Shown: piece by piece, positions 1 to 64,000 of the stretch
Layout of the letters: each line of letters opens with the position of its first letter
Numbering within the stretch: the stretch's first letter is position 1
Origin: Patescibacteria group bacterium
GTDB lineage: Bacteria; Patescibacteriota; Patescibacteriia; Magasanikbacterales; GWA2-37-8
DNA: 64,000 nucleotides
Reading direction: 5' to 3'
NCBI GenBank assembly: GCA_041661385.1
Contig: JBAZUP010000001.1
Coordinates: 289,709-353,708 of the forward strand
Made by a program: the position numbers and the translations under genes
The notes under the pieces: generated by a model
The model's input: the letters and a program-made list of their open reading frames with translations, nothing else
Database searches by the model: none
What the model was told of the DNA's origin: nothing

Positions 1-6
1 CTAATA

Positions 7-333
7 ATGTGGGCTCCGGATGGCAAAATTTGGGATTTGCCGGGCGGACATGTTGATATTCCGGAACAACACCTTGCGGCTTTAAAAAGAGAACTAAAAG
101 AAGAACTGGATTTGGATGAATTTCCGGAACCAAAACCAATTTATGTTTATACAAATTTTAAAGAAGTGACCGGCCGATATGCAATTATTGCCTGTTACCA
201 GATTAAAATGAACGACCCAATAAAAAAATTGAGTAATGAACACTCAGAATTTAAATGGGTGTCCAAAGAAGATTTGTTGAAAATTTCCGAAACTGAAATG
301 TATTTGAAGGAATTGGTAAATCATATTGAATAG
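7..333 (+). CDS. NUDIX hydrolase (ORF open at window start; may be 5' partial)
   Basis: Nudix box GGHVDIPEQHLAALKRELKEELDLD (GX5EX7REUXEEXGU pattern). Confidence 0.6.
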   Translation: MWAPDGKIWDLPGGHVDIPEQHLAALKRELKEELDLDEFPEPKPIYVYTNFKEVTGRYAIIACYQIKMNDPIKKLSNEHSEFKWVSKEDLLKISETEMYLKELVNHIE

Positions 334-336
334 ATT

Positions 337-1065
337 ATGTCCGTTGAAATTAAAAATTTAAGTGTTGCTGTTGCCGGTAAGCCGATTATTGAAAAGATTA
401 GCTTGACCATAAATCGCGGCGAAACACATATTATAATGGGCCCCAACGGCTCCGGCAAATCAACTCTTGCGAACGCCTTGCTGGGCCACCCTAAATATAC
501 TGTAACAAGCGGTAAAATTTTTGTAGATGATATTGATATTACAGCCAAACCACCCGACTATCGCGCAAAGCAGGGTTTGTTTTTGTCCGCTCAGCAAGCG
601 CCGGAAATAAACGGAGTCACTGTGGCACACTTCCTGCGAGTAGCATCATCTAGCCTTTCTGGTAAACCAGAAAATCCTTTTACATTTTACGAGTCATTAA
701 AAAAGACAATGAAAAAATTGAATATCGATCCGTCGTTTGCGACTCGATATCTAAATGCCGGATTTTCGGGTGGAGAAAAAAAACGCGCTGAAATTCTTCA
801 GCTTCTTACTCTAAACCCGACCTATGCTATTCTCGACGAAACTGACGCCGGTCTTGATGTGGATGCTTTAAAAATAGTTGGTAAGGGCCTTGGGAAATTC
901 GCTACCAAAGACAAGGCTTTAATCATCATCACTCATCAATCGCGCCTCTTAAAATATTTGAAACCGGATTTTGTTCATATCATGATAAGGGGTAAAATAG
1001 TAAAATCAGGCGGCAAAGAATTAATTACTGAAATTGAAAAAAGCGGCTATAACAAATACATATGA
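337..1065 (+). CDS. sufC: Fe-S cluster assembly ATPase SufC
   Basis: Walker A GPNGSGKST; ABC signature LSGGEKKR; Walker B ILDETDAGLD; overall SufC-like layout. Confidence 0.9.
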   Translation: MSVEIKNLSVAVAGKPIIEKISLTINRGETHIIMGPNGSGKSTLANALLGHPKYTVTSGKIFVDDIDITAKPPDYRAKQGLFLSAQQAPEINGVTVAHFLRVASSSLSGKPENPFTFYESLKKTMKKLNIDPSFATRYLNAGFSGGEKKRAEILQLLTLNPTYAILDETDAGLDVDALKIVGKGLGKFATKDKALIIITHQSRLLKYLKPDFVHIMIRGKIVKSGGKELITEIEKSGYNKYI

Positions 1066-1355
1066 AAAAACTTTCCAAAGAAAATGTCATTGAAATATTA
1101 AAAACTATTAAAGACCCGGAAATATTTATTGATATTTGGACAATGGGCCTAATTTATGATTTAAATGTAGAAAAAGATAAGGTAAAAATTCTAATGACTT
1201 ATACTACCCCTTTTTGTCCTTGGGGCCCTCAATTAAACCAAGAAATTATTGAAACTCTTAAGGAAAAACTGGGCATAAAAAATGTTGATATCGAACTTAC
1301 TTTTGATCCGCCTTATCAAATGCCAGCCGACCTTCGGGCATCACTTGGAATCTAA
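1062..1355 (+). CDS. DUF59/SufT-like Fe-S assembly protein
   Basis: Small protein with the conserved TTPFCPW motif typical of the MIP18/DUF59 family; 4-nt overlap with sufC. Confidence 0.6.
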   Translation: MKKLSKENVIEILKTIKDPEIFIDIWTMGLIYDLNVEKDKVKILMTYTTPFCPWGPQLNQEIIETLKEKLGIKNVDIELTFDPPYQMPADLRASLGI

Positions 1356-1357
1356 GT

Positions 1358-1636
1358 ATGAAGAAAGTTAATATTAAAGTTTGTTGCGGAAATAAATGCT
1401 CTGAGCGGGGCGCAGTTCGCATTCTAGAAGAACTTCAAGACAAATTTGATGAATCGTCGGTAGAAATTTCTAAATGTCTCGACTACTGCGAACGAGCGCC
1501 AACTGTAATTGCGGACGACAAAATTTATTTTGAATGTCGTACTAAAGATATTGCTGAGCGAATAAAAAAAGACAGCGGTTTACCAATTACGGAAATAAAA
1601 ATTGAAGATTTACATCTTGACGACGACTTAATATAA
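1358..1636 (+). CDS. thioredoxin-like [2Fe-2S] ferredoxin
   Basis: Cysteine pattern CCGNKCSERG...CLDYCERAP, NuoE/Trx-like Fdx type. Confidence 0.5.
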   Translation: MKKVNIKVCCGNKCSERGAVRILEELQDKFDESSVEISKCLDYCERAPTVIADDKIYFECRTKDIAERIKKDSGLPITEIKIEDLHLDDDLI

Positions 1637-1645
1637 ATTTGAAAT

Positions 1646-1924
1646 ATGGCAGATGAATTGAAAACAAAACGCGGTAATTCAGATGAAGCAATAAAAAAAT
1701 CCGGTCAAATTCGCCGGATTGTGGTTGACCGAGTAAAATGTATTGGCGCAGATTCTTGTGTCGCTGTTGCGCCCGGAGTTTTTCAATTAGACGAGGAAAA
1801 CCTGGCTTACATCGTGGATCCGAATTCATCTGACGATGATACCATTCTAATGGCCGCTCAATCCTGCCCGGTACTCGCAATTTTGCTTTACGATGAAAAC
1901 AATAATATTATCTTCCCGGAATAA
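1646..1924 (+). CDS. small [4Fe-4S]/[3Fe-4S] ferredoxin
   Basis: CIGADSC...SCPV motif (CxxDxxC...CP). Confidence 0.55.
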   Translation: MADELKTKRGNSDEAIKKSGQIRRIVVDRVKCIGADSCVAVAPGVFQLDEENLAYIVDPNSSDDDTILMAAQSCPVLAILLYDENNNIIFPE

Positions 1925-4448
1925 CCTGCTTCTTTTTTCCAACGGCGATAATATTGAAATAGGCCATTGTTAAACATGCGGCAGTTATCGTACTTAGATA
2001 CAAACCAGAGGTAAGAGGAACAAAATGGAATAAAGTTCGAAGTGCGGGCGCTAGCAAAATAACATGAAGAGTAAGCGCCGTAAAGATCACGAGCCAAAGT
2101 AGCACGTGATTATTTTTTATCTGACTAATATCACGACTCATCATAATAACGATTAATTGACCGATAACTAGCGCAGTAAATGACATTGTTCGACCAAGGG
2201 CGATATTACCAATCCATAAACCATAGCCATAAAACGCCAGTGTTAAACCAAGAATACCGGCACTCTGCCAACCAATTTGCCACCAATGTTGGGGACTAAT
2301 AAGCGGCTCCGAAAGCGGTCGGGGCTTTTCAGTCATTCCAATTTTTGAAATCGGATCGCGCTCAAGACCGATGACGGTAGATGGATCACTAAAAAGCTCT
2401 AAAAAAATAATATGAATCGGCAAAAAATATAATTCTTGACCAAATAGAATTGGAATAATCGCAAGCCCGACGATTGGGATATGAAATGAAACTAAAAAAA
2501 TGAAAGCTTTACGTAAATTCGCGTAAATTCGCCTACCCTCTTCGACGGCTTTTACAATCGTTACAAAATTATCATCAAGTAAGATAATCCCGGCGGCCGC
2601 TCTCGCCACGTCCGTTCCTTTTTTACCCATTGCTATGCCAATTGTCGCCTTTTTTAAAGCCGGCGCATCATTTACACCATCTCCGGTCATCGCGACAATT
2701 TCTTCGTTTGCTTGCAGAGCCTCAATAATTGCATATTTTTGTTCGGGCCGAATTCGAGCAAAAATATTTACCTCCCTTACTAAATCTCTAAGCTGTCCGG
2801 GTTTTAAAGCATCTAAATCTTTCCCTTCCAAAACTTTTCCTAAATTTTTAAGCCCCACTCTTTTGCTAATAGCTAAAGCTGTTAAAGCGTGATCACCAGT
2901 TATCATGATTACCCTAATTCCGGCCTTATCACAAACTTCTATTGCCTCCTTTACACCATAGCGAGGCGGATCACTCATAATAATGAGGCCAAAAAATTGA
3001 AGATTATTTGTTTTAAAATCTGTACAGTCGATGATTTCAGTTTTTGCTATCGCGACGACCCGATTACCTTCTTCTGCCATTTTTTCATAAGCCGAAATCA
3101 CTTGTGATTTTGCCAAATCATTTTCGAAGCGACAACTATTAATAACGTTTTCCGGAGCGCCGGCGGTATATTGAAAGCAAGTATTTTCTACCTCCCAAAT
3201 ATGATTTACCATTTTCGTATCAGCATTAAAGGAACTATCTTTTTTAAGGGTATATTTTGAAAAAAAATCATCAGAAATTATTTGTTTGACCTTAGCAAAT
3301 CTTTGCATTTCAATTTCCATCGGATCAATTGCCACCCGCTCCATAGCGAGAACTGATGTCTTGATTAGCGGCGCAATTATTGATAAATCTTTTAATTTAT
3401 TTATTTCGTGAATTTTTCCCTCAAAAAAGACTTTATCGAGTGACATTTTTCCTTCCGTAAGAGTACCGGTTTTGTCCGTGCAAATTACCGTTGCCGATCC
3501 TAATGTTTCAACCATTACCATTTTACGAACTAGCGCCTGACGATTCGACAAACGCCAGACACCCATAATTAAAAAAACACTAAAGACAATCGGAAACTCT
3601 TCGGGAATTATTGCCATCGCAATTGTCAAAGTACCAAGAATACCTTTTAACAAGCCATGACTTTGGCCAATAACAAAACCAATAAACAATGCAGTAATAA
3701 TCGCCGCTGTAGCCAATTGCCTTACTAATTTACTAACCTTTAATTGAAGTGGGGTTGGTTGTTCGTCAATTTTTTCAATCAAATTACCCAACTTGCCGTA
3801 TTGGGTTTCGCCGCCGGTCGCGAGAGCGACCATTTCACCTTCCCCCTGAATAACCATTGTACCTTGGCTCAGTTTAAATTTATCCGACATTTCCGCTTTA
3901 AATTGATTTTTAACTACCGGCGCCGATTCACCAGTTAATATCGATTCGTCTACTAAAAAGCCAGCAGAATTAACAACCACTCCGTCGGCTGGCACCTTGT
4001 CACCTGCGGAAAGATAAATAAGATCACCAGGAACTAAATCACCGATTGAAATTTTAACGAGCATCGCATCTCGATACACTCGGCATTCTTCCACTAATAA
4101 ATTATCAAGAATTTGAATCGCTTTGTCCGTTCGACGTTCTTGAAAATATTGTATTAAAGCAATTGGAATAATAGAAAAACCAAAAATCGCGGTTTCAAGA
4201 TGTGAGCCGATAAAATAATAAATAATTGTCGTTATAAACAAAAAAACCAACATGGGCTCGGAAACTATTCCCCACAAGGTTTGAAACCATGTTTTTCGGC
4301 GCCGACCGGGCCGAAAATTTCCGCCATATTGATTTGTTCTTACCTCAGCATCAAGCGTTGACAACCCCCGGTAAGACGCGGACATCATTGCATTATTGAA
4401 TGTAAGTGCCATAGCCCCCTTATTATAGCATTTTATTGTTGTTTCCAA
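1908..4448 (-). CDS. cation-transporting P-type ATPase (type II, Ca2+/Mg2+-like)
   Basis: DKTGTLT phosphorylation motif, TGES, MTGDGVNDAPALKKA hinge, 8-10 TM segments. Confidence 0.85.
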   Translation of the reverse strand: METTIKCYNKGAMALTFNNAMMSASYRGLSTLDAEVRTNQYGGNFRPGRRRKTWFQTLWGIVSEPMLVFLFITTIIYYFIGSHLETAIFGFSIIPIALIQYFQERRTDKAIQILDNLLVEECRVYRDAMLVKISIGDLVPGDLIYLSAGDKVPADGVVVNSAGFLVDESILTGESAPVVKNQFKAEMSDKFKLSQGTMVIQGEGEMVALATGGETQYGKLGNLIEKIDEQPTPLQLKVSKLVRQLATAAIITALFIGFVIGQSHGLLKGILGTLTIAMAIIPEEFPIVFSVFLIMGVWRLSNRQALVRKMVMVETLGSATVICTDKTGTLTEGKMSLDKVFFEGKIHEINKLKDLSIIAPLIKTSVLAMERVAIDPMEIEMQRFAKVKQIISDDFFSKYTLKKDSSFNADTKMVNHIWEVENTCFQYTAGAPENVINSCRFENDLAKSQVISAYEKMAEEGNRVVAIAKTEIIDCTDFKTNNLQFFGLIIMSDPPRYGVKEAIEVCDKAGIRVIMITGDHALTALAISKRVGLKNLGKVLEGKDLDALKPGQLRDLVREVNIFARIRPEQKYAIIEALQANEEIVAMTGDGVNDAPALKKATIGIAMGKKGTDVARAAAGIILLDDNFVTIVKAVEEGRRIYANLRKAFIFLVSFHIPIVGLAIIPILFGQELYFLPIHIIFLELFSDPSTVIGLERDPISKIGMTEKPRPLSEPLISPQHWWQIGWQSAGILGLTLAFYGYGLWIGNIALGRTMSFTALVIGQLIVIMMSRDISQIKNNHVLLWLVIFTALTLHVILLAPALRTLFHFVPLTSGLYLSTITAACLTMAYFNIIAVGKKKQVIPGR

Positions 4449-6718
4449 AACCTACCTTCTTCAAACATCTGTCTTTTCCATTCATAATAATGAAGAAAGT
4501 CGCAAAGTGACAGCTCCGTTTGATTTTGATCAGTATTTTTATCTTCACATTTTATTTCTGAAGGAACATCATAGGAAACTTTACGCTTTCCATTTTTATC
4601 AACTTGGTTAATATACAAACCAAGCTCATGCATACCAAGCAAATTCGGATACATGGACCTGTCATCAAAGATTGAATGGCCGTCGAAAGAGTTTCGAGTA
4701 TTAATATTTAAAATTTGTAAAACTGTCGGCGCTAAATCAATTCCTGATGAATAAATATCAATTTTTTTAGGCAAAACTGTATCCGGAATATAAATACCAA
4801 AAAAATTTTCGTCATAATAAGTAAGAGTTTTTGCTTCTTTAGGAAATAGATCTTTGGTTAACGCACCAGGAAATATGGCATGATCAGCAACCGCGATGAC
4901 AATTGTGTTTTTATACAAATCGCTTTTTTCAAATTCATTCCAAAATATTTTGAACGCATCATCGGTCGTATGAAACATGTTTAAAACCGGCTGCGATCCG
5001 TCACCATAATTTACCGGATCTTTTGCAAGATCAAATGGCGGATGAGTATCAACCGTAGCAAGCATCATGAGAAATGGCTGGGGCGCAGTTTTCATAAAAC
5101 TTAAAACGATCGGAAACATCTGATGATCACTATATCCCCATGAAAGCGGCTTATCTTTTATATATTCTGCGAGCTCAGATGTACCAAATACTTTATCTAC
5201 CCCCATACTAGTAAATATTCCATTTTTATTGGCAAAATTTTTATCTACCGCCGTCACATATGCGGTATACTTATACGCTCCATCTTTTTTTAAAATTTCA
5301 GGCAAACATAGCAAGCGATGGCTCTGCAGCTTTCTTTCGTTTTGAATTTCATTGTGTCCGGTTGGCGGTAAAAACGAGCAAAGCTGAGACAGAGTCCCGG
5401 TAATGGTCGGTGTTGATGCATTATAGTACTTATGAAATATTGTAGTGTTTTTATCGGCCGCAAACTGGTCTAAACCCGGAGTTAGGTCCGGAAATTTTGT
5501 ACCGTACGGTCCGGTAAGCCTGCTACTAAACGATTCAAGCTCAATAATTAAAATATTTGGCGGAGTTTTTCTAAATCGATCCGGTAATAATTTAGTTGTC
5601 GTTGGTGAAAAAATTTCACTTCGTGAATTTACAAAAAATTGATTCGGCTCATAAATAAGCCCGAATTTTGCCAACTTTTTTTGAAGCGGTAAATCTAGCT
5701 CACGAACTACATTTGTACCTAAATAATAACGATAAAAAGATGTCGCGATAGCGTGCTCGGGAGTATTTTTAAATGAAGTAAGCCCAAGTAAAATCGCAAG
5801 CGCTGTGATGCCAATTGTAAAATTATAAAAATTAGAATATCTAGCACCAAATTTTTTAACATCCCGCAAATTCTTACGAACTAATATTAAAAATATTACA
5901 TAAACCAGCAAAGCAAAGCCCACTAAATAAAATGTTAAGGAGTTTATCAATACACCACCCGCCCCCGAAGCGTGCTCCATGGCAATAGGACTAAAATAAA
6001 GACCCGAATAATAAAGTATTCCTAAATTTATTGTCCAAATTAACAATGAAAAAGAAAACAGCACTATCCACAAAACTAACAAAAAATACCGAAAAATATT
6101 TCGCAATTTGAAATAAAAATAATTGGCCAGCGCAAAGCCCAAAAGCCAAAACGAGCTCATCGCAAAAGAACGGAATAAGACAATATTAAAATATTTAATA
6201 TTTCCGTCTAAAATATAATAATGATAAGAAACATATTGCAGTATCGATTCTAAACAAAAAAAGAAATAAATCAAATAAAAAAATGACCGATTTAACGCTA
6301 GCCATGGCTTAGAGCCAAGGTGAACTGCAATCATCTTTTGTAAACGCCAAAAAAGTAGGGGCAAAAGAAGCAAACAATAAACTAAACTTAACCATTCCGT
6401 TTCAATAAAAAAAATAAAAAATAAAAATGATGAATAAAAAAATAATTCATTAAAATTATAATAAAAATGTTCTCGCCAAAAAAAATGACGACCGGTAATT
6501 TTGACGAAATACCAATATAATAATTTAGCAGCAAAGAAAGCCGCCGCGACAAAAAAACTAAGTAAAACTATTTTACCAAAATAAACGATTCCCGGCTCAC
6601 GATGAAAATGATACCACCCCCAACCAATAGCAATAATAAAAGACCCGGCAAGCACATATAAGCTGCCGGGATACCAACGGTTTTTGCCGCCGTGGCTTTT
6701 AAACAATAAATCAAACAT
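4433..6718 (-). CDS. LtaS-like membrane sulfatase / phosphoglycerol transferase family
   Basis: Polytopic N-terminus plus C-terminal sulfatase domain (IIELESFSS..TGP..T); 16-nt overlap with the ATPase gene. Confidence 0.7.
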   Translation of the reverse strand: MFDLLFKSHGGKNRWYPGSLYVLAGSFIIAIGWGWYHFHREPGIVYFGKIVLLSFFVAAAFFAAKLLYWYFVKITGRHFFWREHFYYNFNELFFYSSFLFFIFFIETEWLSLVYCLLLLPLLFWRLQKMIAVHLGSKPWLALNRSFFYLIYFFFCLESILQYVSYHYYILDGNIKYFNIVLFRSFAMSSFWLLGFALANYFYFKLRNIFRYFLLVLWIVLFSFSLLIWTINLGILYYSGLYFSPIAMEHASGAGGVLINSLTFYLVGFALLVYVIFLILVRKNLRDVKKFGARYSNFYNFTIGITALAILLGLTSFKNTPEHAIATSFYRYYLGTNVVRELDLPLQKKLAKFGLIYEPNQFFVNSRSEIFSPTTTKLLPDRFRKTPPNILIIELESFSSRLTGPYGTKFPDLTPGLDQFAADKNTTIFHKYYNASTPTITGTLSQLCSFLPPTGHNEIQNERKLQSHRLLCLPEILKKDGAYKYTAYVTAVDKNFANKNGIFTSMGVDKVFGTSELAEYIKDKPLSWGYSDHQMFPIVLSFMKTAPQPFLMMLATVDTHPPFDLAKDPVNYGDGSQPVLNMFHTTDDAFKIFWNEFEKSDLYKNTIVIAVADHAIFPGALTKDLFPKEAKTLTYYDENFFGIYIPDTVLPKKIDIYSSGIDLAPTVLQILNINTRNSFDGHSIFDDRSMYPNLLGMHELGLYINQVDKNGKRKVSYDVPSEIKCEDKNTDQNQTELSLCDFLHYYEWKRQMFEEGRFWKQQ

Positions 6719-6733
6719 AATTTCCGCTTACCT

Positions 6734-7099
6734 TCATTCCCCTGCTTTCTCGTCGTATTCTTTATTACCTCTGGCAACATTTTTATTTTTTTTCACATTA
6801 CCTCGCAGACGTTGCTTGTATTTCTTCAGTTCCGCCTCCAATTCATCTCTAAGTAAATCGATCGCCGAATAAATATCCTTTGCAGTTTGTTTAGCAAACA
6901 AATCTTTACCCGGAACCTGCATTTTACATTCCGCAAAAAATATTTCACCTTTTACACGATGATGCGTTTCTAAACCTAGCGTTACTTTAGTATCCAATAT
7001 TCTATCGAAAAATTTTTCAAGACTAGCAAATTTCTTTTCAACATACTTTTGCATAGCCTCAGTCATTTCAAGCTGACTACCACTCATCGTAATTTTCAT
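6734..7099 (-). CDS. hpf: ribosome hibernation promoting factor (RaiA/HPF)
   Basis: MKITMSGSQLEMTEAMQKYVEKKF... aligns with HPF N-terminus; ORF track extends to 7159, which would overlap the murB stop by 4 nt. Confidence 0.8.
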   Translation of the reverse strand: MKITMSGSQLEMTEAMQKYVEKKFASLEKFFDRILDTKVTLGLETHHRVKGEIFFAECKMQVPGKDLFAKQTAKDIYSAIDLLRDELEAELKKYKQRLRGNVKKNKNVARGNKEYDEKAGE

Positions 7100-7155
7100 A
7101 TGATTGGACGAAATCATGCCGCGCAACGTCGTTTGAAACGCGACTCTTAAATAAA

Positions 7156-8124
7156 TCAACTAATAATTTGAACCTCTTCTTCTAAATTAACTCCAAATTT
7201 ATTATACACCCTAGTTTTAACCTCATCAACTAATTTTAAGACATCTTCTGATGAAGCTTTGTCAATATTTATCATAAAATTACCGTGCTGTTCAGAAACC
7301 ATTGCTCCACCAATCTTTAGCCCCTTTAAACCGGCCTGTTCGTTAATCCAACCAGCGGGTACTTTTCCAGATGATACAAATTCAGGTGGTAATTGTCCGG
7401 CAGTTTTTGGCCAATCTTTAACCAAAACATTTTTAAAAAAACTCCCAGCCGAAGGATAAGGCGGATAATAACCAGCCCGACGATTTAATATCTCCTGCAT
7501 TTTTAATAGGCTTTTTTTACTTTCACCTTCAACCAATTTAAACCAACCTTTTAAAACTATTCCCCCATTATGCTTAAAAATACTATCACGGTATCCAAAT
7601 CCGCATTCCGCTGGATTAAGTTCTACCAGCTCTCCATCAATCCAAGCTTCAATTTTAGAAAGAACCTTGCCGGTTTCACCACCGGCCGCACCGGCATTTC
7701 CGCGAATCGCTCCTCCAACTGTTCCAGGCAGACCCGCCGACCATTCGAGGCCAGAAAAATTGTTTTGAAGAGCGAACAATGACAAAACCCCAAAACTAAC
7801 TCCGCTTTCTGCTTCAATTATTTCATTTTTATTTTTAAGAACCGAGGTAGAATTTTTTATCACCACCCCTTCAAAACCGTTATCGGAAATTAAAACATTC
7901 GAACCGCCTCCCAAAATAAAGTAAGATATACCCTCACCGGTCAAAAAACCCAATAATTCAATTAATTTTTCTCTTTCTTTAACTTCAATAAAAAGGCTAG
8001 CCGGTCCGCCAACCTTAAAAGTAGTAAACTTGGCCAAACTAACGTTCGCTTTAACATTTCCAAATTGTTTCAAATATTTATAAATAGCTGGATCCATATC
8101 TTGGGGTTTGTTTTGGCTAAACAT
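7156..8124 (-). CDS. murB: UDP-N-acetylenolpyruvoylglucosamine reductase MurB
   Basis: FAD-binding FTTFKVGGPA...ILGGGSNVL; MurB C-terminal domain. Confidence 0.85.
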   Translation of the reverse strand: MFSQNKPQDMDPAIYKYLKQFGNVKANVSLAKFTTFKVGGPASLFIEVKEREKLIELLGFLTGEGISYFILGGGSNVLISDNGFEGVVIKNSTSVLKNKNEIIEAESGVSFGVLSLFALQNNFSGLEWSAGLPGTVGGAIRGNAGAAGGETGKVLSKIEAWIDGELVELNPAECGFGYRDSIFKHNGGIVLKGWFKLVEGESKKSLLKMQEILNRRAGYYPPYPSAGSFFKNVLVKDWPKTAGQLPPEFVSSGKVPAGWINEQAGLKGLKIGGAMVSEQHGNFMINIDKASSEDVLKLVDEVKTRVYNKFGVNLEEEVQIIS

Positions 8125-8160
8125 TGCAAAAATTAGCCGTTTTCAGTATAATACAAATGT

Positions 8161-9378
8161 ATGAAAAATATTTCTTCCACATTAGCTGACCGACCAGTTG
8201 CCTATATTACCAGAGACCTAGAGAGAGCGCTACCCCTCATCACAAAAAAAGGTCACTTCATTATAACAAACTCTTCTCCTTTTGCGAAGAAAATTGCCCA
8301 AAAATATAAGGGTATTTTTTTGGTTTCTGACTCAAAAGTACTTGATACCCACGAAATTCTTTCCCGTCCCGATGTAATAAAGTTTATTAATTCAAAAAAA
8401 CTTTTTGGACTATTGGTATTTAAAAACACCTCCGCAATTGAAAAAATATGTTCCAACCGCGGTTGGAACCTGCTCAATCCCTCCGCAGTTCTTTCGTCGA
8501 AAATTGAAGAAAAAATTTCCCAAGTTGAATGGTTAAAAAAACTTGCTCATCTTCTTCCCCCTCATCAAATCGTTAACGGCTCAAAAATCGTATTTAAAAG
8601 CCGCCCTTATATTGCCCAATTTAACCGCGCTCATACCGGTCGCGGTACTTTTCTTATTGATTCACCAAAAGCAGCGGCCGAAATTACCAACAAATATCCA
8701 AATCGTCCGGTTCGAATAACAAAATATATTGAAGGTCCAGTATTTACCGCGAACATTGTAGTATCTAAAAATAAAATTCTTATCGGCTCAATTTCTTACC
8801 AAATTACCGGCCTAGCGCCTTTTACTTCAAACCCTTTTGCTACAGTTGGAAATGATTGGTTTTTACCAAGCAAGATATTATTGGAACAAAACATCAAAGA
8901 TTTTAATTATATTGCCGAGGCAGTCGGAAAAAAACTGGCAGAGGAAAATTGGCGAGGCCTGTTTGGCATTGATGTAATACTTGATAAAACGATAAATAAA
9001 TTTTATCTACTTGAAATAAATGCTAGGCAACCTGCATCAACCACATTTGAAAGCGAACTTCAGGCCAATAATAAATCCCGAACGACCTTTGATGTACATT
9101 TATCCGCCTTGTTCGATTTTGATCAAAATGAACCAGCCGGGAAAATTAAAGATGGCGCTCAAATTATTCTCCGGGTGTCTGAAAATCTGACAACAAAAAA
9201 CCTTGAAAAAATTACTTCAGCTCTGGGCAAAGCCGGGTTTACTACCATTCTTTATCCGAATAAGCTGCCAGGCAGCGATCTATTGCGAATAATGAGTAAA
9301 AAGGGTATAATGTCCGCCCATAACGAGCTAAATATGCGCGGTCTAAAGATTAAAGAAATTATCGAAAAATATGGATGA
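8161..9378 (+). CDS. ATP-grasp domain protein (divergent; Ddl-like role possible)
   Basis: C-terminal ATP-grasp core FGIDVILDK..FYLLEINARQP; sits between murB and mraY. Confidence 0.5.
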   Translation: MKNISSTLADRPVAYITRDLERALPLITKKGHFIITNSSPFAKKIAQKYKGIFLVSDSKVLDTHEILSRPDVIKFINSKKLFGLLVFKNTSAIEKICSNRGWNLLNPSAVLSSKIEEKISQVEWLKKLAHLLPPHQIVNGSKIVFKSRPYIAQFNRAHTGRGTFLIDSPKAAAEITNKYPNRPVRITKYIEGPVFTANIVVSKNKILIGSISYQITGLAPFTSNPFATVGNDWFLPSKILLEQNIKDFNYIAEAVGKKLAEENWRGLFGIDVILDKTINKFYLLEINARQPASTTFESELQANNKSRTTFDVHLSALFDFDQNEPAGKIKDGAQIILRVSENLTTKNLEKITSALGKAGFTTILYPNKLPGSDLLRIMSKKGIMSAHNELNMRGLKIKEIIEKYG

Positions 9379-9790
9379 TAACCGGCCAAAAGTTGGAGTG
9401 GGAATCATGGTTTTAAAAAATGGAAAAGTATTATTTGGACAAAGAAAGAACGCGCACGGCGACGGTGAGTTTTCGTTTCCTGGAGGTCACCTCGAACATG
9501 GTGAATCTATAATTGATTGCGCGAAACGCGAAACAAAAGAAGAAACCGGAATTGAAATAGAAAATGTGCGATTACTTTGCGTGAGTAATGAAAAAAAATA
9601 TTTACCAAAACATTATTTAAATATTGGTTTAATAGCAGATTGGAAAAGTAACGAGCCAAAAATAACCGAACCGGATAAATATATCAAAGTGGGCTGGTAT
9701 GATTTAGAAAATTTACCTAAACCCAGATTTGAAGTAGTAGATAATTACCTTGAAGCTTATAAAACCGGAAAAAAATTATTTGATTACTAA
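9371..9790 (+). CDS. NUDIX hydrolase
   Basis: GGHLEHGESIIDCAKRETKEETGIE Nudix box. Confidence 0.75.
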   Translation: MDDNRPKVGVGIMVLKNGKVLFGQRKNAHGDGEFSFPGGHLEHGESIIDCAKRETKEETGIEIENVRLLCVSNEKKYLPKHYLNIGLIADWKSNEPKITEPDKYIKVGWYDLENLPKPRFEVVDNYLEAYKTGKKLFDY

Positions 9791-9791
9791 C

Positions 9792-10577
9792 ATGCTCTCC
9801 CCTGTTGCTGAAAATTTAATTGAAAAATATTTTAACCTTCCGTTTCCGGGCGTAACAGGCGTACGCTGTCCGTACTATATCAACCGCCGCGGCGCTCGCA
9901 CCCAGCTTCGAGTTCTGGTTGGAAAAGGTTTACCCGATGAAATTGTGGAAGAAAGTAAAATAATTTCCATTCAATACGAACTTGGATTATTTGATAAAAA
10001 CGGCCGTTGCGACGAGCGCGGGGCAGAACTCATTCGAAAATTTCTTGTTGATCAAAATATTGGCATCGAGTGTTCAGGTTTTGTAAGCCATATATTAAGA
10101 GCGCACTATTTGGAAACAAAAAAATTTGATATTACAAAAAAACTTAATATCTGTCCCAGCGGAAAATTTATTCGTAAATTGATTTGCAAATTACGGCCCA
10201 TCGAAAACATGAATGTAAGCATCTTTGCTGACAACAGCAATAGTTCAATTATCAACACTGAACAATCCGGCTATGACCAGGTTCAAGCCGGCGATTACAT
10301 CATAATCATGGAAACCGGACCGCTTCAAAAGCGAAATCATATTATTTTGATTCGCGGAGTTGAAAATAAGATAATTAATTACGTTCATGCGAGAGCTTGG
10401 TCGAGCGAAGGTAAATATGGTCATGGCGTTACCGAAGGAAAAATTAGAATTATTAATAACAATAAAAACCTGCTAGAACAAGAATGGATAGAAAATGAAA
10501 AAATAAATGATCAAAACGAAACATACCTCGAAGCAAAACAAGCAAAAATATTAGAATTAAGAAGATTGAAATTTTAA
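9792..10577 (+). CDS. hypothetical protein
   Basis: ORF; likely start MLSPV at 9792 just after the NUDIX stop; coiled-coil C-terminus. Confidence 0.4.
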   Translation: MLSPVAENLIEKYFNLPFPGVTGVRCPYYINRRGARTQLRVLVGKGLPDEIVEESKIISIQYELGLFDKNGRCDERGAELIRKFLVDQNIGIECSGFVSHILRAHYLETKKFDITKKLNICPSGKFIRKLICKLRPIENMNVSIFADNSNSSIINTEQSGYDQVQAGDYIIIMETGPLQKRNHIILIRGVENKIINYVHARAWSSEGKYGHGVTEGKIRIINNNKNLLEQEWIENEKINDQNETYLEAKQAKILELRRLKF

Positions 10578-10578
10578 T

Positions 10579-11703
10579 ATGCCGGGTTATTTATCCTTAC
10601 AACTTCTACAACAATCCCTGCTATTTCTTATCGGATCTACTGTTTTAGCATTTCTTCTTGCTCCGCTTTTAACCGCACTACTTTATAAATACAAAATCGT
10701 CAGAAAAGCCGAGCATGATTATACTCTGCAAGGAGAGCGAAAAAATAAAGCCGGCACTCCGATTATGGGTGGACTTTTGGTGATTGTTGTAGTTTCGCTT
10801 ATTACGATCTTATTTAACTGGGATCGCCGCTTTACTTATGTGCCAATTGGCGCGATGGCTATTTCGGCAGTTCTTGGCGCGGCCGATGATTTACTCAACG
10901 TATTCGGAGGCAAACGGCGCTTACGAAATATAAAGCACACTTTAATTCTTATTAAAGTTCACAAAAAATGGTACATGAAGATTTGGCACATTGTTTGTTT
11001 ACCTTGGACCGTTTTTCGACAACTCGCAAGCTTGCTCGGATCAAAACAAGACAGGGGTGTTCAAGCACATGAAAAATTAATTTTACAATTTTTAGCCGGC
11101 GCGGTTACTGCCTGGTGGGTCTACTTTAAGCTCGGCCCGAGCTGGCACACACTTTGGATTCCTTTTGATGGCTCTATTTATGTTGGACCATTAATCATTC
11201 CAATCATTATCTTTTTTGTCATGTTTACTGCAAACGCTGTAAATATTTCAGACGGACTTGATGGATTAACTGGCGGCGCCCTTATTTCCACTTTCCTCGG
11301 ACTAACTTTGCTTAGCTGGGTAGAGGGCCGTACCGCTTTCACACCATTTAACGCAACCGCCGTCGGCGCACTCATCGCTTATACATATTTTAATGTTAAA
11401 CCGGCCCGTTTTCAAATGGGTGATGCCGGGTCGCTCGGTCTTGGCACTCTGCTTGCGATTAATGCAATCGCCATTAACAAAACTTTACTACTGCCAATGC
11501 TCGGTTTTATTTTTTATATTGAAATTATTTCTGTAATTACTCAGATCTTTTTTCGCCGCGTGCTCGGGCGGCGATTTTTTAAAATGTCACCCCTGCACCA
11601 CCACTTTGAAATTGCCGGTTGGAATGAAGAAAAAATTGTTATGCGTTTTTGGATAATACATTCTTTTATGGTTATTGTTGCGGTCTGGATCGCCCTTAGA
11701 TAA
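10579..11703 (+). CDS. mraY: phospho-N-acetylmuramoyl-pentapeptide transferase MraY
   Basis: DDLLNVFGG, NAVNISDGLDGL, MGDAGSLGLG motifs; 10 TM. Confidence 0.85.
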   Translation: MPGYLSLQLLQQSLLFLIGSTVLAFLLAPLLTALLYKYKIVRKAEHDYTLQGERKNKAGTPIMGGLLVIVVVSLITILFNWDRRFTYVPIGAMAISAVLGAADDLLNVFGGKRRLRNIKHTLILIKVHKKWYMKIWHIVCLPWTVFRQLASLLGSKQDRGVQAHEKLILQFLAGAVTAWWVYFKLGPSWHTLWIPFDGSIYVGPLIIPIIIFFVMFTANAVNISDGLDGLTGGALISTFLGLTLLSWVEGRTAFTPFNATAVGALIAYTYFNVKPARFQMGDAGSLGLGTLLAINAIAINKTLLLPMLGFIFYIEIISVITQIFFRRVLGRRFFKMSPLHHHFEIAGWNEEKIVMRFWIIHSFMVIVAVWIALR

Positions 11704-11705
11704 AT

Positions 11706-12359
11706 ATGGCATATTTAAAATGGAACCAACAAACAATTACTGATTTTTCTGACACTAACATAAATTCACTTTACAACGAAGGTTTTCTTTTTGGCCGAAT
11801 TAGCCACGGGACCATGGACCAAACCCGAAGCGTCCGAATTAATTTACTTGCGTTTGAACCATCGAGTGAAAACCGACGGATTTTAAAAAAAACTGAAGGG
11901 CTTCAGATCACAAACAAAGGCCTCCCCTATTTTTCCTACGACTGGTCAATTGGAAAACTCGGCAAAGATTTTTATGATACCAAATTTGGCGAAAAAACTT
12001 TCAGCGCCAACAAAATAAAAGAATTACTGACTGACCGGAAAAAAAGCAACTTTAACAAATTACTTTTGTATAAAATCGAAAATAATATCGCCGGTTATGC
12101 AATCTGTCTTGAAACCGACGAAATTTTGCACTATTGTTACCCGTTTTACGATCTTACTTCACCAATACCGAACCTTGGCCTCGGTATGATGCTACGAGCA
12201 ATACTCTGGGCAAAAGAAACAAATAAAAAATATATCTACCTTGGATCCGCCCAACGACCGACTGATACATACAAATTGCAGTTTGAAGGCATGGAATGGT
12301 ATGACGGTAAAGTATGGAAAGATAATTTAAACGAATTAAAAAAGATTATTTCGGAATAA
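11706..12359 (+). CDS. ATE/Bpt-family (arginyl/leucyl-tRNA--protein transferase C-terminal domain-like) transferase
   Basis: Pattern ...YCYPFYD...LGLGMMLRAILWAKE..KKYIYLGSA...YKLQF.GMEW matches ATE_C/Bpt consensus (SAVYTFFDP..SLG...YLYLGY..YK..F.P.E). Confidence 0.45.
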   Translation: MAYLKWNQQTITDFSDTNINSLYNEGFLFGRISHGTMDQTRSVRINLLAFEPSSENRRILKKTEGLQITNKGLPYFSYDWSIGKLGKDFYDTKFGEKTFSANKIKELLTDRKKSNFNKLLLYKIENNIAGYAICLETDEILHYCYPFYDLTSPIPNLGLGMMLRAILWAKETNKKYIYLGSAQRPTDTYKLQFEGMEWYDGKVWKDNLNELKKIISE

Positions 12360-12362
12360 TCT

Positions 12363-13736
12363 ATGTCCGAAAAAAAACACATTCATTTTATCGGAATCTG
12401 TGGCGTCGCGATGAGCGCGCTCGCTTTGACGTTTAAAGAACGCGGCTGGAAAGTTACCGGCTCTGATAAAGGATTTTTTCCGCCGATTTCTACCCATCTT
12501 GAACAAAATGGCATTGATTTTTATGCGGGTTGGCACCCTGAAAAAATGGGAACTCCTGATTTAGTTGTAGTTGGAAATGTGGCCGGCTCTGAAAACCCGG
12601 AATGGCTCTACATCCAAGAAAAAAACATTCCCTACAAATCTTATCCGGAAGTTGTTGGAGAATATTTTGTCCGACCAAATTCTATTGTCTGCGCCGGAAC
12701 CTACGGCAAAACAACTTGTACAGCGCTCCTTAGCTGGATATATTTGAATAACGGTTATAATCCGAATTACATGTTCGGCGGGCTTAGCCAAAACAAACTC
12801 CCGGCCGCACATCTCACAGAATCAAAATGGAGTATTCTTGAAGGTGACGAATATAAATCTGCCCGGTGGGATAATCGGCCGAAATTCAGCCACTACAATC
12901 CTAAGTATCTTTTATTAACTGCAGTCGTTTGGGATCACGCTGATATTTATAAAACTGAAGAAGATTACCACCGCGCCTTTCAAAAATTAGCGAACGAATT
13001 ACCCGACGACGGACTAGTCATAGTATCGGAACGAGTTGATTCAATTTCTTTTTCACCAAAAATAATCACTTACGGAAAATCCAAAAATTGCAGCTTCCGC
13101 TATGGCACCATCTGTGAAGATGCAACCGGCCTAAAATTTAATATTTATCACGATAACAAAAGTTATTTTATTGAATCGCCATGCCTAGGTGAATATATGG
13201 CCGATAATATTACCGGCTGTTTTGCGTTAGCTTTTTCTCTTGGCATTGAAGCAGAGAGTATTATTGAAAATATCAAAACTTTTTTGGGAATGAAAAGACG
13301 CCTAGAAAAAAGATTCGAAGGTAAAATAGATGTTTTTGACGACATCGCCCACTCTCCCGCCAAAGTAAAATCCGTGATTGAAACTTTACGTCGAAATTAT
13401 CCTGATAAAAAATTGATAATAATTTTTGAACCAAATACCGGCAACCGCCGCCCCGAAGCAATACCAGGTTACGACAAAGCATTTCTAGGTGCCGATGAAG
13501 TAATAATTCCGCGTCTTACAAAAATTAAACACACTGAAGGTGACGATGAACCGATTGAAGGCACGAAACTGACAAAAATTATCGCCAAGACCCACAAAAA
13601 TGTAAAATATTTTGAAAACGACGGTGAATTGGTTCGTTATCTGCTCGATAAGAATAATGAAAATGTTACGATCGCCTTTCTTGGCAGCCACGGCTTTCGC
13701 GGCATGATTGAAGATCTGGTAAAAAATCTGGATTAA
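12363..13736 (+). CDS. murC: Mur ligase (UDP-N-acetylmuramate--L-alanine ligase MurC / Mpl-like)
   Basis: HFIGICGVAMSALA N-terminus, GTYGKTTCTALL P-loop, Mur ligase middle and C-terminal domains. Confidence 0.7.
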   Translation: MSEKKHIHFIGICGVAMSALALTFKERGWKVTGSDKGFFPPISTHLEQNGIDFYAGWHPEKMGTPDLVVVGNVAGSENPEWLYIQEKNIPYKSYPEVVGEYFVRPNSIVCAGTYGKTTCTALLSWIYLNNGYNPNYMFGGLSQNKLPAAHLTESKWSILEGDEYKSARWDNRPKFSHYNPKYLLLTAVVWDHADIYKTEEDYHRAFQKLANELPDDGLVIVSERVDSISFSPKIITYGKSKNCSFRYGTICEDATGLKFNIYHDNKSYFIESPCLGEYMADNITGCFALAFSLGIEAESIIENIKTFLGMKRRLEKRFEGKIDVFDDIAHSPAKVKSVIETLRRNYPDKKLIIIFEPNTGNRRPEAIPGYDKAFLGADEVIIPRLTKIKHTEGDDEPIEGTKLTKIIAKTHKNVKYFENDGELVRYLLDKNNENVTIAFLGSHGFRGMIEDLVKNLD

Positions 13737-13741
13737 AAAAT

Positions 13742-13764
13742 CCAGTCGCTCGCGAACGACTGGA
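13742..13764. terminator. bidirectional hairpin terminator (CCAGTCGCTCG/CGAACGACTGG)
   Basis: 11-bp stem with 1 mismatch, flanked by A-run (+) / T-run (-); between convergent genes. Confidence 0.5.
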
Positions 13765-13775
13765 TCAAGTTCTGC

Positions 13776-13940
13776 CTATTTTCCTTCGTCAACCACCTCT
13801 ACAGCTACATTATCTTTACTCAGATCTTTGACCTGAAGGGTTATACCGCAAGTGTCGCATTCGATAACATGTCCCTCTTTTAAATTTGGATAAGAGGAAA
13901 GATTTACGTCATTTTTACATTCTGGACAGATTAATTTCAT
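13776..13940 (-). CDS. LysW-like zinc-ribbon protein (54 aa; not in ORF track)
   Basis: Manual translation MKLICPECKNDVNLSSYPNLKEGHVIECDTCGITLQVKDLSKDNVAVEVVDEGK; CPEC...CDTC ribbon and acidic tail as in LysW/ArgW, but lacks the terminal EDWGE. Confidence 0.45.
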   Translation of the reverse strand: MKLICPECKNDVNLSSYPNLKEGHVIECDTCGITLQVKDLSKDNVAVEVVDEGK

Positions 13941-14011
13941 ATGTGTTAGGATTTAAAATAATTTCAACCAAGAAATACTATACACCAACCAATAAAAACT
14001 GACAAGAGATT

Positions 14012-14911
14012 ATGAAAACACCCCAAAAACCAATGCCCAATCTGGCTAAAGCACTCGGATTAAAAAACGAAGTATGGTTTAAGTTTGAAAATAAACACCA
14101 CCTTGGTTCACATAAGGGCCGCTCCATACCACGAATGATTGAAGAATATTTAGAAAAAAAAGTAACATCATTTGTTATTTCTTCATCTGGAAATGCCGCT
14201 CTCGCCGCCCTTCTTACAGTTGTCGCACACAATAAAAATAAACCTACAAGCACTCTTTCCCTAAAAATTTATGTCGGTGAAGGAGTTACAAAAGACAAAT
14301 TATTAACATTACAATCAAAACAGGACAGCTGCATAAGTATTGAACAGGTTAAAAACCCCAAACAAAGCGCGCTTAATTTTTCCAAAGAATCCGGTGCGAC
14401 CTGGTTGCGCGGTTCAACTGACCCACTCGCGCTAATCGGTTATCGGAGTCTATCTGAAGAACTATTAAAAATTGAAAACCTCTCCGCCGTTTTTTTAGCG
14501 GCATCTTCTGGAACCGCCGCCGAAGGAATAATGTCGGGTTTCAACGCTGCCCATACAAATCCAGAGCTTCACATTGTTCAAACTGATTCATGTCATCCGA
14601 TTATAAATTATTTATTAGAAAATCAAAATCAAACGGTACCAAAAGTCAGTCTGAATAATAGTTTGGCGGATGCAATAATTGATAAAGTTGGCCATCGAAA
14701 AGAAAGCGTAACAAAAGCAATAATTAATTCAAATGGAGCCGGTTGGATTGCGAGTGACGCTCAGATTAACGAAGCGATTGAACTTGTAAAAAAAGAAACC
14801 GGAGAAAAAATTTCTCCGAATAGCGCGCTCTCGGTGGTCGGCCTTAAAGAAGCAGTACTCTCCGGCCGTAAATGGAAGGGGCCAGTGGCATGTATTATCG
14901 GAGGAGATTAA
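14012..14911 (+). CDS. PLP-dependent fold-type II enzyme (threonine synthase/cysteine synthase superfamily), divergent
   Basis: FKFENKHHLGSHKGRS resembles K-E-NPTGSFKDRG PLP-lysine motif; SSGNAALA glycine loop. Confidence 0.5.
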   Translation: MKTPQKPMPNLAKALGLKNEVWFKFENKHHLGSHKGRSIPRMIEEYLEKKVTSFVISSSGNAALAALLTVVAHNKNKPTSTLSLKIYVGEGVTKDKLLTLQSKQDSCISIEQVKNPKQSALNFSKESGATWLRGSTDPLALIGYRSLSEELLKIENLSAVFLAASSGTAAEGIMSGFNAAHTNPELHIVQTDSCHPIINYLLENQNQTVPKVSLNNSLADAIIDKVGHRKESVTKAIINSNGAGWIASDAQINEAIELVKKETGEKISPNSALSVVGLKEAVLSGRKWKGPVACIIGGD

Positions 14912-16884
14912 TTTTTTGTTGTAATCATTAATTCCTGCTTTTTTTCATTGTTGAAATTAACGGCCGCCAGGCCGATTTTTTGATTTCCAAAAATACCCGT
15001 TATAATAAAATTATTAATCTTTGATCCGGAAAAATTAAATATTCCGACCTCGGGATTTTTTTGTTGTTTTACGACTGCGAGCTCATCTGAACCATCACCA
15101 TTAAAATCTCCGGCTGAAATAGTCAGCGTACCATTAAATTTTTTTCCAAACGGGCTAAAACGAGTTAATATTTTATTCAAATCTTTATCAAAAAATACTA
15201 CTTCCGCCGGACGACGACCGCTAGTTGCAAAAATAATGGACGGTTTACCGTAAAAATTTCCAATGGCGGCCGAAAAACCGCCCTGATATTTTTTTCCTAG
15301 CGGATAGAAGCTTTCATTAATAATTCCACCATGATAATTATACAGAACTACTTTTCCACCTCTGGAACCACTGACAATTATTTGTTTTTGACCATCATTT
15401 TCTAATGAACCCAAAGCAACATTTATCTCACCCTTATAATTACCGCCCAGAGGAAAGTCATTAAACCAGCGTGCGCCGCTCTCATCAAATATTTCCATTC
15501 GGGGTCCGGTTACAACAATTTTTTCAAGCATCTTGTCACCATTTACATCACCAGAAAATATTTTTGCGCCGCCGGGAAGATCGTTTTCATACGAAAAAAA
15601 TCCGTTTCTGGCGCGTTTTCCAGTAACATTATAAAAACGCAAAAAGGAACCGTTCGCATAGACAGCCTCGGTCACTCGCTGAAATGTTTTATATAGCAAA
15701 ATTCCATCCTTTGATTGCAAAGTTACCGAATCGACAATCGATCCATCATTTACAACTTTATCCTGTGTGCCGATCAATTTTTCGTATTCACCACCTAAAT
15801 CAATGGTGCGACTTTGATCCGTCGGGTTAACTAACGCAAGACCATTAGCGTAATCACGACGCCAAACATCAGGCTGAAACGGCGAATTACCTCCGACTGA
15901 AATTGCGTTCCCCGCCGCCCCACCGAGCTCGGCGTCATATTCATCGTACCACCAAAGCTGGGCATGATTCTGATCACCATAATCATAATCAAAATAGACG
16001 TTATCTGTTAGCAAACTACTCGCAAGACCAAATCGAACTTTTTTATAATCATTTTGTTTGCCGGTATTATTACTGTTTGAATTAAAAACATACAGCTGCG
16101 GAGCGGTATTCAAATTTTTGTTTTTTGACATTACCGTCATGATTGCGCTCCAATTGCCGCCGCTTTCCCAAGGAGTTGGAAAAGTTTCATACATTCGGCC
16201 GTTCACATATTTCTGAAAAACTTCGTTTGAGCTGCCATTAATAACTAAATATTTTGTTCTAATATTATTTTTTGCACTTTCAAGCAAATACTTTACTCGC
16301 TGTTGCCACTCAATATCCGTTAAAGTTTTGTTTCCCGCTGAAACGGCGCTTAAAACCACGTCACCATGATTAATAGACGAAACCGTGTCGTTCACCATAT
16401 CAAAAAATACCCCATCCACATTCGGCAAAGTAATAATATTATTGTTTATAAACTGAACCAAATACCCTGACCAGGCCGGATCCATATTTAAATTGCGAAT
16501 TCCCGGCCAATCGGAAATAATATTTCCCGACCGATCCCTTAACCACCACTCATCTTTTATGCCGTTTAAATTTTTATAAACCAAATCATCCGGCCAATAT
16601 TTAAAATTATAACTTTGACTTGGCACATAAGCGAGCATGATTATTTTCGGATTTACCTTTTTTACAGCAGCCAATATTTCGCTTCGAACAATAAATTGAT
16701 CTGGGCTAAGAATCAGTAAATTCATTTTGCTGAGTTTTTGTATAGATGTCGAATCCGTCGGCAAAGTACCAAGATAATATGCCGCCACTTGAGGCGCGGC
16801 GCTGGTTTGGTTTTGAAGAAGCACCAACGTCAAATACACTCCGATAAAAATAATTGAAATAATTTTCCAAAAAAATCTGTTCAT
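14908..16884 (-). CDS. secreted glycoside-hydrolase-like protein with C-terminal FG-GAP/VCBS repeats
   Basis: Signal peptide; N-terminal TIM-barrel-like polysaccharide hydrolase region; repeated GDVNGD/GDFNGDG FG-GAP motifs. Confidence 0.4.
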   Translation of the reverse strand: MNRFFWKIISIIFIGVYLTLVLLQNQTSAAPQVAAYYLGTLPTDSTSIQKLSKMNLLILSPDQFIVRSEILAAVKKVNPKIIMLAYVPSQSYNFKYWPDDLVYKNLNGIKDEWWLRDRSGNIISDWPGIRNLNMDPAWSGYLVQFINNNIITLPNVDGVFFDMVNDTVSSINHGDVVLSAVSAGNKTLTDIEWQQRVKYLLESAKNNIRTKYLVINGSSNEVFQKYVNGRMYETFPTPWESGGNWSAIMTVMSKNKNLNTAPQLYVFNSNSNNTGKQNDYKKVRFGLASSLLTDNVYFDYDYGDQNHAQLWWYDEYDAELGGAAGNAISVGGNSPFQPDVWRRDYANGLALVNPTDQSRTIDLGGEYEKLIGTQDKVVNDGSIVDSVTLQSKDGILLYKTFQRVTEAVYANGSFLRFYNVTGKRARNGFFSYENDLPGGAKIFSGDVNGDKMLEKIVVTGPRMEIFDESGARWFNDFPLGGNYKGEINVALGSLENDGQKQIIVSGSRGGKVVLYNYHGGIINESFYPLGKKYQGGFSAAIGNFYGKPSIIFATSGRRPAEVVFFDKDLNKILTRFSPFGKKFNGTLTISAGDFNGDGSDELAVVKQQKNPEVGIFNFSGSKINNFIITGIFGNQKIGLAAVNFNNEKKQELMITTKN

Positions 16885-16887
16885 ATC

Positions 16888-18375
16888 TTAGTCTCGCAAA
16901 AAATTCCAGGAAAATTGATGCTCGCGGAAATAATATAGAGCAATTCCGACAATTAACCAAAAATATACCATGAGTGTTCTAAATTCAAAATATGGACCAA
17001 AAAAACCAAGAACTGAAAGCGCGACTACCACGCCACATAAACCTTGCGCAACAGTTTTTTGAATCACATCCTCAGTTCGTCTTTGTACAAAATACGCACT
17101 GCGATAAATTTCCCTAAATAATAATATCCAAATAAAAAGTCCCGCTGTACCAAGCTCACCCCAAATACTTAACCAATTATTATCAATTTGACCATAAATA
17201 TTTTGAATACCGAACGGCAAATGCAACTTGTCATAAATCTCACGGTTATCGAGTGCTGCCGCCACTCCACCGCCATAATTGCCAGGTCCAACGCCAAACA
17301 ATGGATAATGACTTACCACCATGAGCGGAGTATTAATAATAAAGAAAAATCTTCCATAACCCTCGTAGCTTTGTTGCCAGCTATAAAGACTTACCGTTTC
17401 TACTAATCGATCTCGAATCGACTGACGACCGGTTTTATCTATTGCTGCCGTGCCAAGGCTTTGTGTAACAATGACAAATAATAAATACATCGTAACAATA
17501 AAACCACCGACGGCTAAAATTCTAAATAAACGGCGATCGTTCATCAAAAAATAACCAATGGTAAACATTCCGGCGAGAAAGGCAATCCAACTAGCGCGCG
17601 AATAAGTCAACATTAATGCAACTGCTCCAAGAACAAAAGCAACCCACCATTTTTCTCTCGCAACTTTATCCTTAAGCGCATAAAACCAAGGAAATAACAT
17701 AATAAGACCTGTCGCAAGCAAACTACCAAGCCGATCATAGCGACCAAGGGTCGCGAATACTCTTTGACCTGGTGCCCAATTTTGTTCGATACCACCATAT
17801 TCAATGGAACCAAAATTTATGGAATCTGAAAAAAATAAATATTTATCAAGAACACCGCCGGAAATCGCTTGAATAATTGCCAGCACCGATTCGCCTACAA
17901 CAATATAGATACCAATTTTTAAAAAATTCTTTATTACCGCTTCGGAATAATTCTCTAAAATAAAAATTATAAATATCAAAACAAATCGAAGTAATTGTCT
18001 AATACCTAAAAACCAAACGGCCGGATTATATAAATTGGTAAGTAACGAAACTAAAGTTATACCTAAAAATAATAATAAATATTTGTTTACTGGCGTAACA
18101 GGAAACCAATGACGATTCTTTTTTAAATAACTGGCCCAACTAATTATGAGGGTGCCATAAACCAAGACTTCCGGAAAATATTTTATAAATACATAATAAT
18201 CCGAACTCGAGTATCTTAGAGCAATAGTTTCAAAAGGAAACCAAATTAATAATGCATATAAAATGTACTCTGTTTTGCGTAATGAAAAAACTATCAGTAA
18301 AAATAAAAATGCCACGACTGCGAGCAGAAGAAAGGTAAATGCTGAACCTTCGGCGAATGGCGGGACATTAAACAT
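16888..18375 (-). CDS. O-antigen ligase/polymerase family membrane protein
   Basis: ~11 TM; Wzy_C-like loop YSRASWIAFLAGM. Confidence 0.6.
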   Translation of the reverse strand: MFNVPPFAEGSAFTFLLLAVVAFLFLLIVFSLRKTEYILYALLIWFPFETIALRYSSSDYYVFIKYFPEVLVYGTLIISWASYLKKNRHWFPVTPVNKYLLLFLGITLVSLLTNLYNPAVWFLGIRQLLRFVLIFIIFILENYSEAVIKNFLKIGIYIVVGESVLAIIQAISGGVLDKYLFFSDSINFGSIEYGGIEQNWAPGQRVFATLGRYDRLGSLLATGLIMLFPWFYALKDKVAREKWWVAFVLGAVALMLTYSRASWIAFLAGMFTIGYFLMNDRRLFRILAVGGFIVTMYLLFVIVTQSLGTAAIDKTGRQSIRDRLVETVSLYSWQQSYEGYGRFFFIINTPLMVVSHYPLFGVGPGNYGGGVAAALDNREIYDKLHLPFGIQNIYGQIDNNWLSIWGELGTAGLFIWILLFREIYRSAYFVQRRTEDVIQKTVAQGLCGVVVALSVLGFFGPYFEFRTLMVYFWLIVGIALYYFREHQFSWNFLRD

Positions 18376-18439
18376 AGAATCGAAAATCTGGGCTTATTAT
18401 ACTATTTTTCAGCAAAATACTAAAGTAAAATATCATTTT

Positions 18440-18463
18440 AAAAAACCCCAAAACGGGGTAATT
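18440..18463. terminator. hairpin AAAAACCCCaaaaCGGGGTAATTTT
   Basis: Short GC stem flanked by A/T runs, upstream of O-antigen ligase start. Confidence 0.35.
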
Positions 18464-18631
18464 TTAGCCAAATATATTAATTATGGCTATATATCGACCA
18501 CCTTTCAAAAAGCTGAGCGATATATAGCTGCCGACCGTTCAAACACGGGTGCATGAATGGTCGGCAGAGTAATTCTCCCGGACCACTCGTATGGTTAACG
18601 AACGGTCTGGGAAGTTTTCTTCAGTGAAACA

Positions 18632-20353
18632 CTACTGTTGGTAGACGCGTCCACCGTTCCAAGTGGCTCGGTAGTTCGGCACCACATAAACGCACGTGGT
18701 ACCGTTTGGCGCCCACCAGGTCCGCTGAGAACAGCCGGTCAAATCGCCGTTCTCCATCATGGACCGATGATTCCTCGCCGGATCTGAGGTGAGACACTTG
18801 TCAGCTCCGACATAGTAACCACCATCCCATGCGGTGTCGGTGTACACTTGCACACCAACTCCCGTGCGACTGACGCACAACCGGAACTGGTCCGGCGCGC
18901 ACTTGGTAGTACCCTGGATAAAGACTCCAGAGTGACAGTCGAACGCATTTCCAGACTGTGGAGTCTGGTCGATCTCAACATCACCGTTGCAGGTCTTGGT
19001 AGCAGACCAAAGCGGTCCGCAATTCAAGCTCGAGCATTCGGTATGGGCGGTGCAGGTTGCACCGTTGGCCTTGCCGGTACCACCAGCCGTATAGGCGACC
19101 AGATTGATCGTCATCGAGTGGCTGGTAGCGCTCCAAACGCCGGTGACAGTGAGCGGATAGGTAAGCCCCGTCGTACTTGCCGCAAGCGTGTAGGGCACGG
19201 TAACGAGCAGAGTTGAAGTACCGCTTGAATTTGCAACCGTGACGGAAGTCGGGCTGAGGCTGGCAGTAGTACCCGCCGGAGCTCCGGTAACAGTCAGGGC
19301 GACGACCTTGGACGTGGTGTCCGCGGTCGCAATCGTGATGATTGCAGAAACCGAGACGGTTCCTGTCGTCGGAACGGTTACCGACAAAGTCGGTGGACCC
19401 GAGATCGTGAAATCCGTTGTCGGAACCACACAACTCGTACCATTGCACGCGCCGGTCGCGCAGTAAGTACCATTGCCATTTGGCGTGGTACCACATCCGT
19501 TGTTCGGCAGGATCGAAGTCCCGCAAGCAACGGTGTTCGCCGGCGGATAGGTCGGTGTACAACCCGAGACACAGGTGGTGCCGTTGCACGTGCCAGTCGC
19601 ACAGTAGGTACCGGTGCCGTTTGGCACAGTACCACATCCGTTGTTCGGCAGGATCTGAATCCCGCAGTTGACGGACGAAGCCGGCGAATAGATCGGCGTG
19701 CAATTCACCTTCGGCGCACAGGTGCCGTTGGTGCAGGTGTCACTTTCGCAGTTGCTTCCCTGGTGACAGGGCATGCCAACCGCCAAGTCCGTGCGATCGT
19801 AACAGACATTGTTGATGCAATCCTGGCCGAGCAGGCACGACTTGTTGCAGCTTGTCGGCGGAATGCACAATTGGGTAGTGCGGTCGCACTTTCCGCTTGA
19901 GCACTTGTCATCCCCAACTCCGCAGAACGCGTAATCGGGACGACCGACACACCACCCAGACACTCTGCCGGCCTCGAGAGGACAGAGCAACGAAACGCAC
20001 TGGAGTCTCGAGGTGCAAGGCGCACCGTTGAAGAACTGCTCGGAAGGAACACAGAGGTTCGATTCGAGCGGCTGTGGTGCACAGGTCATGGTGTCGCGGC
20101 AGGGCGGGCTGCAGGTCTGCAGGGTGCACTTGCCCACCGTCGCGGTGCCGGTGACGATGCATGTGTTGTTGTCGGCGCACTGGTCCGATCCGGTGCAGTC
20201 TGCACCGATAGGCCTGCCGACGCACTTGCCGTCGGGTCCGCAGGGCAATTCGGAAGAGCACTCCAGGTACTGGTTGCAGGGCTGACCGTTGGGAATCTTC
20301 GGACAACCCGTCAGCATTGCGATCATCATCGCAAACAACGAGAGCTTCCGCAT
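18632..20353 (-). CDS. cysteine-rich repeat lipoprotein (high-GC island)
   Basis: Lipobox MLTGC; ~70 Cys in C-x3-C-x5-6-C-x3-G-x-C type repeats (myxobacterial-style Cys-rich repeat); Thr/Ser-rich Ig-like segment; GC ~62%. Confidence 0.6.
   Translation of the reverse strand: MRKLSLFAMMIAMLTGCPKIPNGQPCNQYLECSSELPCGPDGKCVGRPIGADCTGSDQCADNNTCIVTGTATVGKCTLQTCSPPCRDTMTCAPQPLESNLCVPSEQFFNGAPCTSRLQCVSLLCPLEAGRVSGWCVGRPDYAFCGVGDDKCSSGKCDRTTQLCIPPTSCNKSCLLGQDCINNVCYDRTDLAVGMPCHQGSNCESDTCTNGTCAPKVNCTPIYSPASSVNCGIQILPNNGCGTVPNGTGTYCATGTCNGTTCVSGCTPTYPPANTVACGTSILPNNGCGTTPNGNGTYCATGACNGTSCVVPTTDFTISGPPTLSVTVPTTGTVSVSAIITIATADTTSKVVALTVTGAPAGTTASLSPTSVTVANSSGTSTLLVTVPYTLAASTTGLTYPLTVTGVWSATSHSMTINLVAYTAGGTGKANGATCTAHTECSSLNCGPLWSATKTCNGDVEIDQTPQSGNAFDCHSGVFIQGTTKCAPDQFRLCVSRTGVGVQVYTDTAWDGGYYVGADKCLTSDPARNHRSMMENGDLTGCSQRTWWAPNGTTCVYVVPNYRATWNGGRVYQQ
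19430..19700. repeat. tandem ~138-bp (46-aa) duplication inside cysteine-rich gene
   Basis: Protein unit C.P.Y.PA..V.CG...ILPNNGCGT.PNG.GTYCATG.CNGT.C occurs twice; nearly identical DNA visible. Confidence 0.7.
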
Positions 20354-20568
20354 GGCTGCTCCTTCTCCTCACTTCATGCGAGGAATGGTTCCGGCTTTCA
20401 CATGAAAGTCGGTAATTCTTGTTTCACTTCAGTTTTCAACGAACTTCTTGTTTCTCCTTTTCTAGTCACAAGATTAGTTATGGCTAGAATAAGGTTGCCA
20501 TCAACTCTCGGAAGAGTTGATGGCAATTTGCATAGGCGAACCTATGCGATGAAAAGAGCTACTTGTGG

Positions 20569-21354
20569 CTAGAAGAAGCCACCGGTGACTGTCTCCAGCT
20601 TGTCGTTCGTCCAGGTCTGGAAAGGCCGGGACGGACTGGCATGCTGCCAACCGGTATAGGTACCGGTGGTACCATTCGGCACCGTGAAGGAGCCGGAGGC
20701 TTCAGGACAGCAGATCTGCGAATTCGCAGACACCGACTGACTGTCGACGTTCTTCTTGCCGGCGATGAACTGGTCCCAGCAAGTGAAGACGCTGTTCGTC
20801 GTGGGCGTGGCGCAAAGGATGTACTGCGCCGTTCCGACAACGCAAACGTTGTCGATGCACACGTGACCAGACGTGCAATCCGGGGTGCAGAAGTTTCGAG
20901 CGTAACACACGCCCGAGACGCAGTTCTGGCCCGTGGGACACGGGTTCGAGCTGCTGCACACGTTGTTGTTCGGAGGCGTGGTGCCCGGAGTCTTGCAGAC
21001 TCCGCTGTCGCAGACCAGATTCTTGGTCCCGTCGCAGTCGGCGCTGAAGACGCACTTCTTCCCGACCTCGCAGAGGTTGGGAGGCTCTGCCATCCGGCAA
21101 GACCATCCGCAGTCGACATCCGACTCCGAATAGTCCTGAACGCCGTTGTTGCATCGGGCGACGTCCCAGGTGGTGCAGATGCCCTTCAGCTCCCGCTCGT
21201 TGCCGCAGACCAGGCCGTCGGCGCACTCGTTGCTGTTCAGGGCGCAGGAATCGTGGAACTTCTTCTTCCCGTGCTCGTAGTCCTTCCCGCAGCCGGGGAG
21301 GAGGGTGAACATCGCCACGATGGCGATGGTGAACAACTGCGCGAACTTCTTCAT
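20569..21354 (-). CDS. cysteine-rich secreted lipoprotein (high-GC island)
   Basis: Lipobox LLPGC; repeated C-x-D-G-x-C / CxxGxxC units; GC ~62%. Confidence 0.55.
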   Translation of the reverse strand: MKKFAQLFTIAIVAMFTLLPGCGKDYEHGKKKFHDSCALNSNECADGLVCGNERELKGICTTWDVARCNNGVQDYSESDVDCGWSCRMAEPPNLCEVGKKCVFSADCDGTKNLVCDSGVCKTPGTTPPNNNVCSSSNPCPTGQNCVSGVCYARNFCTPDCTSGHVCIDNVCVVGTAQYILCATPTTNSVFTCWDQFIAGKKNVDSQSVSANSQICCPEASGSFTVPNGTTGTYTGWQHASPSRPFQTWTNDKLETVTGGFF

Positions 21355-21545
21355 GATCGCTCCTTCTCTCCCCTTTAACGGGTGAGATTTTTCCGAGCTT
21401 CCATTATGAAAACCCGGTAATTCTTTTTCCTATCTGAAAATAAATTTCTTTATTCCCAGAAGTGGAGGTCCTTGCGCCTCTTGACGCAAGGACCGATCCG
21501 ATCGATCTTTTAACGCTCGAAAGCGTTAGAAAATACGATTTTGCC

Positions 21546-22607
21546 CTATCGGGACAGGGCAACGTCCGCGGCATTGAAGCCGATTCGGACAATGAAGCTG
21601 CTTCCTGGTGACAGGTATCCGTCCTTCGGGCCCAAATTGTGGGCCCACTCTCCCTCGGCGACGAAAGCGCCGAACTTCAAACGGAGAGTTGCTCCCGGCA
21701 TGCTGGCCGTGAGCTTGTCCATCTCCCATCTTCCGATGCGAGTGAACGACGGACCAATGCCCATCTGAAACTCCCGATCAAGAGCGTTCACGAAGTTGAA
21801 GAGGATCTTCCCCTTCGCTTCGGCTCTGAAGAGCGGGCTGAAATTGCCGAGAGTAAGACGGTCGTGATAAATGACCGCCCCACCACCGGCAATGCCGATG
21901 AGCAACCGATCCCCGAGGATCGGAGGTGAATAGTTCAGCTGAACATCTCCGAGGACAGCGCCATCGGTAATCCATCCCAGCCCGAAGCCGAGCTCGAGAT
22001 AGTTTGACCGCTTCGTGACGATCACCGGAGGCGGTCGAGTGTCGACCACTTCAAGTGGGCCATAGATCCTGCGGCGGGAGTCTGCTGCGGACGCTTCGTC
22101 CGCGGCCTTCTTCCTTGCTTCCTCTTCCTCGCGGATGCGAGCTTCGGAAGCTGCCTTCTCACGAGCGACGACCTCGGCGACCGCCTTCATGTCGGCTTGC
22201 TGCTTGCGGTAGTCGAGCACAGCATGGCGCGCCTGCTCCGGATCGTTGCAAAGCTCTTCCGGGTATTCATACTGCCGGCAGAACTTCCGATTGATTTCAG
22301 TGCGGCGCTTCTCGTTGTCCTGGTTGACCTTCTTCTTGAGTGCCTTGCGGACGCACTTCGGGTCCGCACAGCACTGCGCGCTGACATGAAGACCACCGAG
22401 GGTCTTCTGGCAGGACTTGAGGGCGACCATGTCCTCGGACTCCGGCGTGAGCTCGACCTGAATCTTGTCGGGCATGTGCCTTCCGACGATCTTGTCGATC
22501 TCGGACTGCGAGAGACTGGTGGGTGCCGGTGCCGCCGACTCGGCCATGACGCTACTCGCGAGCGTCATGAAAACGAAAGCAACTGCGAAGCGAACGATGT
22601 TGTTCAT
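21546..22607 (-). CDS. secreted protein with coiled-coil N-region and beta-rich C-domain (possible OM beta-barrel), hypothetical
   Basis: Signal peptide ...VMAES; Cys pairs; Glu/Arg/Lys coiled segment; C-terminal alternating hydrophobic strands ending in an aromatic-type tail. Confidence 0.45.
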   Translation of the reverse strand: MNNIVRFAVAFVFMTLASSVMAESAAPAPTSLSQSEIDKIVGRHMPDKIQVELTPESEDMVALKSCQKTLGGLHVSAQCCADPKCVRKALKKKVNQDNEKRRTEINRKFCRQYEYPEELCNDPEQARHAVLDYRKQQADMKAVAEVVAREKAASEARIREEEEARKKAADEASAADSRRRIYGPLEVVDTRPPPVIVTKRSNYLELGFGLGWITDGAVLGDVQLNYSPPILGDRLLIGIAGGGAVIYHDRLTLGNFSPLFRAEAKGKILFNFVNALDREFQMGIGPSFTRIGRWEMDKLTASMPGATLRLKFGAFVAEGEWAHNLGPKDGYLSPGSSFIVRIGFNAADVALSR

Positions 22608-22623
22608 CTTTTCTCCTCTCCCT

Positions 22624-23310
22624 TTACGGGGTGGTAGTGGTTTCGGGTTGCTTCTGCTTCGAACCGAGACGATTCTTCAATTCCTCTGCAGAGGTGATCG
22701 CGGTCTTTTCCGAGATCTTGATCTGCTCTGCAAGGCAAGCTGCGTTCCAGGCGTTTCGCTCGAGAGCGAATTCATTCGCCTGATCAGCGATCTTCTTCTT
22801 GAGCTCGGCCGTAGCAAAGCTGGATGCCGCACCCATGTCGGGGAACACAGATCTCCCCATCATGAAAGCAAAGACGGTGCAGATGGTACAGACAACCACC
22901 CAAACCCACGGGAACTTCTTCGGCTTCGCATGATGAGACCGAGATGGCTCGTGATGAAAGTGAGCCGGCTCGTCGTGTGGAACGGCGGAGTGATCCGTAT
23001 GAAAACTGGGCTCTTCCTGATGAGTCGTTGGCACTTCCTCACAAAGAGACGTATTGTAAATAACGACAATATCGTCCCAAGCCTTCAGCGCCTTCTGCTT
23101 CATCACCTTGTGATGGTCCTCGGGAATATGAGGGCGTCGCAGGCTATCGAGCGCCGATGTGAGCTCGTTGAAGTGTTCCAGCATCTCCTGCTGATTGACT
23201 TTTTTCGTGAGGAAATCAAGCACGGACTTGACACTTTCGTGATTGGTTTCAATGCCGATCTCTCGGAGCTGGACCAAAAGCGCTGAAGTATATTCGCCTG
23301 GCTTCATCAT
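22624..23310 (-). CDS. single-pass membrane protein (anti-sigma-factor-like topology), hypothetical
   Basis: Cytoplasmic N-domain, His-rich linker, one TM (WVWVVVCTICTVFAFMMG), periplasmic C-domain. Confidence 0.4.
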   Translation of the reverse strand: MMKPGEYTSALLVQLREIGIETNHESVKSVLDFLTKKVNQQEMLEHFNELTSALDSLRRPHIPEDHHKVMKQKALKAWDDIVVIYNTSLCEEVPTTHQEEPSFHTDHSAVPHDEPAHFHHEPSRSHHAKPKKFPWVWVVVCTICTVFAFMMGRSVFPDMGAASSFATAELKKKIADQANEFALERNAWNAACLAEQIKISEKTAITSAEELKNRLGSKQKQPETTTTP

Positions 23311-23340
23311 TTGCTTTCTCCCTAGTTGGTAAAATGAGCT

Positions 23341-23361
23341 CTGTCCTGTAAAACAGGACAG
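23341..23361. promoter_or_regulatory. perfect 9-bp inverted repeat CTGTCCTGT-aaa-ACAGGACAG upstream of 22624..23310 gene
   Basis: Seen directly; lies 30-50 nt upstream of the minus-strand start codon; candidate operator. Confidence 0.3.
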
Positions 23362-23546
23362 TCCAGATATACTAAACAGATTTCTGGAAAGAAAATCGGC
23401 TCAAAGCTGGTTTTCTTCCCTAAAACCTGTACTAAAGTGGCTTGCCTATCCAAAAATACCTTATCACACAGAACTGCTCAGCTTATCATAAATTAGCGAA
23501 AATGTCAAGAGCTTTTTGCAGTCTTTACTCCTATATAGCACAAACT

Positions 23547-23575
23547 AAAAAACCCGGCCAAATAGACCGGGTTTT
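23547..23575. terminator. bidirectional terminator AAACCCGG-loop-CCGGGTTT
   Basis: 8-bp GC stem, A-run upstream, T-run downstream; follows stop of 23591..24205 gene. Confidence 0.55.
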
Positions 23576-23590
23576 GAGATCAATTTTTGG

Positions 23591-24205
23591 CTAAATTCTG
23601 CCAAAATGTGTGTGTCGACGATATTTAAGAATCCACAAAGCCGAAAGTAAGAAACCAATTACAAATCCGGCCAAAAAATTAGCTACCACATTTGGTCGAT
23701 TTGGAAACATTGAAACTAAAGGATTATCAACCTGTTTTAAAACAACGTCACCGCCAATATATTCCCAACCCCGGCTGGTGAGAGTTTGAACAACGGCATT
23801 ACAAAAATTCTTTACTTCATCAGGTGTAGTCGCATACGTAGTAACTTTAAGCAGACTTGTACCATAAACAGTTTCCGGTTTTACATCCCGCTGCCAATTT
23901 TTTCTTTGCTGACGCTCACTATAATTTTTCCATTTATCTTTATCAAAAGAAACCGCTGTCGATTCCATTACCTTATCATAAAAATCTGTGGTCTTAATAA
24001 CTTCCGCGAGGTTCTCACCGATTCTTTCGGCGGACTTGGCTTGGGTGTAAGGATCAACTCCAGCTCGATCGCGTGAAATAATCAAAACTTGACTTACCGC
24101 GCTGTATTGAAGCGGGAACACAAAAGAAATTGCCCCGGCTAAAACGGCGACAATTACTCCCCACAAAATTAATAAATTTAAATGTTTTCTGAGAACACTA
24201 AACAT
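23591..24205 (-). CDS. polysaccharide chain-length determinant (Wzz/CapA-like) small membrane protein
   Basis: N- and C-terminal TM with periplasmic middle; neighbours O-antigen ligase-like gene. Confidence 0.35.
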   Translation of the reverse strand: MFSVLRKHLNLLILWGVIVAVLAGAISFVFPLQYSAVSQVLIISRDRAGVDPYTQAKSAERIGENLAEVIKTTDFYDKVMESTAVSFDKDKWKNYSERQQRKNWQRDVKPETVYGTSLLKVTTYATTPDEVKNFCNAVVQTLTSRGWEYIGGDVVLKQVDNPLVSMFPNRPNVVANFLAGFVIGFLLSALWILKYRRHTHFGRI

Positions 24206-24216
24206 AAAAAAATAAA

Positions 24217-25308
24217 TTATAATTGCAATATTGGAACCTGATTTTCAATAATATTTCCGTTTCGCCAAATACTTACTCTTACTCGCTGCGCGCCCATATT
24301 ATACCACAAATTTTCCCGGTTGGCGCTGCGGCCATTTATCTCAAGAATTACATCTCCCTTTTGAAAAAATTGCCGATTGCCAACAACTTTTGAAACAATA
24401 AAACCCGAAATTTTTTCTTCGTTTATGATTAATAATTTCTCATCACTATACCAACCTTCCACACCAAGACTCGGATAAATAATCTGCTTTTTATCATCAA
24501 TTCCGTTTAAAAAATAATTTTCATTTACAAGCGACATTACCGCTCCCCCGCCGACAATAAATCCAACCATATTACCCGATGAATCTATCGCAATCGAGCC
24601 GTTTTTAAATGAATCACTAAGGTTGTACAAGTATGTTGAAGCAGTATCTAAGTGGCTGTTTTCTGAACTAGCAACTTGCCCAGATGTCATTGTGCTGTGC
24701 CAGCGGCCCTCTTGATAAACAAACACTTCATCATACTGACTTAGGCCATTATTAAATGTAACTACCCGGAATTGTTGATCAGAAACATTTGAATTTTTAA
24801 TTCGGGGTTGAATTTTTATATATACAAGACCGGTACGCTTATCAAAAAGAGAACTTGTGACAGAATATAACGATCCGTTAGCTCCAACTACAACCCAATC
24901 TTTGGTTCGACCATCAAAGGTCGGAACATACGAAAGCAACCAGCCTGATGTAACACTCATTACACCATCTGTCACCTTGTCGGTTTCAGAAAAATAACTA
25001 ACTTTGCCGACGATCGTCGCTTTTCGATAAATGGAAAAAATTTGATCTTTAATTTTATTTTGAGCCCTAACTTGTAGCTGCTCGCGCGGAATTGACAGAG
25101 AACTATTATTATAAAAATAGCCGTCGTCATTTATAACCAGCGGCCAAATCCAACCCACCAAAACCGCGGCACCGGAAAGCCCTGCCAAAATTCCAAAGGC
25201 CGATGCGGCAATAATAATTTTGAGGCGCTCCCACTGACGATGGCGAGCTAAACTTGATGATGGCGGCGGTAAGTGTGGAGGGAACATAGGATTACTTCCA
25301 GCGAACAA
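24217..25308 (-). CDS. membrane-anchored HtrA-like protein with C-terminal PDZ domain (divergent S1 protease)
   Basis: N-terminal TM; IAIDSSGNMVGFIVGGG resembles trypsin GNSGG region; PDZ-like LGVEGW...GDVILEINGRSA. Confidence 0.4.
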   Translation of the reverse strand: MFAGSNPMFPPHLPPPSSSLARHRQWERLKIIIAASAFGILAGLSGAAVLVGWIWPLVINDDGYFYNNSSLSIPREQLQVRAQNKIKDQIFSIYRKATIVGKVSYFSETDKVTDGVMSVTSGWLLSYVPTFDGRTKDWVVVGANGSLYSVTSSLFDKRTGLVYIKIQPRIKNSNVSDQQFRVVTFNNGLSQYDEVFVYQEGRWHSTMTSGQVASSENSHLDTASTYLYNLSDSFKNGSIAIDSSGNMVGFIVGGGAVMSLVNENYFLNGIDDKKQIIYPSLGVEGWYSDEKLLIINEEKISGFIVSKVVGNRQFFQKGDVILEINGRSANRENLWYNMGAQRVRVSIWRNGNIIENQVPILQL

Positions 25309-26086
25309 TAAATACTAAAAAAATCAACATTAACGATAAATTTGAAACCAGAAAATACTTCTGTTTTGACCAATCAATCCCGGTGGCGGATAAATTAAAT
25401 CGAAATAACAACCAAGTGATATACCAGACCCAGGTCAAAAAAAAGCTACTAACAAAATAACCGATTGGCCATAAAAACACAATACCGCCAATTTCAACTA
25501 GAATCAAAAGCATGACCCCGGCCAATTGGATCATTTTGTTATTTATTTTTTCACCATATTCAGCCCATTCCCAAACACTAATTGCCGTAACAATTATTCC
25601 GGCGAGTAAAATACTCCAAACAACATTTTGTCCATTTATAATTTGAAAAATCGTCAGGGCTGAAACAGAAAGCCAGATGCCAATAATTCCGAAAAGAGAC
25701 ATAAAAAATTTCCAGCGGCGATGTGGCTTTTCCATTATCGACAAACTGTCGGCTCGCGTCGGAATAAGCCAAAAACTCGTGGCAGACATTATTATTGTCA
25801 ATAATTGCGAAATCCAAATATTTGACGGATCACTAAAAACCAAAAATGCTACCGCTCCAATATTACACAAAAATAATGAAATAAAATGTTTGTAACGACT
25901 AATATACGGAGGATAATAAACAAAATTTACTAAACCCGCCCACCAAATAAGTCGTACTGCAAACCAGGCTGCTACCAACCAATAATTGTGAACGCTAGTC
26001 AGCCACCATACCAAAACAAAAGAAAATAGGACATCAAAAATGACAGCCAAGCGTGGATGAATAGAAATTAGTCTTCGATCGGGCAT
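25292..26086 (-). CDS. polytopic membrane protein, hypothetical
   Basis: ~8 TM; overlaps upstream gene by 17 nt (operon). Confidence 0.4.
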   Translation of the reverse strand: MPDRRLISIHPRLAVIFDVLFSFVLVWWLTSVHNYWLVAAWFAVRLIWWAGLVNFVYYPPYISRYKHFISLFLCNIGAVAFLVFSDPSNIWISQLLTIIMSATSFWLIPTRADSLSIMEKPHRRWKFFMSLFGIIGIWLSVSALTIFQIINGQNVVWSILLAGIIVTAISVWEWAEYGEKINNKMIQLAGVMLLILVEIGGIVFLWPIGYFVSSFFLTWVWYITWLLFRFNLSATGIDWSKQKYFLVSNLSLMLIFLVFIVRWK

Positions 26087-26180
26087 ATAATCACAGAAAG
26101 TATAACCCGAAGTAAGAAATAAATAAACCCCCTACCGGGTTTTGCCTTGCTTTTCCGCTAAAATCTGATAAAATAATCCT

Positions 26181-26639
26181 ATGACAAATTTTGCTGAAAA
26201 TAAAAAAGCCCGGTTTGATTATGAAATTCTTGATACTTATCAAGCGGGAATTTCCCTTACTGGACAAGAAGTTAAGTCCGTTCGTGCCGGTCAAATTAGC
26301 CTGACCGGTACTTTTATTACTTTTCATAATGGAAAAGCAATTTTAACCAACGCCCACATCTCGCCTTACAAGTTTGCGGGACCACTCCCCGATTACGAAC
26401 CTACCCGCAGTCGCACCCTCCTCCTACACAAGCGGGAAATCAATTATCTACGCGGTAAATCCGAGGAACAAGGCTTGACAATAGTGCCTCTTCGGGTGTA
26501 TAGTAGTAACCGTCTTATAAAGCTAGAAATAGCAGTAGCTCGCGGAAAGCACCGTTTTGACAAGAGAGAAACGATAAAAAAACGTGATTTAAACCGAGAG
26601 CTAAAAAAAGATTCAAAATACGGGAGTGACCGGCTTTGA
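26181..26639 (+). CDS. smpB: SsrA-binding protein SmpB
   Basis: ARFDYEILDTYQAGISLTGQEVKSVRAG N-terminus and basic C-tail. Confidence 0.9.
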   Translation: MTNFAENKKARFDYEILDTYQAGISLTGQEVKSVRAGQISLTGTFITFHNGKAILTNAHISPYKFAGPLPDYEPTRSRTLLLHKREINYLRGKSEEQGLTIVPLRVYSSNRLIKLEIAVARGKHRFDKRETIKKRDLNRELKKDSKYGSDRL

Positions 26640-27011
26640 CAGGGAACGTTTAATTCACTTGCCTACCGAGGTGGCCTCCATAGCCTCGTAAATACCTGGG
26701 GGCGACATAATAAGTGCAAACTTGTTATCAAAAGTAAAGGCATCTGTAGCTAACGCTTTCAGCACCTTTGCTCCGGCAATGGCCTAAGGGCCGTCGCCCA
26801 TCATCCGCGCCGGGACCCGACCAGTGCGAAATGGTGTCACTATCCGGGTGTAGTCTATTAGCGGCGGAATGACCGCTAACTGACGAAATACTTCAAACTA
26901 ACCTGTTTCACTTTCGCTTTCTTACGAGAGACAGGCGAAACAACAAGAAAGCTATGTAGGTAGATGGTGCGTTAAGCATCTTCTGGACGCGAGTTCAATT
27001 CTCGCCACTTC
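26622..27011 (+). ncRNA. ssrA: tmRNA (ssrA), 5' end overlapping last ~18 nt of smpB
   Basis: 5' GGGAGUGACCGGCUUUGACAGGGA matches tmRNA consensus GGGGNUG....GGNUUCGACGGG; 3' T-arm GCGAG-TTCAATT-CTCGC then CACTTCC+A pairs 7/7 (one GU) with 5' GGGAGTG; candidate tag ORF ending ...APAMA-TAA at 26786. Confidence 0.7.
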
Positions 27012-27024
27012 CACAAGAAAAATT

Positions 27025-27570
27025 ATGCGTATATCACGCGGTAGAAAAAAAGAAGAATCAAAAAAAGTTTATGCGATCAATGAGGAAATTACCGCCCCAG
27101 AACTTTTGGTTTTAGGAACCGAGGGTAACAATTTTGGCATCATGACAACCGGCAAGGCTCTCCTCTTAGCCAGGGAGCAAGGCTTGGATTTAGTAGAAAT
27201 AAACCCGATCACCAATCCGCCTGTTGCCAAAATCATTGACTTCGGTCAATTCCGTTACAACCAAGAAAAAGAAGCCCGTCTACAAAAAGCACATCAGCAT
27301 ATTGTAGAATTAAAAGGCGTACGTATTTCATTACGCATCGGCGAACATGATCTGGAAATCAGAAAAAACCAAGCGCTTAAATTTTTAAATGATGGTAATA
27401 AAGCCAAAATTGAAATAATTATGCGCGGACGAGAAATGCAACAAGGCGCGAGAGCCACTGAAATGCTAAAATTATTTGTAAAAAAAGTCGGTGAAGTTGT
27501 GCCAATTCGTTGGGAACAAGATGTCGAACGACAAGGTAACAAAGTAACTGCAATTATTGCGAAATCTTAA
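27025..27570 (+). CDS. infC: translation initiation factor IF-3
   Basis: INEEITAPELLVLGTEG..., C-domain VKKVGEV; true start may be non-ATG. Confidence 0.9.
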   Translation: MRISRGRKKEESKKVYAINEEITAPELLVLGTEGNNFGIMTTGKALLLAREQGLDLVEINPITNPPVAKIIDFGQFRYNQEKEARLQKAHQHIVELKGVRISLRIGEHDLEIRKNQALKFLNDGNKAKIEIIMRGREMQQGARATEMLKLFVKKVGEVVPIRWEQDVERQGNKVTAIIAKS

Positions 27571-27578
27571 TTAATTTT

Positions 27579-27776
27579 ATGCCAAAACTAAAAACACACA
27601 AAGCAACAGCAAAAAGATTTATAAAAACTAAGACCGGAAAAATCATCAAGCGCATGGGCGGACAAAATCATTTTAACGCCAAAGAAACCGGCAATGTCGG
27701 CCGCAACAAAAAATCTGACGTTGTAATGAGTACCGCTTGGAACAGAATTATGAACCGAAATTTACCTAACAACTAA
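27579..27776 (+). CDS. rpmI: 50S ribosomal protein L35
   Basis: MPKLKTHKATAKRFIKTKTGKI. Confidence 0.9.
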   Translation: MPKLKTHKATAKRFIKTKTGKIIKRMGGQNHFNAKETGNVGRNKKSDVVMSTAWNRIMNRNLPNN

Positions 27777-27781
27777 TCACT

Positions 27782-28129
27782 ATGACACGTATCAAAGGTG
27801 GCAAACTCCATGCCAAACGTAGACGCGGTATATTAAAACACACTCGTGGCTACAAATGGGGACGTAAATCTAAAATCAAAGTTGCGAAGACCGCCAAGAT
27901 GAAAGCCGGAGCGTACGCCTTCGCCGGCCGTCGCGCCAAAAAGCGCATTAACCGTGGCCTCTGGCAAATTCGTATCAACGCCGCTGTTCGCCAATATGAA
28001 ATCAGTTACAGTCGTCTAATGGGCCTTTTAAAAGCCAAAAAGATTGATCTTGACCGTAAAGTATTGTCTCAAATCGCTCGCGAACACCCGGCCATTTTCA
28101 AGAAAATTGTCGATTCGGCCAAGGCTTAA
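27782..28129 (+). CDS. rplT: 50S ribosomal protein L20
   Basis: MTRIKGGKLHAKRRRGILK... Confidence 0.95.
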   Translation: MTRIKGGKLHAKRRRGILKHTRGYKWGRKSKIKVAKTAKMKAGAYAFAGRRAKKRINRGLWQIRINAAVRQYEISYSRLMGLLKAKKIDLDRKVLSQIAREHPAIFKKIVDSAKA

Positions 28130-28158
28130 TTATCCACATTTTTAGCACTTGACGACCG

Positions 28159-28187
28159 TTGACATTTGGTCCGAAATCTGGTTAAAT
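28159..28187 (+). promoter_or_regulatory. sigma70-like promoter TTGACA-17-TTAAAT
   Basis: Exact -35 and 17-nt spacer, -10 4/6; second TTGAC 8 nt upstream. Confidence 0.4.
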
Positions 28188-28194
28188 AACGACA

Positions 28195-28294
28195 TTAAAA
28201 TAAGGGCTCTGAAAGTGTTTGGCACGTGGATGAAGCGCCCCCTCCTTCGCTTCATTCCTACTGTCAGACACTTCTAGAGCCCTTTTTGTTTTCG
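28195..28294 (+). ncRNA. candidate structured small RNA (promoter-to-terminator unit, unknown family)
   Basis: Outer stem AAGGGCTCTGAAAGTG/CACTTCTAGAGCCCTT, inner stem GGATGAAGCG/CGCTTCATTCC around a CCCCCTCC loop, then TTTTTGTTTT. Confidence 0.3.
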
Positions 28295-28296
28295 CA

Positions 28297-28325
28297 TTGA
28301 CAATCGCCTTTTTTTTAGATATAAT
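28297..28325 (+). promoter_or_regulatory. consensus sigma70 promoter TTGACA-17-TATAAT for tRNA-Asp
   Basis: Perfect hexamers, 17-nt spacer, 18 nt before tRNA 5' end. Confidence 0.6.
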
Positions 28326-28343
28326 CTTTGCACAATTCACCTG

Positions 28344-28419
28344 GGTCGGTAGTTCAACTGGTTAGAGCACTGCCCTGTCACGGCAGAAGTTGCGGGTTCG
28401 AGTCCCGTCCGACCCGCCA
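28344..28419 (+). tRNA. tRNA-Asp (GTC), CCA encoded
   Basis: Cloverleaf folded by hand: acceptor GGGTCGG/CCGACCC, anticodon loop CTGTCAC, T-loop TTCGAGT. Confidence 0.9.
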
Positions 28420-28428
28420 GGGAGTTTC

Positions 28429-28455
28429 GCATAAAAAGTAGTTCGCAAGAACTGC
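28429..28455 (+). terminator. terminator GTAGTTC-GCAA-GAACTGC + T6
   Basis: 7-bp stem (one GU), GNRA-like loop, TTTTTT. Confidence 0.5.
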
Positions 28456-28477
28456 TTTTTTGTTGTGCAAAAAAGCA

Positions 28478-28506
28478 TTGACGAAATGGCAATTTTATGA
28501 TAATAT
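28478..28506 (+). promoter_or_regulatory. promoter TTGACG-17-TAATAT
   Basis: Upstream of GC-rich ORF; RBS AAGGAG at 28589-28594. Confidence 0.45.
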
Positions 28507-28601
28507 TTTTTGTTCTATTCGGATGAATAGACGGTCCCTTCATAGGATGACAGGGTCAATATCCTACCCTTTTAAAGGATACAAAACCAAGGAGTTGCCG
28601 G

Positions 28602-28877
28602 ATGGCTACTCAAGTGAACATCGTCGACGGACCGTCGAAGTTTGACCTCATGCTCGCGCTGTTCGAGAACAGAACGAGACCTCCAAAGACGCTCTACTTT
28701 CGCTGTCAGCGCGATGACAAGATGAAGACCTTCCTTCTGTCGGTCAACATCACCTCGCTGACGCGCGAAGATGCCAGCGCCGAAAGCTGGAAGTTCGAAG
28801 GCTGTTTCACCAGCACCCAGAGGCCCGTCTCGGGCCAGTTCCGCACCGACACCCGCAAGGGCTACGTGCTAATCTAA
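28602..28877 (+). CDS. hypothetical protein, compositionally foreign (GC ~57%)
   Basis: ORF with strong RBS and own promoter/terminator; GC much higher than flanks; next to tRNA-Asp. Confidence 0.5.
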   Translation: MATQVNIVDGPSKFDLMLALFENRTRPPKTLYFRCQRDDKMKTFLLSVNITSLTREDASAESWKFEGCFTSTQRPVSGQFRTDTRKGYVLI

Positions 28878-28890
28878 CCCAACAGGTTTG

Positions 28891-28911
28891 CCAGTTGTCC
28901 TAAACAACTGG
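28891..28911 (+). terminator. hairpin CCAGTTGT-cctaa-ACAACTGG
   Basis: Perfect 8-bp stem; weak T tract. Confidence 0.4.
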
Positions 28912-29005
28912 CTTTGTATTTATAATCAATAAAAAGTTAATCACCTTTTACTATTTGCAAAAAAAATTAGATGAACTACGATAGAAGTATACCTACTAAA
29001 ACCAT

Positions 29006-29563
29006 ATGAAAAAGTACATTTATCTCACGATTTTTATTACTATAATGGTCATCGGAGGCATACTTTACCTGCTATATTTATCTAATTTAAAGCCAAAAGA
29101 AGCGATTCTCGTTGGTGCGGATAGAGATGCTCATGGTTGTATTGGTTCAGCCGGCTACAGTTGGTGCGAACCAAAACAAAAATGCTTAAGAATTTGGGAA
29201 GAAAAATGCGAACCAGACCAGATAAAATCAATAAATTTAATTTCTCCAAACGGCGGGGAAGAATGGAAAACCGGAGAAACACATTTAATAAAATGGTCAT
29301 CAGAAAATATTCCCAAAGAATATAAAATTTCAATCCACTTAAGACGTGTTCCTCCGCCCCCGCTTCAAAAAGAGGGACAAGAGTTTGATCCGATCGCCTT
29401 TATTAATTTGGAAAATAACGGCAGTACAACCTGGAAAATTTCAGATATGTACCCAACCGGTAATTATCTTATGGAAATTGTCAGTTACCCCTCAATACCG
29501 ATTACAACAACAACTTCCGATGAAAGCAGTAGCACCTTTAAAATTATTTCTTCTAAAAAATAA
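29006..29563 (+). CDS. membrane-anchored hypothetical protein
   Basis: N-terminal TM, Cys pair, Pro-rich linker. Confidence 0.4.
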   Translation: MKKYIYLTIFITIMVIGGILYLLYLSNLKPKEAILVGADRDAHGCIGSAGYSWCEPKQKCLRIWEEKCEPDQIKSINLISPNGGEEWKTGETHLIKWSSENIPKEYKISIHLRRVPPPPLQKEGQEFDPIAFINLENNGSTTWKISDMYPTGNYLMEIVSYPSIPITTTTSDESSSTFKIISSKK

Positions 29564-29667
29564 TTAATATTTTATCTCTCAATATTTTGCTGTATATTAA
29601 TGCTTGGTCGAAGTTTACACGTTTTAATATATATGATAGATTAAATTATTAATTATTAATAATACTT

Positions 29668-29895
29668 ATGTCCGAAGAAACAGCCGTAACAAAAGATTGT
29701 AATGGGAATATCTTAAACGAGGGAGATTCCGTCCAGCTAAATAAAGATTTAAAATTAGGCGGTTCTTCTACCACCTACAAAATTGGTACCGTATTCAAGA
29801 ATATTCGTTTAACTTCAGATACCGAAGCGATAGAATGTAAAGACGGAAAAACAACAATTGTACTCAAAACAATGTTCCTCAAAAAGAGAAAATAA
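29668..29895 (+). CDS. PhnA/YjdC-like C-terminal domain protein
   Basis: DCNGNILNEGDSVQLNKDLKLGGSS...GTVFKNIRL matches PhnA C-domain consensus. Confidence 0.6.
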   Translation: MSEETAVTKDCNGNILNEGDSVQLNKDLKLGGSSTTYKIGTVFKNIRLTSDTEAIECKDGKTTIVLKTMFLKKRK

Positions 29896-29993
29896 TCAAA
29901 ACTCGTTAAACCTTATTTCTAAAACAGTCCGGTGGACCGTATTGTATATTTAGTGTATTATTAGATAAATATATAGGTTTTTTTCTCAAAAAT

Positions 29994-30254
29994 ATGAAAA
30001 ATAAGTTAGGCATAGTAACTCTTGCAATTTCACTTACTTACATGTTCTTGGGATTACCGTCACAAGTTATAGAAATTTGGAAGACACAAAGCGTAAAAAA
30101 TGTTTCGATTTTAATGTTTTCGTTACTTACTATCCAGTCAATTTTTTGGGTAGCTTACGGCATACAACGTAAAGATAAATTTGTTGTTATTGCTAATTTT
30201 TTTGGCAGCCTATTTTCTGCAATGATCGTTGTGGAGTACTTAATATTTCACTAA
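29994..30254 (+). CDS. SemiSWEET / PQ-loop family small sugar transporter
   Basis: 86 aa, 3 TM, GLPSQVIEIWKTQSVKNVS PQ-loop-like motif. Confidence 0.55.
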   Translation: MKNKLGIVTLAISLTYMFLGLPSQVIEIWKTQSVKNVSILMFSLLTIQSIFWVAYGIQRKDKFVVIANFFGSLFSAMIVVEYLIFH

Positions 30255-30269
30255 CCCATCATTCATTTT

Positions 30270-30593
30270 ATGACTGGAAAACAAATTTCAGTTGAAGAAT
30301 TAATGGATCTTATTAATAAAGGACTGCCCTCCGACAGCGCTATTATTGATGTGAGAACACCGGAAGAATTTTCAAAAGGGGCAATTTCCGGCGCAATCAA
30401 TATCCCTGTCGATCAGGTCGCAAATAATACTGACAAACTAAAAGGCTTTAAAAAGCTCTACATTCATTGTTTGTCCGGAGGCAGAAGCCAAATTGCAGTC
30501 GCCCAGCTTGAAGCGCTAAATCTACCAATTGAATTATACAATGTGACTAGCGGTATCCTCGCTTGGCGCAAAGCCGGATACCCGCTTCAATAA
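30270..30593 (+). CDS. rhodanese-like sulfurtransferase domain protein
   Basis: IIDVRTPEEF ... active-site loop HCLSGGRS. Confidence 0.8.
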   Translation: MTGKQISVEELMDLINKGLPSDSAIIDVRTPEEFSKGAISGAINIPVDQVANNTDKLKGFKKLYIHCLSGGRSQIAVAQLEALNLPIELYNVTSGILAWRKAGYPLQ

Positions 30594-30685
30594 TCTTGAA
30601 CAAGAAATACTCTTGACAGCAACTAGTCGTTGTGGTAAACTATATACATCTTAAATTTGCGTCTCCAATTCAACCGCGAATTTCC

Positions 30686-30719
30686 AAACCCGCCAAAACC
30701 TGGCGGGTTTGCTTTTTTT
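30686..30719 (+). terminator. terminator AAACCCGCC-loop-GGCGGGTTT + T7
   Basis: Perfect 9-bp stem and T-run; preceded by TTGACA-17-TAAACT at 30613-30641. Confidence 0.5.
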
Positions 30720-30808
30720 GTAACCTTTTAAGGCTATTTAGGGTAGAAATATAGTGAAAAGGTCGATCTTTCTTAATTCCTTAAGACAAACCTTAATTAG
30801 CTTAATAT

Positions 30809-32137
30809 ATGAATAAAACAATTACCTCATTAGTTATCGGCGCGATGACACTTTCGTCCATTGTCGCCGTTTCCCCTGCTTTGGCCAAAAATGATAACAA
30901 CAAGGGAAAAAACGAAGAACATAAAAATAACAACTCCGTGGTAACCTTTGTTAAGACCTCGGACGATGATTCAAGCCGACTTAAAATTCTTACCAACAAA
31001 AACATGGTCAAGGTTCAAGAAGTTGGTAAAAACCGAACAAAAAATTCAGTAAATTTAAAGTTCAAATTACACCAAGGCGATGATGACTTTAAAGTTACTG
31101 TCCCTCGTGGCACCTACACTTCAAGCTCAGTCGCATTCATCGATGCGGTAAAGCAAGCTTTTGCGGTTTATAAAACTGCAATGACAACTGCTAAACAAAA
31201 CTTCATTACAGCAGTTCAAGCCGCTCGCTCAGCTTACTTAACTCCAACTACCACCCCAACTAATACTGCTCCAACGATCGTAACAGCTGCAATTGCGAAC
31301 CCATCTGTAACAACGGGTACAACTTCAAACTTGTCCATTCTCGGTGCAGATAATGGCGGTGAAGCGAATCTAATTTATACTTGGTCAGTTGTCAGCAAGC
31401 CTGCTTCTGCTTTGAATCCTACCTTTAGTGTAAACGGAAACAACATTGCTAAAAACACTGTTGCTACCTTTAGCGCTACTGGTACTTACCAATTCCAAGC
31501 AACTATTACCGATGCTGGATCACTCTCTGTAACATCTAGTTTAGTTACCGTAATTATTAACCCAGTTACAGCAAACGCAGCTCCAACCGTTACTACCGCC
31601 GCAGCTGCCTCCCCAACAATCTTAACCGGTAATAGCACCACTCTCTCCGTTCTCGGAGCTGATGATGGTGGAGAAAACAATCTCACCTATACCTGGTCAA
31701 CCGTCAGTAAACCAGCACTTTCAGCCGCTCCAACCTTTAGTATTAATGGCACCAATGCCTCTAAAAACACTGTTGCCACCTTTACTTCAGCAGGAAATTA
31801 TCAATTGCAGGTTACAATTACTGATTCCGGATTACTCTCGACGACCTCACTCGTGAGCGTGACCGTAAACCAGACCTTAACTTCAGTATCTGTTTCCCCT
31901 GCCTCAATTACAGTTAATAGCGGCAGTTCAACACAGTTTACTGCAACCGCTCTTGATCAATTCAACGCCTTACAAGCATCAACTTTTTCCTGGTCCATCT
32001 TTGAAGGAATTCTCGGTGGCTCAATCAATGGAACAGGCCTATACACGGCCACTTCCACAACTGGAACTTTCCACGTGATTGGAACTAGCAATGTTGATAC
32101 AAGCAAGAAAGCCACTTCTACAGTTATTGTCCAATAA
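30809..32137 (+). CDS. secreted surface protein with tandem Ig-like (Big-type) domains
   Basis: Signal peptide; two ~105-aa near-identical repeats plus a Big_2-like third domain. Confidence 0.5.
   Translation: MNKTITSLVIGAMTLSSIVAVSPALAKNDNNKGKNEEHKNNNSVVTFVKTSDDDSSRLKILTNKNMVKVQEVGKNRTKNSVNLKFKLHQGDDDFKVTVPRGTYTSSSVAFIDAVKQAFAVYKTAMTTAKQNFITAVQAARSAYLTPTTTPTNTAPTIVTAAIANPSVTTGTTSNLSILGADNGGEANLIYTWSVVSKPASALNPTFSVNGNNIAKNTVATFSATGTYQFQATITDAGSLSVTSSLVTVIINPVTANAAPTVTTAAAASPTILTGNSTTLSVLGADDGGENNLTYTWSTVSKPALSAAPTFSINGTNASKNTVATFTSAGNYQLQVTITDSGLLSTTSLVSVTVNQTLTSVSVSPASITVNSGSSTQFTATALDQFNALQASTFSWSIFEGILGGSINGTGLYTATSTTGTFHVIGTSNVDTSKKATSTVIVQ
31240..31870. repeat. two tandem ~315-bp intragenic repeats
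   Basis: Repeated ...LGADNGGEANLIYTWS.VSKPA...NTVATF...TITD.G units. Confidence 0.6.
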
Positions 32138-32199
32138 GAACCTAACGCAACTAAAAAATCCCGTCTATACAACGGGATTTTTTTATTAACTAAGGTTTT

Positions 32200-35151
32200 T
32201 TATGGAATGCTAACTTGTAAAGTTTTCCAAATCCCATCAAAGACCCCCTCTTCACCATTGAAGCGGATCAAATACGTACTTTTTTTATAACCCAAAGGAT
32301 ATAGATCGATAATTTTTTCACTAGTAGAAGCGGTTTTTAAATTAAAAGTTTTTGTTTCAAAACCGTTCCAAGTACTAGTCGCAACGAGTAATGCGCTTGC
32401 CGGATCGGCTTTTTTCACCTTTGAAAAACTAAATTTCTTAGTTCCTTCCGGAGAAATAAAACCGGCAGTGCCAACCCGGTGTTCCACGTGCCAGGTTGCT
32501 GGAAAACTTAACTGAAGTTTTACATAGTCATTTTCCTCCGCATAAATCTGTCTCGCGGCTCGTTCGCGTTCCGCTTGCATTGCTTCGTAGCGCTCGCGTA
32601 GATTACGTGAGACCTGCAACACTTGTTCGGAAACCGCCGATTGCACCCGCTGTTCTATCTCGGCATTACTGACACTTTGACAAGTAAAACCAACTAGAAT
32701 TAGCGATACGCCAATTACCCCAAAGAAAGATGCCGCCTTAACCGCAACCGAGAGACCCGGCGCGCTCGGCCGAGTGCCGACTTTCTTTTCCATCGCAGCG
32801 ATACGTTCACGGGTTTTAAGAACAGTATCGGGATTAAGCGAAATGCTATCTATTCCTTCTTGCACCAAGAATTCGGCAAATTCCGGATAGTCACTCGGCG
32901 CCTGTCCGCAGATACCGACATGTCGTTTATTTTCGTGGGCAACCTTGATAACTTCGCGGATCAATTTCTTTACCGCAGCATTCTTTTCGTCATAAACATG
33001 ACTTACCACCGCCGAATCACGATCTACTCCAAGAGTAAGCTGGGTAAGATCATTGGAACCGATGCTAAATCCATCAAATATTTCACAAAATTCTTTAGCC
33101 AAAATAACATTGGCTGGAATCTCGCACATTACATAAACTTGTAGGCCGTCTTTTCCTTTTTCCAAACCGTATTCTTTCATTACTGCCAAAACCTTTTTGC
33201 CTTCTTCTACGGTGCGGCAAAACGGTACCATGACAATAAGATTTTTCATGCCCCAAGTATTCCGGACTTTCTTTATAGCCTCACATTCTATTTTGAACGC
33301 AGGCTTGAATTTTTCATCATAATAACGCGATGCGCCGCGCCAGCCGATCATTGGGTTTTCCTCTTTTGGTTCGTAATCGTGTCCGCCAATCAGAGTCGCA
33401 TATTCGTTGGTCTTAAAATCCGACAAACGTACGATTACATCATTCGGATAAAATGGCGCGGTAATATATGCAATACCTTCAGCCAGCTTATCGATAGCAT
33501 ATTGCACTTTGTCGGTATAACCGACAGTTAATTCATCTATTTGTTTTTTAACGGCCTTATCTTTAATTTTATTATAATTGATGAGGGCCATCGGATGAAT
33601 CTTGATGAAATCGGTATAGATAAATTCTTCGCGAGCAAGACCGACGCCATCATTTGGAATACGCGATAGAGCAAAGGCACGTTCCGGGTCGCCAACGTTC
33701 ATCATGATTTTGGTTCGAAGTTTATCAAACTTCTTAATTTCGGTCTTTTCTACTTCAAATGGCAACAGACCTTCATATATGATACCAGTTTCACCTTCGG
33801 CGCAAGAAACTGTGACAACCTCACCGCGTTTTAGAATTTTCCGGGCATCTGCCGCACCCACCACGCAGGTTATTCCGAGTTCTCGACTGACAATTGCCGC
33901 ATGTGATGTTTTGCCGCCCTGCTCCGTAACAATGGCTCCGGCAATTTTCATAATCGGCTCCCAATCCGGATCCGTAATACGCGTAACCAAAACTTCTCCA
34001 GGCTTGAAATTCTTCATCTGCTTTGGAGAATCGATGATGTGAACTTTACCTTGGCCAATGCGTTGGCCGACAGCCGACCCAGTAAGTAAAACCTTACTCC
34101 GTTTTCCGAGTTTGTAGGTTTCCATGAGAGTGGTTGAAAGGCGGGATGCTACGGTTTCAGCACGGGCTTGAACGATATACATCTTTCCGGTGTTGCCGTC
34201 TTTGGCCCACTCAATATCCATCGGGTGTCCATAATGCTCTTCAATAATCATTCCCCATTTGGCCAATGCGAGCACCTCATCATCATTGATACAGAATTTT
34301 TTTCTATCTGCCAATTTAACTTTAAATTCTTTTACACCGCGTCCGCCTGGGCCATGCATTTCTTTTATTTCCTTACTGCCGAGGCGCTTGCTCATGACAG
34401 CAGGAAGGCCGAGTTTAACACCTTCTTTAAAGACATAAAACTGATCCGGGGTTACCGAACCTTGCACAACAAAATCACCTAGACCATAGGCTGCGTTAAT
34501 AAGTACAACCCCTTTATATCCGGATTCAGTGTCTAATGTGAACATAACGCCCGAGGTGCCGATATCGGACCTAACCATTTGTTGAACACCGACCGAAAGC
34601 GCAATGGCCATTTGATCAAATCCTTTATCTTCACGATAAGAAATTGCGCGATCTGTAAAGAGTGACGAAATACACTTTCGTGCTGCATCCATGAGTTCTT
34701 CGGGTCCACGGACATTCAAATAAGTTTCCTGCTGACCGGCAAACGATGCATCCGGCAAATCTTCGGCAGTAGCGCTACTTCGCACCGCAACCGCAACATC
34801 TTCGACGCCGCACATTTTTGAAAGTTCGTTATAGGAAGAAATTATTTCATTCTTCATTTCTTCTGGAAACTTTGCTTCTAGAATCATTTTACGAACTTTG
34901 GAACCAACCGTGGATAGAGCGCGAACATTTTTGGTATCAAGTCCGGTCACGGCTTCCTTAATTTTTTTATCGAGTAAATTTTCAGAAATAAAAAATCGGT
35001 AAGCATCTGCCGTAAGCGCAAATCCATTTGGAACCGGAACTCCTTTTACAGCCAGTTTGGCAACCATTTCACCAAGCGATGCGTTTTTACCACCCACTTG
35101 AGGAATATCTTCAATACGTAAATCTTTAAACCAACGAATATACTTTGCCAT
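32200..35151 (-). CDS. ppsA: phosphoenolpyruvate synthase (pyruvate, water dikinase) with ~190-aa C-terminal TM-anchored extension
   Basis: Full PpsA N-terminal ATP-grasp, phospho-His and PEP-utilizing (GSNDLTQ) domains to ~aa 795, then a TM helix and extra domain with no intervening stop. Confidence 0.85.
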   Translation of the reverse strand: MAKYIRWFKDLRIEDIPQVGGKNASLGEMVAKLAVKGVPVPNGFALTADAYRFFISENLLDKKIKEAVTGLDTKNVRALSTVGSKVRKMILEAKFPEEMKNEIISSYNELSKMCGVEDVAVAVRSSATAEDLPDASFAGQQETYLNVRGPEELMDAARKCISSLFTDRAISYREDKGFDQMAIALSVGVQQMVRSDIGTSGVMFTLDTESGYKGVVLINAAYGLGDFVVQGSVTPDQFYVFKEGVKLGLPAVMSKRLGSKEIKEMHGPGGRGVKEFKVKLADRKKFCINDDEVLALAKWGMIIEEHYGHPMDIEWAKDGNTGKMYIVQARAETVASRLSTTLMETYKLGKRSKVLLTGSAVGQRIGQGKVHIIDSPKQMKNFKPGEVLVTRITDPDWEPIMKIAGAIVTEQGGKTSHAAIVSRELGITCVVGAADARKILKRGEVVTVSCAEGETGIIYEGLLPFEVEKTEIKKFDKLRTKIMMNVGDPERAFALSRIPNDGVGLAREEFIYTDFIKIHPMALINYNKIKDKAVKKQIDELTVGYTDKVQYAIDKLAEGIAYITAPFYPNDVIVRLSDFKTNEYATLIGGHDYEPKEENPMIGWRGASRYYDEKFKPAFKIECEAIKKVRNTWGMKNLIVMVPFCRTVEEGKKVLAVMKEYGLEKGKDGLQVYVMCEIPANVILAKEFCEIFDGFSIGSNDLTQLTLGVDRDSAVVSHVYDEKNAAVKKLIREVIKVAHENKRHVGICGQAPSDYPEFAEFLVQEGIDSISLNPDTVLKTRERIAAMEKKVGTRPSAPGLSVAVKAASFFGVIGVSLILVGFTCQSVSNAEIEQRVQSAVSEQVLQVSRNLRERYEAMQAERERAARQIYAEENDYVKLQLSFPATWHVEHRVGTAGFISPEGTKKFSFSKVKKADPASALLVATSTWNGFETKTFNLKTASTSEKIIDLYPLGYKKSTYLIRFNGEEGVFDGIWKTLQVSIP

Positions 35152-35216
35152 AATTTATTATATTTCCGGTGATGCTATTAATGGCATCCCCCTATTTTCA
35201 AAGTTGATTTATTATA

Positions 35217-37238
<2,022 letters not shown>

Positions 37239-37325
37239 TTATCTTAGCCAAAATCTATCATTTATCCACCAGGGCATTATATCAATATCTTGACAAAAGC
37301 TCAAGAATATGAGAGTGTATTATCA

Positions 37326-37418
37326 CTTGCGGCCTCCGAGTTCCTCGTAGTACGCAGATCCGCGGCTCAAACCCGCACCTCAAGCAGGGGCCGCATGCAT
37401 TTCGCATGCGGCCCCTAA
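37326..37418. other. GC-rich (~62%) structured intergenic element with perfect 12-bp hairpin GGGGCCGCATGC-atttc-GCATGCGGCCCC
   Basis: Seen directly; between pilD terminator and ligA promoter (minus strand: -35 TTGAGC 37299-37304, -10 TATAAT 37276-37281). Confidence 0.3.
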
Positions 37419-37432
37419 TCTATTTATAAAAC

Positions 37433-37456
37433 AAAATCCCCTAATGGGGATTTTTT
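37433..37456 (-). terminator. terminator AAAATCCCC-taat-GGGGATTTTTT
   Basis: Downstream of pilD stop; bidirectional A/T flanks. Confidence 0.5.
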
Positions 37457-37469
37457 ATTTACCTAAATT

Positions 37470-38258
37470 CTAATACCTGACCAACCGCAAATACCAGCTA
37501 ATAATTTCGTTACCCCAAAGCAGAACCACAAATGTCCCAATCGATAAAAAAGTTCCAAACGGAATGGCCGAAGACATTTCTTTTTTCTTCAAAGCAATCA
37601 ACGCTAAACTAAAAACCGCACCAAAAATATAACTGATAAATAACGCCGCGAGCCCCGCTTGCCACCCCAGCCAAAAACCCATCATAGCACCAAGCATTAT
37701 ATCTCCCCCGCCGATCCATTTACCTTTTGAAACCAAAAACTGAAACAGAAAAAAACCGCCGCAAATTAACGCGCCAAAAACTAAATTATACGGGTCGTAT
37801 ACTAAGTATTTTATATTTATAAACAACCCGACAGTAGAACCGAGTAGAATTACACTCGGTAAAATGAGTTGATATTTTGCGTCGTAAACAAACACTACAA
37901 TAAGCAGAGCGGAAAAAAATAGATCGCGAAACGATTGAATAGCAGAAAGATTGAAGTCAACCGAATGTCCAACAACCAAGGTAAAAATTACACCGGTAGC
38001 AAGCTCCACTAAAAAATAAGATTTCGGAATCGGCTTTCCACAAGTACGGCATTTACCTTTTAAAAATAAAAAACTAAATAAAGGAATATTTTCAAACCAA
38101 CTAAGTTTTCGTTCGCAATGAACACACATACTGCGCCCGCCAAAACAATACTTTTTCTCATGTATTCTCCACATCCACGAATTCAAATAACTACCAAGCA
38201 AAAGGCCTAAAACAAAAATAAACGAATAAACTACCGGCGAATAAATATCAATAAACAT
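37470..38258 (-). CDS. pilD: type IV prepilin peptidase (A24 family)
   Basis: N-terminal Zn-binding CxxC...CxxC, DUF/peptidase A24 TM core. Confidence 0.8.
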   Translation of the reverse strand: MFIDIYSPVVYSFIFVLGLLLGSYLNSWMWRIHEKKYCFGGRSMCVHCERKLSWFENIPLFSFLFLKGKCRTCGKPIPKSYFLVELATGVIFTLVVGHSVDFNLSAIQSFRDLFFSALLIVVFVYDAKYQLILPSVILLGSTVGLFINIKYLVYDPYNLVFGALICGGFFLFQFLVSKGKWIGGGDIMLGAMMGFWLGWQAGLAALFISYIFGAVFSLALIALKKKEMSSAIPFGTFLSIGTFVVLLWGNEIISWYLRLVRY

Positions 38259-38347
38259 AGGAATAATTTGGTGATATTATAGCACAATTTACCTAAAACA
38301 AAACCCCCCGCTTTTTGTAGCGGGGGGTCAACCTTTCGAAAAGTTGA

Positions 38348-38812
38348 TTAGTCGGTAATTCCTGATTGCGATAATGTAACTCCACCAGACAAGCCATTAA
38401 CTGTACCTTCCAATGTGGCGGTGACAGTGTATGTGCTGGAAGCTGCATTATAGGTATAAACGAGAGCTCCAGTATCATTTGGATCGCCTGGAACGCTACC
38501 CATATAAGCGTTAGCACAACCTGTTGCGTGCCAACCGGCGTTATCTAAACAAGCATAGTTGCCTGTTGCTGTAGTCGCTGGGCTTCGCAGAGGTCCTAAC
38601 ACTACGTTTGAACCTGCTGGGTAAGCATTTTGATCGGTGTAGTATAATTCCAAAGCAGTTTGAATTTGCTTAAGATCTGACATGCGTTTAGCGTCTCTAG
38701 CCTTCACACGAGCGTTGCCGAGGGCAACTACCGCGAGAGTGGACAAAAGACCGATAATGGCGATGACGACCAAAAGTTCGATCAAAGTAAAACCTTTCTT
38801 ATTCATTTTCAT
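38348..38812 (-). CDS. type IV pilin-like protein (prepilin N-methylation motif)
   Basis: [19 protein letters not shown] class III signal peptide; start MKMNKK preceded by GGAGGTGA RBS (ORF track extends to 38902). Confidence 0.75.
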
Positions 38813-38852
38813 ATTGTCACCTCCCTTCCAAAATTTGTATTCTTCATATTTT

Positions 38853-39323
38853 TTATGGGGAAATTCCAGAACCGATTCCTGAAGGCGAAAGATGTATCGC
38901 ACCCGACAAACCGTTTACCTGACCTTCAAGTGAAGCTGTAACATTAAATGAGCTTGAAGCCGCCGTGTAAGTATAAACCAAGCTGCCGCTATCATTTGGG
39001 TCGGCTGGCACCACTCCCAAATAAGGATCTGTACAAGCAGTTACGACATGAAAACCGGAATGATCTAAACAAGCATAGGACCCAGTCGCTGTTCCTCCGG
39101 CCTTTGCTGTTCCCAAAATAATTCCATTTCCAACCGGGTAAGCATTTTGATCACCATAATATAGTTCCAGGGCGGTTTGGATTTGTTTTAAATCCGACAT
39201 TCGTTTGGCATCCCGAGCTTTCAATCGCGCATTACCCATTGCAACGGTTATAATTGTTGATAATAAACCAATGATAGCGATTACGACTAGAAGTTCGATC
39301 AAAGTAAAGCCGCGTCTATTCAT
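38853..39323 (-). CDS. type IV pilin-like protein, tandem paralog
   Basis: [19 protein letters not shown]; first ~60 aa nearly identical to neighbour. Confidence 0.8.
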
Positions 39324-39375
39324 AATTTATTTTAAATACTTTTTTCCAAAAACATTATAACACATTTCTTGACTA

Positions 39376-39756
39376 CTAGATATGCAGAACCTTTTTAACT
39401 TTTTCAACAATTTCTGAAGGTTTAAAATGCGCCTTTATAAGATAATCAACCGCACCCGCTTCGAGACCCTTATCAACATCGTCTTTTTGTCCAAGATTAG
39501 TAAGAAGGATAACCGGAATATTTTTTGTTTCAGCATCCTCTTTTAGTTGAGCCAAAACTGAAAACCCATCTCGCTTTGGCAATAAAATATCGAGCAGGAC
39601 GATGTCCGGCTTCTTCTTTTTGGCTTCAGCGAGCACCTTTTCTCCATTATCCACCGGCGTCACTTTAAAACCTTCCATTTCAAACTTTTTTTGATAAATA
39701 CTGGAAAGAAAAATATCATCTTCTACCAGCAAAACATTAATAGTCTTTTTATCCAT
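39376..39756 (-). CDS. single-domain response regulator (CheY-like receiver)
   Basis: LLVEDD...phospho-acceptor D in VLLDILLP..DG; T and K residues conserved; start MDKK at 39756. Confidence 0.75.
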   Translation of the reverse strand: MDKKTINVLLVEDDIFLSSIYQKKFEMEGFKVTPVDNGEKVLAEAKKKKPDIVLLDILLPKRDGFSVLAQLKEDAETKNIPVILLTNLGQKDDVDKGLEAGAVDYLIKAHFKPSEIVEKVKKVLHI

Positions 39757-39773
39757 ATTTATAATATTATAGA

Positions 39774-40952
39774 TTATAACACATTCCGAAGTGCGAGACC
39801 AATCGAAACCGCGAGGCGCGGCGCAATTGTGCGGAGAGCAGGTTTTAAACCCTCTTGATAAACCACTCGCCCCCACGGATCACCTACATAACATTTAATA
39901 TTAAATTTTTCGCTAATTTTTTCGGCCAAATAAGGGAAAAAAGCTGAACCGCCGGAAAGAATAATTTTTTCAGGTTTTTTACCGCGATTGTTACTCTGCC
40001 GAGTATACAGCTCAAGACTGTATTCGATTTCTTTAATGATTGGATCAATAACCTGAGAAAATAAAGTTAAAAATTCTTCTTTTCCTAAAGTATGATTTTC
40101 TTTTACATCAAGAATATGGCTGAACAAATCCTTTTTTACCCGGTTAATCATACTCATATCGATACCCAAAATTTTCGCGAGAATCTGGTTGATTCTTTCA
40201 CCGCCAAGCTCAATACTATGATGAGTAATTGGGAAAGTCTGTTCGACAATAAAAAAATTAGTGCGCTCAGCGCCAATATCAATGAGCATGGCAGTAGCAG
40301 TGTCACGACCAATGAGCGCTCTAGAAAGAGCGATTGATTCTGGTTCAAGAGATTCAAGTTGTAGACCGGCTTCTTTAAATACTTCCGTATAAAAAACCAC
40401 CAGCGCCTTTGGGGCGGCGTTTACCAAAACTCTTTGTTCATGATAAGTATCATCGGTTCCTCCGGGGAAAATTTCATGCTCAAGAGCCATTTGTTCAAGC
40501 GGATAAGGTAAAAGTTTTTTTACTTCGGCATTTAAAATCCGGTCAAATTCTTCTTTTTTTACTTTTGGCATCGTAACAACGGCATGAAAAACCGAAGATA
40601 CCGGCAAACTGGCGACTGCGATTTTACTTTGTGTTTTCGCTTCGGCGCAAACCGTGCGAAGAAGTTTACCAAAAGTCTTAACCTGCTGTTGATCAATTTG
40701 AAAAAATGATTGTTGTTTGGTATTTTCGTCCGAGGAAAGGTTGTTTGCGTAAGCGGCAGAAAAATCTGATTTAAGTTCAGTCTTGGCTAGAAGCCGATGA
40801 ATTTCCTGCGGCTGGCGAGTAAAACCATAGGTAAATAAAACCGGACGATTTTTTTCTTTTTTCAATTCTACAATCTTAATTCCACCGGCGCCAATGTCCA
40901 CTCCGATGTATGCGTCTGGTTTCTTGAAAAACATATGAGATAAGTATACCAA
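39774..40952 (-). CDS. pilM: type IV pilus assembly protein PilM (actin-like ATPase)
   Basis: GVDIGAGGIKIVEL actin/HSP70 fold N-terminus. Confidence 0.7.
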   Translation of the reverse strand: MVYLSHMFFKKPDAYIGVDIGAGGIKIVELKKEKNRPVLFTYGFTRQPQEIHRLLAKTELKSDFSAAYANNLSSDENTKQQSFFQIDQQQVKTFGKLLRTVCAEAKTQSKIAVASLPVSSVFHAVVTMPKVKKEEFDRILNAEVKKLLPYPLEQMALEHEIFPGGTDDTYHEQRVLVNAAPKALVVFYTEVFKEAGLQLESLEPESIALSRALIGRDTATAMLIDIGAERTNFFIVEQTFPITHHSIELGGERINQILAKILGIDMSMINRVKKDLFSHILDVKENHTLGKEEFLTLFSQVIDPIIKEIEYSLELYTRQSNNRGKKPEKIILSGGSAFFPYLAEKISEKFNIKCYVGDPWGRVVYQEGLKPALRTIAPRLAVSIGLALRNVL

Positions 40953-41001
40953 AAATTCGTCTATTATGCTACAATCCTGTTGATAACTAACTGGCTTTTA
41001 T

Positions 41002-42387
41002 ATGACAATTCGATTTTATAACACTCTTAATCGAAAAATTGAAGACTTTAAACCAATTAAAAAAACCATTGGCCTCTACACCTGCGGCCCGACTGTTCAC
41101 AATTATGCTCATTTAGGCAACCTACGTGCATTTATTTTTGAAGATGTTTTAAAAAGAGTTTTACTTTATAGCGGACAAAAAGTAAAACACATCATGAATA
41201 TAACTGACGTCGGCCACCTGGTCGGAGATACCGACACCGGAGAAGATAAAATGGAAAAAGGCGCCGCCCGCGAAGGTAAGACCGCCTGGGACATCGCCGA
41301 ATTTTATACTAAAGCATTTTTTAACGACTTGAACGAGCTGAATATTCTTTCAGCGACAAAATACCCCAAAGCCACCGACCACATTGAAGAACAAATTGCT
41401 TTAATAAAAAAATTAGAAAAAAAAGGTTTTACCTACAAAACTAGCGATGGCATATATTTTGACACTTCCAAACTAAAAGATTACGGAAAGATGGCTTTGC
41501 TCGCGGGACAAAAATTGGAAGCCGGAGCAAGGGTCGATATGGGAGAGAAAAAAAACCCAACTGATTTTGCGCTTTGGAAATTTTCACCAAAAAATACCGA
41601 ACGCCAAATGGAATGGGGCAGCCCTTGGGGTATTGGTTTTCCGGGCTGGCACATTGAATGCTCGGCTATGGCCGCCAAATACCTCGGCCAGCCTTTTGAT
41701 ATTCATTGCGGCGGCGTTGATCATATTCAAATTCATCATACTAATGAAATTGCCCAGAGCGAAGCCGCCGAAGGCAAACAGCTCGCGAACTATTGGCTGC
41801 ACAGTGAGTTTTTGGTGCTTGGCAAAGATAAAATGGCCAAGTCTGGCAGCAATTTTATTACAATTTCCGCACTTAAAGAAAAAGGTATTAATCCCCTTGC
41901 GTACCGTTACTTTGTTTTACAAACCCACTACCGCAAACAGCTGGCCTTTTCTTTCGAAGCCTTACAGGCGGCTGAAACGGGTTTAAAAAATCTTTATCAA
42001 ACTGCGGCAAAAATAAAAAGAAATTCCTCCGTAATAAAAGAAGAAAAAATTATTGAAGAAGTAGAAAACGAATTTTATAACGACCTGAATCTTCCGGCGG
42101 CGCTCGGCCTAATTTGGGAGGCTTTAAAAAGCCTGAAGATAAATTATAAAACACTGCTTAAATTTGACGAGGTTCTGGGTTTAGATATTGATGAAAATGT
42201 TAAAAAAATTGAGAATTCTAATAAAGTGCAGGCTATTCCTGAAGAAATTAAAAATTTAGTATTAAAGCGCGATGAAGCCAGACGAAATAAAAACTGGCAA
42301 GATAGCGATATCTTGCGCGACAAACTGGAAGATTTGGGATATCAGGTAGAAGACAGTAAAGATGGAACAAAAGTGAGAAAATTATAA
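41002..42387 (+). CDS. cysS: cysteine--tRNA ligase
   Basis: HLGN (HIGH) and KMAKS (KMSKS) motifs; Zn-binding Cys. Confidence 0.9.
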   Translation: MTIRFYNTLNRKIEDFKPIKKTIGLYTCGPTVHNYAHLGNLRAFIFEDVLKRVLLYSGQKVKHIMNITDVGHLVGDTDTGEDKMEKGAAREGKTAWDIAEFYTKAFFNDLNELNILSATKYPKATDHIEEQIALIKKLEKKGFTYKTSDGIYFDTSKLKDYGKMALLAGQKLEAGARVDMGEKKNPTDFALWKFSPKNTERQMEWGSPWGIGFPGWHIECSAMAAKYLGQPFDIHCGGVDHIQIHHTNEIAQSEAAEGKQLANYWLHSEFLVLGKDKMAKSGSNFITISALKEKGINPLAYRYFVLQTHYRKQLAFSFEALQAAETGLKNLYQTAAKIKRNSSVIKEEKIIEEVENEFYNDLNLPAALGLIWEALKSLKINYKTLLKFDEVLGLDIDENVKKIENSNKVQAIPEEIKNLVLKRDEARRNKNWQDSDILRDKLEDLGYQVEDSKDGTKVRKL

Positions 42388-42398
42388 TTATTAATAGT

Positions 42399-43103
42399 AT
42401 GACCGAAAAACACATCCCAACTGAATTAATGAACGAGATTAATGATTTTAATTTAAAAACTAACGAAAATAAATTTGATAAAACTGAAAATGACATAATA
42501 GACGAAGCGGTCGAAAATGCGACATCGGAAGAGGTAGTACAAATGAAAGCCTGGAAAAGCGAGATACCGCAAACTACTATACAGGACCTACCCGGCGAAG
42601 TTAAACTTGCTAATCAGAATGAATCTTCTAATCCTCTTTCTTCCCTTCGTAAAAAAGCCGGAAAATGGGGTCGCGGGGTTTTGGCAGCGGCCGCATTAAG
42701 TGTTGGGACAGAAGCTGTCGCTGATGAACGCGTAAATATCAATCGCCCAGAAATTCAAACTACGCACAAATTAACCGAGACAAAAACACATGAAGGAAAA
42801 ATACAAATATCAGCAACGGAAAGCAAAATGATTGGTGTAACATATCAAGATCTAGCGAACGAATTACTTACTACCGACAAAATAAATTTTAAAGGCTCTA
42901 CAATCAAGAGTGAATCAATGTTCAGATCTACTTGGGGGACTAGCCTTCGAGATGTTTATTCACAATATCAACTATATAAAAAAAGCCCAACACCTGGACT
43001 CAAAGAAGTGATCACAAATAATTTAAAACGTCTTGAAAAAATGGTTGCTGGAGGCAATGCCCCTATCAAACCCGAAATACTCCAAGAGTTTGGTTTAAAA
43101 TAA
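42399..43103 (+). CDS. hypothetical protein
   Basis: ORF only; acidic N-region. Confidence 0.35.
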   Translation: MTEKHIPTELMNEINDFNLKTNENKFDKTENDIIDEAVENATSEEVVQMKAWKSEIPQTTIQDLPGEVKLANQNESSNPLSSLRKKAGKWGRGVLAAAALSVGTEAVADERVNINRPEIQTTHKLTETKTHEGKIQISATESKMIGVTYQDLANELLTTDKINFKGSTIKSESMFRSTWGTSLRDVYSQYQLYKKSPTPGLKEVITNNLKRLEKMVAGGNAPIKPEILQEFGLK

Positions 43104-43127
43104 TATATAATTTTTAATCTTAAGCAT

Positions 43128-43304
43128 ATGCCGGAAAAATATACTCCACCAGGAGCAGAAAACTTCCAAGCTCCTAAATCTAAAGAAGAGCCGCTTTTTG
43201 ATGAAAAGGATTTAGACATGGACGAACTATTTGGCGACGCAAAAGCCGGTGAGATGCTGCAAAGCGAAAAAATTATTAAACCAGAAGACGAAGAGGAATC
43301 ATAA
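43128..43304 (+). CDS. small acidic hypothetical protein (58 aa, below ORF-track cutoff)
   Basis: Manual translation MPEKYTPPGAENFQ...DEEES. Confidence 0.3.
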   Translation: MPEKYTPPGAENFQAPKSKEEPLFDEKDLDMDELFGDAKAGEMLQSEKIIKPEDEEES

Positions 43305-43338
43305 AATTAAAAAACCCGTCAAATTATAACGGGCTATA

Positions 43339-43370
43339 AAACCGTAGCGAAAGCTAACGGTTTTATTTTT
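43339..43370. terminator. bidirectional terminator AAACCGT-loop-ACGGTTT + T-run (preceded by CCCGT/ACGGG hairpin)
   Basis: Between convergent 43128..43304 and corA-like. Confidence 0.5.
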
Positions 43371-44316
43371 ACATCCAGCGCTTTCTTCTAAATACCGCGA
43401 CCATTAATACGGCCACAAAAAACATTATTCCAAAAATCATCCAAAAACCCATTGGATCGCTTACCAATGGCGTTCCTCCGGCGCGAATAGCAAACAGCGA
43501 CGCCATGAGAGTAAGCGGAAAAGTAATAACCGAAATAATGGTAAAAATTTTCATCACCTCGCTTGCGCGATAATTTACAATTGATTCATTGGTTTCATGC
43601 AAAGCATTGATGCTCTCCTTCTGGCTTTCGAGCATGTGCCAAATCTCCGATACAAATTCACGCAGCGAATTAATATAATTTTGAAAAGAAACTAGCTGCA
43701 AATCCCGATCACCATACATGAGCAACCTTTCAATTACCGATCGATGGCCCTGCATAGTACGGCGAAAAGTAACGATATTTGTTTTTAAACGCAAAATTTC
43801 GCTTGCCATTTTTCGCTCATCAGGGTTACCAAATAATTTTTGATCGACAGAGTTAATATCTTCATTAATATGAAGCAGGCTTGGAAAGACCGCGTCGAGC
43901 ATGCGGCTAAGCAACTCAAAAAGTACTTGCGCCATACTACCGCGAAAATACTGAAATTTTTTGTAATTATCCTTTTCACATTCCAAAAAGAAATTTTCCA
44001 AGGCCGGTAATTGACTATTATGAACCGTAACAAGATAATTTGGGTTAAGAAAAATATCCACTTCGGTAAAACTTACCCGGCGAGTCTCCCGGTCAAAAAC
44101 TGGAAAATGCAAGACCATAAAATAATAATGTGGCCGCTTTTGCATCTTTGGACGCTGAAAGGGTGGTAAACATTCACCCGTATCATTTACGTTGAAATCA
44201 AAACGCCTCCCTATTTCTGCCAGCTCTTTTTCACTCTGTTTAGTGACATTCACCCAAAGAAAATTTTCGTGTTGTATTTCGCGAATATGTTTCATAGTGG
44301 AATTAAGCGTGCGCAA
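43369..44316 (-). CDS. CorA-family divalent cation transporter-like (GMN motif replaced by AIR)
   Basis: CorA architecture (cytoplasmic domain + 2 C-terminal TM, basic tail) but signature is LFAIRAGG rather than YGMNF. Confidence 0.55.
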   Translation of the reverse strand: MRTLNSTMKHIREIQHENFLWVNVTKQSEKELAEIGRRFDFNVNDTGECLPPFQRPKMQKRPHYYFMVLHFPVFDRETRRVSFTEVDIFLNPNYLVTVHNSQLPALENFFLECEKDNYKKFQYFRGSMAQVLFELLSRMLDAVFPSLLHINEDINSVDQKLFGNPDERKMASEILRLKTNIVTFRRTMQGHRSVIERLLMYGDRDLQLVSFQNYINSLREFVSEIWHMLESQKESINALHETNESIVNYRASEVMKIFTIISVITFPLTLMASLFAIRAGGTPLVSDPMGFWMIFGIMFFVAVLMVAVFRRKRWM

Positions 44317-44435
44317 TGAATGAATTCATTTCGAACGAAAAATTTTATCAATAAAACTATCTAATAGTCATATTATATCAAATTCCACCAAGGGCGACAA
44401 CCATGATAAAAAAGTGTTGTTGGCTCGCCTAAAAT

Positions 44436-44936
44436 GTGCTATACTATTCTTGTATGGTAGATTTAAAAAAAGAACAAAACCCGATAATAAATAAAGAAAA
44501 ATACCAATCTTTGGAAGCGGATTTTAGTGCCGGTGAAAAAGGTGAAAATATTTCGGAAAAAATAGAAAAAGAAAGTGAAGTAAAAACTGATACAGAAATT
44601 CAACACAAACAACCGCTCCATCATCGTCCGGTCAGCCATGTTTTGCCACCGCTTCGCGACCCGGTCGCTCAAAAAATAGAAAAAATCCTAGAAGAAAATG
44701 TCGGCGAAGCTTATAGCCGGCTCTCCCCCATCGCTAAAGAAGAATTTAAAATTAAAGGTGAAATAACCGCCAAAAAAATTGCCGAACTACTTAGCTCAAC
44801 CCATGTCAAAGTAAAAAAAGTGTTCCAGCTTATTATGGAATGGCTTAAAATGCTGCCCGGAATCAATCGCTTTTTCCTTGAACAAGAAGCAAAAATAAAA
44901 ACCGACCGTATCTTGGCACTTCACAAGAGAAAATAA
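44436..44936 (+). CDS. hypothetical protein (likely start MVDLKK at 44454), operonic with ATPase
   Basis: ORF; 8-nt gap to next gene. Confidence 0.35.
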   Translation: MLYYSCMVDLKKEQNPIINKEKYQSLEADFSAGEKGENISEKIEKESEVKTDTEIQHKQPLHHRPVSHVLPPLRDPVAQKIEKILEENVGEAYSRLSPIAKEEFKIKGEITAKKIAELLSSTHVKVKKVFQLIMEWLKMLPGINRFFLEQEAKIKTDRILALHKRK

Positions 44937-44943
44937 ACACCAT

Positions 44944-47493
44944 ATGAACTTTGGAACCATTTCTTCCAATACTATTCTGGCATCCCTACTCGGGGACCAG
45001 ATTTTTTTTAATATTTTACTTTTCATTGCCGGAATTATTTTAATTTTGGCCAGTATTCAAATCTTGCGGGCCATTTTTCACGCCCGCGGGCAAACTGGCA
45101 AAGCTTTTCATAAAACAATTTTACTTATTCGGGTTCCAAAAGAAAAACGATCTGATTCTCAGTCGCACAGCAGTGATGACAACCTCGGACAAATTCGCGA
45201 ACAAATTGGTGTCGCCGACACTCTTTTTTCGGCGGTAGCCGGACTAAAACCAGAACACGGTTTTCTAACTTGGCTACGCGGCCGATCGGATAATTTTGCT
45301 TTTGAAATCGTTACCAAGAAAAACACCATTTCTTTCTACGTCGCGGTCCCGGAGCGTCTTACCGACCTTATCAAACAACAAATCCACGCTCAATACCCTC
45401 ACGCTGAAATTTCTAATGAACCAGATTATAATATTTTTCGCCCCGAAAGCCACATTGTCGGCGCGCATCTTTGGTTTAAATATAAATCGGTTTTTCCTTT
45501 TCGTACCTACAAAAAAACTGAAAGCGACCCCTTGGTTGCGATTCTAAACCCACTCAGTAAAATTGGTGAAAATGAAGGAGCAATAATTCAATACATTGTT
45601 CGCCCGGCCGACAATTCTTGGCGCCAAGAAGGAGCGCGCCTCATTCGTGAAATAAAAGAAGGGCATAAATTTGAATCCATCATGGGTCGTGGTTGGCTCG
45701 GAAATTTTTTGCATGAATTTAGCAAATTTTCATCCACCACAAAAAATAATAATTCAAAAAATGGCCAACCGGAAAAATACCAACTAACCCAAATGGAAGA
45801 AGAAATGATAAAAAACATGGAAGATAAAATTAGCCATGGTGGTTTACAAATTTCGGTGCGAATTATAAGTTCGGCCGCAACCAAAGAAACTGCGCAGTTA
45901 AATCTTGAAAACATTCTTAACTCCTTCAGCCAATATAATATTTATCGATACGGTAATTCATTTGGCGCCGCCGTTCCAAAAAAACCCGGAGAAATAATCA
46001 GTGCTTCCATTTTCCGTTCCTTTGATGAGAAACAAAATTTTATCGCTTCCACCGAGGAAATGGCAAGCTTCTGGCACCCGCCCACAGCTTCTACTGAAAC
46101 CCCGCATATCAACTGGCTGGGCGCACGCAAAGCCCCTCCCCCAACCAATATGCCAACCGAAGGAATTACCCTTGGCCGGGCAGTTTATCGCGGTGAAGAA
46201 ACAATTGTAAAAATGAAGCGCGCCGACCGACGCCGACATCTATATACACTTGGTCGCTCCGGTAGCGGTAAATCTGTTTTTATCCAAAATCTTGCCGTTC
46301 AAGATATCCAAAATGGCGAAGGAGTTTGTGTTATTGATCCGCACGGTGATTTTGTCGAATATGTATTGCAACATGTGCCAAAAGAACGAGTCGATGATGT
46401 AATTTATTTTAACCCGGCTGATACCGAACGCCCAATTGGACTTAACATGCTTGAAGTAAAAACCGAAGAACAGAAAGATTTTGCAACCCAAGAAATGATC
46501 GCCATTTTTTATAAAATGGTTACTGACCCATCCATGATCGGCCCGATGTTTGAACACAACATGCGCAATGTCATGCTGACTCTCATGTCCGATATGGAAC
46601 ACCCCGGCACCATTGCCGAAATTCCGCGCATGTTCACCGATGAAACTTTTGTAAAAAAATATTTAAAAACTTTGAAAGACCCGGTTGTCCGATCGTTCTG
46701 GGAAAAAGAGATGGCCAAAACTTCAGACTTCCACAAATCTGAAATGCTTGGTTATCTAATTTCAAAAGTCGGTCGCTTTGTTGAAAACGAAATGATCCGC
46801 AACATCATCGGCCAATCCCGTTCCGGTTTTAATTTCCGAGAAGTCATGGATAAGAAAAAAATCTTGTTAGTTAACCTCTCCAAAGGTTTAGTCGGAGAAA
46901 TTAATGCCAATCTGCTTGGCATGATTATCGTTTCCAAACTTCAAATGGCCGCTCTCGAAAGAGCCTCTCTTCCCGAAGAACAACGTAATGATTTTTTCCT
47001 ATACATCGATGAGTTTCAAAACTTTATTACCGACTCAATTGCGACAATTTTATCAGAAGCGCGCAAATATCGGCTTGAACTTATCATTGCCAATCAATAT
47101 CTTAACCAGCTAGTCGATAACAAAGGCAGTAAGGCAGTGCGCGATTCAGTACTTGCGAATGCCGGCACGGTAGTAGCATTCCGCATCGGCTCAGAAGACG
47201 CTGAAGTGCTTTCAAAGGAGTTTGCCCCAGTCTTTGGCGCCTACGATTTAGTTAATGTAGAACAATACACCGCTTATACCAAGATGCTTATTGACAATAC
47301 GGCCGCAAGGCCGTTTAATATGATGACATATCCGCCAAAACCTGGAAACAAAGAACTGGCCGCTGCTATAAAAGAACTTTCCCGACTTAAATACGGCAGG
47401 CCAAAAGAACTGGTAGAAGAAGAAATAATGGAACGCTCACAACTTGGCTCAAGTACAGGAATTTCGGCCGGCGTTAGCGAAGCGTCTCTATAA
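44944..47493 (+). CDS. membrane-anchored P-loop NTPase (VirD4/TraD coupling-protein or HerA/DUF87-like) with large N-terminal extracytoplasmic domain
   Basis: N-terminal TM; Walker A LGRSGSGKS then VIDPHGDF; Walker B region FLYIDEFQNF; paralog of 58749..60155 N-domain. Confidence 0.55.
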   Translation: MNFGTISSNTILASLLGDQIFFNILLFIAGIILILASIQILRAIFHARGQTGKAFHKTILLIRVPKEKRSDSQSHSSDDNLGQIREQIGVADTLFSAVAGLKPEHGFLTWLRGRSDNFAFEIVTKKNTISFYVAVPERLTDLIKQQIHAQYPHAEISNEPDYNIFRPESHIVGAHLWFKYKSVFPFRTYKKTESDPLVAILNPLSKIGENEGAIIQYIVRPADNSWRQEGARLIREIKEGHKFESIMGRGWLGNFLHEFSKFSSTTKNNNSKNGQPEKYQLTQMEEEMIKNMEDKISHGGLQISVRIISSAATKETAQLNLENILNSFSQYNIYRYGNSFGAAVPKKPGEIISASIFRSFDEKQNFIASTEEMASFWHPPTASTETPHINWLGARKAPPPTNMPTEGITLGRAVYRGEETIVKMKRADRRRHLYTLGRSGSGKSVFIQNLAVQDIQNGEGVCVIDPHGDFVEYVLQHVPKERVDDVIYFNPADTERPIGLNMLEVKTEEQKDFATQEMIAIFYKMVTDPSMIGPMFEHNMRNVMLTLMSDMEHPGTIAEIPRMFTDETFVKKYLKTLKDPVVRSFWEKEMAKTSDFHKSEMLGYLISKVGRFVENEMIRNIIGQSRSGFNFREVMDKKKILLVNLSKGLVGEINANLLGMIIVSKLQMAALERASLPEEQRNDFFLYIDEFQNFITDSIATILSEARKYRLELIIANQYLNQLVDNKGSKAVRDSVLANAGTVVAFRIGSEDAEVLSKEFAPVFGAYDLVNVEQYTAYTKMLIDNTAARPFNMMTYPPKPGNKELAAAIKELSRLKYGRPKELVEEEIMERSQLGSSTGISAGVSEASL

Positions 47494-47572
47494 TCGAAAT
47501 GAGAGAGCGAAAAGAATGAAATTCTTTGCCAGGGCGAATGAGATTATATGTTAAACTATTTAAAATAGAAGT

Positions 47573-47615
47573 GCCGCCGGCTGAGTAGTCCAAGAAGGAC
47601 TTTTCAGCCGGCGGC
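47573..47615. terminator. nested hairpin GCCGCCGGCTGA-[GTCC aagaa GGAC]-TCAGCCGGCGGC, bidirectional terminator
   Basis: Perfect 12-bp outer stem with inner 4-bp stem-loop. Confidence 0.6.
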
Positions 47616-47621
47616 GTTATG

Positions 47622-47996
47622 TCAGCACCTTATGAAGGGTTTTCGAACAATCGAAACCCGGAAGCAGTTACTACGGAAATGACCCACAGAAACCCCATAA
47701 TCGGGGCAATTCCGCACCACCGAATCGTTCATCGGTGCAAATTCTCGAGCAATTGTTACGACCAAGTTGAAGATGCATTCCTGAAAAGCCTCAATCTCAT
47801 TTTCTGAGAAAACCCGGCACTTCAAGTACCAATCGATTTCGGCAAGCCTGAAGAGGCTCGCCCGACCGACCGCTGCTCGAATAATGCTTTTCGAATGGCT
47901 CTCGCTGTAAGTTGCGAGGTGAGTGAGAATTTCTGGCGACTGGACAAGAATCGCATCTCCCGTTGGCTTGTGCATCAGAACGTTCTCGAAAGGCAT
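47622..47996 (-). CDS. hypothetical protein in mid-GC (~48%) patch
   Basis: ORF only; composition differs from flanks. Confidence 0.35.
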   Translation of the reverse strand: MPFENVLMHKPTGDAILVQSPEILTHLATYSESHSKSIIRAAVGRASLFRLAEIDWYLKCRVFSENEIEAFQECIFNLVVTIAREFAPMNDSVVRNCPDYGVSVGHFRSNCFRVSIVRKPFIRC

Positions 47997-48078
47997 AAAA
48001 CCTCCTTGGACGATGGTGTTCGATGCTGACTAATATAATCTGCACCAAAACTATTTAATTGTCAAAATCTGAAACTCT

Positions 48079-49686
48079 ATGCCAACACTATACCGAAAAT
48101 ACCGTCCATCTGTTTTCTCCGATGTCATCGGTCAGGATACAATTACTCAAACTATTCAAAATGAAATTTCCTCCGATCGACTTTCTCATGCCTATCTTTT
48201 TTCTGGTCCGCGCGGAGTTGGTAAAACCACACTTGCAAGACTGCTCGCAAAATCTGTCAGCTGCGAAAAACGAAAAAAAGGAACCTTCGAACCCTGCAAC
48301 GAATGCCAAGCCTGCGAACAAATTAATAATGGCCGCCACATTGATATTATTGAAATTGATGCCGCTTCTCAAACCGGTGTCGATAATGTCCGCGAAAATA
48401 TTATTGAAAACGCCGGCATTATGCCGACGGTACTAAAACACAAAATTTTTATAATCGATGAAGTGCACATGCTTTCGACTTCGGCTTTCAACGCACTTCT
48501 AAAAACTCTTGAAGAACCGCCGGCTCATGTTATTTTCATTTTAGCGACCACCGAATTGCATAAAATTCCTGCGACAGTAATTTCCCGCTGTGAAAGATTT
48601 GTTTTCAAAAAAATTCCTTTCGATAAAATGCTCGCCCGACTTAAAAAAATCTGCGGCGATGAAAAGGTCAAAGTAGAAAAAGAAGTTCTAGAGCGAATTG
48701 TTCGAAAAAGCGACGGCGGCTTACGCGATGCCGAAAGTTTGCTCGGCCAAATCCTTTCATTAAATCTAAAAGAAATTTCGGTTGAAGACATTCAAATGGT
48801 TTTGCCGCTTTCGTCCACCGAAAATTTGGTTGAATATCTTCAAAATATAACTGCGGGTGCGCCAGGAAAAGCAATAACCTTGGTAAACAAAATGGTTGAA
48901 GAAGGTGTTGATTTAAATCAGTTTGCCCACGACTTGCTTGAGCTTTTGCGCGCCTCATTACTATTATCTCTAAATACCGACAAGTCTTTGATTAATACCG
49001 ATTTCAATGATGAAACTATTAAAGAATTAAAAAAAATCAGTTCAGCAATTGGTGAAAAAAGAATTGTTTTGATTATGGACTTAACTCTGAAACGCAAGGC
49101 GGATATAAAATTATCACCCCTTCCGCAATTACCGCTTGAGTTGCTTGCAGTTGAAATTTACGATTTAATTTCTTCACCTGGGAATTTGGATAATCCGAAA
49201 CAATCAGAACCTCACGTCGAAAATATCAAGAAAGAAACTGTTACAAACAAGCCTGAGCCGGATTTGATCGTTAAAAAAATCGACGCGCCGGATAAAAGCG
49301 CAATTTCACAAATTACCAACACTATAAAGCAAGCAATTTCTCATATTGCCGACTCAAATATTACTACCACAGTAGAAATGGTGCGTGAAAAATGGAAAAC
49401 CGTAGTTGATAAAGCCTCGGTGACCGTTCCATCACTGAATTTTATACTCGCATCATGTACAATCAGTGAAATAAACGGAAATACAGTTCGAGTGGCTGTT
49501 CCTTTTTCAATTCACAAAGATCGTTTAGAAACCACAAAAAATCGCCAGTTACTAGAAGAGTGCATGCAAAGTGTTTTTTCAGAAAAAATCCGGTTATCTT
49601 TTTACGTTTCAGAAGTAGTAAATAATAATAAAGATTCTGAGGTCTCAAATTTGGCCGCGGAATTTGGCGGCGAAATCGTTAACTGA
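48079..49686 (+). CDS. dnaX: DNA polymerase III subunit gamma/tau
   Basis: GPRGVGKTT Walker A, DEVHML, Zn module CNECQAC, SRC motif. Confidence 0.9.
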   Translation: MPTLYRKYRPSVFSDVIGQDTITQTIQNEISSDRLSHAYLFSGPRGVGKTTLARLLAKSVSCEKRKKGTFEPCNECQACEQINNGRHIDIIEIDAASQTGVDNVRENIIENAGIMPTVLKHKIFIIDEVHMLSTSAFNALLKTLEEPPAHVIFILATTELHKIPATVISRCERFVFKKIPFDKMLARLKKICGDEKVKVEKEVLERIVRKSDGGLRDAESLLGQILSLNLKEISVEDIQMVLPLSSTENLVEYLQNITAGAPGKAITLVNKMVEEGVDLNQFAHDLLELLRASLLLSLNTDKSLINTDFNDETIKELKKISSAIGEKRIVLIMDLTLKRKADIKLSPLPQLPLELLAVEIYDLISSPGNLDNPKQSEPHVENIKKETVTNKPEPDLIVKKIDAPDKSAISQITNTIKQAISHIADSNITTTVEMVREKWKTVVDKASVTVPSLNFILASCTISEINGNTVRVAVPFSIHKDRLETTKNRQLLEECMQSVFSEKIRLSFYVSEVVNNNKDSEVSNLAAEFGGEIVN

Positions 49687-49693
49687 TACATTT

Positions 49694-50518
49694 ATGAAAT
49701 ATATCGCCAGCTTGGCCGTATTTTTTTTACTAATTCCAACTCTATCTCACGCAGCAAGCGTTGAGAAAATTAGCCTGCCGGTTCCGTTTCTTTGGGAAAT
49801 CCCCGATGGAGTTTGGGTTGCGCCATGGAGCGGCGCTTGTGAGGAAGCCAGCATTATCGCCGTTGAAAATTTTTATCTTAAAAAGCCAAAAGCGATAATA
49901 AAAAAAGTTGAAGCAAAAAATCAGATGCTGCCTTTGTTTAGTATCGAAACTAAAATTTTTGGATACAATAGTGATACTAACGCCGCTGAAAACCTAAAAT
50001 TAATTAACGATTACACTTCTTTTGACGCAAAAATTATCGATAACCCTACACTTGAAGAAATAAAAGACGAACTTCGGGCCGGACGTCCGGTTATTTCCCT
50101 ACACTATGGCTACGACCTAAAAAATCCCCGCCATCGCTTCCGCCGTGGCGGATCTTCTTATCATGTGATGGCAATTGTTGGTTTTGATGATGCCAAAGGA
50201 GAGTTCTTGGCAAATGATTCTGAACTACCGGACGGCATTGACTTTCACTATAAATATGCTACAATCATGGACACTCTTCATGATTTTGACCACAAAACTA
50301 AACATGCCGATGGACCACCGCGAGTATTGTTTACCAAGCCAAAAACCATCGTAAAAGCTAACGGGTCAAATAAAATTTTTCTTTTGCGAGATAATAAAAA
50401 ATATTATATTTCCAATCCGGCAGTTTTTAAAAACCACCGCTGGAGTTGGAGTCTCGTAAAAACAGTAGACAAATCAGTTTTAAGCAATTTGGAAAGCGGC
50501 AGCTCCATAAACAATTAA
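49694..50518 (+). CDS. secreted C39-like (papain-fold) cysteine peptidase family protein
   Basis: Signal peptide; WSGACEEASI Cys motif and SYHVMAIVGFDD His motif as in Peptidase_C39_2. Confidence 0.45.
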   Translation: MKYIASLAVFFLLIPTLSHAASVEKISLPVPFLWEIPDGVWVAPWSGACEEASIIAVENFYLKKPKAIIKKVEAKNQMLPLFSIETKIFGYNSDTNAAENLKLINDYTSFDAKIIDNPTLEEIKDELRAGRPVISLHYGYDLKNPRHRFRRGGSSYHVMAIVGFDDAKGEFLANDSELPDGIDFHYKYATIMDTLHDFDHKTKHADGPPRVLFTKPKTIVKANGSNKIFLLRDNKKYYISNPAVFKNHRWSWSLVKTVDKSVLSNLESGSSINN

Positions 50519-50835
50519 ACTCCGAGATCGCCCGCCTGCAACGCTTTGCGTAGCAATGCGGGCAGGTCTAACGGCATATATGTTTTACACTTACGTTCTT
50601 AAAAGCCAAAAAGATAACGAATTGTATATTGGATGGACCGATGACTTAAAAAGTAGAATAAAAAAACACAATGATGGCTTGGTAGAATCTACAAAAAATC
50701 GGAAGCCTTTAATATTGGTTTATTATGAAGCTTGTTTAAATAAAGATGCGGCAATAGCAAGGGAAAAATCGCTCAAAACTGGCTTCGGCAGAGCATATTT
50801 AAAAAATAGATTGAACGACAAACACTCCGAGATCG
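50519..50835. repeat. 12-bp direct repeat ACTCCGAGATCG (50519-50530 and 50824-50835) flanking GIY-YIG gene; second copy is the 5' end of tRNA-Gln
   Basis: Seen directly. Confidence 0.7.
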
Positions 50836-50840
50836 TCTAA
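50580..50840 (+). CDS. stand-alone GIY-YIG nuclease domain protein
   Basis: FYTYVL (GIY) ... LYIGWT (YIG) ... R, E, N catalytic positions; start MFYTY at 50580; overlaps tRNA-Gln 5' end by 15 nt. Confidence 0.7.
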   Translation: MFYTYVLKSQKDNELYIGWTDDLKSRIKKHNDGLVESTKNRKPLILVYYEACLNKDAAIAREKSLKTGFGRAYLKNRLNDKHSEIV

Positions 50841-50896
50841 TGGCAGGACAACGGACTCTGAATCCGTTTATCTTGGTTCGAATCCAAGTCTCGGAA
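50826..50896 (+). tRNA. tRNA-Gln (CTG)
   Basis: Acceptor TCCGAGA/TCTCGGA, anticodon stem ACGGA/TCCGT, loop CTCTGAA, T-loop TTCGAAT; no encoded CCA. Confidence 0.8.
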
Positions 50897-50916
50897 CATA
50901 TAATTTAACACACATA

Positions 50917-50945
50917 AAAATCCCAATGTATAGTCGGGATTTTTT
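50917..50945. terminator. terminator AAAATCCC-loop-GGGATTTT + T-run
   Basis: Downstream of tRNA-Gln and of convergent glyoxalase gene. Confidence 0.5.
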
Positions 50946-50972
50946 GTCTCCAAGCTGCTACTTGTAAATAAA

Positions 50973-51362
50973 TTAAGGTTTTGGTTCAACTGCCTGCATT
51001 ATCGCAAAAATATTTCCTTCCGTATCCTCTGCGCGCGCGATCCAGCCAATTCCCTCCATTTTTTCTTTTTCTTTAAGAATTTTTCCGCCGTTTTTTTTAA
51101 TCGCTTCTGTTACCTTATCAATATCGTCCACATCTATCGTGCAATCATAGGTATGTAATTTATTGTCGGCCGGCCTTTTATACATACCACCGCCAATACC
51201 CGGCTCCCCCTTTTCACCGGTAAAAAGCATCCAATAATCCATACCGCTACCTTCTGCGGCCGGATATTTTTCTATTTTCCAGCCGAGAGCTTTTTGATAA
51301 AAATTACTGGCACGATCAGGATCATCGGCCTGAATTTCAAAATGAATTACTCTATTAGACAT
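50973..51362 (-). CDS. glyoxalase/bleomycin-resistance (VOC) family protein
   Basis: VIHFEIQADDPDRASNFY ... paired beta-alpha-beta-beta-beta modules. Confidence 0.75.
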   Translation of the reverse strand: MSNRVIHFEIQADDPDRASNFYQKALGWKIEKYPAAEGSGMDYWMLFTGEKGEPGIGGGMYKRPADNKLHTYDCTIDVDDIDKVTEAIKKNGGKILKEKEKMEGIGWIARAEDTEGNIFAIMQAVEPKP

Positions 51363-51545
51363 ATGATTATATTAAAAAATAAATAATTATTACATATATA
51401 ATTACTTTAACACAACTGTATGATTTGGCCTTTTATGTCAATAGTATAAACAGTGGACAAAAACCATAAATTTGATTAAAATATATTATAATTATGGCTA
51501 AAAATGCATTAAGCATGGTAACTGCCTTACAAGTAAATTAATAAT

Positions 51546-52373
51546 ATGAACCGAGAAAAACCAACAGGAAACATTTACGAAACAAAAATTGAATTAAAAG
51601 ATGAACTGGAAAGATTAAAGAATACTGACTTTACTCACCCCCTTTACGCCTCGGCGAAAACTTTAGAAAGTATTGACCTTGCTGATAAAAAAGTTTTGGA
51701 TGTTGGTTCGGGCCCGGATCAAAAAATGGGTTCGTTGGTAGAAAATCGTGGAGGAAAATACATTGCCCTTGATTACAATGCAAGCCATCTTCAAACAATG
51801 AAACGTTCGGCCGAAGAAAAAGATTTGGATATATTTTTCGTTCGCGGTGACGTAAAAAATCTACCAATCAAAGAAGGTTCCGTTGATTTTGCTCACGAAA
51901 GATTTGTTTTAATGCACCTATCCCCCGAGGACAGAAAAAAAGCTATCAAGGAAATAGTTGCAACTGCCAAAGATACTGCATTTTTTTTGGAATACAACTG
52001 GGAGTCATTGTTAAGTGAAACTCATCCGGAAATTATCAATGAATTCAAAAAATTGGCAATGGAAATAATGGCAAAGTTAAAAATTCAGCCGTACATGGGT
52101 AAACTACTTGAAACTGAAGTAGTAACAGCACTAAGTGATACAGATGAAAAATATTCCACTACTAATGAAATTTTTGAAAGAAATGGTAAATTTGGTAAAG
52201 AAATTTCAGCAATGATTAAAAGTCTAATTGAAGTTGCTGATAAATTATTGAAGGATAATGATTTAAAAAATAAGTTAATAATTCTTGAGCAAAAAATACT
52301 AGCTTCAACAGGCGAAATGGAAATAATTCCTCCGGATATAAATGCGGTATCTGTAAAAAAGCTATCAAATTAG
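51546..52373 (+). CDS. class I SAM-dependent methyltransferase
   Basis: VLDVGSGPD motif I, acidic loop LDYN. Confidence 0.7.
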   Translation: MNREKPTGNIYETKIELKDELERLKNTDFTHPLYASAKTLESIDLADKKVLDVGSGPDQKMGSLVENRGGKYIALDYNASHLQTMKRSAEEKDLDIFFVRGDVKNLPIKEGSVDFAHERFVLMHLSPEDRKKAIKEIVATAKDTAFFLEYNWESLLSETHPEIINEFKKLAMEIMAKLKIQPYMGKLLETEVVTALSDTDEKYSTTNEIFERNGKFGKEISAMIKSLIEVADKLLKDNDLKNKLIILEQKILASTGEMEIIPPDINAVSVKKLSN

Positions 52374-52374
52374 C

Positions 52375-52860
52375 ATGAAAAAAAATCATTTACTTATTCA
52401 AACGATTATTCTCGCTGCCGGAGTTGTTTACTCCTGGTCGCGGGTCGTAATTCAGTTCCAGACCTTTATCGCTAAATACGGAACTATTTTTCGAATCAAA
52501 GATTGTACCTACCCAAACCCAATGGTCACGGCGTGCTTCTATGGCGCCGTTGCATTTCTCCTTGCCTTTGCATGGTCCATGAAAATATATTTGGATAAAG
52601 AACCGAAATTAATTTGTGAAAAACGTTTGCGTTGGTTCTTGCTTTTTGGGGTTTGTTTTGCGGCTTCGGTTTTAACTTTTGAATTTTTACTATTTTATAA
52701 AGTTATAAAGTTATCCGGACCGATTATTGCCTGCTCCCCCGGCGTGTTTCCACTCAAAACTCCCTGCTTTGTTGGTATGAATCTGTTTCTTGTCGGATAT
52801 CTGCTGGCGGTTTTCATAACAAGAAAAGCAAACAAACCTCACGAACAACCAAAACCATAA
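52375..52860 (+). CDS. small membrane protein, hypothetical
   Basis: 4 TM; operon with methyltransferase (1-nt gap). Confidence 0.35.
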   Translation: MKKNHLLIQTIILAAGVVYSWSRVVIQFQTFIAKYGTIFRIKDCTYPNPMVTACFYGAVAFLLAFAWSMKIYLDKEPKLICEKRLRWFLLFGVCFAASVLTFEFLLFYKVIKLSGPIIACSPGVFPLKTPCFVGMNLFLVGYLLAVFITRKANKPHEQPKP

Positions 52861-52875
52861 AAATTAAAATAAAAA

Positions 52876-52909
52876 AACAGCCTGGTCTGATAACCGGGCT
52901 GTTGTTTTT
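52876..52909. terminator. bidirectional terminator AACAGCCTGG-loop-CCGGGCTGTT
   Basis: 10-bp stem, 1 mismatch, T-run. Confidence 0.5.
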
Positions 52910-52945
52910 ATAATTTGAAAGACTTTACTACTAATGGGGAGGTTC

Positions 52946-55204
52946 TTACTGTTGTAAGATCTCAAGCCCCTCCACGCTAAACGCTAGATCAGAATCAGTG
53001 ACGCCAACTGTGTAGTTGCCAGCACCGGTGGTTGGGGTTGTGAGATGCCAAGCCGCGGCTCCGCCGTCTGCACCACCGTCGTTGGCCTGGTAATCAATTG
53101 TAGTGTTCGCTCGTGCTGTGAACGGCACATAGGTGTCCCCGCCCTGTGAGATACCAATGATCCAGGAGTTGGCCGCGATTACTGGGACTGTCACATCATA
53201 AATGCCAGAGATGTTCCTGCCGACGTCTGACATCGGAGAATGATGCTCGGCCGAACCGCCGAAAGTTGTGCTCGCATTCGCGAGTGAATAGATACTCAAA
53301 ATACCAGTGCTAAGTTCGGAGCGTGGATAATTACGTGTGGCTATTACCGAGGCGTTGGTAAGAACATTGGTGGCCGTAGCTGTCCAGATCTGCGAGGTCC
53401 AGTGAATAGTGCCGTCAACCGGCTCTACCTGTTTTACCCAAGCAGTCGCACCAGCTGGAGTGCCACCTACCCAAGCGAGAGTGGCTGGATATGGATCTTC
53501 TGCTGGTGTATACCAAGACACAACTGCAACCAAGGTACGGACCGAACCGCCAGTTGTGAAAGTGGGTGAAACCATGGTTGCACCACTCACATTGAGTCTG
53601 CTTACATTCTTCGGGAAGCCGACGTCGTTCACGATTGGCGGACTGCCCACCGTCGTCGAAGTGGCGATCAAAATAGAACTCGCTGAAACATTACCAGCGG
53701 CGTCAAAAGCCGATACAGCGTAAGCGTAAATCGTTGATGCAATTAAACCACTATCAGCAAAGCTATTTGCCGCAGAAGTTCCAACTTGCAGGCCGTCGCG
53801 ATAGATCTTATACCCAATCACAGCCACGTTGTCGGTAGAAGTTGACCAAGTAAGATTAATTTGTGAATAAGAAATACCAGTGACTGAAAGATCAAATGGA
53901 ACCGATGGGGCGATGGTGTCTAAAATCGGAGTCGTAACTGTAGCCGGCAGAGACTGCAATGAAACATTGCCGGCCGCATCGCAGGCTGCGATGGTGTAAG
54001 TATAAGTTCCTTCTGGTGTTAATTGGGTACCGCTATACGACAAAGCAGTGGTGGAAGCGATTAATATGCCATTCTGGAAAATTTGATAACCGACAACGCC
54101 GACATTGTCAGTGCTGGGAGCCCAAGAAACATTGATCTGCGTACCGGAGATTGCGGTCGCGGTAACACCAGTAGGTGCGCTTGGCGCCGAGGTGTCAGCC
54201 AAAGTGCGGGCGGTGGCGGTTGCTGATAGATTAGAAACATTCCCGGCTGGATCAACCGCGGCAACATTATAGAAGTATGAAGTGTTTAAGGTAAGGCCCG
54301 TGTTCTGATAAGTTAAAATCCCAGCAGAAGTTGTTGCAATCTTTATACCATTGCGATAAATAGCGTAAGAAATTTGCGCGGAGGCATTATCTGGGTCGGT
54401 GGCCGCGTCCCAAGAAAGATTAATTTGCGTCATTGAAGAACTGGTCGCAACGAGCGCGGTCGGCACTGATGGCGTTGTAGTGTCCATAGGGGCCGCTTTA
54501 AAAGCAGCCATTTGCAATACCCAGCCATTTGAATTTTGAGTTGCGGTCGCTGCATATGAACCAGTGGTTGTAACAAACCGGTCTTCCGTTAAATTTCCGT
54601 AACCCCTGCTTCGCGCCGTAAAGCGGGTACCTTTTGTTACCGTGCCGCGGGAAGCGCCACCGCCAAATATTAACTCCGAAGCATTAGTGGTAGTCGCGGA
54701 TCCGCTGTTCATGGCACTAGATGTTCCAAACGCGCTAACTGTTTTATCCAATGGAGAAACCGGATCAAGCCCGGAATACTCATGGATATAAAGGTCGGCA
54801 AAACCGCTTATCGCTTGAGAAAAAGCCGCAGTCACAGTGCTAGTACCGGCCGCGATATTATTCGCATAAAAAATTTGCGAACTCCAAGCGCCACCATTCC
54901 ATCTCACCGCGCTACCAGCGCTTTGATAAACATTACCCCTATTATCAGTTATTGTAGTAGTTCCAGTATTTGTCCAGGCCACATAAACCACGATTGTATT
55001 GCCGGCAATGTTTGCTTTTTTAAAGGTTAAGCGATTCGTTGTACTCGAAATAACCTCCTTGGCGTTAACCTGCACAAAAGCCGGGGTAGCTGCCATGGCC
55101 GAATTTGTTTTACCCAACAAAAAAATAACAAAAATAAAAAAACCAATCAAAATTTTCAGACTGGCTTTATGGCTAACTTTAGCGACATTTTTTATCATAC
55201 TCAT
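52946..55204 (-). CDS. secreted fibronectin type III repeat surface protein
   Basis: Signal peptide; three FN3 units each ending YxY.V.A.DAAGNVS; extra N- and C-terminal domains. Confidence 0.6.
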   Translation of the reverse strand: MSMIKNVAKVSHKASLKILIGFFIFVIFLLGKTNSAMAATPAFVQVNAKEVISSTTNRLTFKKANIAGNTIVVYVAWTNTGTTTITDNRGNVYQSAGSAVRWNGGAWSSQIFYANNIAAGTSTVTAAFSQAISGFADLYIHEYSGLDPVSPLDKTVSAFGTSSAMNSGSATTTNASELIFGGGASRGTVTKGTRFTARSRGYGNLTEDRFVTTTGSYAATATQNSNGWVLQMAAFKAAPMDTTTPSVPTALVATSSSMTQINLSWDAATDPDNASAQISYAIYRNGIKIATTSAGILTYQNTGLTLNTSYFYNVAAVDPAGNVSNLSATATARTLADTSAPSAPTGVTATAISGTQINVSWAPSTDNVGVVGYQIFQNGILIASTTALSYSGTQLTPEGTYTYTIAACDAAGNVSLQSLPATVTTPILDTIAPSVPFDLSVTGISYSQINLTWSTSTDNVAVIGYKIYRDGLQVGTSAANSFADSGLIASTIYAYAVSAFDAAGNVSASSILIATSTTVGSPPIVNDVGFPKNVSRLNVSGATMVSPTFTTGGSVRTLVAVVSWYTPAEDPYPATLAWVGGTPAGATAWVKQVEPVDGTIHWTSQIWTATATNVLTNASVIATRNYPRSELSTGILSIYSLANASTTFGGSAEHHSPMSDVGRNISGIYDVTVPVIAANSWIIGISQGGDTYVPFTARANTTIDYQANDGGADGGAAAWHLTTPTTGAGNYTVGVTDSDLAFSVEGLEILQQ

Positions 55205-55357
55205 TGATTAATTTTAAGTATTTTAGGAAGCGTAGCACTAAACACCATTTAAGTAAAGGTTAATGGCATGCACATTTTAATCATGAATTTTTAAACACCT
55301 GGCGAGGGCTTTAGCTTTACGATAACGAAAAAACGTGCTAGGATAGCGAAGCATTTT

Positions 55358-56197
55358 ATGGCAACTATAATAAATGGCAAGGAGATTGCCGCGAAAATTG
55401 AAAAATCCGTCCGAAATCGCGTGGACGATTTGAAACGAAAAGGCAAGGTAGTCCGCCTTGATGTTATTTTAGTCGGCGACAATCAAGCCAGCGAAACATA
55501 TGTAAAACGCAAAAGCGAAGCCGCCGACCGCGTCGGAATCGATTTTACTTTACACCGCCTCCCGGCCGACGTAACCGCTCGGGCAATTATTAAAAAAATA
55601 AAAGATGTTCAAAAAAAGTCCTCCGGACTTTTAATTCAGCTCCCCCTTCCTGAAAAACTTTACACCCCGGATATTTTGAATGCCATTGACCCAAATGTTG
55701 ATGTCGACTGCCTGACTCACGAAAACCTTGGCCGCCTCGTAATGAAAAGCCACTTTGTCGCCCCTCCAACTCCCGGCGCCGCTCTCGCAATCCTTAAAGA
55801 ATTAAATATAAACTTATCCGGAAAAGATATCACTATTATCGGCACCGGCGCTTTGGTTGGTAAGCCGCTCGCTATTATGCTCGTAAACGAAGGCGCGAGC
55901 GTGACCACTTGCAATAGTCGCACCAAAAATTTAAAAGAAAAATGTCTTTCCGCCGATATCATTGTTACCGGTGTTGGTAAAAAAGATATCGTCCGAGGCG
56001 ACATGGTAAAACCGGGAGCAATAGTAATTGATACCGGATTTGTGTACGAAAATGGCAAACTAATGGGTGACGTAAATTTTGACGAAGTAAGTAAAGTAGC
56101 CGGCCACCTCACCCCCACCCCCGGCGGCGTTGGCCCGATTACCGTAGCGCAGCTGCTCCAAAATACCATTATCTGCGCCGAAAAAAAGTTTGAATAA
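55358..56197 (+). CDS. folD: bifunctional methylenetetrahydrofolate dehydrogenase/cyclohydrolase
   Basis: IINGKEIAAKI..., YVKRK active-site Lys, GxGxxVGxP Rossmann. Confidence 0.9.
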   Translation: MATIINGKEIAAKIEKSVRNRVDDLKRKGKVVRLDVILVGDNQASETYVKRKSEAADRVGIDFTLHRLPADVTARAIIKKIKDVQKKSSGLLIQLPLPEKLYTPDILNAIDPNVDVDCLTHENLGRLVMKSHFVAPPTPGAALAILKELNINLSGKDITIIGTGALVGKPLAIMLVNEGASVTTCNSRTKNLKEKCLSADIIVTGVGKKDIVRGDMVKPGAIVIDTGFVYENGKLMGDVNFDEVSKVAGHLTPTPGGVGPITVAQLLQNTIICAEKKFE

Positions 56198-56217
56198 ACC
56201 TATTAAATATCGACCTG

Positions 56218-56245
56218 AACAGCATTGACAAATGCTGTTTTTTGT
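56218..56245 (+). promoter_or_regulatory. hairpin AACAGCATT-GACA-AATGCTGTT + T6 (copy 1) with TTGACA in the loop
   Basis: Acts as folD terminator and may carry the -35 of the cassette promoter. Confidence 0.45.
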
Positions 56246-56314
56246 ATTAAGGTTGAGGCCGCTACGGCCTTGCCGTATTTGCTCATTTTACCCACTATTC
56301 TCAGCGGAGGAATC

Positions 56315-56902
56315 ATGGAAAATGTTATTCGCCTGATTAACGACCATTACATCCTCGGCGGCACAATCGTCGCCATCCTCATCATCCTTTTCTTGGTATC
56401 AATCGTGATTCTCTATGGCTGGATCAAATATCGTGAATTCGTAAAGGAAATCAACTGGCGATTTTTCGCTTCCAAGGTCCGCATTCAGGCCGAGCTTCAT
56501 CGCCTGGTGACCGACGAAACCCATTTCACACCAAACAGCCGGAATAAGATTCTGGACGAGATTTGGTCCAACGAATTCGACTGTTGGGGCCGGATCTACC
56601 TAGAATCGGACTCGAAATGCTATGACTTGCCGCGTTCGATTTGGCAGATCATGCGCTGGCTCATGCTGCGTCGCATGCCCTCAACTGCAGAATTTGCGAG
56701 AGCGCTCGACGACGGTGAAACTGCTGGCCTTGCGGTTAGCGAAAAATACCTGATCCTAATGAATAATCGCAATCTTCCCAAACGGGTTTATCACTCCGGG
56801 CAATGGGAATTTGATGTTGCTGTCCAAAAGATGTTTCCAAAACTCACCGCCGAGCTAATCCTCCTTCAGGATCTGCTCATGAGGAAACGCTTCTGCGAAT
56901 GA
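56315..56902 (+). CDS. membrane-anchored hypothetical protein, paralog A of tandem cassette
   Basis: Start MENVIRL after GGAGG RBS; N-terminal TM; conserved RIQAELHRL...LPRSIWQIMRWLMLRR. Confidence 0.45.
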   Translation: MENVIRLINDHYILGGTIVAILIILFLVSIVILYGWIKYREFVKEINWRFFASKVRIQAELHRLVTDETHFTPNSRNKILDEIWSNEFDCWGRIYLESDSKCYDLPRSIWQIMRWLMLRRMPSTAEFARALDDGETAGLAVSEKYLILMNNRNLPKRVYHSGQWEFDVAVQKMFPKLTAELILLQDLLMRKRFCE

Positions 56903-56915
56903 AAATAGTGGGAAT

Positions 56916-56951
56916 AGCCAGCGCCAAAAGCGCTGGCTTTCCTATTTTGAT
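56916..56951 (+). terminator. terminator AGCCAGCGC-caaaa-GCGCTGGCT + TTTCCTATTTT (copy 1)
   Basis: Perfect 9-bp stem. Confidence 0.55.
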
Positions 56952-56981
56952 AACCTCACTTTTATTAAAAATACTGACCTA

Positions 56982-57008
56982 AACAGCATTGACAAATGCT
57001 GTTTTTTA
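56982..57008 (+). promoter_or_regulatory. hairpin AACAGCATT-GACA-AATGCTGTT + T6 (copy 2)
   Basis: Identical to copy 1. Confidence 0.45.
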
Positions 57009-57082
57009 TAATAAGGTTTAGTCCGCTACGGCCTCGCCGTAATTTGCTCATTTTACCCACCTTTCTCAACCCGGAGGAAATT

Positions 57083-57649
57083 ATGGGAACGCTCTCCCTT
57101 ATAAAAGTTGTCGTGATCTCTTTCACGATCGTTATAACCATTGGTTTTCTCTGCATATTTGTGCGATGGCTAAGCTTTCGTCGCGCCCTGTCGGAAATTG
57201 AATGGCAGATTTTTGCCGTCAAAATTCGCATTCAGGCCGAACTCGAACGCTTTATTCTTCAGGATGTTAACCTGATACCAATCTGTCGGGAAAAACTTTT
57301 GGACGAAATTTACAACAACAAGTTTAACGACTGGGATAAAACCTATCTCGAACCAGACTCGCTGACTTGCGAACTGCCCCGGTCCATCTGGCTCGTCATG
57401 AAGTGGCTCATGCTCCGCCAAAACAAAGCAACCTCAGAATTTGCCAGAAAAATCGACCAAGGCAAAGACGCCACCCTTCCGTCCGGAAATAAATTCCAGT
57501 TGTTTATGAACAGTTATAGTATTCCCAATTGGATATATTTCGCCCAAAAAAGCGAACTGGATTACAGGGTTCAGCAGCTGTTTCCAAAGATAACCGACGA
57601 CTTGGTCCGCTACCGAAGACTGGTAATGGCAAAAAACATTTGCTTATGA
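57083..57649 (+). CDS. membrane-anchored hypothetical protein, paralog B of tandem cassette
   Basis: Start MGTLSLI after GGAGG RBS; ~50% aa identity to paralog A. Confidence 0.45.
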   Translation: MGTLSLIKVVVISFTIVITIGFLCIFVRWLSFRRALSEIEWQIFAVKIRIQAELERFILQDVNLIPICREKLLDEIYNNKFNDWDKTYLEPDSLTCELPRSIWLVMKWLMLRQNKATSEFARKIDQGKDATLPSGNKFQLFMNSYSIPNWIYFAQKSELDYRVQQLFPKITDDLVRYRRLVMAKNICL

Positions 57650-57652
57650 GAA

Positions 57653-57686
57653 AGATGGGAATAGCCAGCGCCAAACGCGCTGGCTT
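57653..57686 (+). terminator. terminator AGCCAGCGC-caaac-GCGCTGGCT + TTTCCATTTT (copy 2)
   Basis: Perfect 9-bp stem; overlaps promoter TTGACA (57694) of dus. Confidence 0.55.
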
Positions 57687-57731
57687 TCCATTTTGACAAA
57701 CCACACTTTTTCCGTCATACTAGCACCCGAT

Positions 57732-58736
57732 ATGATATCTGGATTTTGGAAAAAATTAAAAAAACCCATCTTTGCCATTGCCCCCATGAGCAATGTTACT
57801 GACCAAGCTTTTCGCCTGCTTATCGCAAAATACGGCAAACCAGATGTAATGTGGACTGAGTTTGTTTCTTGCGACGGATTACAATCGGAAGGAAGAAAAA
57901 AACTGCTTATTGATTTAAAATACGATAAATCTGAACGACCGATTGTTGCCCAGATTTTCGGATCAAATCCGGAAAATTGCTATAAAACCGCATTACTTAT
58001 TGATGAACTGGGTTTCGATGGAATTGATATAAACATGGGCTGCCCTGACCGCAACGTGGAAAAGCAAGGCGCGGGCTCTGCCATGATAAAGAACCCCAAA
58101 CTAGCGCAACAAGTAATACTCGAAACTATTCGCGGCGCCGGAAAAATGCCGGTCTCGGTAAAAACTCGTATCGGCTATACGAAAAATGAATTAAAAACTT
58201 GGCTTCCTTATATTTTGGAAACTGGTCCGGCCGCTGTAACAATACACGCCCGCACCCGTAAAGAGATGTCCAAAGTTCCCGCCCGTTGGGAACACGTCGC
58301 CGAAGCGGTCACAATTCGTGATAACTTTGACAGTTCAAAAAATAAAACTTTAATTTTGGGAAATGGCGATATTAAAGACATTGTCGACGGTTATGAAAAA
58401 GCCAAACAAACTGGTGCCGACGGAGTTATGATCGGGCGAGGAATCTTTGGCAACCCGTGGTGCTTTTCAGACATAGACAATTTACGTAAAGGAAAAAAAA
58501 TTAAAACTGAAATTTCGGTTGAAAAACGGCTGAAAGCGATGATTGAACACGCTGAATATTTTGAAAAAATCTTGGGAAAAGAAAAAAACTTTGAAATCAT
58601 GAAAAAACATTTCAAAGCTTATGCGAATGGTTTTGACGGCGCAAAAGAATTACGGATCAGGTTAATGACTGAATCGGAAAATAGTAAAGAAGTAAAAAAA
58701 ATTGTTCAAGAATTTCTAAAGAAAATCCCGACATAA
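57732..58736 (+). CDS. dus: tRNA-dihydrouridine synthase (DusB-like)
   Basis: IFAIAPMSNVTD, GFDGIDINMGCP, FMN/TIM barrel; start MISGF at 57732. Confidence 0.85.
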   Translation: MISGFWKKLKKPIFAIAPMSNVTDQAFRLLIAKYGKPDVMWTEFVSCDGLQSEGRKKLLIDLKYDKSERPIVAQIFGSNPENCYKTALLIDELGFDGIDINMGCPDRNVEKQGAGSAMIKNPKLAQQVILETIRGAGKMPVSVKTRIGYTKNELKTWLPYILETGPAAVTIHARTRKEMSKVPARWEHVAEAVTIRDNFDSSKNKTLILGNGDIKDIVDGYEKAKQTGADGVMIGRGIFGNPWCFSDIDNLRKGKKIKTEISVEKRLKAMIEHAEYFEKILGKEKNFEIMKKHFKAYANGFDGAKELRIRLMTESENSKEVKKIVQEFLKKIPT

Positions 58737-58750
58737 AGTCGGGATTTTTT
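58723..58750. terminator. bidirectional terminator AAATCCCGAC-ataaa-GTCGGGATTTTTT
   Basis: 10-bp perfect stem. Confidence 0.55.
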
Positions 58751-60155
58751 AACCATACATTATTTCTTCGGGAGGTTTTACCTCTTCTTCGTGCTGCTTT
58801 TTTTCTCCAAAACCGATTGGTTTTAACGGATTCTCCATCATTTCAACCGGCAGACCCGAAGGCGGTTCACTGCGTTTGGCTCCGGCTTTGTGGAGAAGCG
58901 GCGTTTTCACGAACGGCAATGGGAAGTGCCACAGGGTCGCTAATTCTTCTATATTTAAGACATACCCGTCAGTTTTCCCCCACTTCATTTTGCGATCGCG
59001 GTAAGCCTTCATAAAGCTCGTTTTCATCACATTACTCTTCACATGAGATGAGTCATAGTGGGCATGAGTAGCACCGGCAGGCACAATCGCATTATGGTTT
59101 TGCATATGAAACTGGTTCATCGCGCCGGTAAAACCATCCAAACAGTGGCTGGGGTTAAACACTTCTTTGCGAGCGCCATATAAAACTCGCAATTTAGTTT
59201 TAAAACCAATTTTTGATAATTTATCTTCAATTGCTTCAACTGCCTTTTTTGTACCCGGTTCTAATACAACTTTTTCATCTTTAGCATGATCGTCGCCGTG
59301 AGCAACATCAAATTCCCAAGTAATAAGCGCCGAATGCACATCCTTGCCAAGCTGAGTCAAAAAACCATTAATAAAATTTAAGACCGGATTTCCGCCGCCA
59401 TGCCCATGCCCGCCGCCGCCAGTCATTAATTCTTTAGCGAGGGCAATCGCCTTTTCTTTCCAAGAACTATCAACCGGTTCAAGAATAATTTGCGCCCAAA
59501 GATTTTCACCATGACCTAGCCGCGTAAAATTTTCGAGAATGGCCGCCATCGGATCGCTAAACACCGCATCTTTACTCAGGCTATATTCAAACTCCGGATA
59601 AGTTCGAATTGGGTATGCGTCAGCTTTGGCTAATTTATATTCAACTCCCATAACATCATAATTTTCATCTGGGAATTTGTCCGGTAAATTTATTACATAA
59701 TCCTCTACTTCCGTAATTTCTGCCTCCGGATATTGCGCATAAATAGATGCTTCAACCAAATCACGAAATTCAACTTCTGTTCTAATTAAAAATTGTATAT
59801 AACCCTCGATACTAATAATTTCAATACTAAAATTTTTTTGCTTTCTTCCAACAATAAATTTATCTTCTATATTACTATGAATAAGCGAACCCGTAAGATG
59901 AGCAAAAATTTGTTCTACTGCTTTCGGTGTCTGCACAAATAACGGTGGCACATCAACCGCAAGCACCGCATATTTCCAGTGTGCGGTATATTTTCCAGCG
60001 CGATACCCTACCCACAAATCAACGGCAGATTTTAACAAATACGCTGAAATAAAAACCCAGCCGCCCAGCGCAAATACTACTGCCGCAGCTGTGGTTGGAG
60101 GCAATTCAAAAAACCATTGCCAAAAAGAAAAATCGATATTTATTCCTAAACCCAT
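58749..60155 (-). CDS. paralog of the N-terminal (non-ATPase) domain of the 44944..47493 NTPase; Gly/His-rich loop
   Basis: IYAQYPEAEITEVEDY~IHAQYPHAEISNEPDY; EELATLWHFP~EEMASFWHPP; no P-loop; N-terminal TM. Confidence 0.45.
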   Translation of the reverse strand: MGLGINIDFSFWQWFFELPPTTAAAVVFALGGWVFISAYLLKSAVDLWVGYRAGKYTAHWKYAVLAVDVPPLFVQTPKAVEQIFAHLTGSLIHSNIEDKFIVGRKQKNFSIEIISIEGYIQFLIRTEVEFRDLVEASIYAQYPEAEITEVEDYVINLPDKFPDENYDVMGVEYKLAKADAYPIRTYPEFEYSLSKDAVFSDPMAAILENFTRLGHGENLWAQIILEPVDSSWKEKAIALAKELMTGGGGHGHGGGNPVLNFINGFLTQLGKDVHSALITWEFDVAHGDDHAKDEKVVLEPGTKKAVEAIEDKLSKIGFKTKLRVLYGARKEVFNPSHCLDGFTGAMNQFHMQNHNAIVPAGATHAHYDSSHVKSNVMKTSFMKAYRDRKMKWGKTDGYVLNIEELATLWHFPLPFVKTPLLHKAGAKRSEPPSGLPVEMMENPLKPIGFGEKKQHEEEVKPPEEIMYG

Positions 60156-60161
60156 ATTAGT

Positions 60162-60341
60162 TTAGTGACCACCGTGTCCACCCGCATCAATAAGTCTAAA
60201 CATTATTCCATAGACAATAAAAGTGGCGAATGCGGTCCACCACCAGCCAAACCCGCCCGAAATATAACCGGCGACGTAGGCCATAAGGGTCACAAAAGTG
60301 GCTGAAAATGCCACCAAATGACGAACTGTTGAATCATTCAT
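60162..60341 (-). CDS. small 2-TM protein (59 aa, below ORF-track cutoff), operonic
   Basis: Manual translation MNDSTVRHLVAFSATFVTLMAYVAGYISGGFGWWWTAFATFIVYGIMFRLIDAGGHGGH. Confidence 0.3.
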   Translation of the reverse strand: MNDSTVRHLVAFSATFVTLMAYVAGYISGGFGWWWTAFATFIVYGIMFRLIDAGGHGGH

Positions 60342-60426
60342 AGATATTTATTAACATTGCTAGTATAACATAAATGGAGCCAAAAAAAAACCGTCGCCTT
60401 GCAGCAACGGTTTTGATATTAGATTG

Positions 60427-61344
60427 TTAAGCTGTCTTGCGTCTTTGCCACTTTTCCACATAAACCAGAAGCGGACTAGCAATAAATATCGAGGAATAAG
60501 CGCCACTTGCCATACCGATAAGCAATGCGAGCGAAAAATTTCGAATTGATTCACCGCCGAGGAAATATAAAGCAAAAAGCGGAAGCAAAACAGTAAGCGT
60601 AGTGTTGAGTGAACGCATTAAAGTTTCATTCAAAGCCACATTAACGATTTCTGGGAAATTGGCCGCGCTGTGATGAACGATATTTTCACGGATACGGTCA
60701 TAAACGACAATCGTATCAGTTACGGAGAAACCAAGTACGGTAAGCAGGGCCAAAATAAAATCTGTTTCAACTTCTACGCCAAAGTAGTGGCCCATTACAG
60801 CAAAAGCACCCATCACCAAAAGAATATCATGAATAAGCGCAACAATGGCTAGAAGACCGTATTTCCAACTAGCAACCGGTCGCGACACTCCACGAAATGC
60901 ATAGGCGACATAAAGAATAATCGCAACGTTAACCCAAATAATAGAACTGATTGCGCGCTGGCGAAGTTGTTCACTCACCGCTGAACCAATCGTTTCAAAA
61001 CTTTCTTCATGTACCACGCTTCCATCTTTGCCAAAGGTACTCTGCATTTTTTTAACGAGCGACTGGTGCTGATCTTCGGATAAAAATGAAGTTCTAATTA
61101 AATACTTATTGTCGCCGGCTTTTTGAACAATATATTGCTTTAATCCTTCACTTTCAAGAGTGTGCTGAACTTGTTCAGTTTCCGGTCGATTCTTAGAAAA
61201 CGAAAGTTCAACCATACTTCCACCGGTAAAATCGATACCCAATTTAATTCCAAAGGTCGCAATTGCCCATACTGACAATACTACCGTCAGAATACTGATC
61301 GAAAACCAAAGTTTTGAATATTTGATAAATGGAATCTTCATCAT
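60427..61344 (-). CDS. secF: protein translocase subunit SecF
   Basis: 6 TM + periplasmic loop, GIDFTGG motif. Confidence 0.85.
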   Translation of the reverse strand: MMKIPFIKYSKLWFSISILTVVLSVWAIATFGIKLGIDFTGGSMVELSFSKNRPETEQVQHTLESEGLKQYIVQKAGDNKYLIRTSFLSEDQHQSLVKKMQSTFGKDGSVVHEESFETIGSAVSEQLRQRAISSIIWVNVAIILYVAYAFRGVSRPVASWKYGLLAIVALIHDILLVMGAFAVMGHYFGVEVETDFILALLTVLGFSVTDTIVVYDRIRENIVHHSAANFPEIVNVALNETLMRSLNTTLTVLLPLFALYFLGGESIRNFSLALLIGMASGAYSSIFIASPLLVYVEKWQRRKTA

Positions 61345-61345
61345 A

Positions 61346-63421
61346 CTATAATTTTGATACTGGCTTACCGCCTAAGAAAAACAACCTAGTGCCGGTCGTA
61401 AATCGACCAAGCACAAAACGCATAATCGTTCGAGTAATGGTAACAGCTGTAAACAAACTCATGATTACGCCCGTACCGAGCACGATCGCAAAGCCTCTCA
61501 CGAAACCGGTTCCACCAAACCACGCGAGCACAAAGGCGCCAATAAGCGTAGTAACGTGACCATCCCGAATAGACGGCCAAGCTCTAATAAATGATTCTTC
61601 CATAGCCGAGCGTAATGGTTTACCAAGTTTTAATTCTTCTTTTAATCTTTCAAACACCAGCACGTTCGCATCTACCGCCATACCAATTGAAAGAATAAAA
61701 CCGGCGATACCAGAAAGAGTAAGAGTAACTCCCATGAGCTTAAAGATAGCGAGGTTCAATACCGCATATAAGAGCAGTGAAAAAACCGACAACAACCCTG
61801 GCAAGCGATAATAAGCAACCATGAAAATCATGACCGCAATGAGGCCCGCAATACCAGCTTTAAAGCTTTTCTGTAGCGAGTCGGCGCCAAGTGTCGCATC
61901 GACTTTTTGCTGACTAAGAAGCTCTACCGGCACTGGCAAAGCGCCAGAATTTAAACGCTGAGCCAATAATTTTGCATCCAAAATTGTAAAGCTACCGGAA
62001 ATGACAGCACTGCCGCCGGTAATCGCTTCATTGACCCGTGGAATACTAATTGGTTCGCCATCAAGAAATATGGCAACTTGTTTGCCGATATTACGACCGG
62101 TAATTTCACCAAATAATTTTGTACCCTCATCATTAAACTGTAAATTTACTTGCACCTGACCGGTCTGAGTATCCTGCGTTACTTCGGCACGCTTTAACTG
62201 TTTTCCGGAAAGTCCAGAAAATTTCCAAGATTCAGCCGGCGGCACGATATCAGATTTTTGTTTCAAGCCAAAATAAATACGAGATACGCTGTATTCTTTT
62301 GGCGCGTCTTCAGATTTTTTATAAATAAGATGATAACCAAACTCCGTTTCAACCGGACCGACAATCGAACCGACCGGCACATTAAATATCGCATCCTCAA
62401 AAGATTTTACCATTTGTCCGCTAGTAAAAGTTCCCAAATCTCCGCCAGTTGTTGCGGCGGCCGGCTCGGTAGAAAATCGTTTCGCATAATCAGTAAAGTT
62501 TTTAGCAGTTACTTCCTTTTTTAATTCTTCTATTCTTGCCTTCGCTTGCTCTTTAGTATAAGTAATAGCAGTATCGCAACTTTCAGCTCCCTTATAACAA
62601 ATCAAGATATGCTGAGCACCAACGCGTTTTGGACCATTTTGTTCAGCAAGTTTTTTTACGATACTATAGCCATCCGCGCTTTTAATTGCTGTTCTGCTTA
62701 CCGAACCAACTGCGGCAGTTTTTGCCCAATCATAAATCTCCGGATAAGCATCCCTTGAGATAAAGCCCATCGCACCGCTTTTTTGAGCAGTACTAGATGA
62801 AGCCTCTGAAAATTGATTGAGCGCTGTTTCGAAAGAAGTTCCATTTACGATTGACCTCAAAACATCCGAAGCTTTCTTTTGTTGAGCTGCATTAAAGAGG
62901 TCCATTGCTTTTTTCTCCGCTGCGGTTAAATCCCGCTCGGGGCTTTTATTTTCTTCTTTAAATTCCAAAATTGGTGTTTCACCGATCATTTTAATCGCCT
63001 GATTCACATCCGTAACACCCGGTAATTCTACTAAAATACGATAATCATTGCCGACTCGTGTCGTTTGCACCAAAGGTTCGCTAACTCCGAGACCACCTCG
63101 AACTCTTCGCTCGATTACATCTCTTACACCTTCTACAGCGCTCGCAACATCTCCGGCCGGAACCTGCTCAGTTTTAGTTTGATAAATTAAATGCGCTCCA
63201 CCCTGCAGATCAAGTCCTAAATTAAAACCTTTTTGAGGTAAGAGCGGCACCCCAAGATTCGCTTTTTTATTTACCCATTTTAAACCCTGGTTCGCGTAAC
63301 CTGGCACTACTACCAAGGTACAAAAGATCCCGAGTAAAACTATTCCTATCAACTTAGATCGAACGCTTCCGCGGGTGACTGCCGCCCCAGAAGTTCTTTG
63401 CTGTCTAGACTTTTGAGCCAT
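61346..63421 (-). CDS. secD: protein translocase subunit SecD with inserted tandem parvulin (PpiC-type PPIase) domains
   Basis: GLDLQGGAHL P1-head motif, 6 C-terminal TM; insertion aa ~165-368 contains GGDLGTFTSGQMVKSFEDAIF...GPVETEFGYHLIYK (canonical parvulin) preceded by a degenerate copy (GAMGFISRDAYPEIYDWA...DGYSIVKK). Confidence 0.85.
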   Translation of the reverse strand: MAQKSRQQRTSGAAVTRGSVRSKLIGIVLLGIFCTLVVVPGYANQGLKWVNKKANLGVPLLPQKGFNLGLDLQGGAHLIYQTKTEQVPAGDVASAVEGVRDVIERRVRGGLGVSEPLVQTTRVGNDYRILVELPGVTDVNQAIKMIGETPILEFKEENKSPERDLTAAEKKAMDLFNAAQQKKASDVLRSIVNGTSFETALNQFSEASSSTAQKSGAMGFISRDAYPEIYDWAKTAAVGSVSRTAIKSADGYSIVKKLAEQNGPKRVGAQHILICYKGAESCDTAITYTKEQAKARIEELKKEVTAKNFTDYAKRFSTEPAAATTGGDLGTFTSGQMVKSFEDAIFNVPVGSIVGPVETEFGYHLIYKKSEDAPKEYSVSRIYFGLKQKSDIVPPAESWKFSGLSGKQLKRAEVTQDTQTGQVQVNLQFNDEGTKLFGEITGRNIGKQVAIFLDGEPISIPRVNEAITGGSAVISGSFTILDAKLLAQRLNSGALPVPVELLSQQKVDATLGADSLQKSFKAGIAGLIAVMIFMVAYYRLPGLLSVFSLLLYAVLNLAIFKLMGVTLTLSGIAGFILSIGMAVDANVLVFERLKEELKLGKPLRSAMEESFIRAWPSIRDGHVTTLIGAFVLAWFGGTGFVRGFAIVLGTGVIMSLFTAVTITRTIMRFVLGRFTTGTRLFFLGGKPVSKL

Positions 63422-63570
63422 AAATTAGATAAAAGAAAATGAGTCAATGTCGCACCATCTTACCTTACCTTAGCCATTTTGGCAAGTGGATAAGGGGCAT
63501 AAAAAAAGACCCAAGTTTGGGTCGTTTTTAACTTATGAAACCTCTTAATTTTACATACAAATAGGAATTT

Positions 63571-63777
63571 TTAGCCAATATATTCAAATCTCGATATTTT
63601 CTTTCCGTCAATTTCCACGTCTTCCTTAAACATCTGAAGCGGCCTCACCCAAAGTTGTTTTTCACCATACAACGCTCGGTACACTACCATTTCTTCAAGA
63701 GTTTCACTGTGCTTTGCAACACTAATAACTTCGTATTCATTTCCTTTATAATGCCGATATTTGCCAAGTTTAATCAT
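63571..63777 (-). CDS. DUF1653 family protein
   Basis: YRHYKGNEYEV...VVYRALYGE...WVRP. Confidence 0.6.
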   Translation of the reverse strand: MIKLGKYRHYKGNEYEVISVAKHSETLEEMVVYRALYGEKQLWVRPLQMFKEDVEIDGKKISRFEYIG

Positions 63778-63780
63778 AAA

Positions 63781-64000
63781 CTATTTACCATGGCACTTCT
63801 TGAATTTTTTTCCACTGCCGCAAGGACATAAATCATTGCGCCCGACTTCTTTGCCGTCCGCATTTTTTGTTTTTTTATGGCTTCGTATTTCGACATTGTC
63901 ACTAGAATCCGCGGTCTTCTTCGCGCCCTGAAAATTCATTTTTCCAGATTCCATAATACTCGGAGCAAGTTCAATTCCGATAGTCATTTTATAAATTGTA
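63781..64000 (-). CDS. secA: probable 3' end (C-terminal Zn-binding tail) of secA, partial, continues beyond window
   Basis: [20 protein letters not shown] = SecA C-terminal SEC-C motif; reading frame stays open to the window edge. Confidence 0.5.

Follow-up and report, generated by a model that had tools for sequence, protein, structure and literature searches.

An orphan gene duplicated in tandem between folD and dus in Patescibacteria, with flanking control signals more conserved than the coding sequence

Why do two adjacent gene copies resemble each other far more closely outside their coding regions than within them? The question is raised by a pair of single-gene units in a 64-kb window (the whole stretch of DNA analyzed here) from a Patescibacteria MAG. 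The layout first described for this locus holds for both units: two neighbouring transcription units, A (56201-56963) and B (56964-57727), have the same order of parts and are framed by two further genes.

55358-56197, plus strand: folD coding region, upstream neighbour (Pfam THF_DHG_CYH domains on identical contigs)
56315-56902, plus strand: coding region A, 195 aa, predicted N-terminal membrane helix and helical domain, orphan (NCBI: hypothetical protein WC725_01780, Patescibacteria MAG)
57083-57649, plus strand: coding region B (188 aa), paralogous to A, with 41-42% protein identity to it
57732-58736, plus strand: dus coding region, downstream neighbour (Pfam Dus)

Pairwise alignment of the two units confirms an inverted conservation, in which the flanks are more conserved than the coding regions. 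The stretch that begins with the upstream hairpin and runs to the ATG aligns over 101 columns, of which 88 match (87%), 9 hold substitutions and 4 hold gaps, and the entire 3' flank is 83% identical across 69 columns, its terminator core reaching 32/33 (97%), against a mean identity of about 57% in coding DNA, where 30-nt windows range from 47 to 73%. The proteins had been estimated to be about 50% identical; they are indeed divergent, and the measured figure is the lower one given above. The A-B repeat corresponds to a simple tandem duplication of about 762 bp, with similarity running from directly 3' of the folD stop codon into the spacer of the dus promoter. At the junction, similarity to 57693-57710 stops, and the sequence from 56962 onward begins to resemble that from 56201 onward. 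A pair of pilin-like tandem paralogues in the same window (38.3-39.3 kb) served as a control and, unlike A and B, displays the usual paralogue pattern, with 75-80% identity between coding repeats and no repeat found in the flanks. The A-B pair itself recurs at 99.9-100% identity in four assemblies, which come from different samples; since the three further contigs on which protein A is found match the window at 99.9-100%, they provide no comparative signal.

The flank motifs are not generic within the 64-kb window. The upstream hairpin, AACAGCATT-GACA-AATGCTGTT followed by T6, occurs exactly twice (56218-56243 and 56982-57007), when shuffled sequences lead us to expect none, and the terminator core GGGAATAGCCAGCGCCAAANGCGCTGGCTTTCC likewise has exactly two copies (56910-56942 and 57657-57689). 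The half-site AACAGCATT has no copies in the window beyond the two hairpins, and this confinement led us to reject an uptake-signal-like repeat. A motif scan of viral, metagenome and genome collections gave matches in L011, L012 and L014 that look like chance, as they fall inside coding regions or form a GC-rich phage terminator.

Each unit begins with this hairpin, which overlaps a putative promoter.

56218-56243, plus strand: hairpin 1A and T6, with a 9-bp stem and GACA loop; predicted folD intrinsic terminator, whose loop and 3' arm hold the -35 box of unit A
56225-56253, plus strand: putative promoter of unit A, -35 TTGACA (56225-56230), 17-nt spacer, -10 TAAGGT (56248-56253), supported by in-register conservation
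56982-57007, plus strand: hairpin 1B and T6, duplicate of the folD terminator with all 26 nt as in 1A
56989-57017, plus strand: putative promoter of unit B, -35 TTGACA (56989-56994), 17-nt spacer, -10 TAAGGT (57012-57017), from sequence and family comparison

The upstream hairpin had been assigned to the unit that follows it. It is present as described, but it is first of all the terminator of folD. We compared it in the other loci of the gene family, L004 to L007. In L004 the stem carries a compensatory change from A-T to G-C, and in L005 it is replaced by a different stem, again enclosing TTGACA; the conserved feature is therefore the structure with its T-run, that is, a terminator. These same changes do not bear out the suggestion that the hairpin acts as an operator. 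TTGAC, which is invariant, keeps its register with the conserved T-run and TA..(G)T across the six family loci, and the spacer was counted as 17 nt in A, B and L004 to L007. A sigma-70-type promoter is thus predicted before each unit, which would place the transcription start; a consensus promoter scan missed the promoters of A and B because TAAGGT matches only 3/6 positions. A near-identical hairpin module is also found in an unrelated, AT-rich lineage, in which the 22-nt palindrome is kept identical. Beside it lies a small ORF that, by eye only, looks like the N-terminus of a transposase.

The 3' flanks combine a second terminator with the promoter of dus or its remnant.

56916-56949, plus strand: predicted intrinsic terminator of A, AGCCAGCGC-CAAAA-GCGCTGGCT then TTCCTATTTTG
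56947-56975, plus strand: degenerate dus promoter copy, TTGATA-17-AATACT, which marks unit A's 3' end, with the duplication junction at about 56960-56965
57663-57696, plus strand: predicted intrinsic terminator of B
57693-57721, plus strand: putative dus promoter, TTGACA-17-CATACT, overlapping the tail of terminator B

Intrinsic terminator sites were predicted at 56217-56240, 56916-56938, 56981-57004 and 57663-57685. The hairpins have the appearance expected of such terminators, with a G+C-rich stem-loop and an adjoining T-run downstream of a stop codon. Folding z-scores are -5.0 and -5.7, and the 3'-UTR before the terminator measures about 13 nt. A related terminator stem, GCCAGCAC/GTGCTGGC, is present in L005 with a compensatory change, whereas that of L004 has a different sequence. 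Within the dus promoter, TTTTGACAAA and CATACT are conserved in L004.

Between promoter and start codon, the leaders of A and B (55-59 nt from the predicted transcription start) carry a hairpin, a conserved block and a strong ribosome binding site; the block recurs elsewhere in the window.

56263-56277, plus strand: 5'-end hairpin of leader A, UACGGC-CUU-GCCGUA, in the minimum-energy and centroid folds
56281-56294, plus strand: leader block GCTCATTTTACCCA of A, identical in B
56306-56310, plus strand: Shine-Dalgarno GGAGG of A, read from the sequence, 4 nt before the ATG at 56315
57027-57041, plus strand: 5'-end hairpin of leader B, as in A with a change in the loop only
57046-57059, plus strand: leader block GCTCATTTTACCCA of B, identical in A
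57073-57077, plus strand: Shine-Dalgarno GGAGG of B, read from the sequence
23326-23344, minus strand: third copy of the leader block, GCTCATTTTACCAACTA, matching leader A at 18/19 positions

L004 and L005 have other hairpins at the same leader position. The block, which may be written GCTCATTT(T)ACCCA, is kept in a species with near-saturated synonymous sites, and L004 matches it at 13/14 positions with a 1-nt deletion. The block, also given as GCTCATTTTACC or GCUCAUUUUACCCA, recurs before an unrelated gene of the same genome: the third copy follows a hairpin (23341-23361) and stands 16 nt before the ATG of a 228-aa gene on the minus strand (22624-23310), whose protein is unrelated to the A/B family. 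A coding role for the leader was rejected: both leaders are open in the frame of their gene, yet indels of 1-2 nt between A and B shift that frame, so that leader conservation operates at the nucleotide level. An Rfam scan had been proposed for the leader; it gave no match for this region when the whole window was scanned at gathering thresholds (Rfam 15), and at E-values up to 10 on 56150-57780 only sub-threshold noise. Taken alone, the leader folds no better than shuffled sequences (z of -0.8 to -1.0). The idea of a functional leader RNA or operator under selection therefore survives in part. The flanks are functional and selected, as supported by the promoter in six loci and by the block in L004 and before an unrelated gene, and they represent ordinary expression signals; no known RNA family was found, and the operator reading is not supported.

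The ends of each mRNA are complementary. A segment of the leader can pair with the region of the stop codon to form what we call a closing helix, whose arms make up 13-bp imperfect inverted repeats around each coding region.

56291-56303, plus strand: 5' arm of the predicted closing helix of A, CCCACTATTCTCA, with 12/13 positions pairing with 56900-56912
56900-56912, plus strand: 3' arm of the predicted closing helix of A, TGAAAATAGTGGG, stop codon inside
57056-57068, plus strand: 5' arm of the predicted closing helix of B, CCCACCTTTCTCA, with 12/13 positions pairing with 57647-57659
57647-57659, plus strand: 3' arm of the predicted closing helix of B, TGAGAAAGATGGG, stop codon inside

The helix is present in the minimum-energy and centroid folds, and its pair probabilities in the full-length mRNA ensemble are 0.79-0.99 for A and 0.73-0.99 for B, whatever start site is assumed. 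Leader-to-tail duplexes of -16.2 kcal/mol (A) and -17.7 kcal/mol (B) are the strongest when compared with 57 other genes of the window (mean -6.5, sd 3.1), and folding z-scores of the whole mRNA are -4.8 and -6.5, respectively, versus -0.06 for folD. At two helix positions both partners differ between A and B, pairing being kept through compensatory changes. Furthermore, arms that are complementary but unrelated in sequence occupy similar places in L004, L005 and L006, the 3' arm starting within 8 nt of the stop codon and the 5' arm lying 9-44 nt before the start. For arm pairing, Fisher's combined test gives p = 7e-5 over six loci and 0.002 without B, with no helix in L007 and one in L004 that is not individually significant, and cognate pairings rank 3rd of 720 permutations against non-cognate ones. 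The Shine-Dalgarno stays free in A, B and L006, where 2-5 nt separate it from the end of the helix upstream; only in L004 does the helix touch it. The complementarity of the mRNA ends is established in silico, and from it we infer what the helix may do. The two ends probably pair into a closed loop adjoining the terminator, which would shield the mRNA from ribonucleases, by analogy with hbs of B. subtilis. As the 3' arm contains the stop codon, translation termination must open the helix: a terminating ribosome would have to melt it, and the fate of the mRNA would be tied to translation.

The protein family has six members, always beside dus, and after folD wherever the upstream gene is visible. 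Sequence comparison describes its gene as encoding a lineage-restricted, very fast-evolving and putatively membrane-anchored protein: identity between the window species and L004 is 37%, compared to 88% for FolD and for Dus. The main domain of A and B is predicted to be cytoplasmic. No significant sequence or fold match was obtained for them in Pfam, NCBIfam, PHROGs, PADLOC or PDB, and no matches indicate a phage or plasmid origin of the locus. Large searches, over 5.8 billion sequences and over 1.84 billion representatives, yielded no member beyond the six, and no protein 50-90% identical to A or B. GC3 is 0.55-0.60 in the family genes and 0.37-0.46 in their neighbours. A 217-aa JGI gene call for B is probably wrong, as it begins within the hairpin, upstream of the predicted transcript.

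How old is the duplication? A and B differ with pS 0.67, dS about 1.7 and dN 0.50, and match at 13 of 30 fourfold sites. Where the amino acid is the same, A and B also use the same codon in 49% of cases; for folD and dus, compared between the window and L004, the value is 57-58%. This makes the split of the A and B coding regions about as old as that of the two species. With synonymous sites saturated, a recent duplication followed by fast protein evolution under positive selection is rejected. The flanks depart from this pattern. Paralogous flanks are 83-87% identical (terminator core 97%), whereas orthologous flanks of the window and L004 reach 65-66% (5') and 56-61% (3'), synonymous divergence being equal or greater for A-B; this calibration is on L004 as the one comparator, short flanks of about 60% identity align uncertainly, and L005 keeps a similar terminator. 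Hairpin 1 (26 nt) is unchanged between A and B and differs at four positions between the window and L004; over 18 nt, the terminator stems of A and B do not differ at all, and the promoter spacers, nearly identical in A and B, are changed in L004.

On balance, we lean towards an old tandem duplication, of about 762 bp, of a complete single-gene unit whose control signals have been kept alike by selection, probably aided by gene conversion. An ancestral event would have copied the stretch from the folD stop codon to the dus promoter spacer, giving each copy a folD terminator with the -35 box in its loop, a -10 box, the leader hairpin, GCUCAUUUUACCCA, the pairing arms and a terminator. The coding regions would then have drifted at the pace of this gene between species, while the flanks would have stayed alike because nearly all of the flank is working signal. 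Gene conversion over short tracts, acting between the neighbouring copies, most likely contributed to their similarity as well; alternatively, co-evolution with the same trans-acting factors may have had this effect. That the flanks were partly homogenised by conversion is plausible from the one orthologous comparison available. Purifying selection alone, acting on signal-dense flanks possibly bound by shared lineage-specific trans factors, is a possible but rather doubtful account. It agrees with the exact fall of identity at start and stop codons, a sharp drop that suits selection at least as well as conversion, and with a leader block that is conserved across species and common to an unrelated gene. 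The more distant L005 keeps a window-like terminator, which indicates that this element evolves slowly even without conversion. Similarly, the compensated arm changes indicate that the flanks have had independent histories, and these two pairs, with the 9 substitutions and 4 gap columns, imply that any conversion is not recent. Against selection as the sole cause, positions constrained only in structure or spacing (hairpin 1, the terminator stems, whose L004 counterpart is different, and the promoter spacers) are nearly the same in both units and yet have changed in L004, whose synonymous divergence is similar, and hairpin 1B is perfectly kept even though unit A has its own terminator, which makes 1B redundant as one.

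Three further readings were weighed. The duplication could be recent, one coding region having later been swapped for a divergent allele through the conserved flanks. Divergence about 10 times lower in the flanks than at synonymous sites, the sharp change of identity at the coding boundaries and the raised GC3, which could reflect recombination or foreign origin, are all in keeping with such a cassette-style exchange; we nevertheless judge it decidedly improbable, as the very large protein collections contain no other alleles, the same A-B pair recurs in all four assemblies, the nearest other species shares identical runs of only 11-12 nt, below what homologous recombination needs, and A and B are mutually closest (42% versus 37% to L004). 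Of the two processes initially evoked for the flanks, gene conversion stays plausible, paralogous flanks being far more alike than orthologous ones, and cassette exchange does not. An integron-like or mobile cassette array, or a phase-variable family with a recombinase acting on the flanks or on the bracketing inverted repeats, is the least credible reading and has scarcely any probability, despite the conserved flanks and variable cores, those 13-bp repeats and the near-identical hairpin module by a transposase-like ORF (seen by eye only) in the AT-rich lineage. Integrons are recognized by an IntI-type tyrosine recombinase with attI and a Pc promoter, and by promoterless cassettes, whose attC site is an imperfect palindrome of 57-141 nt with R''/L''-L'/R' boxes and a GTTRRRY core. 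Here, Pfam on all genes from 43.4 to 64 kb identifies no recombinase gene (CorA, a VirD4-like ATPase, DnaX, a C39-like peptidase, a glyoxalase, a methyltransferase, an fn3 protein, FolD, Dus, DUF8128, SecDF and SecA are found), leaving no integrase, invertase or transposase within about 12 kb. The 3' elements are 22-23 nt hairpins with perfect 9-bp stems, 4-5 nt loops and T-runs, followed by GTTTTTT or TTTCC in place of GTTRRRY, and resemble no attC site. Moreover, A and B each carry a promoter and a terminator of their own, the folD-dus position is syntenic in relatives and the four assemblies show a single orientation. The bracketing repeats differ between species, stay complementary and use sense-strand G-U pairs, which points to RNA pairing and not to a recombinase site. 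The likeness to integrons or variable cassettes drawn in the initial annotation is thereby dismissed. Very improbable too is a leader that senses a ligand or a protein, as a riboswitch or attenuator, with the hairpin as a repressor operator. The overlap of the palindrome with the -35 box, the leader block common to three genes and the identical palindrome in another lineage speak for it; Rfam, empty even at the permissive E-value, the unremarkable folding of the leader alone, the lack of a terminator/antiterminator alternative within it and a palindrome that covaries in L004 and is not conserved in sequence in L005 to L007 speak against it.

Several known systems resemble parts of this locus. 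Variable lipoprotein families of Mycoplasma (vsp, vlp, vsa) have highly conserved 5' regions and, like A and B, combine near-identical upstream non-coding sequence with divergent coding sequence and a homopolymer tract in the promoter spacer. Here, by contrast, there are two copies, the conserved part stops before any signal peptide, the short T6 tract does not vary across four assemblies, a cytoplasmic main domain is predicted and no recombinase lies nearby. With integron cassettes, A and B share adjacent units, a variable core and a conserved, hairpin-forming 3' element; they differ in having no integrase near the locus, no attC architecture or core sites, promoters of their own, a fixed syntenic place between housekeeping genes and hairpins that are plain terminators. 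Concerted evolution of tandem paralogues by gene conversion is a general phenomenon, in which coding sequence is usually homogenised too, whereas in A and B the flanks alone are alike. Near-identical promoters are also reused before different genes (Matus-Garcia et al. 2012, PMC3488235; Nijveen et al. 2012, PMC3575422). As in these phenomena, non-coding control regions of one genome resemble each other more than do the genes behind them, a leader module is common to an unrelated gene and a terminator-promoter module to another lineage; the present case differs in comprising two or three copies with no mobile element attached.

For the closing helix, the nearest parallel is the hbs mRNA of B. 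subtilis, in which a long-range interaction of 14 bp linking 5'- and 3'-UTR modulates cleavage by RNase Y (Braun, Durand and Condon 2017, PMC5737220). Both are short single-gene mRNAs with a structured leader, a strong Shine-Dalgarno and a helix of about 13-14 bp joining the leader to the post-coding region beside the terminator, and by analogy a role in mRNA protection, with stability coupled to translation, may be proposed for A and B. However, hbs encodes a nucleoid protein and our units an orphan membrane protein; in addition, the stop codon lies within their 3' arm, and their helix is predicted by computation in a Patescibacteria MAG. In icaR of S. aureus, a UCCCCUG motif of the 3'-UTR pairs with the Shine-Dalgarno region, blocks initiation and makes an RNase III substrate (Ruiz de los Mozos et al. 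2013, PMC3868564). The intramolecular pairing of both mRNA ends near the ribosome binding site is common to icaR and to our units. However, the A/B helix has no anti-Shine-Dalgarno motif and, in A, B and L006, spares the Shine-Dalgarno that it touches in L004, and the 3'-UTR before the terminator is far shorter than in the icaR class (>100 nt).

More speculatively, A, B and at least one unrelated gene (22624-23310) may form a small, lineage-specific post-transcriptional regulon marked by the 5'-leader hairpin and the motif GCUCAUUUUACC. In the mRNAs of the family, the helix joining leader and stop codon would be opened by each terminating ribosome, coupling mRNA stability or re-initiation to translation termination, and co-evolution with a factor, together with gene conversion, would keep the flanks identical. 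We hold this extension unlikely. To our knowledge, an arrangement with a leader-stop codon helix opened by the terminating ribosome has not been described previously.

This analysis replaces an integron-like or cassette-exchange lead with a duplicated transcription unit whose control signals have outlasted its coding sequence. The compensatory changes, and the independent arms in relatives, make the pairing of mRNA ends worth testing; if confirmed, this Patescibacteria candidate would join the very few known bacterial 5'/3'-UTR interactions (hbs, icaR). The shared leader motif may provide a handle on post-transcriptional control in a group without genetics. The locus offers a natural example of a fast-evolving orphan gene whose regulatory and RNA-structural flanks are far more constrained than its protein, and of how tandem copies can hold their flanks in step.

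A and B, the two adjacent units of common layout (56201-56963 and 56964-57727), resemble each other from directly after the folD stop codon (similarity starts at ~56201/56962) to within the promoter spacer of dus (~56963/57710), which makes the repeat a plain ~762-bp tandem duplication that took the whole transcription unit along. Each unit has a 26-nt hairpin with T6 (AACAGCATTGACAAATGCTGTTTTTT, at 56218 and 56982; hairpins 1A and 1B) and a 33-nt terminator block (56910 and 57657). The initial annotation had treated both as marks of the repeat, and indeed these are their sole copies in the 64-kb window, with 0 matches in shuffles. Pairwise alignment also bore out its claim that the flanks are better conserved than the coding DNA: A and B agree in 88 of 101 aligned columns from hairpin to start codon (87%), in 32 of 33 in the terminator core (97%) and in 83% over the entire 3' flank, against a mean of ~57% in coding DNA (range 47-73% in 30-nt windows). 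The proteins (195 aa for A, 188 aa for B) are strongly diverged, as had been proposed, at 41-42% identity rather than ~50%. Synonymous sites are essentially saturated (pS 0.67, dS ~1.7, 13 of 30 fourfold sites identical), and the pattern is therefore not that of a young duplication with rapid protein change under positive selection. A control tandem pair in the same window, two type IV pilin-like genes at 38.3-39.3 kb (38348-39323, minus strand), shows the ordinary pattern: the coding repeats are alike (75-80% identical), and no repeat was detected in the flanks. A prepilin peptidase-like gene (37470-38258) adjoins this pair.

Protein A corresponds to hypothetical protein WC725_01780 of a Patescibacteria MAG (779-kb contig), and three further assemblies, from different samples, are 99.9-100% identical to the window across 11-12 kb. 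The neighbours are housekeeping genes, with folD upstream and dus, DUF8128, secF, secD and secA downstream; farther upstream are genes for a methyltransferase, a glyoxalase, a C39-like peptidase, DnaX and a VirD4-like ATPase. Annotation of the genes around the locus shows no recombinase. A profile search of 1.84 billion representatives returned six family members only, two word-indexed searches found no others, and no match in sequence libraries names the family. Four relatives (loci L004-L007, available on short contigs) carry the gene in single copy next to folD, dus or both: it follows folD in L004, L005 and L007 and precedes dus in L004, L005 and L006. In L004, the closest relative, FolD and Dus are 88% identical to those of the window (dS 1.2-1.5), whereas the family protein shows only 37% identity to A or to B; the gene is thus very fast-evolving everywhere. 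A confident structure model (pLDDT 90) has a long N-terminal helix (residues 2-67) that includes the membrane segment, followed by a helical domain with one beta hairpin; this domain is probably cytoplasmic, from the positive-inside rule applied by eye. GC3 of the family genes exceeds that of their neighbours in every species with visible neighbours (window, L004, L005, L007), with 0.55-0.60 in the window versus 0.37-0.46 for folD and dus; selection for mRNA structure, expression level or recombination could account for this.

When the upstream regions of six loci are aligned, TTGAC is invariant and is accompanied by a T-run, with TA..(G)T as the -10 box, spaced 17 nt from the -35. The predicted signals of the duplicated region are:

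56225-56230 (-35, TTGACA) and 56248-56253 (-10, TAAGGT): promoter of A, from the six-locus alignment
56989-56994 (-35) and 57012-57017 (-10): promoter of B, from the same alignment
57693-57721: dus promoter, TTGACA-17-CATACT
56947-56975: decayed copy of the dus promoter, TTGATA-17-AATACT
56263-56277 and 57027-57041: hairpins at the 5' end of leaders A and B

The hairpin around the -35 box begins 20 nt past the folD stop codon and ends in T6, which makes it the predicted intrinsic terminator of folD. The initial annotation had considered an operator. In L004, however, the stem shows an A-T to G-C replacement that preserves pairing, as well as a wobble pair, L005 encloses TTGACA in another stem (ATAGGGC/GCCCTAT), and L006 has a separate terminator ahead of TTGACA. 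What persists is structure rather than sequence, which favours a terminator over an operator. One of the public calls for B (JGI/ENA, 217 aa) has its initial ATG within this hairpin (window 56996-57082), ahead of where transcription is predicted to start; the 188-aa call by NCBI, preceded by a GGAGG site, is likely the correct one.

The predicted leaders of A and B (55-59 nt) both contain the block GCTCATTTTACCCA and the Shine-Dalgarno sequence GGAGG. Folded alone they are no better than shuffles (z -0.8 to -1.0), and the Rfam scan was negative at the locus, so that a known regulatory RNA was rejected. However, two stretches of the same mRNA, one immediately before the Shine-Dalgarno sequence and one beginning with the stop codon, are complementary and form a putative closing helix:

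56291-56303 (CCCACTATTCTCA) with 56900-56912 (TGAAAATAGTGGG): 5' and 3' arms in A, 12 of 13 positions paired
57056-57068 (CCCACCTTTCTCA) with 57647-57659 (TGAGAAAGATGGG): 5' and 3' arms in B, 12 of 13 positions paired

At two positions both arms have changed between A and B with pairing kept (T-A to C-G; A-T to T-A). The helix is present in the minimum-energy and centroid folds of both full-length mRNAs, with pair probabilities of 0.73-0.99 for any assumed start site. Arms of unrelated sequence are found in L005 (TTTAGACAA/TTGTCTAAA, pair probability ~1), L006 (CTCTTACGT/ACGTAAGAG, 0.66) and L004 (two alternative registers); in all of these the 3' arm begins no more than 8 nt from the stop codon, with the 5' arm 9-44 nt ahead of the start. 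No closing helix was found in L007. Per-locus p values against shuffles are 0.018, 0.0015, 0.20, 0.011, 0.041 and 0.84 (Fisher's combined p 7e-5; 0.002 without B), and only 2 of 720 permutations outdo the cognate leader-tail pairs. Among 58 window genes tested alike (mean duplex energy -6.5 kcal/mol, sd 3.1), gene A is the lowest, at -16.2 kcal/mol; B was mis-started in this set, and its -17.7 kcal/mol comes from a separate test. The full-length transcripts are folded much more stably than shuffled sequences (z -4.8 for A, -6.5 for B; folD -0.06), the coding parts alone being mildly structured (-1.6 and -1.8; L004 -2.8). Two features speak for RNA pairing rather than for a DNA recombination site: sense-strand G-U pairs (L004, L006) and arm sequences that vary from species to species. 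The second strongest duplex of the 58 (-15.9 kcal/mol) belongs to a small orphan gene (47622-47996, minus strand; 124 aa, no Pfam match), whose leader GTCAGCA and stop-codon region TGCTGAC show 7-bp perfect complementarity.

Why, then, did the flanks stay alike? In part their likeness is ordinary, arising from fast coding evolution and signal-packed flanks; the more distant L005 has a terminator that resembles the one in the window and carries a compensated change (GCCAGCAC/GTGCTGGC), so this element evolves slowly in any case. Identity falls off precisely at the start and stop codons, which also fits well with selection. However, paralogous flanks are far closer than orthologous ones at equal or greater synonymous divergence, L004 being the one usable comparator: codons at identical amino acids are 49% identical between A and B and 57-58% between the window and L004 (folD, dus), whereas the latter share only 65-66% of the 5' flank and 56-61% of the 3' flank. 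The excess lies at positions whose only expected role is in structure or spacing. Hairpin 1 is unchanged over its 26 nt between A and B and has 4 changes in L004, the terminator stem has 0 in 18 and is of other sequence in L004, and the leader 5' hairpin and promoter spacers are near-identical in A and B and altered in L004. Hairpin 1B, moreover, is redundant as a terminator, unit A having its own. These observations lead us to favour selection acting together with short-tract gene conversion between the neighbouring copies or, instead of conversion, flanks co-evolving with shared trans factors. Of the selection or conversion initially proposed, selection on the flanks is thus retained, with conversion as its favoured partner on the strength of one comparator. 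Any conversion would not be recent, since the flanks hold 9 substitutions, 4 gap columns and two compensated pairs.

The likeness drawn earlier to integrons or variable cassettes did not survive: the annotated genes around the locus include no integrase, and neither attC architecture nor an attC core is present; both units carry promoters of their own, and the locus keeps a fixed, syntenic place. Allele exchange was rejected because very large collections hold no other alleles and all four assemblies are 99.9-100% identical. An uptake-signal-like repeat was discarded, the half-site being confined to the two hairpins in the window, as was a phage or plasmid origin, with no matches.

The leader block recurs on the minus strand as GCTCATTTTACCAACTA (23326-23344; 18 of 19 positions match leader A), against a chance expectation we estimate at ~3e-5 for the window. 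Here again a hairpin lies ahead (23326-23361, minus strand, hairpin and block), and the block lies 16 nt ahead of the start of a 228-aa gene with no relation to the family (22624-23310), within its 5' UTR. This recurrence, together with conservation in L004, singles the block out as a functional element of leaders; it suggests a motif common to several leaders and perhaps a small regulon. The 228-aa gene lies at the edge of an island of 50-57% G+C (18000-23400; genome 38-42%), whose genes (18632-20353 and 20569-21354 on the minus strand, for instance) code for proteins that are rich in cysteine and apparently secreted; the island may be horizontally acquired. Also in the window, the Rfam scan detected tmRNA and two tRNA genes (26622-27016, 28343-28416, 50826-50896), unrelated to the duplicated units.

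An identical 22-nt palindrome, with flanking similarity (TTAATATCGGAAAAACAGCATTGACAAATGCTGTTTTT versus TAAATATCGACCTGAACAGCATTGACAAATGCTGTTTTT in the window), occurs in an AT-rich lineage of MAGs labelled 'uncultured Gammaproteobacteria':

L008, 1560-1619
L009, 1-60
L010, 4448-4520, minus strand
L013, 1-90

There it follows groES-groEL and a gene for a 166-aa membrane protein, and faces a 113-aa ORF that is transposase N-terminal-like by eye only; its copies in L010 and L013 make up a perfect TTGACA-17-TATAAT promoter. We estimate ~0.07 chance matches in the whole collection. The terminator-promoter module is common to two unrelated lineages.

Bacterial long-range mRNA folding is known to act across hundreds of nucleotides (PMC12697547). 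The closing helix, here predicted from sequence, has its nearest counterpart in Bacillus subtilis hbs, where a 14-bp 5'/3'-UTR interaction modulates cleavage by RNase Y (PMC5737220). The resemblance is weaker to Staphylococcus aureus icaR, in which the 3' UTR masks the Shine-Dalgarno sequence (PMC3868564), here left free; in contrast to both, the 3' arm of the helix takes in the stop codon. Control modules common to several genes recall promoter reuse (PMC3488235, PMC3575422). The locus is a new example, with computational support, of known kinds of things, not a new kind of system. Its most testable new element is the closing helix, predicted to be coupled to termination, in combination with the leader motif that recurs before the 228-aa gene.
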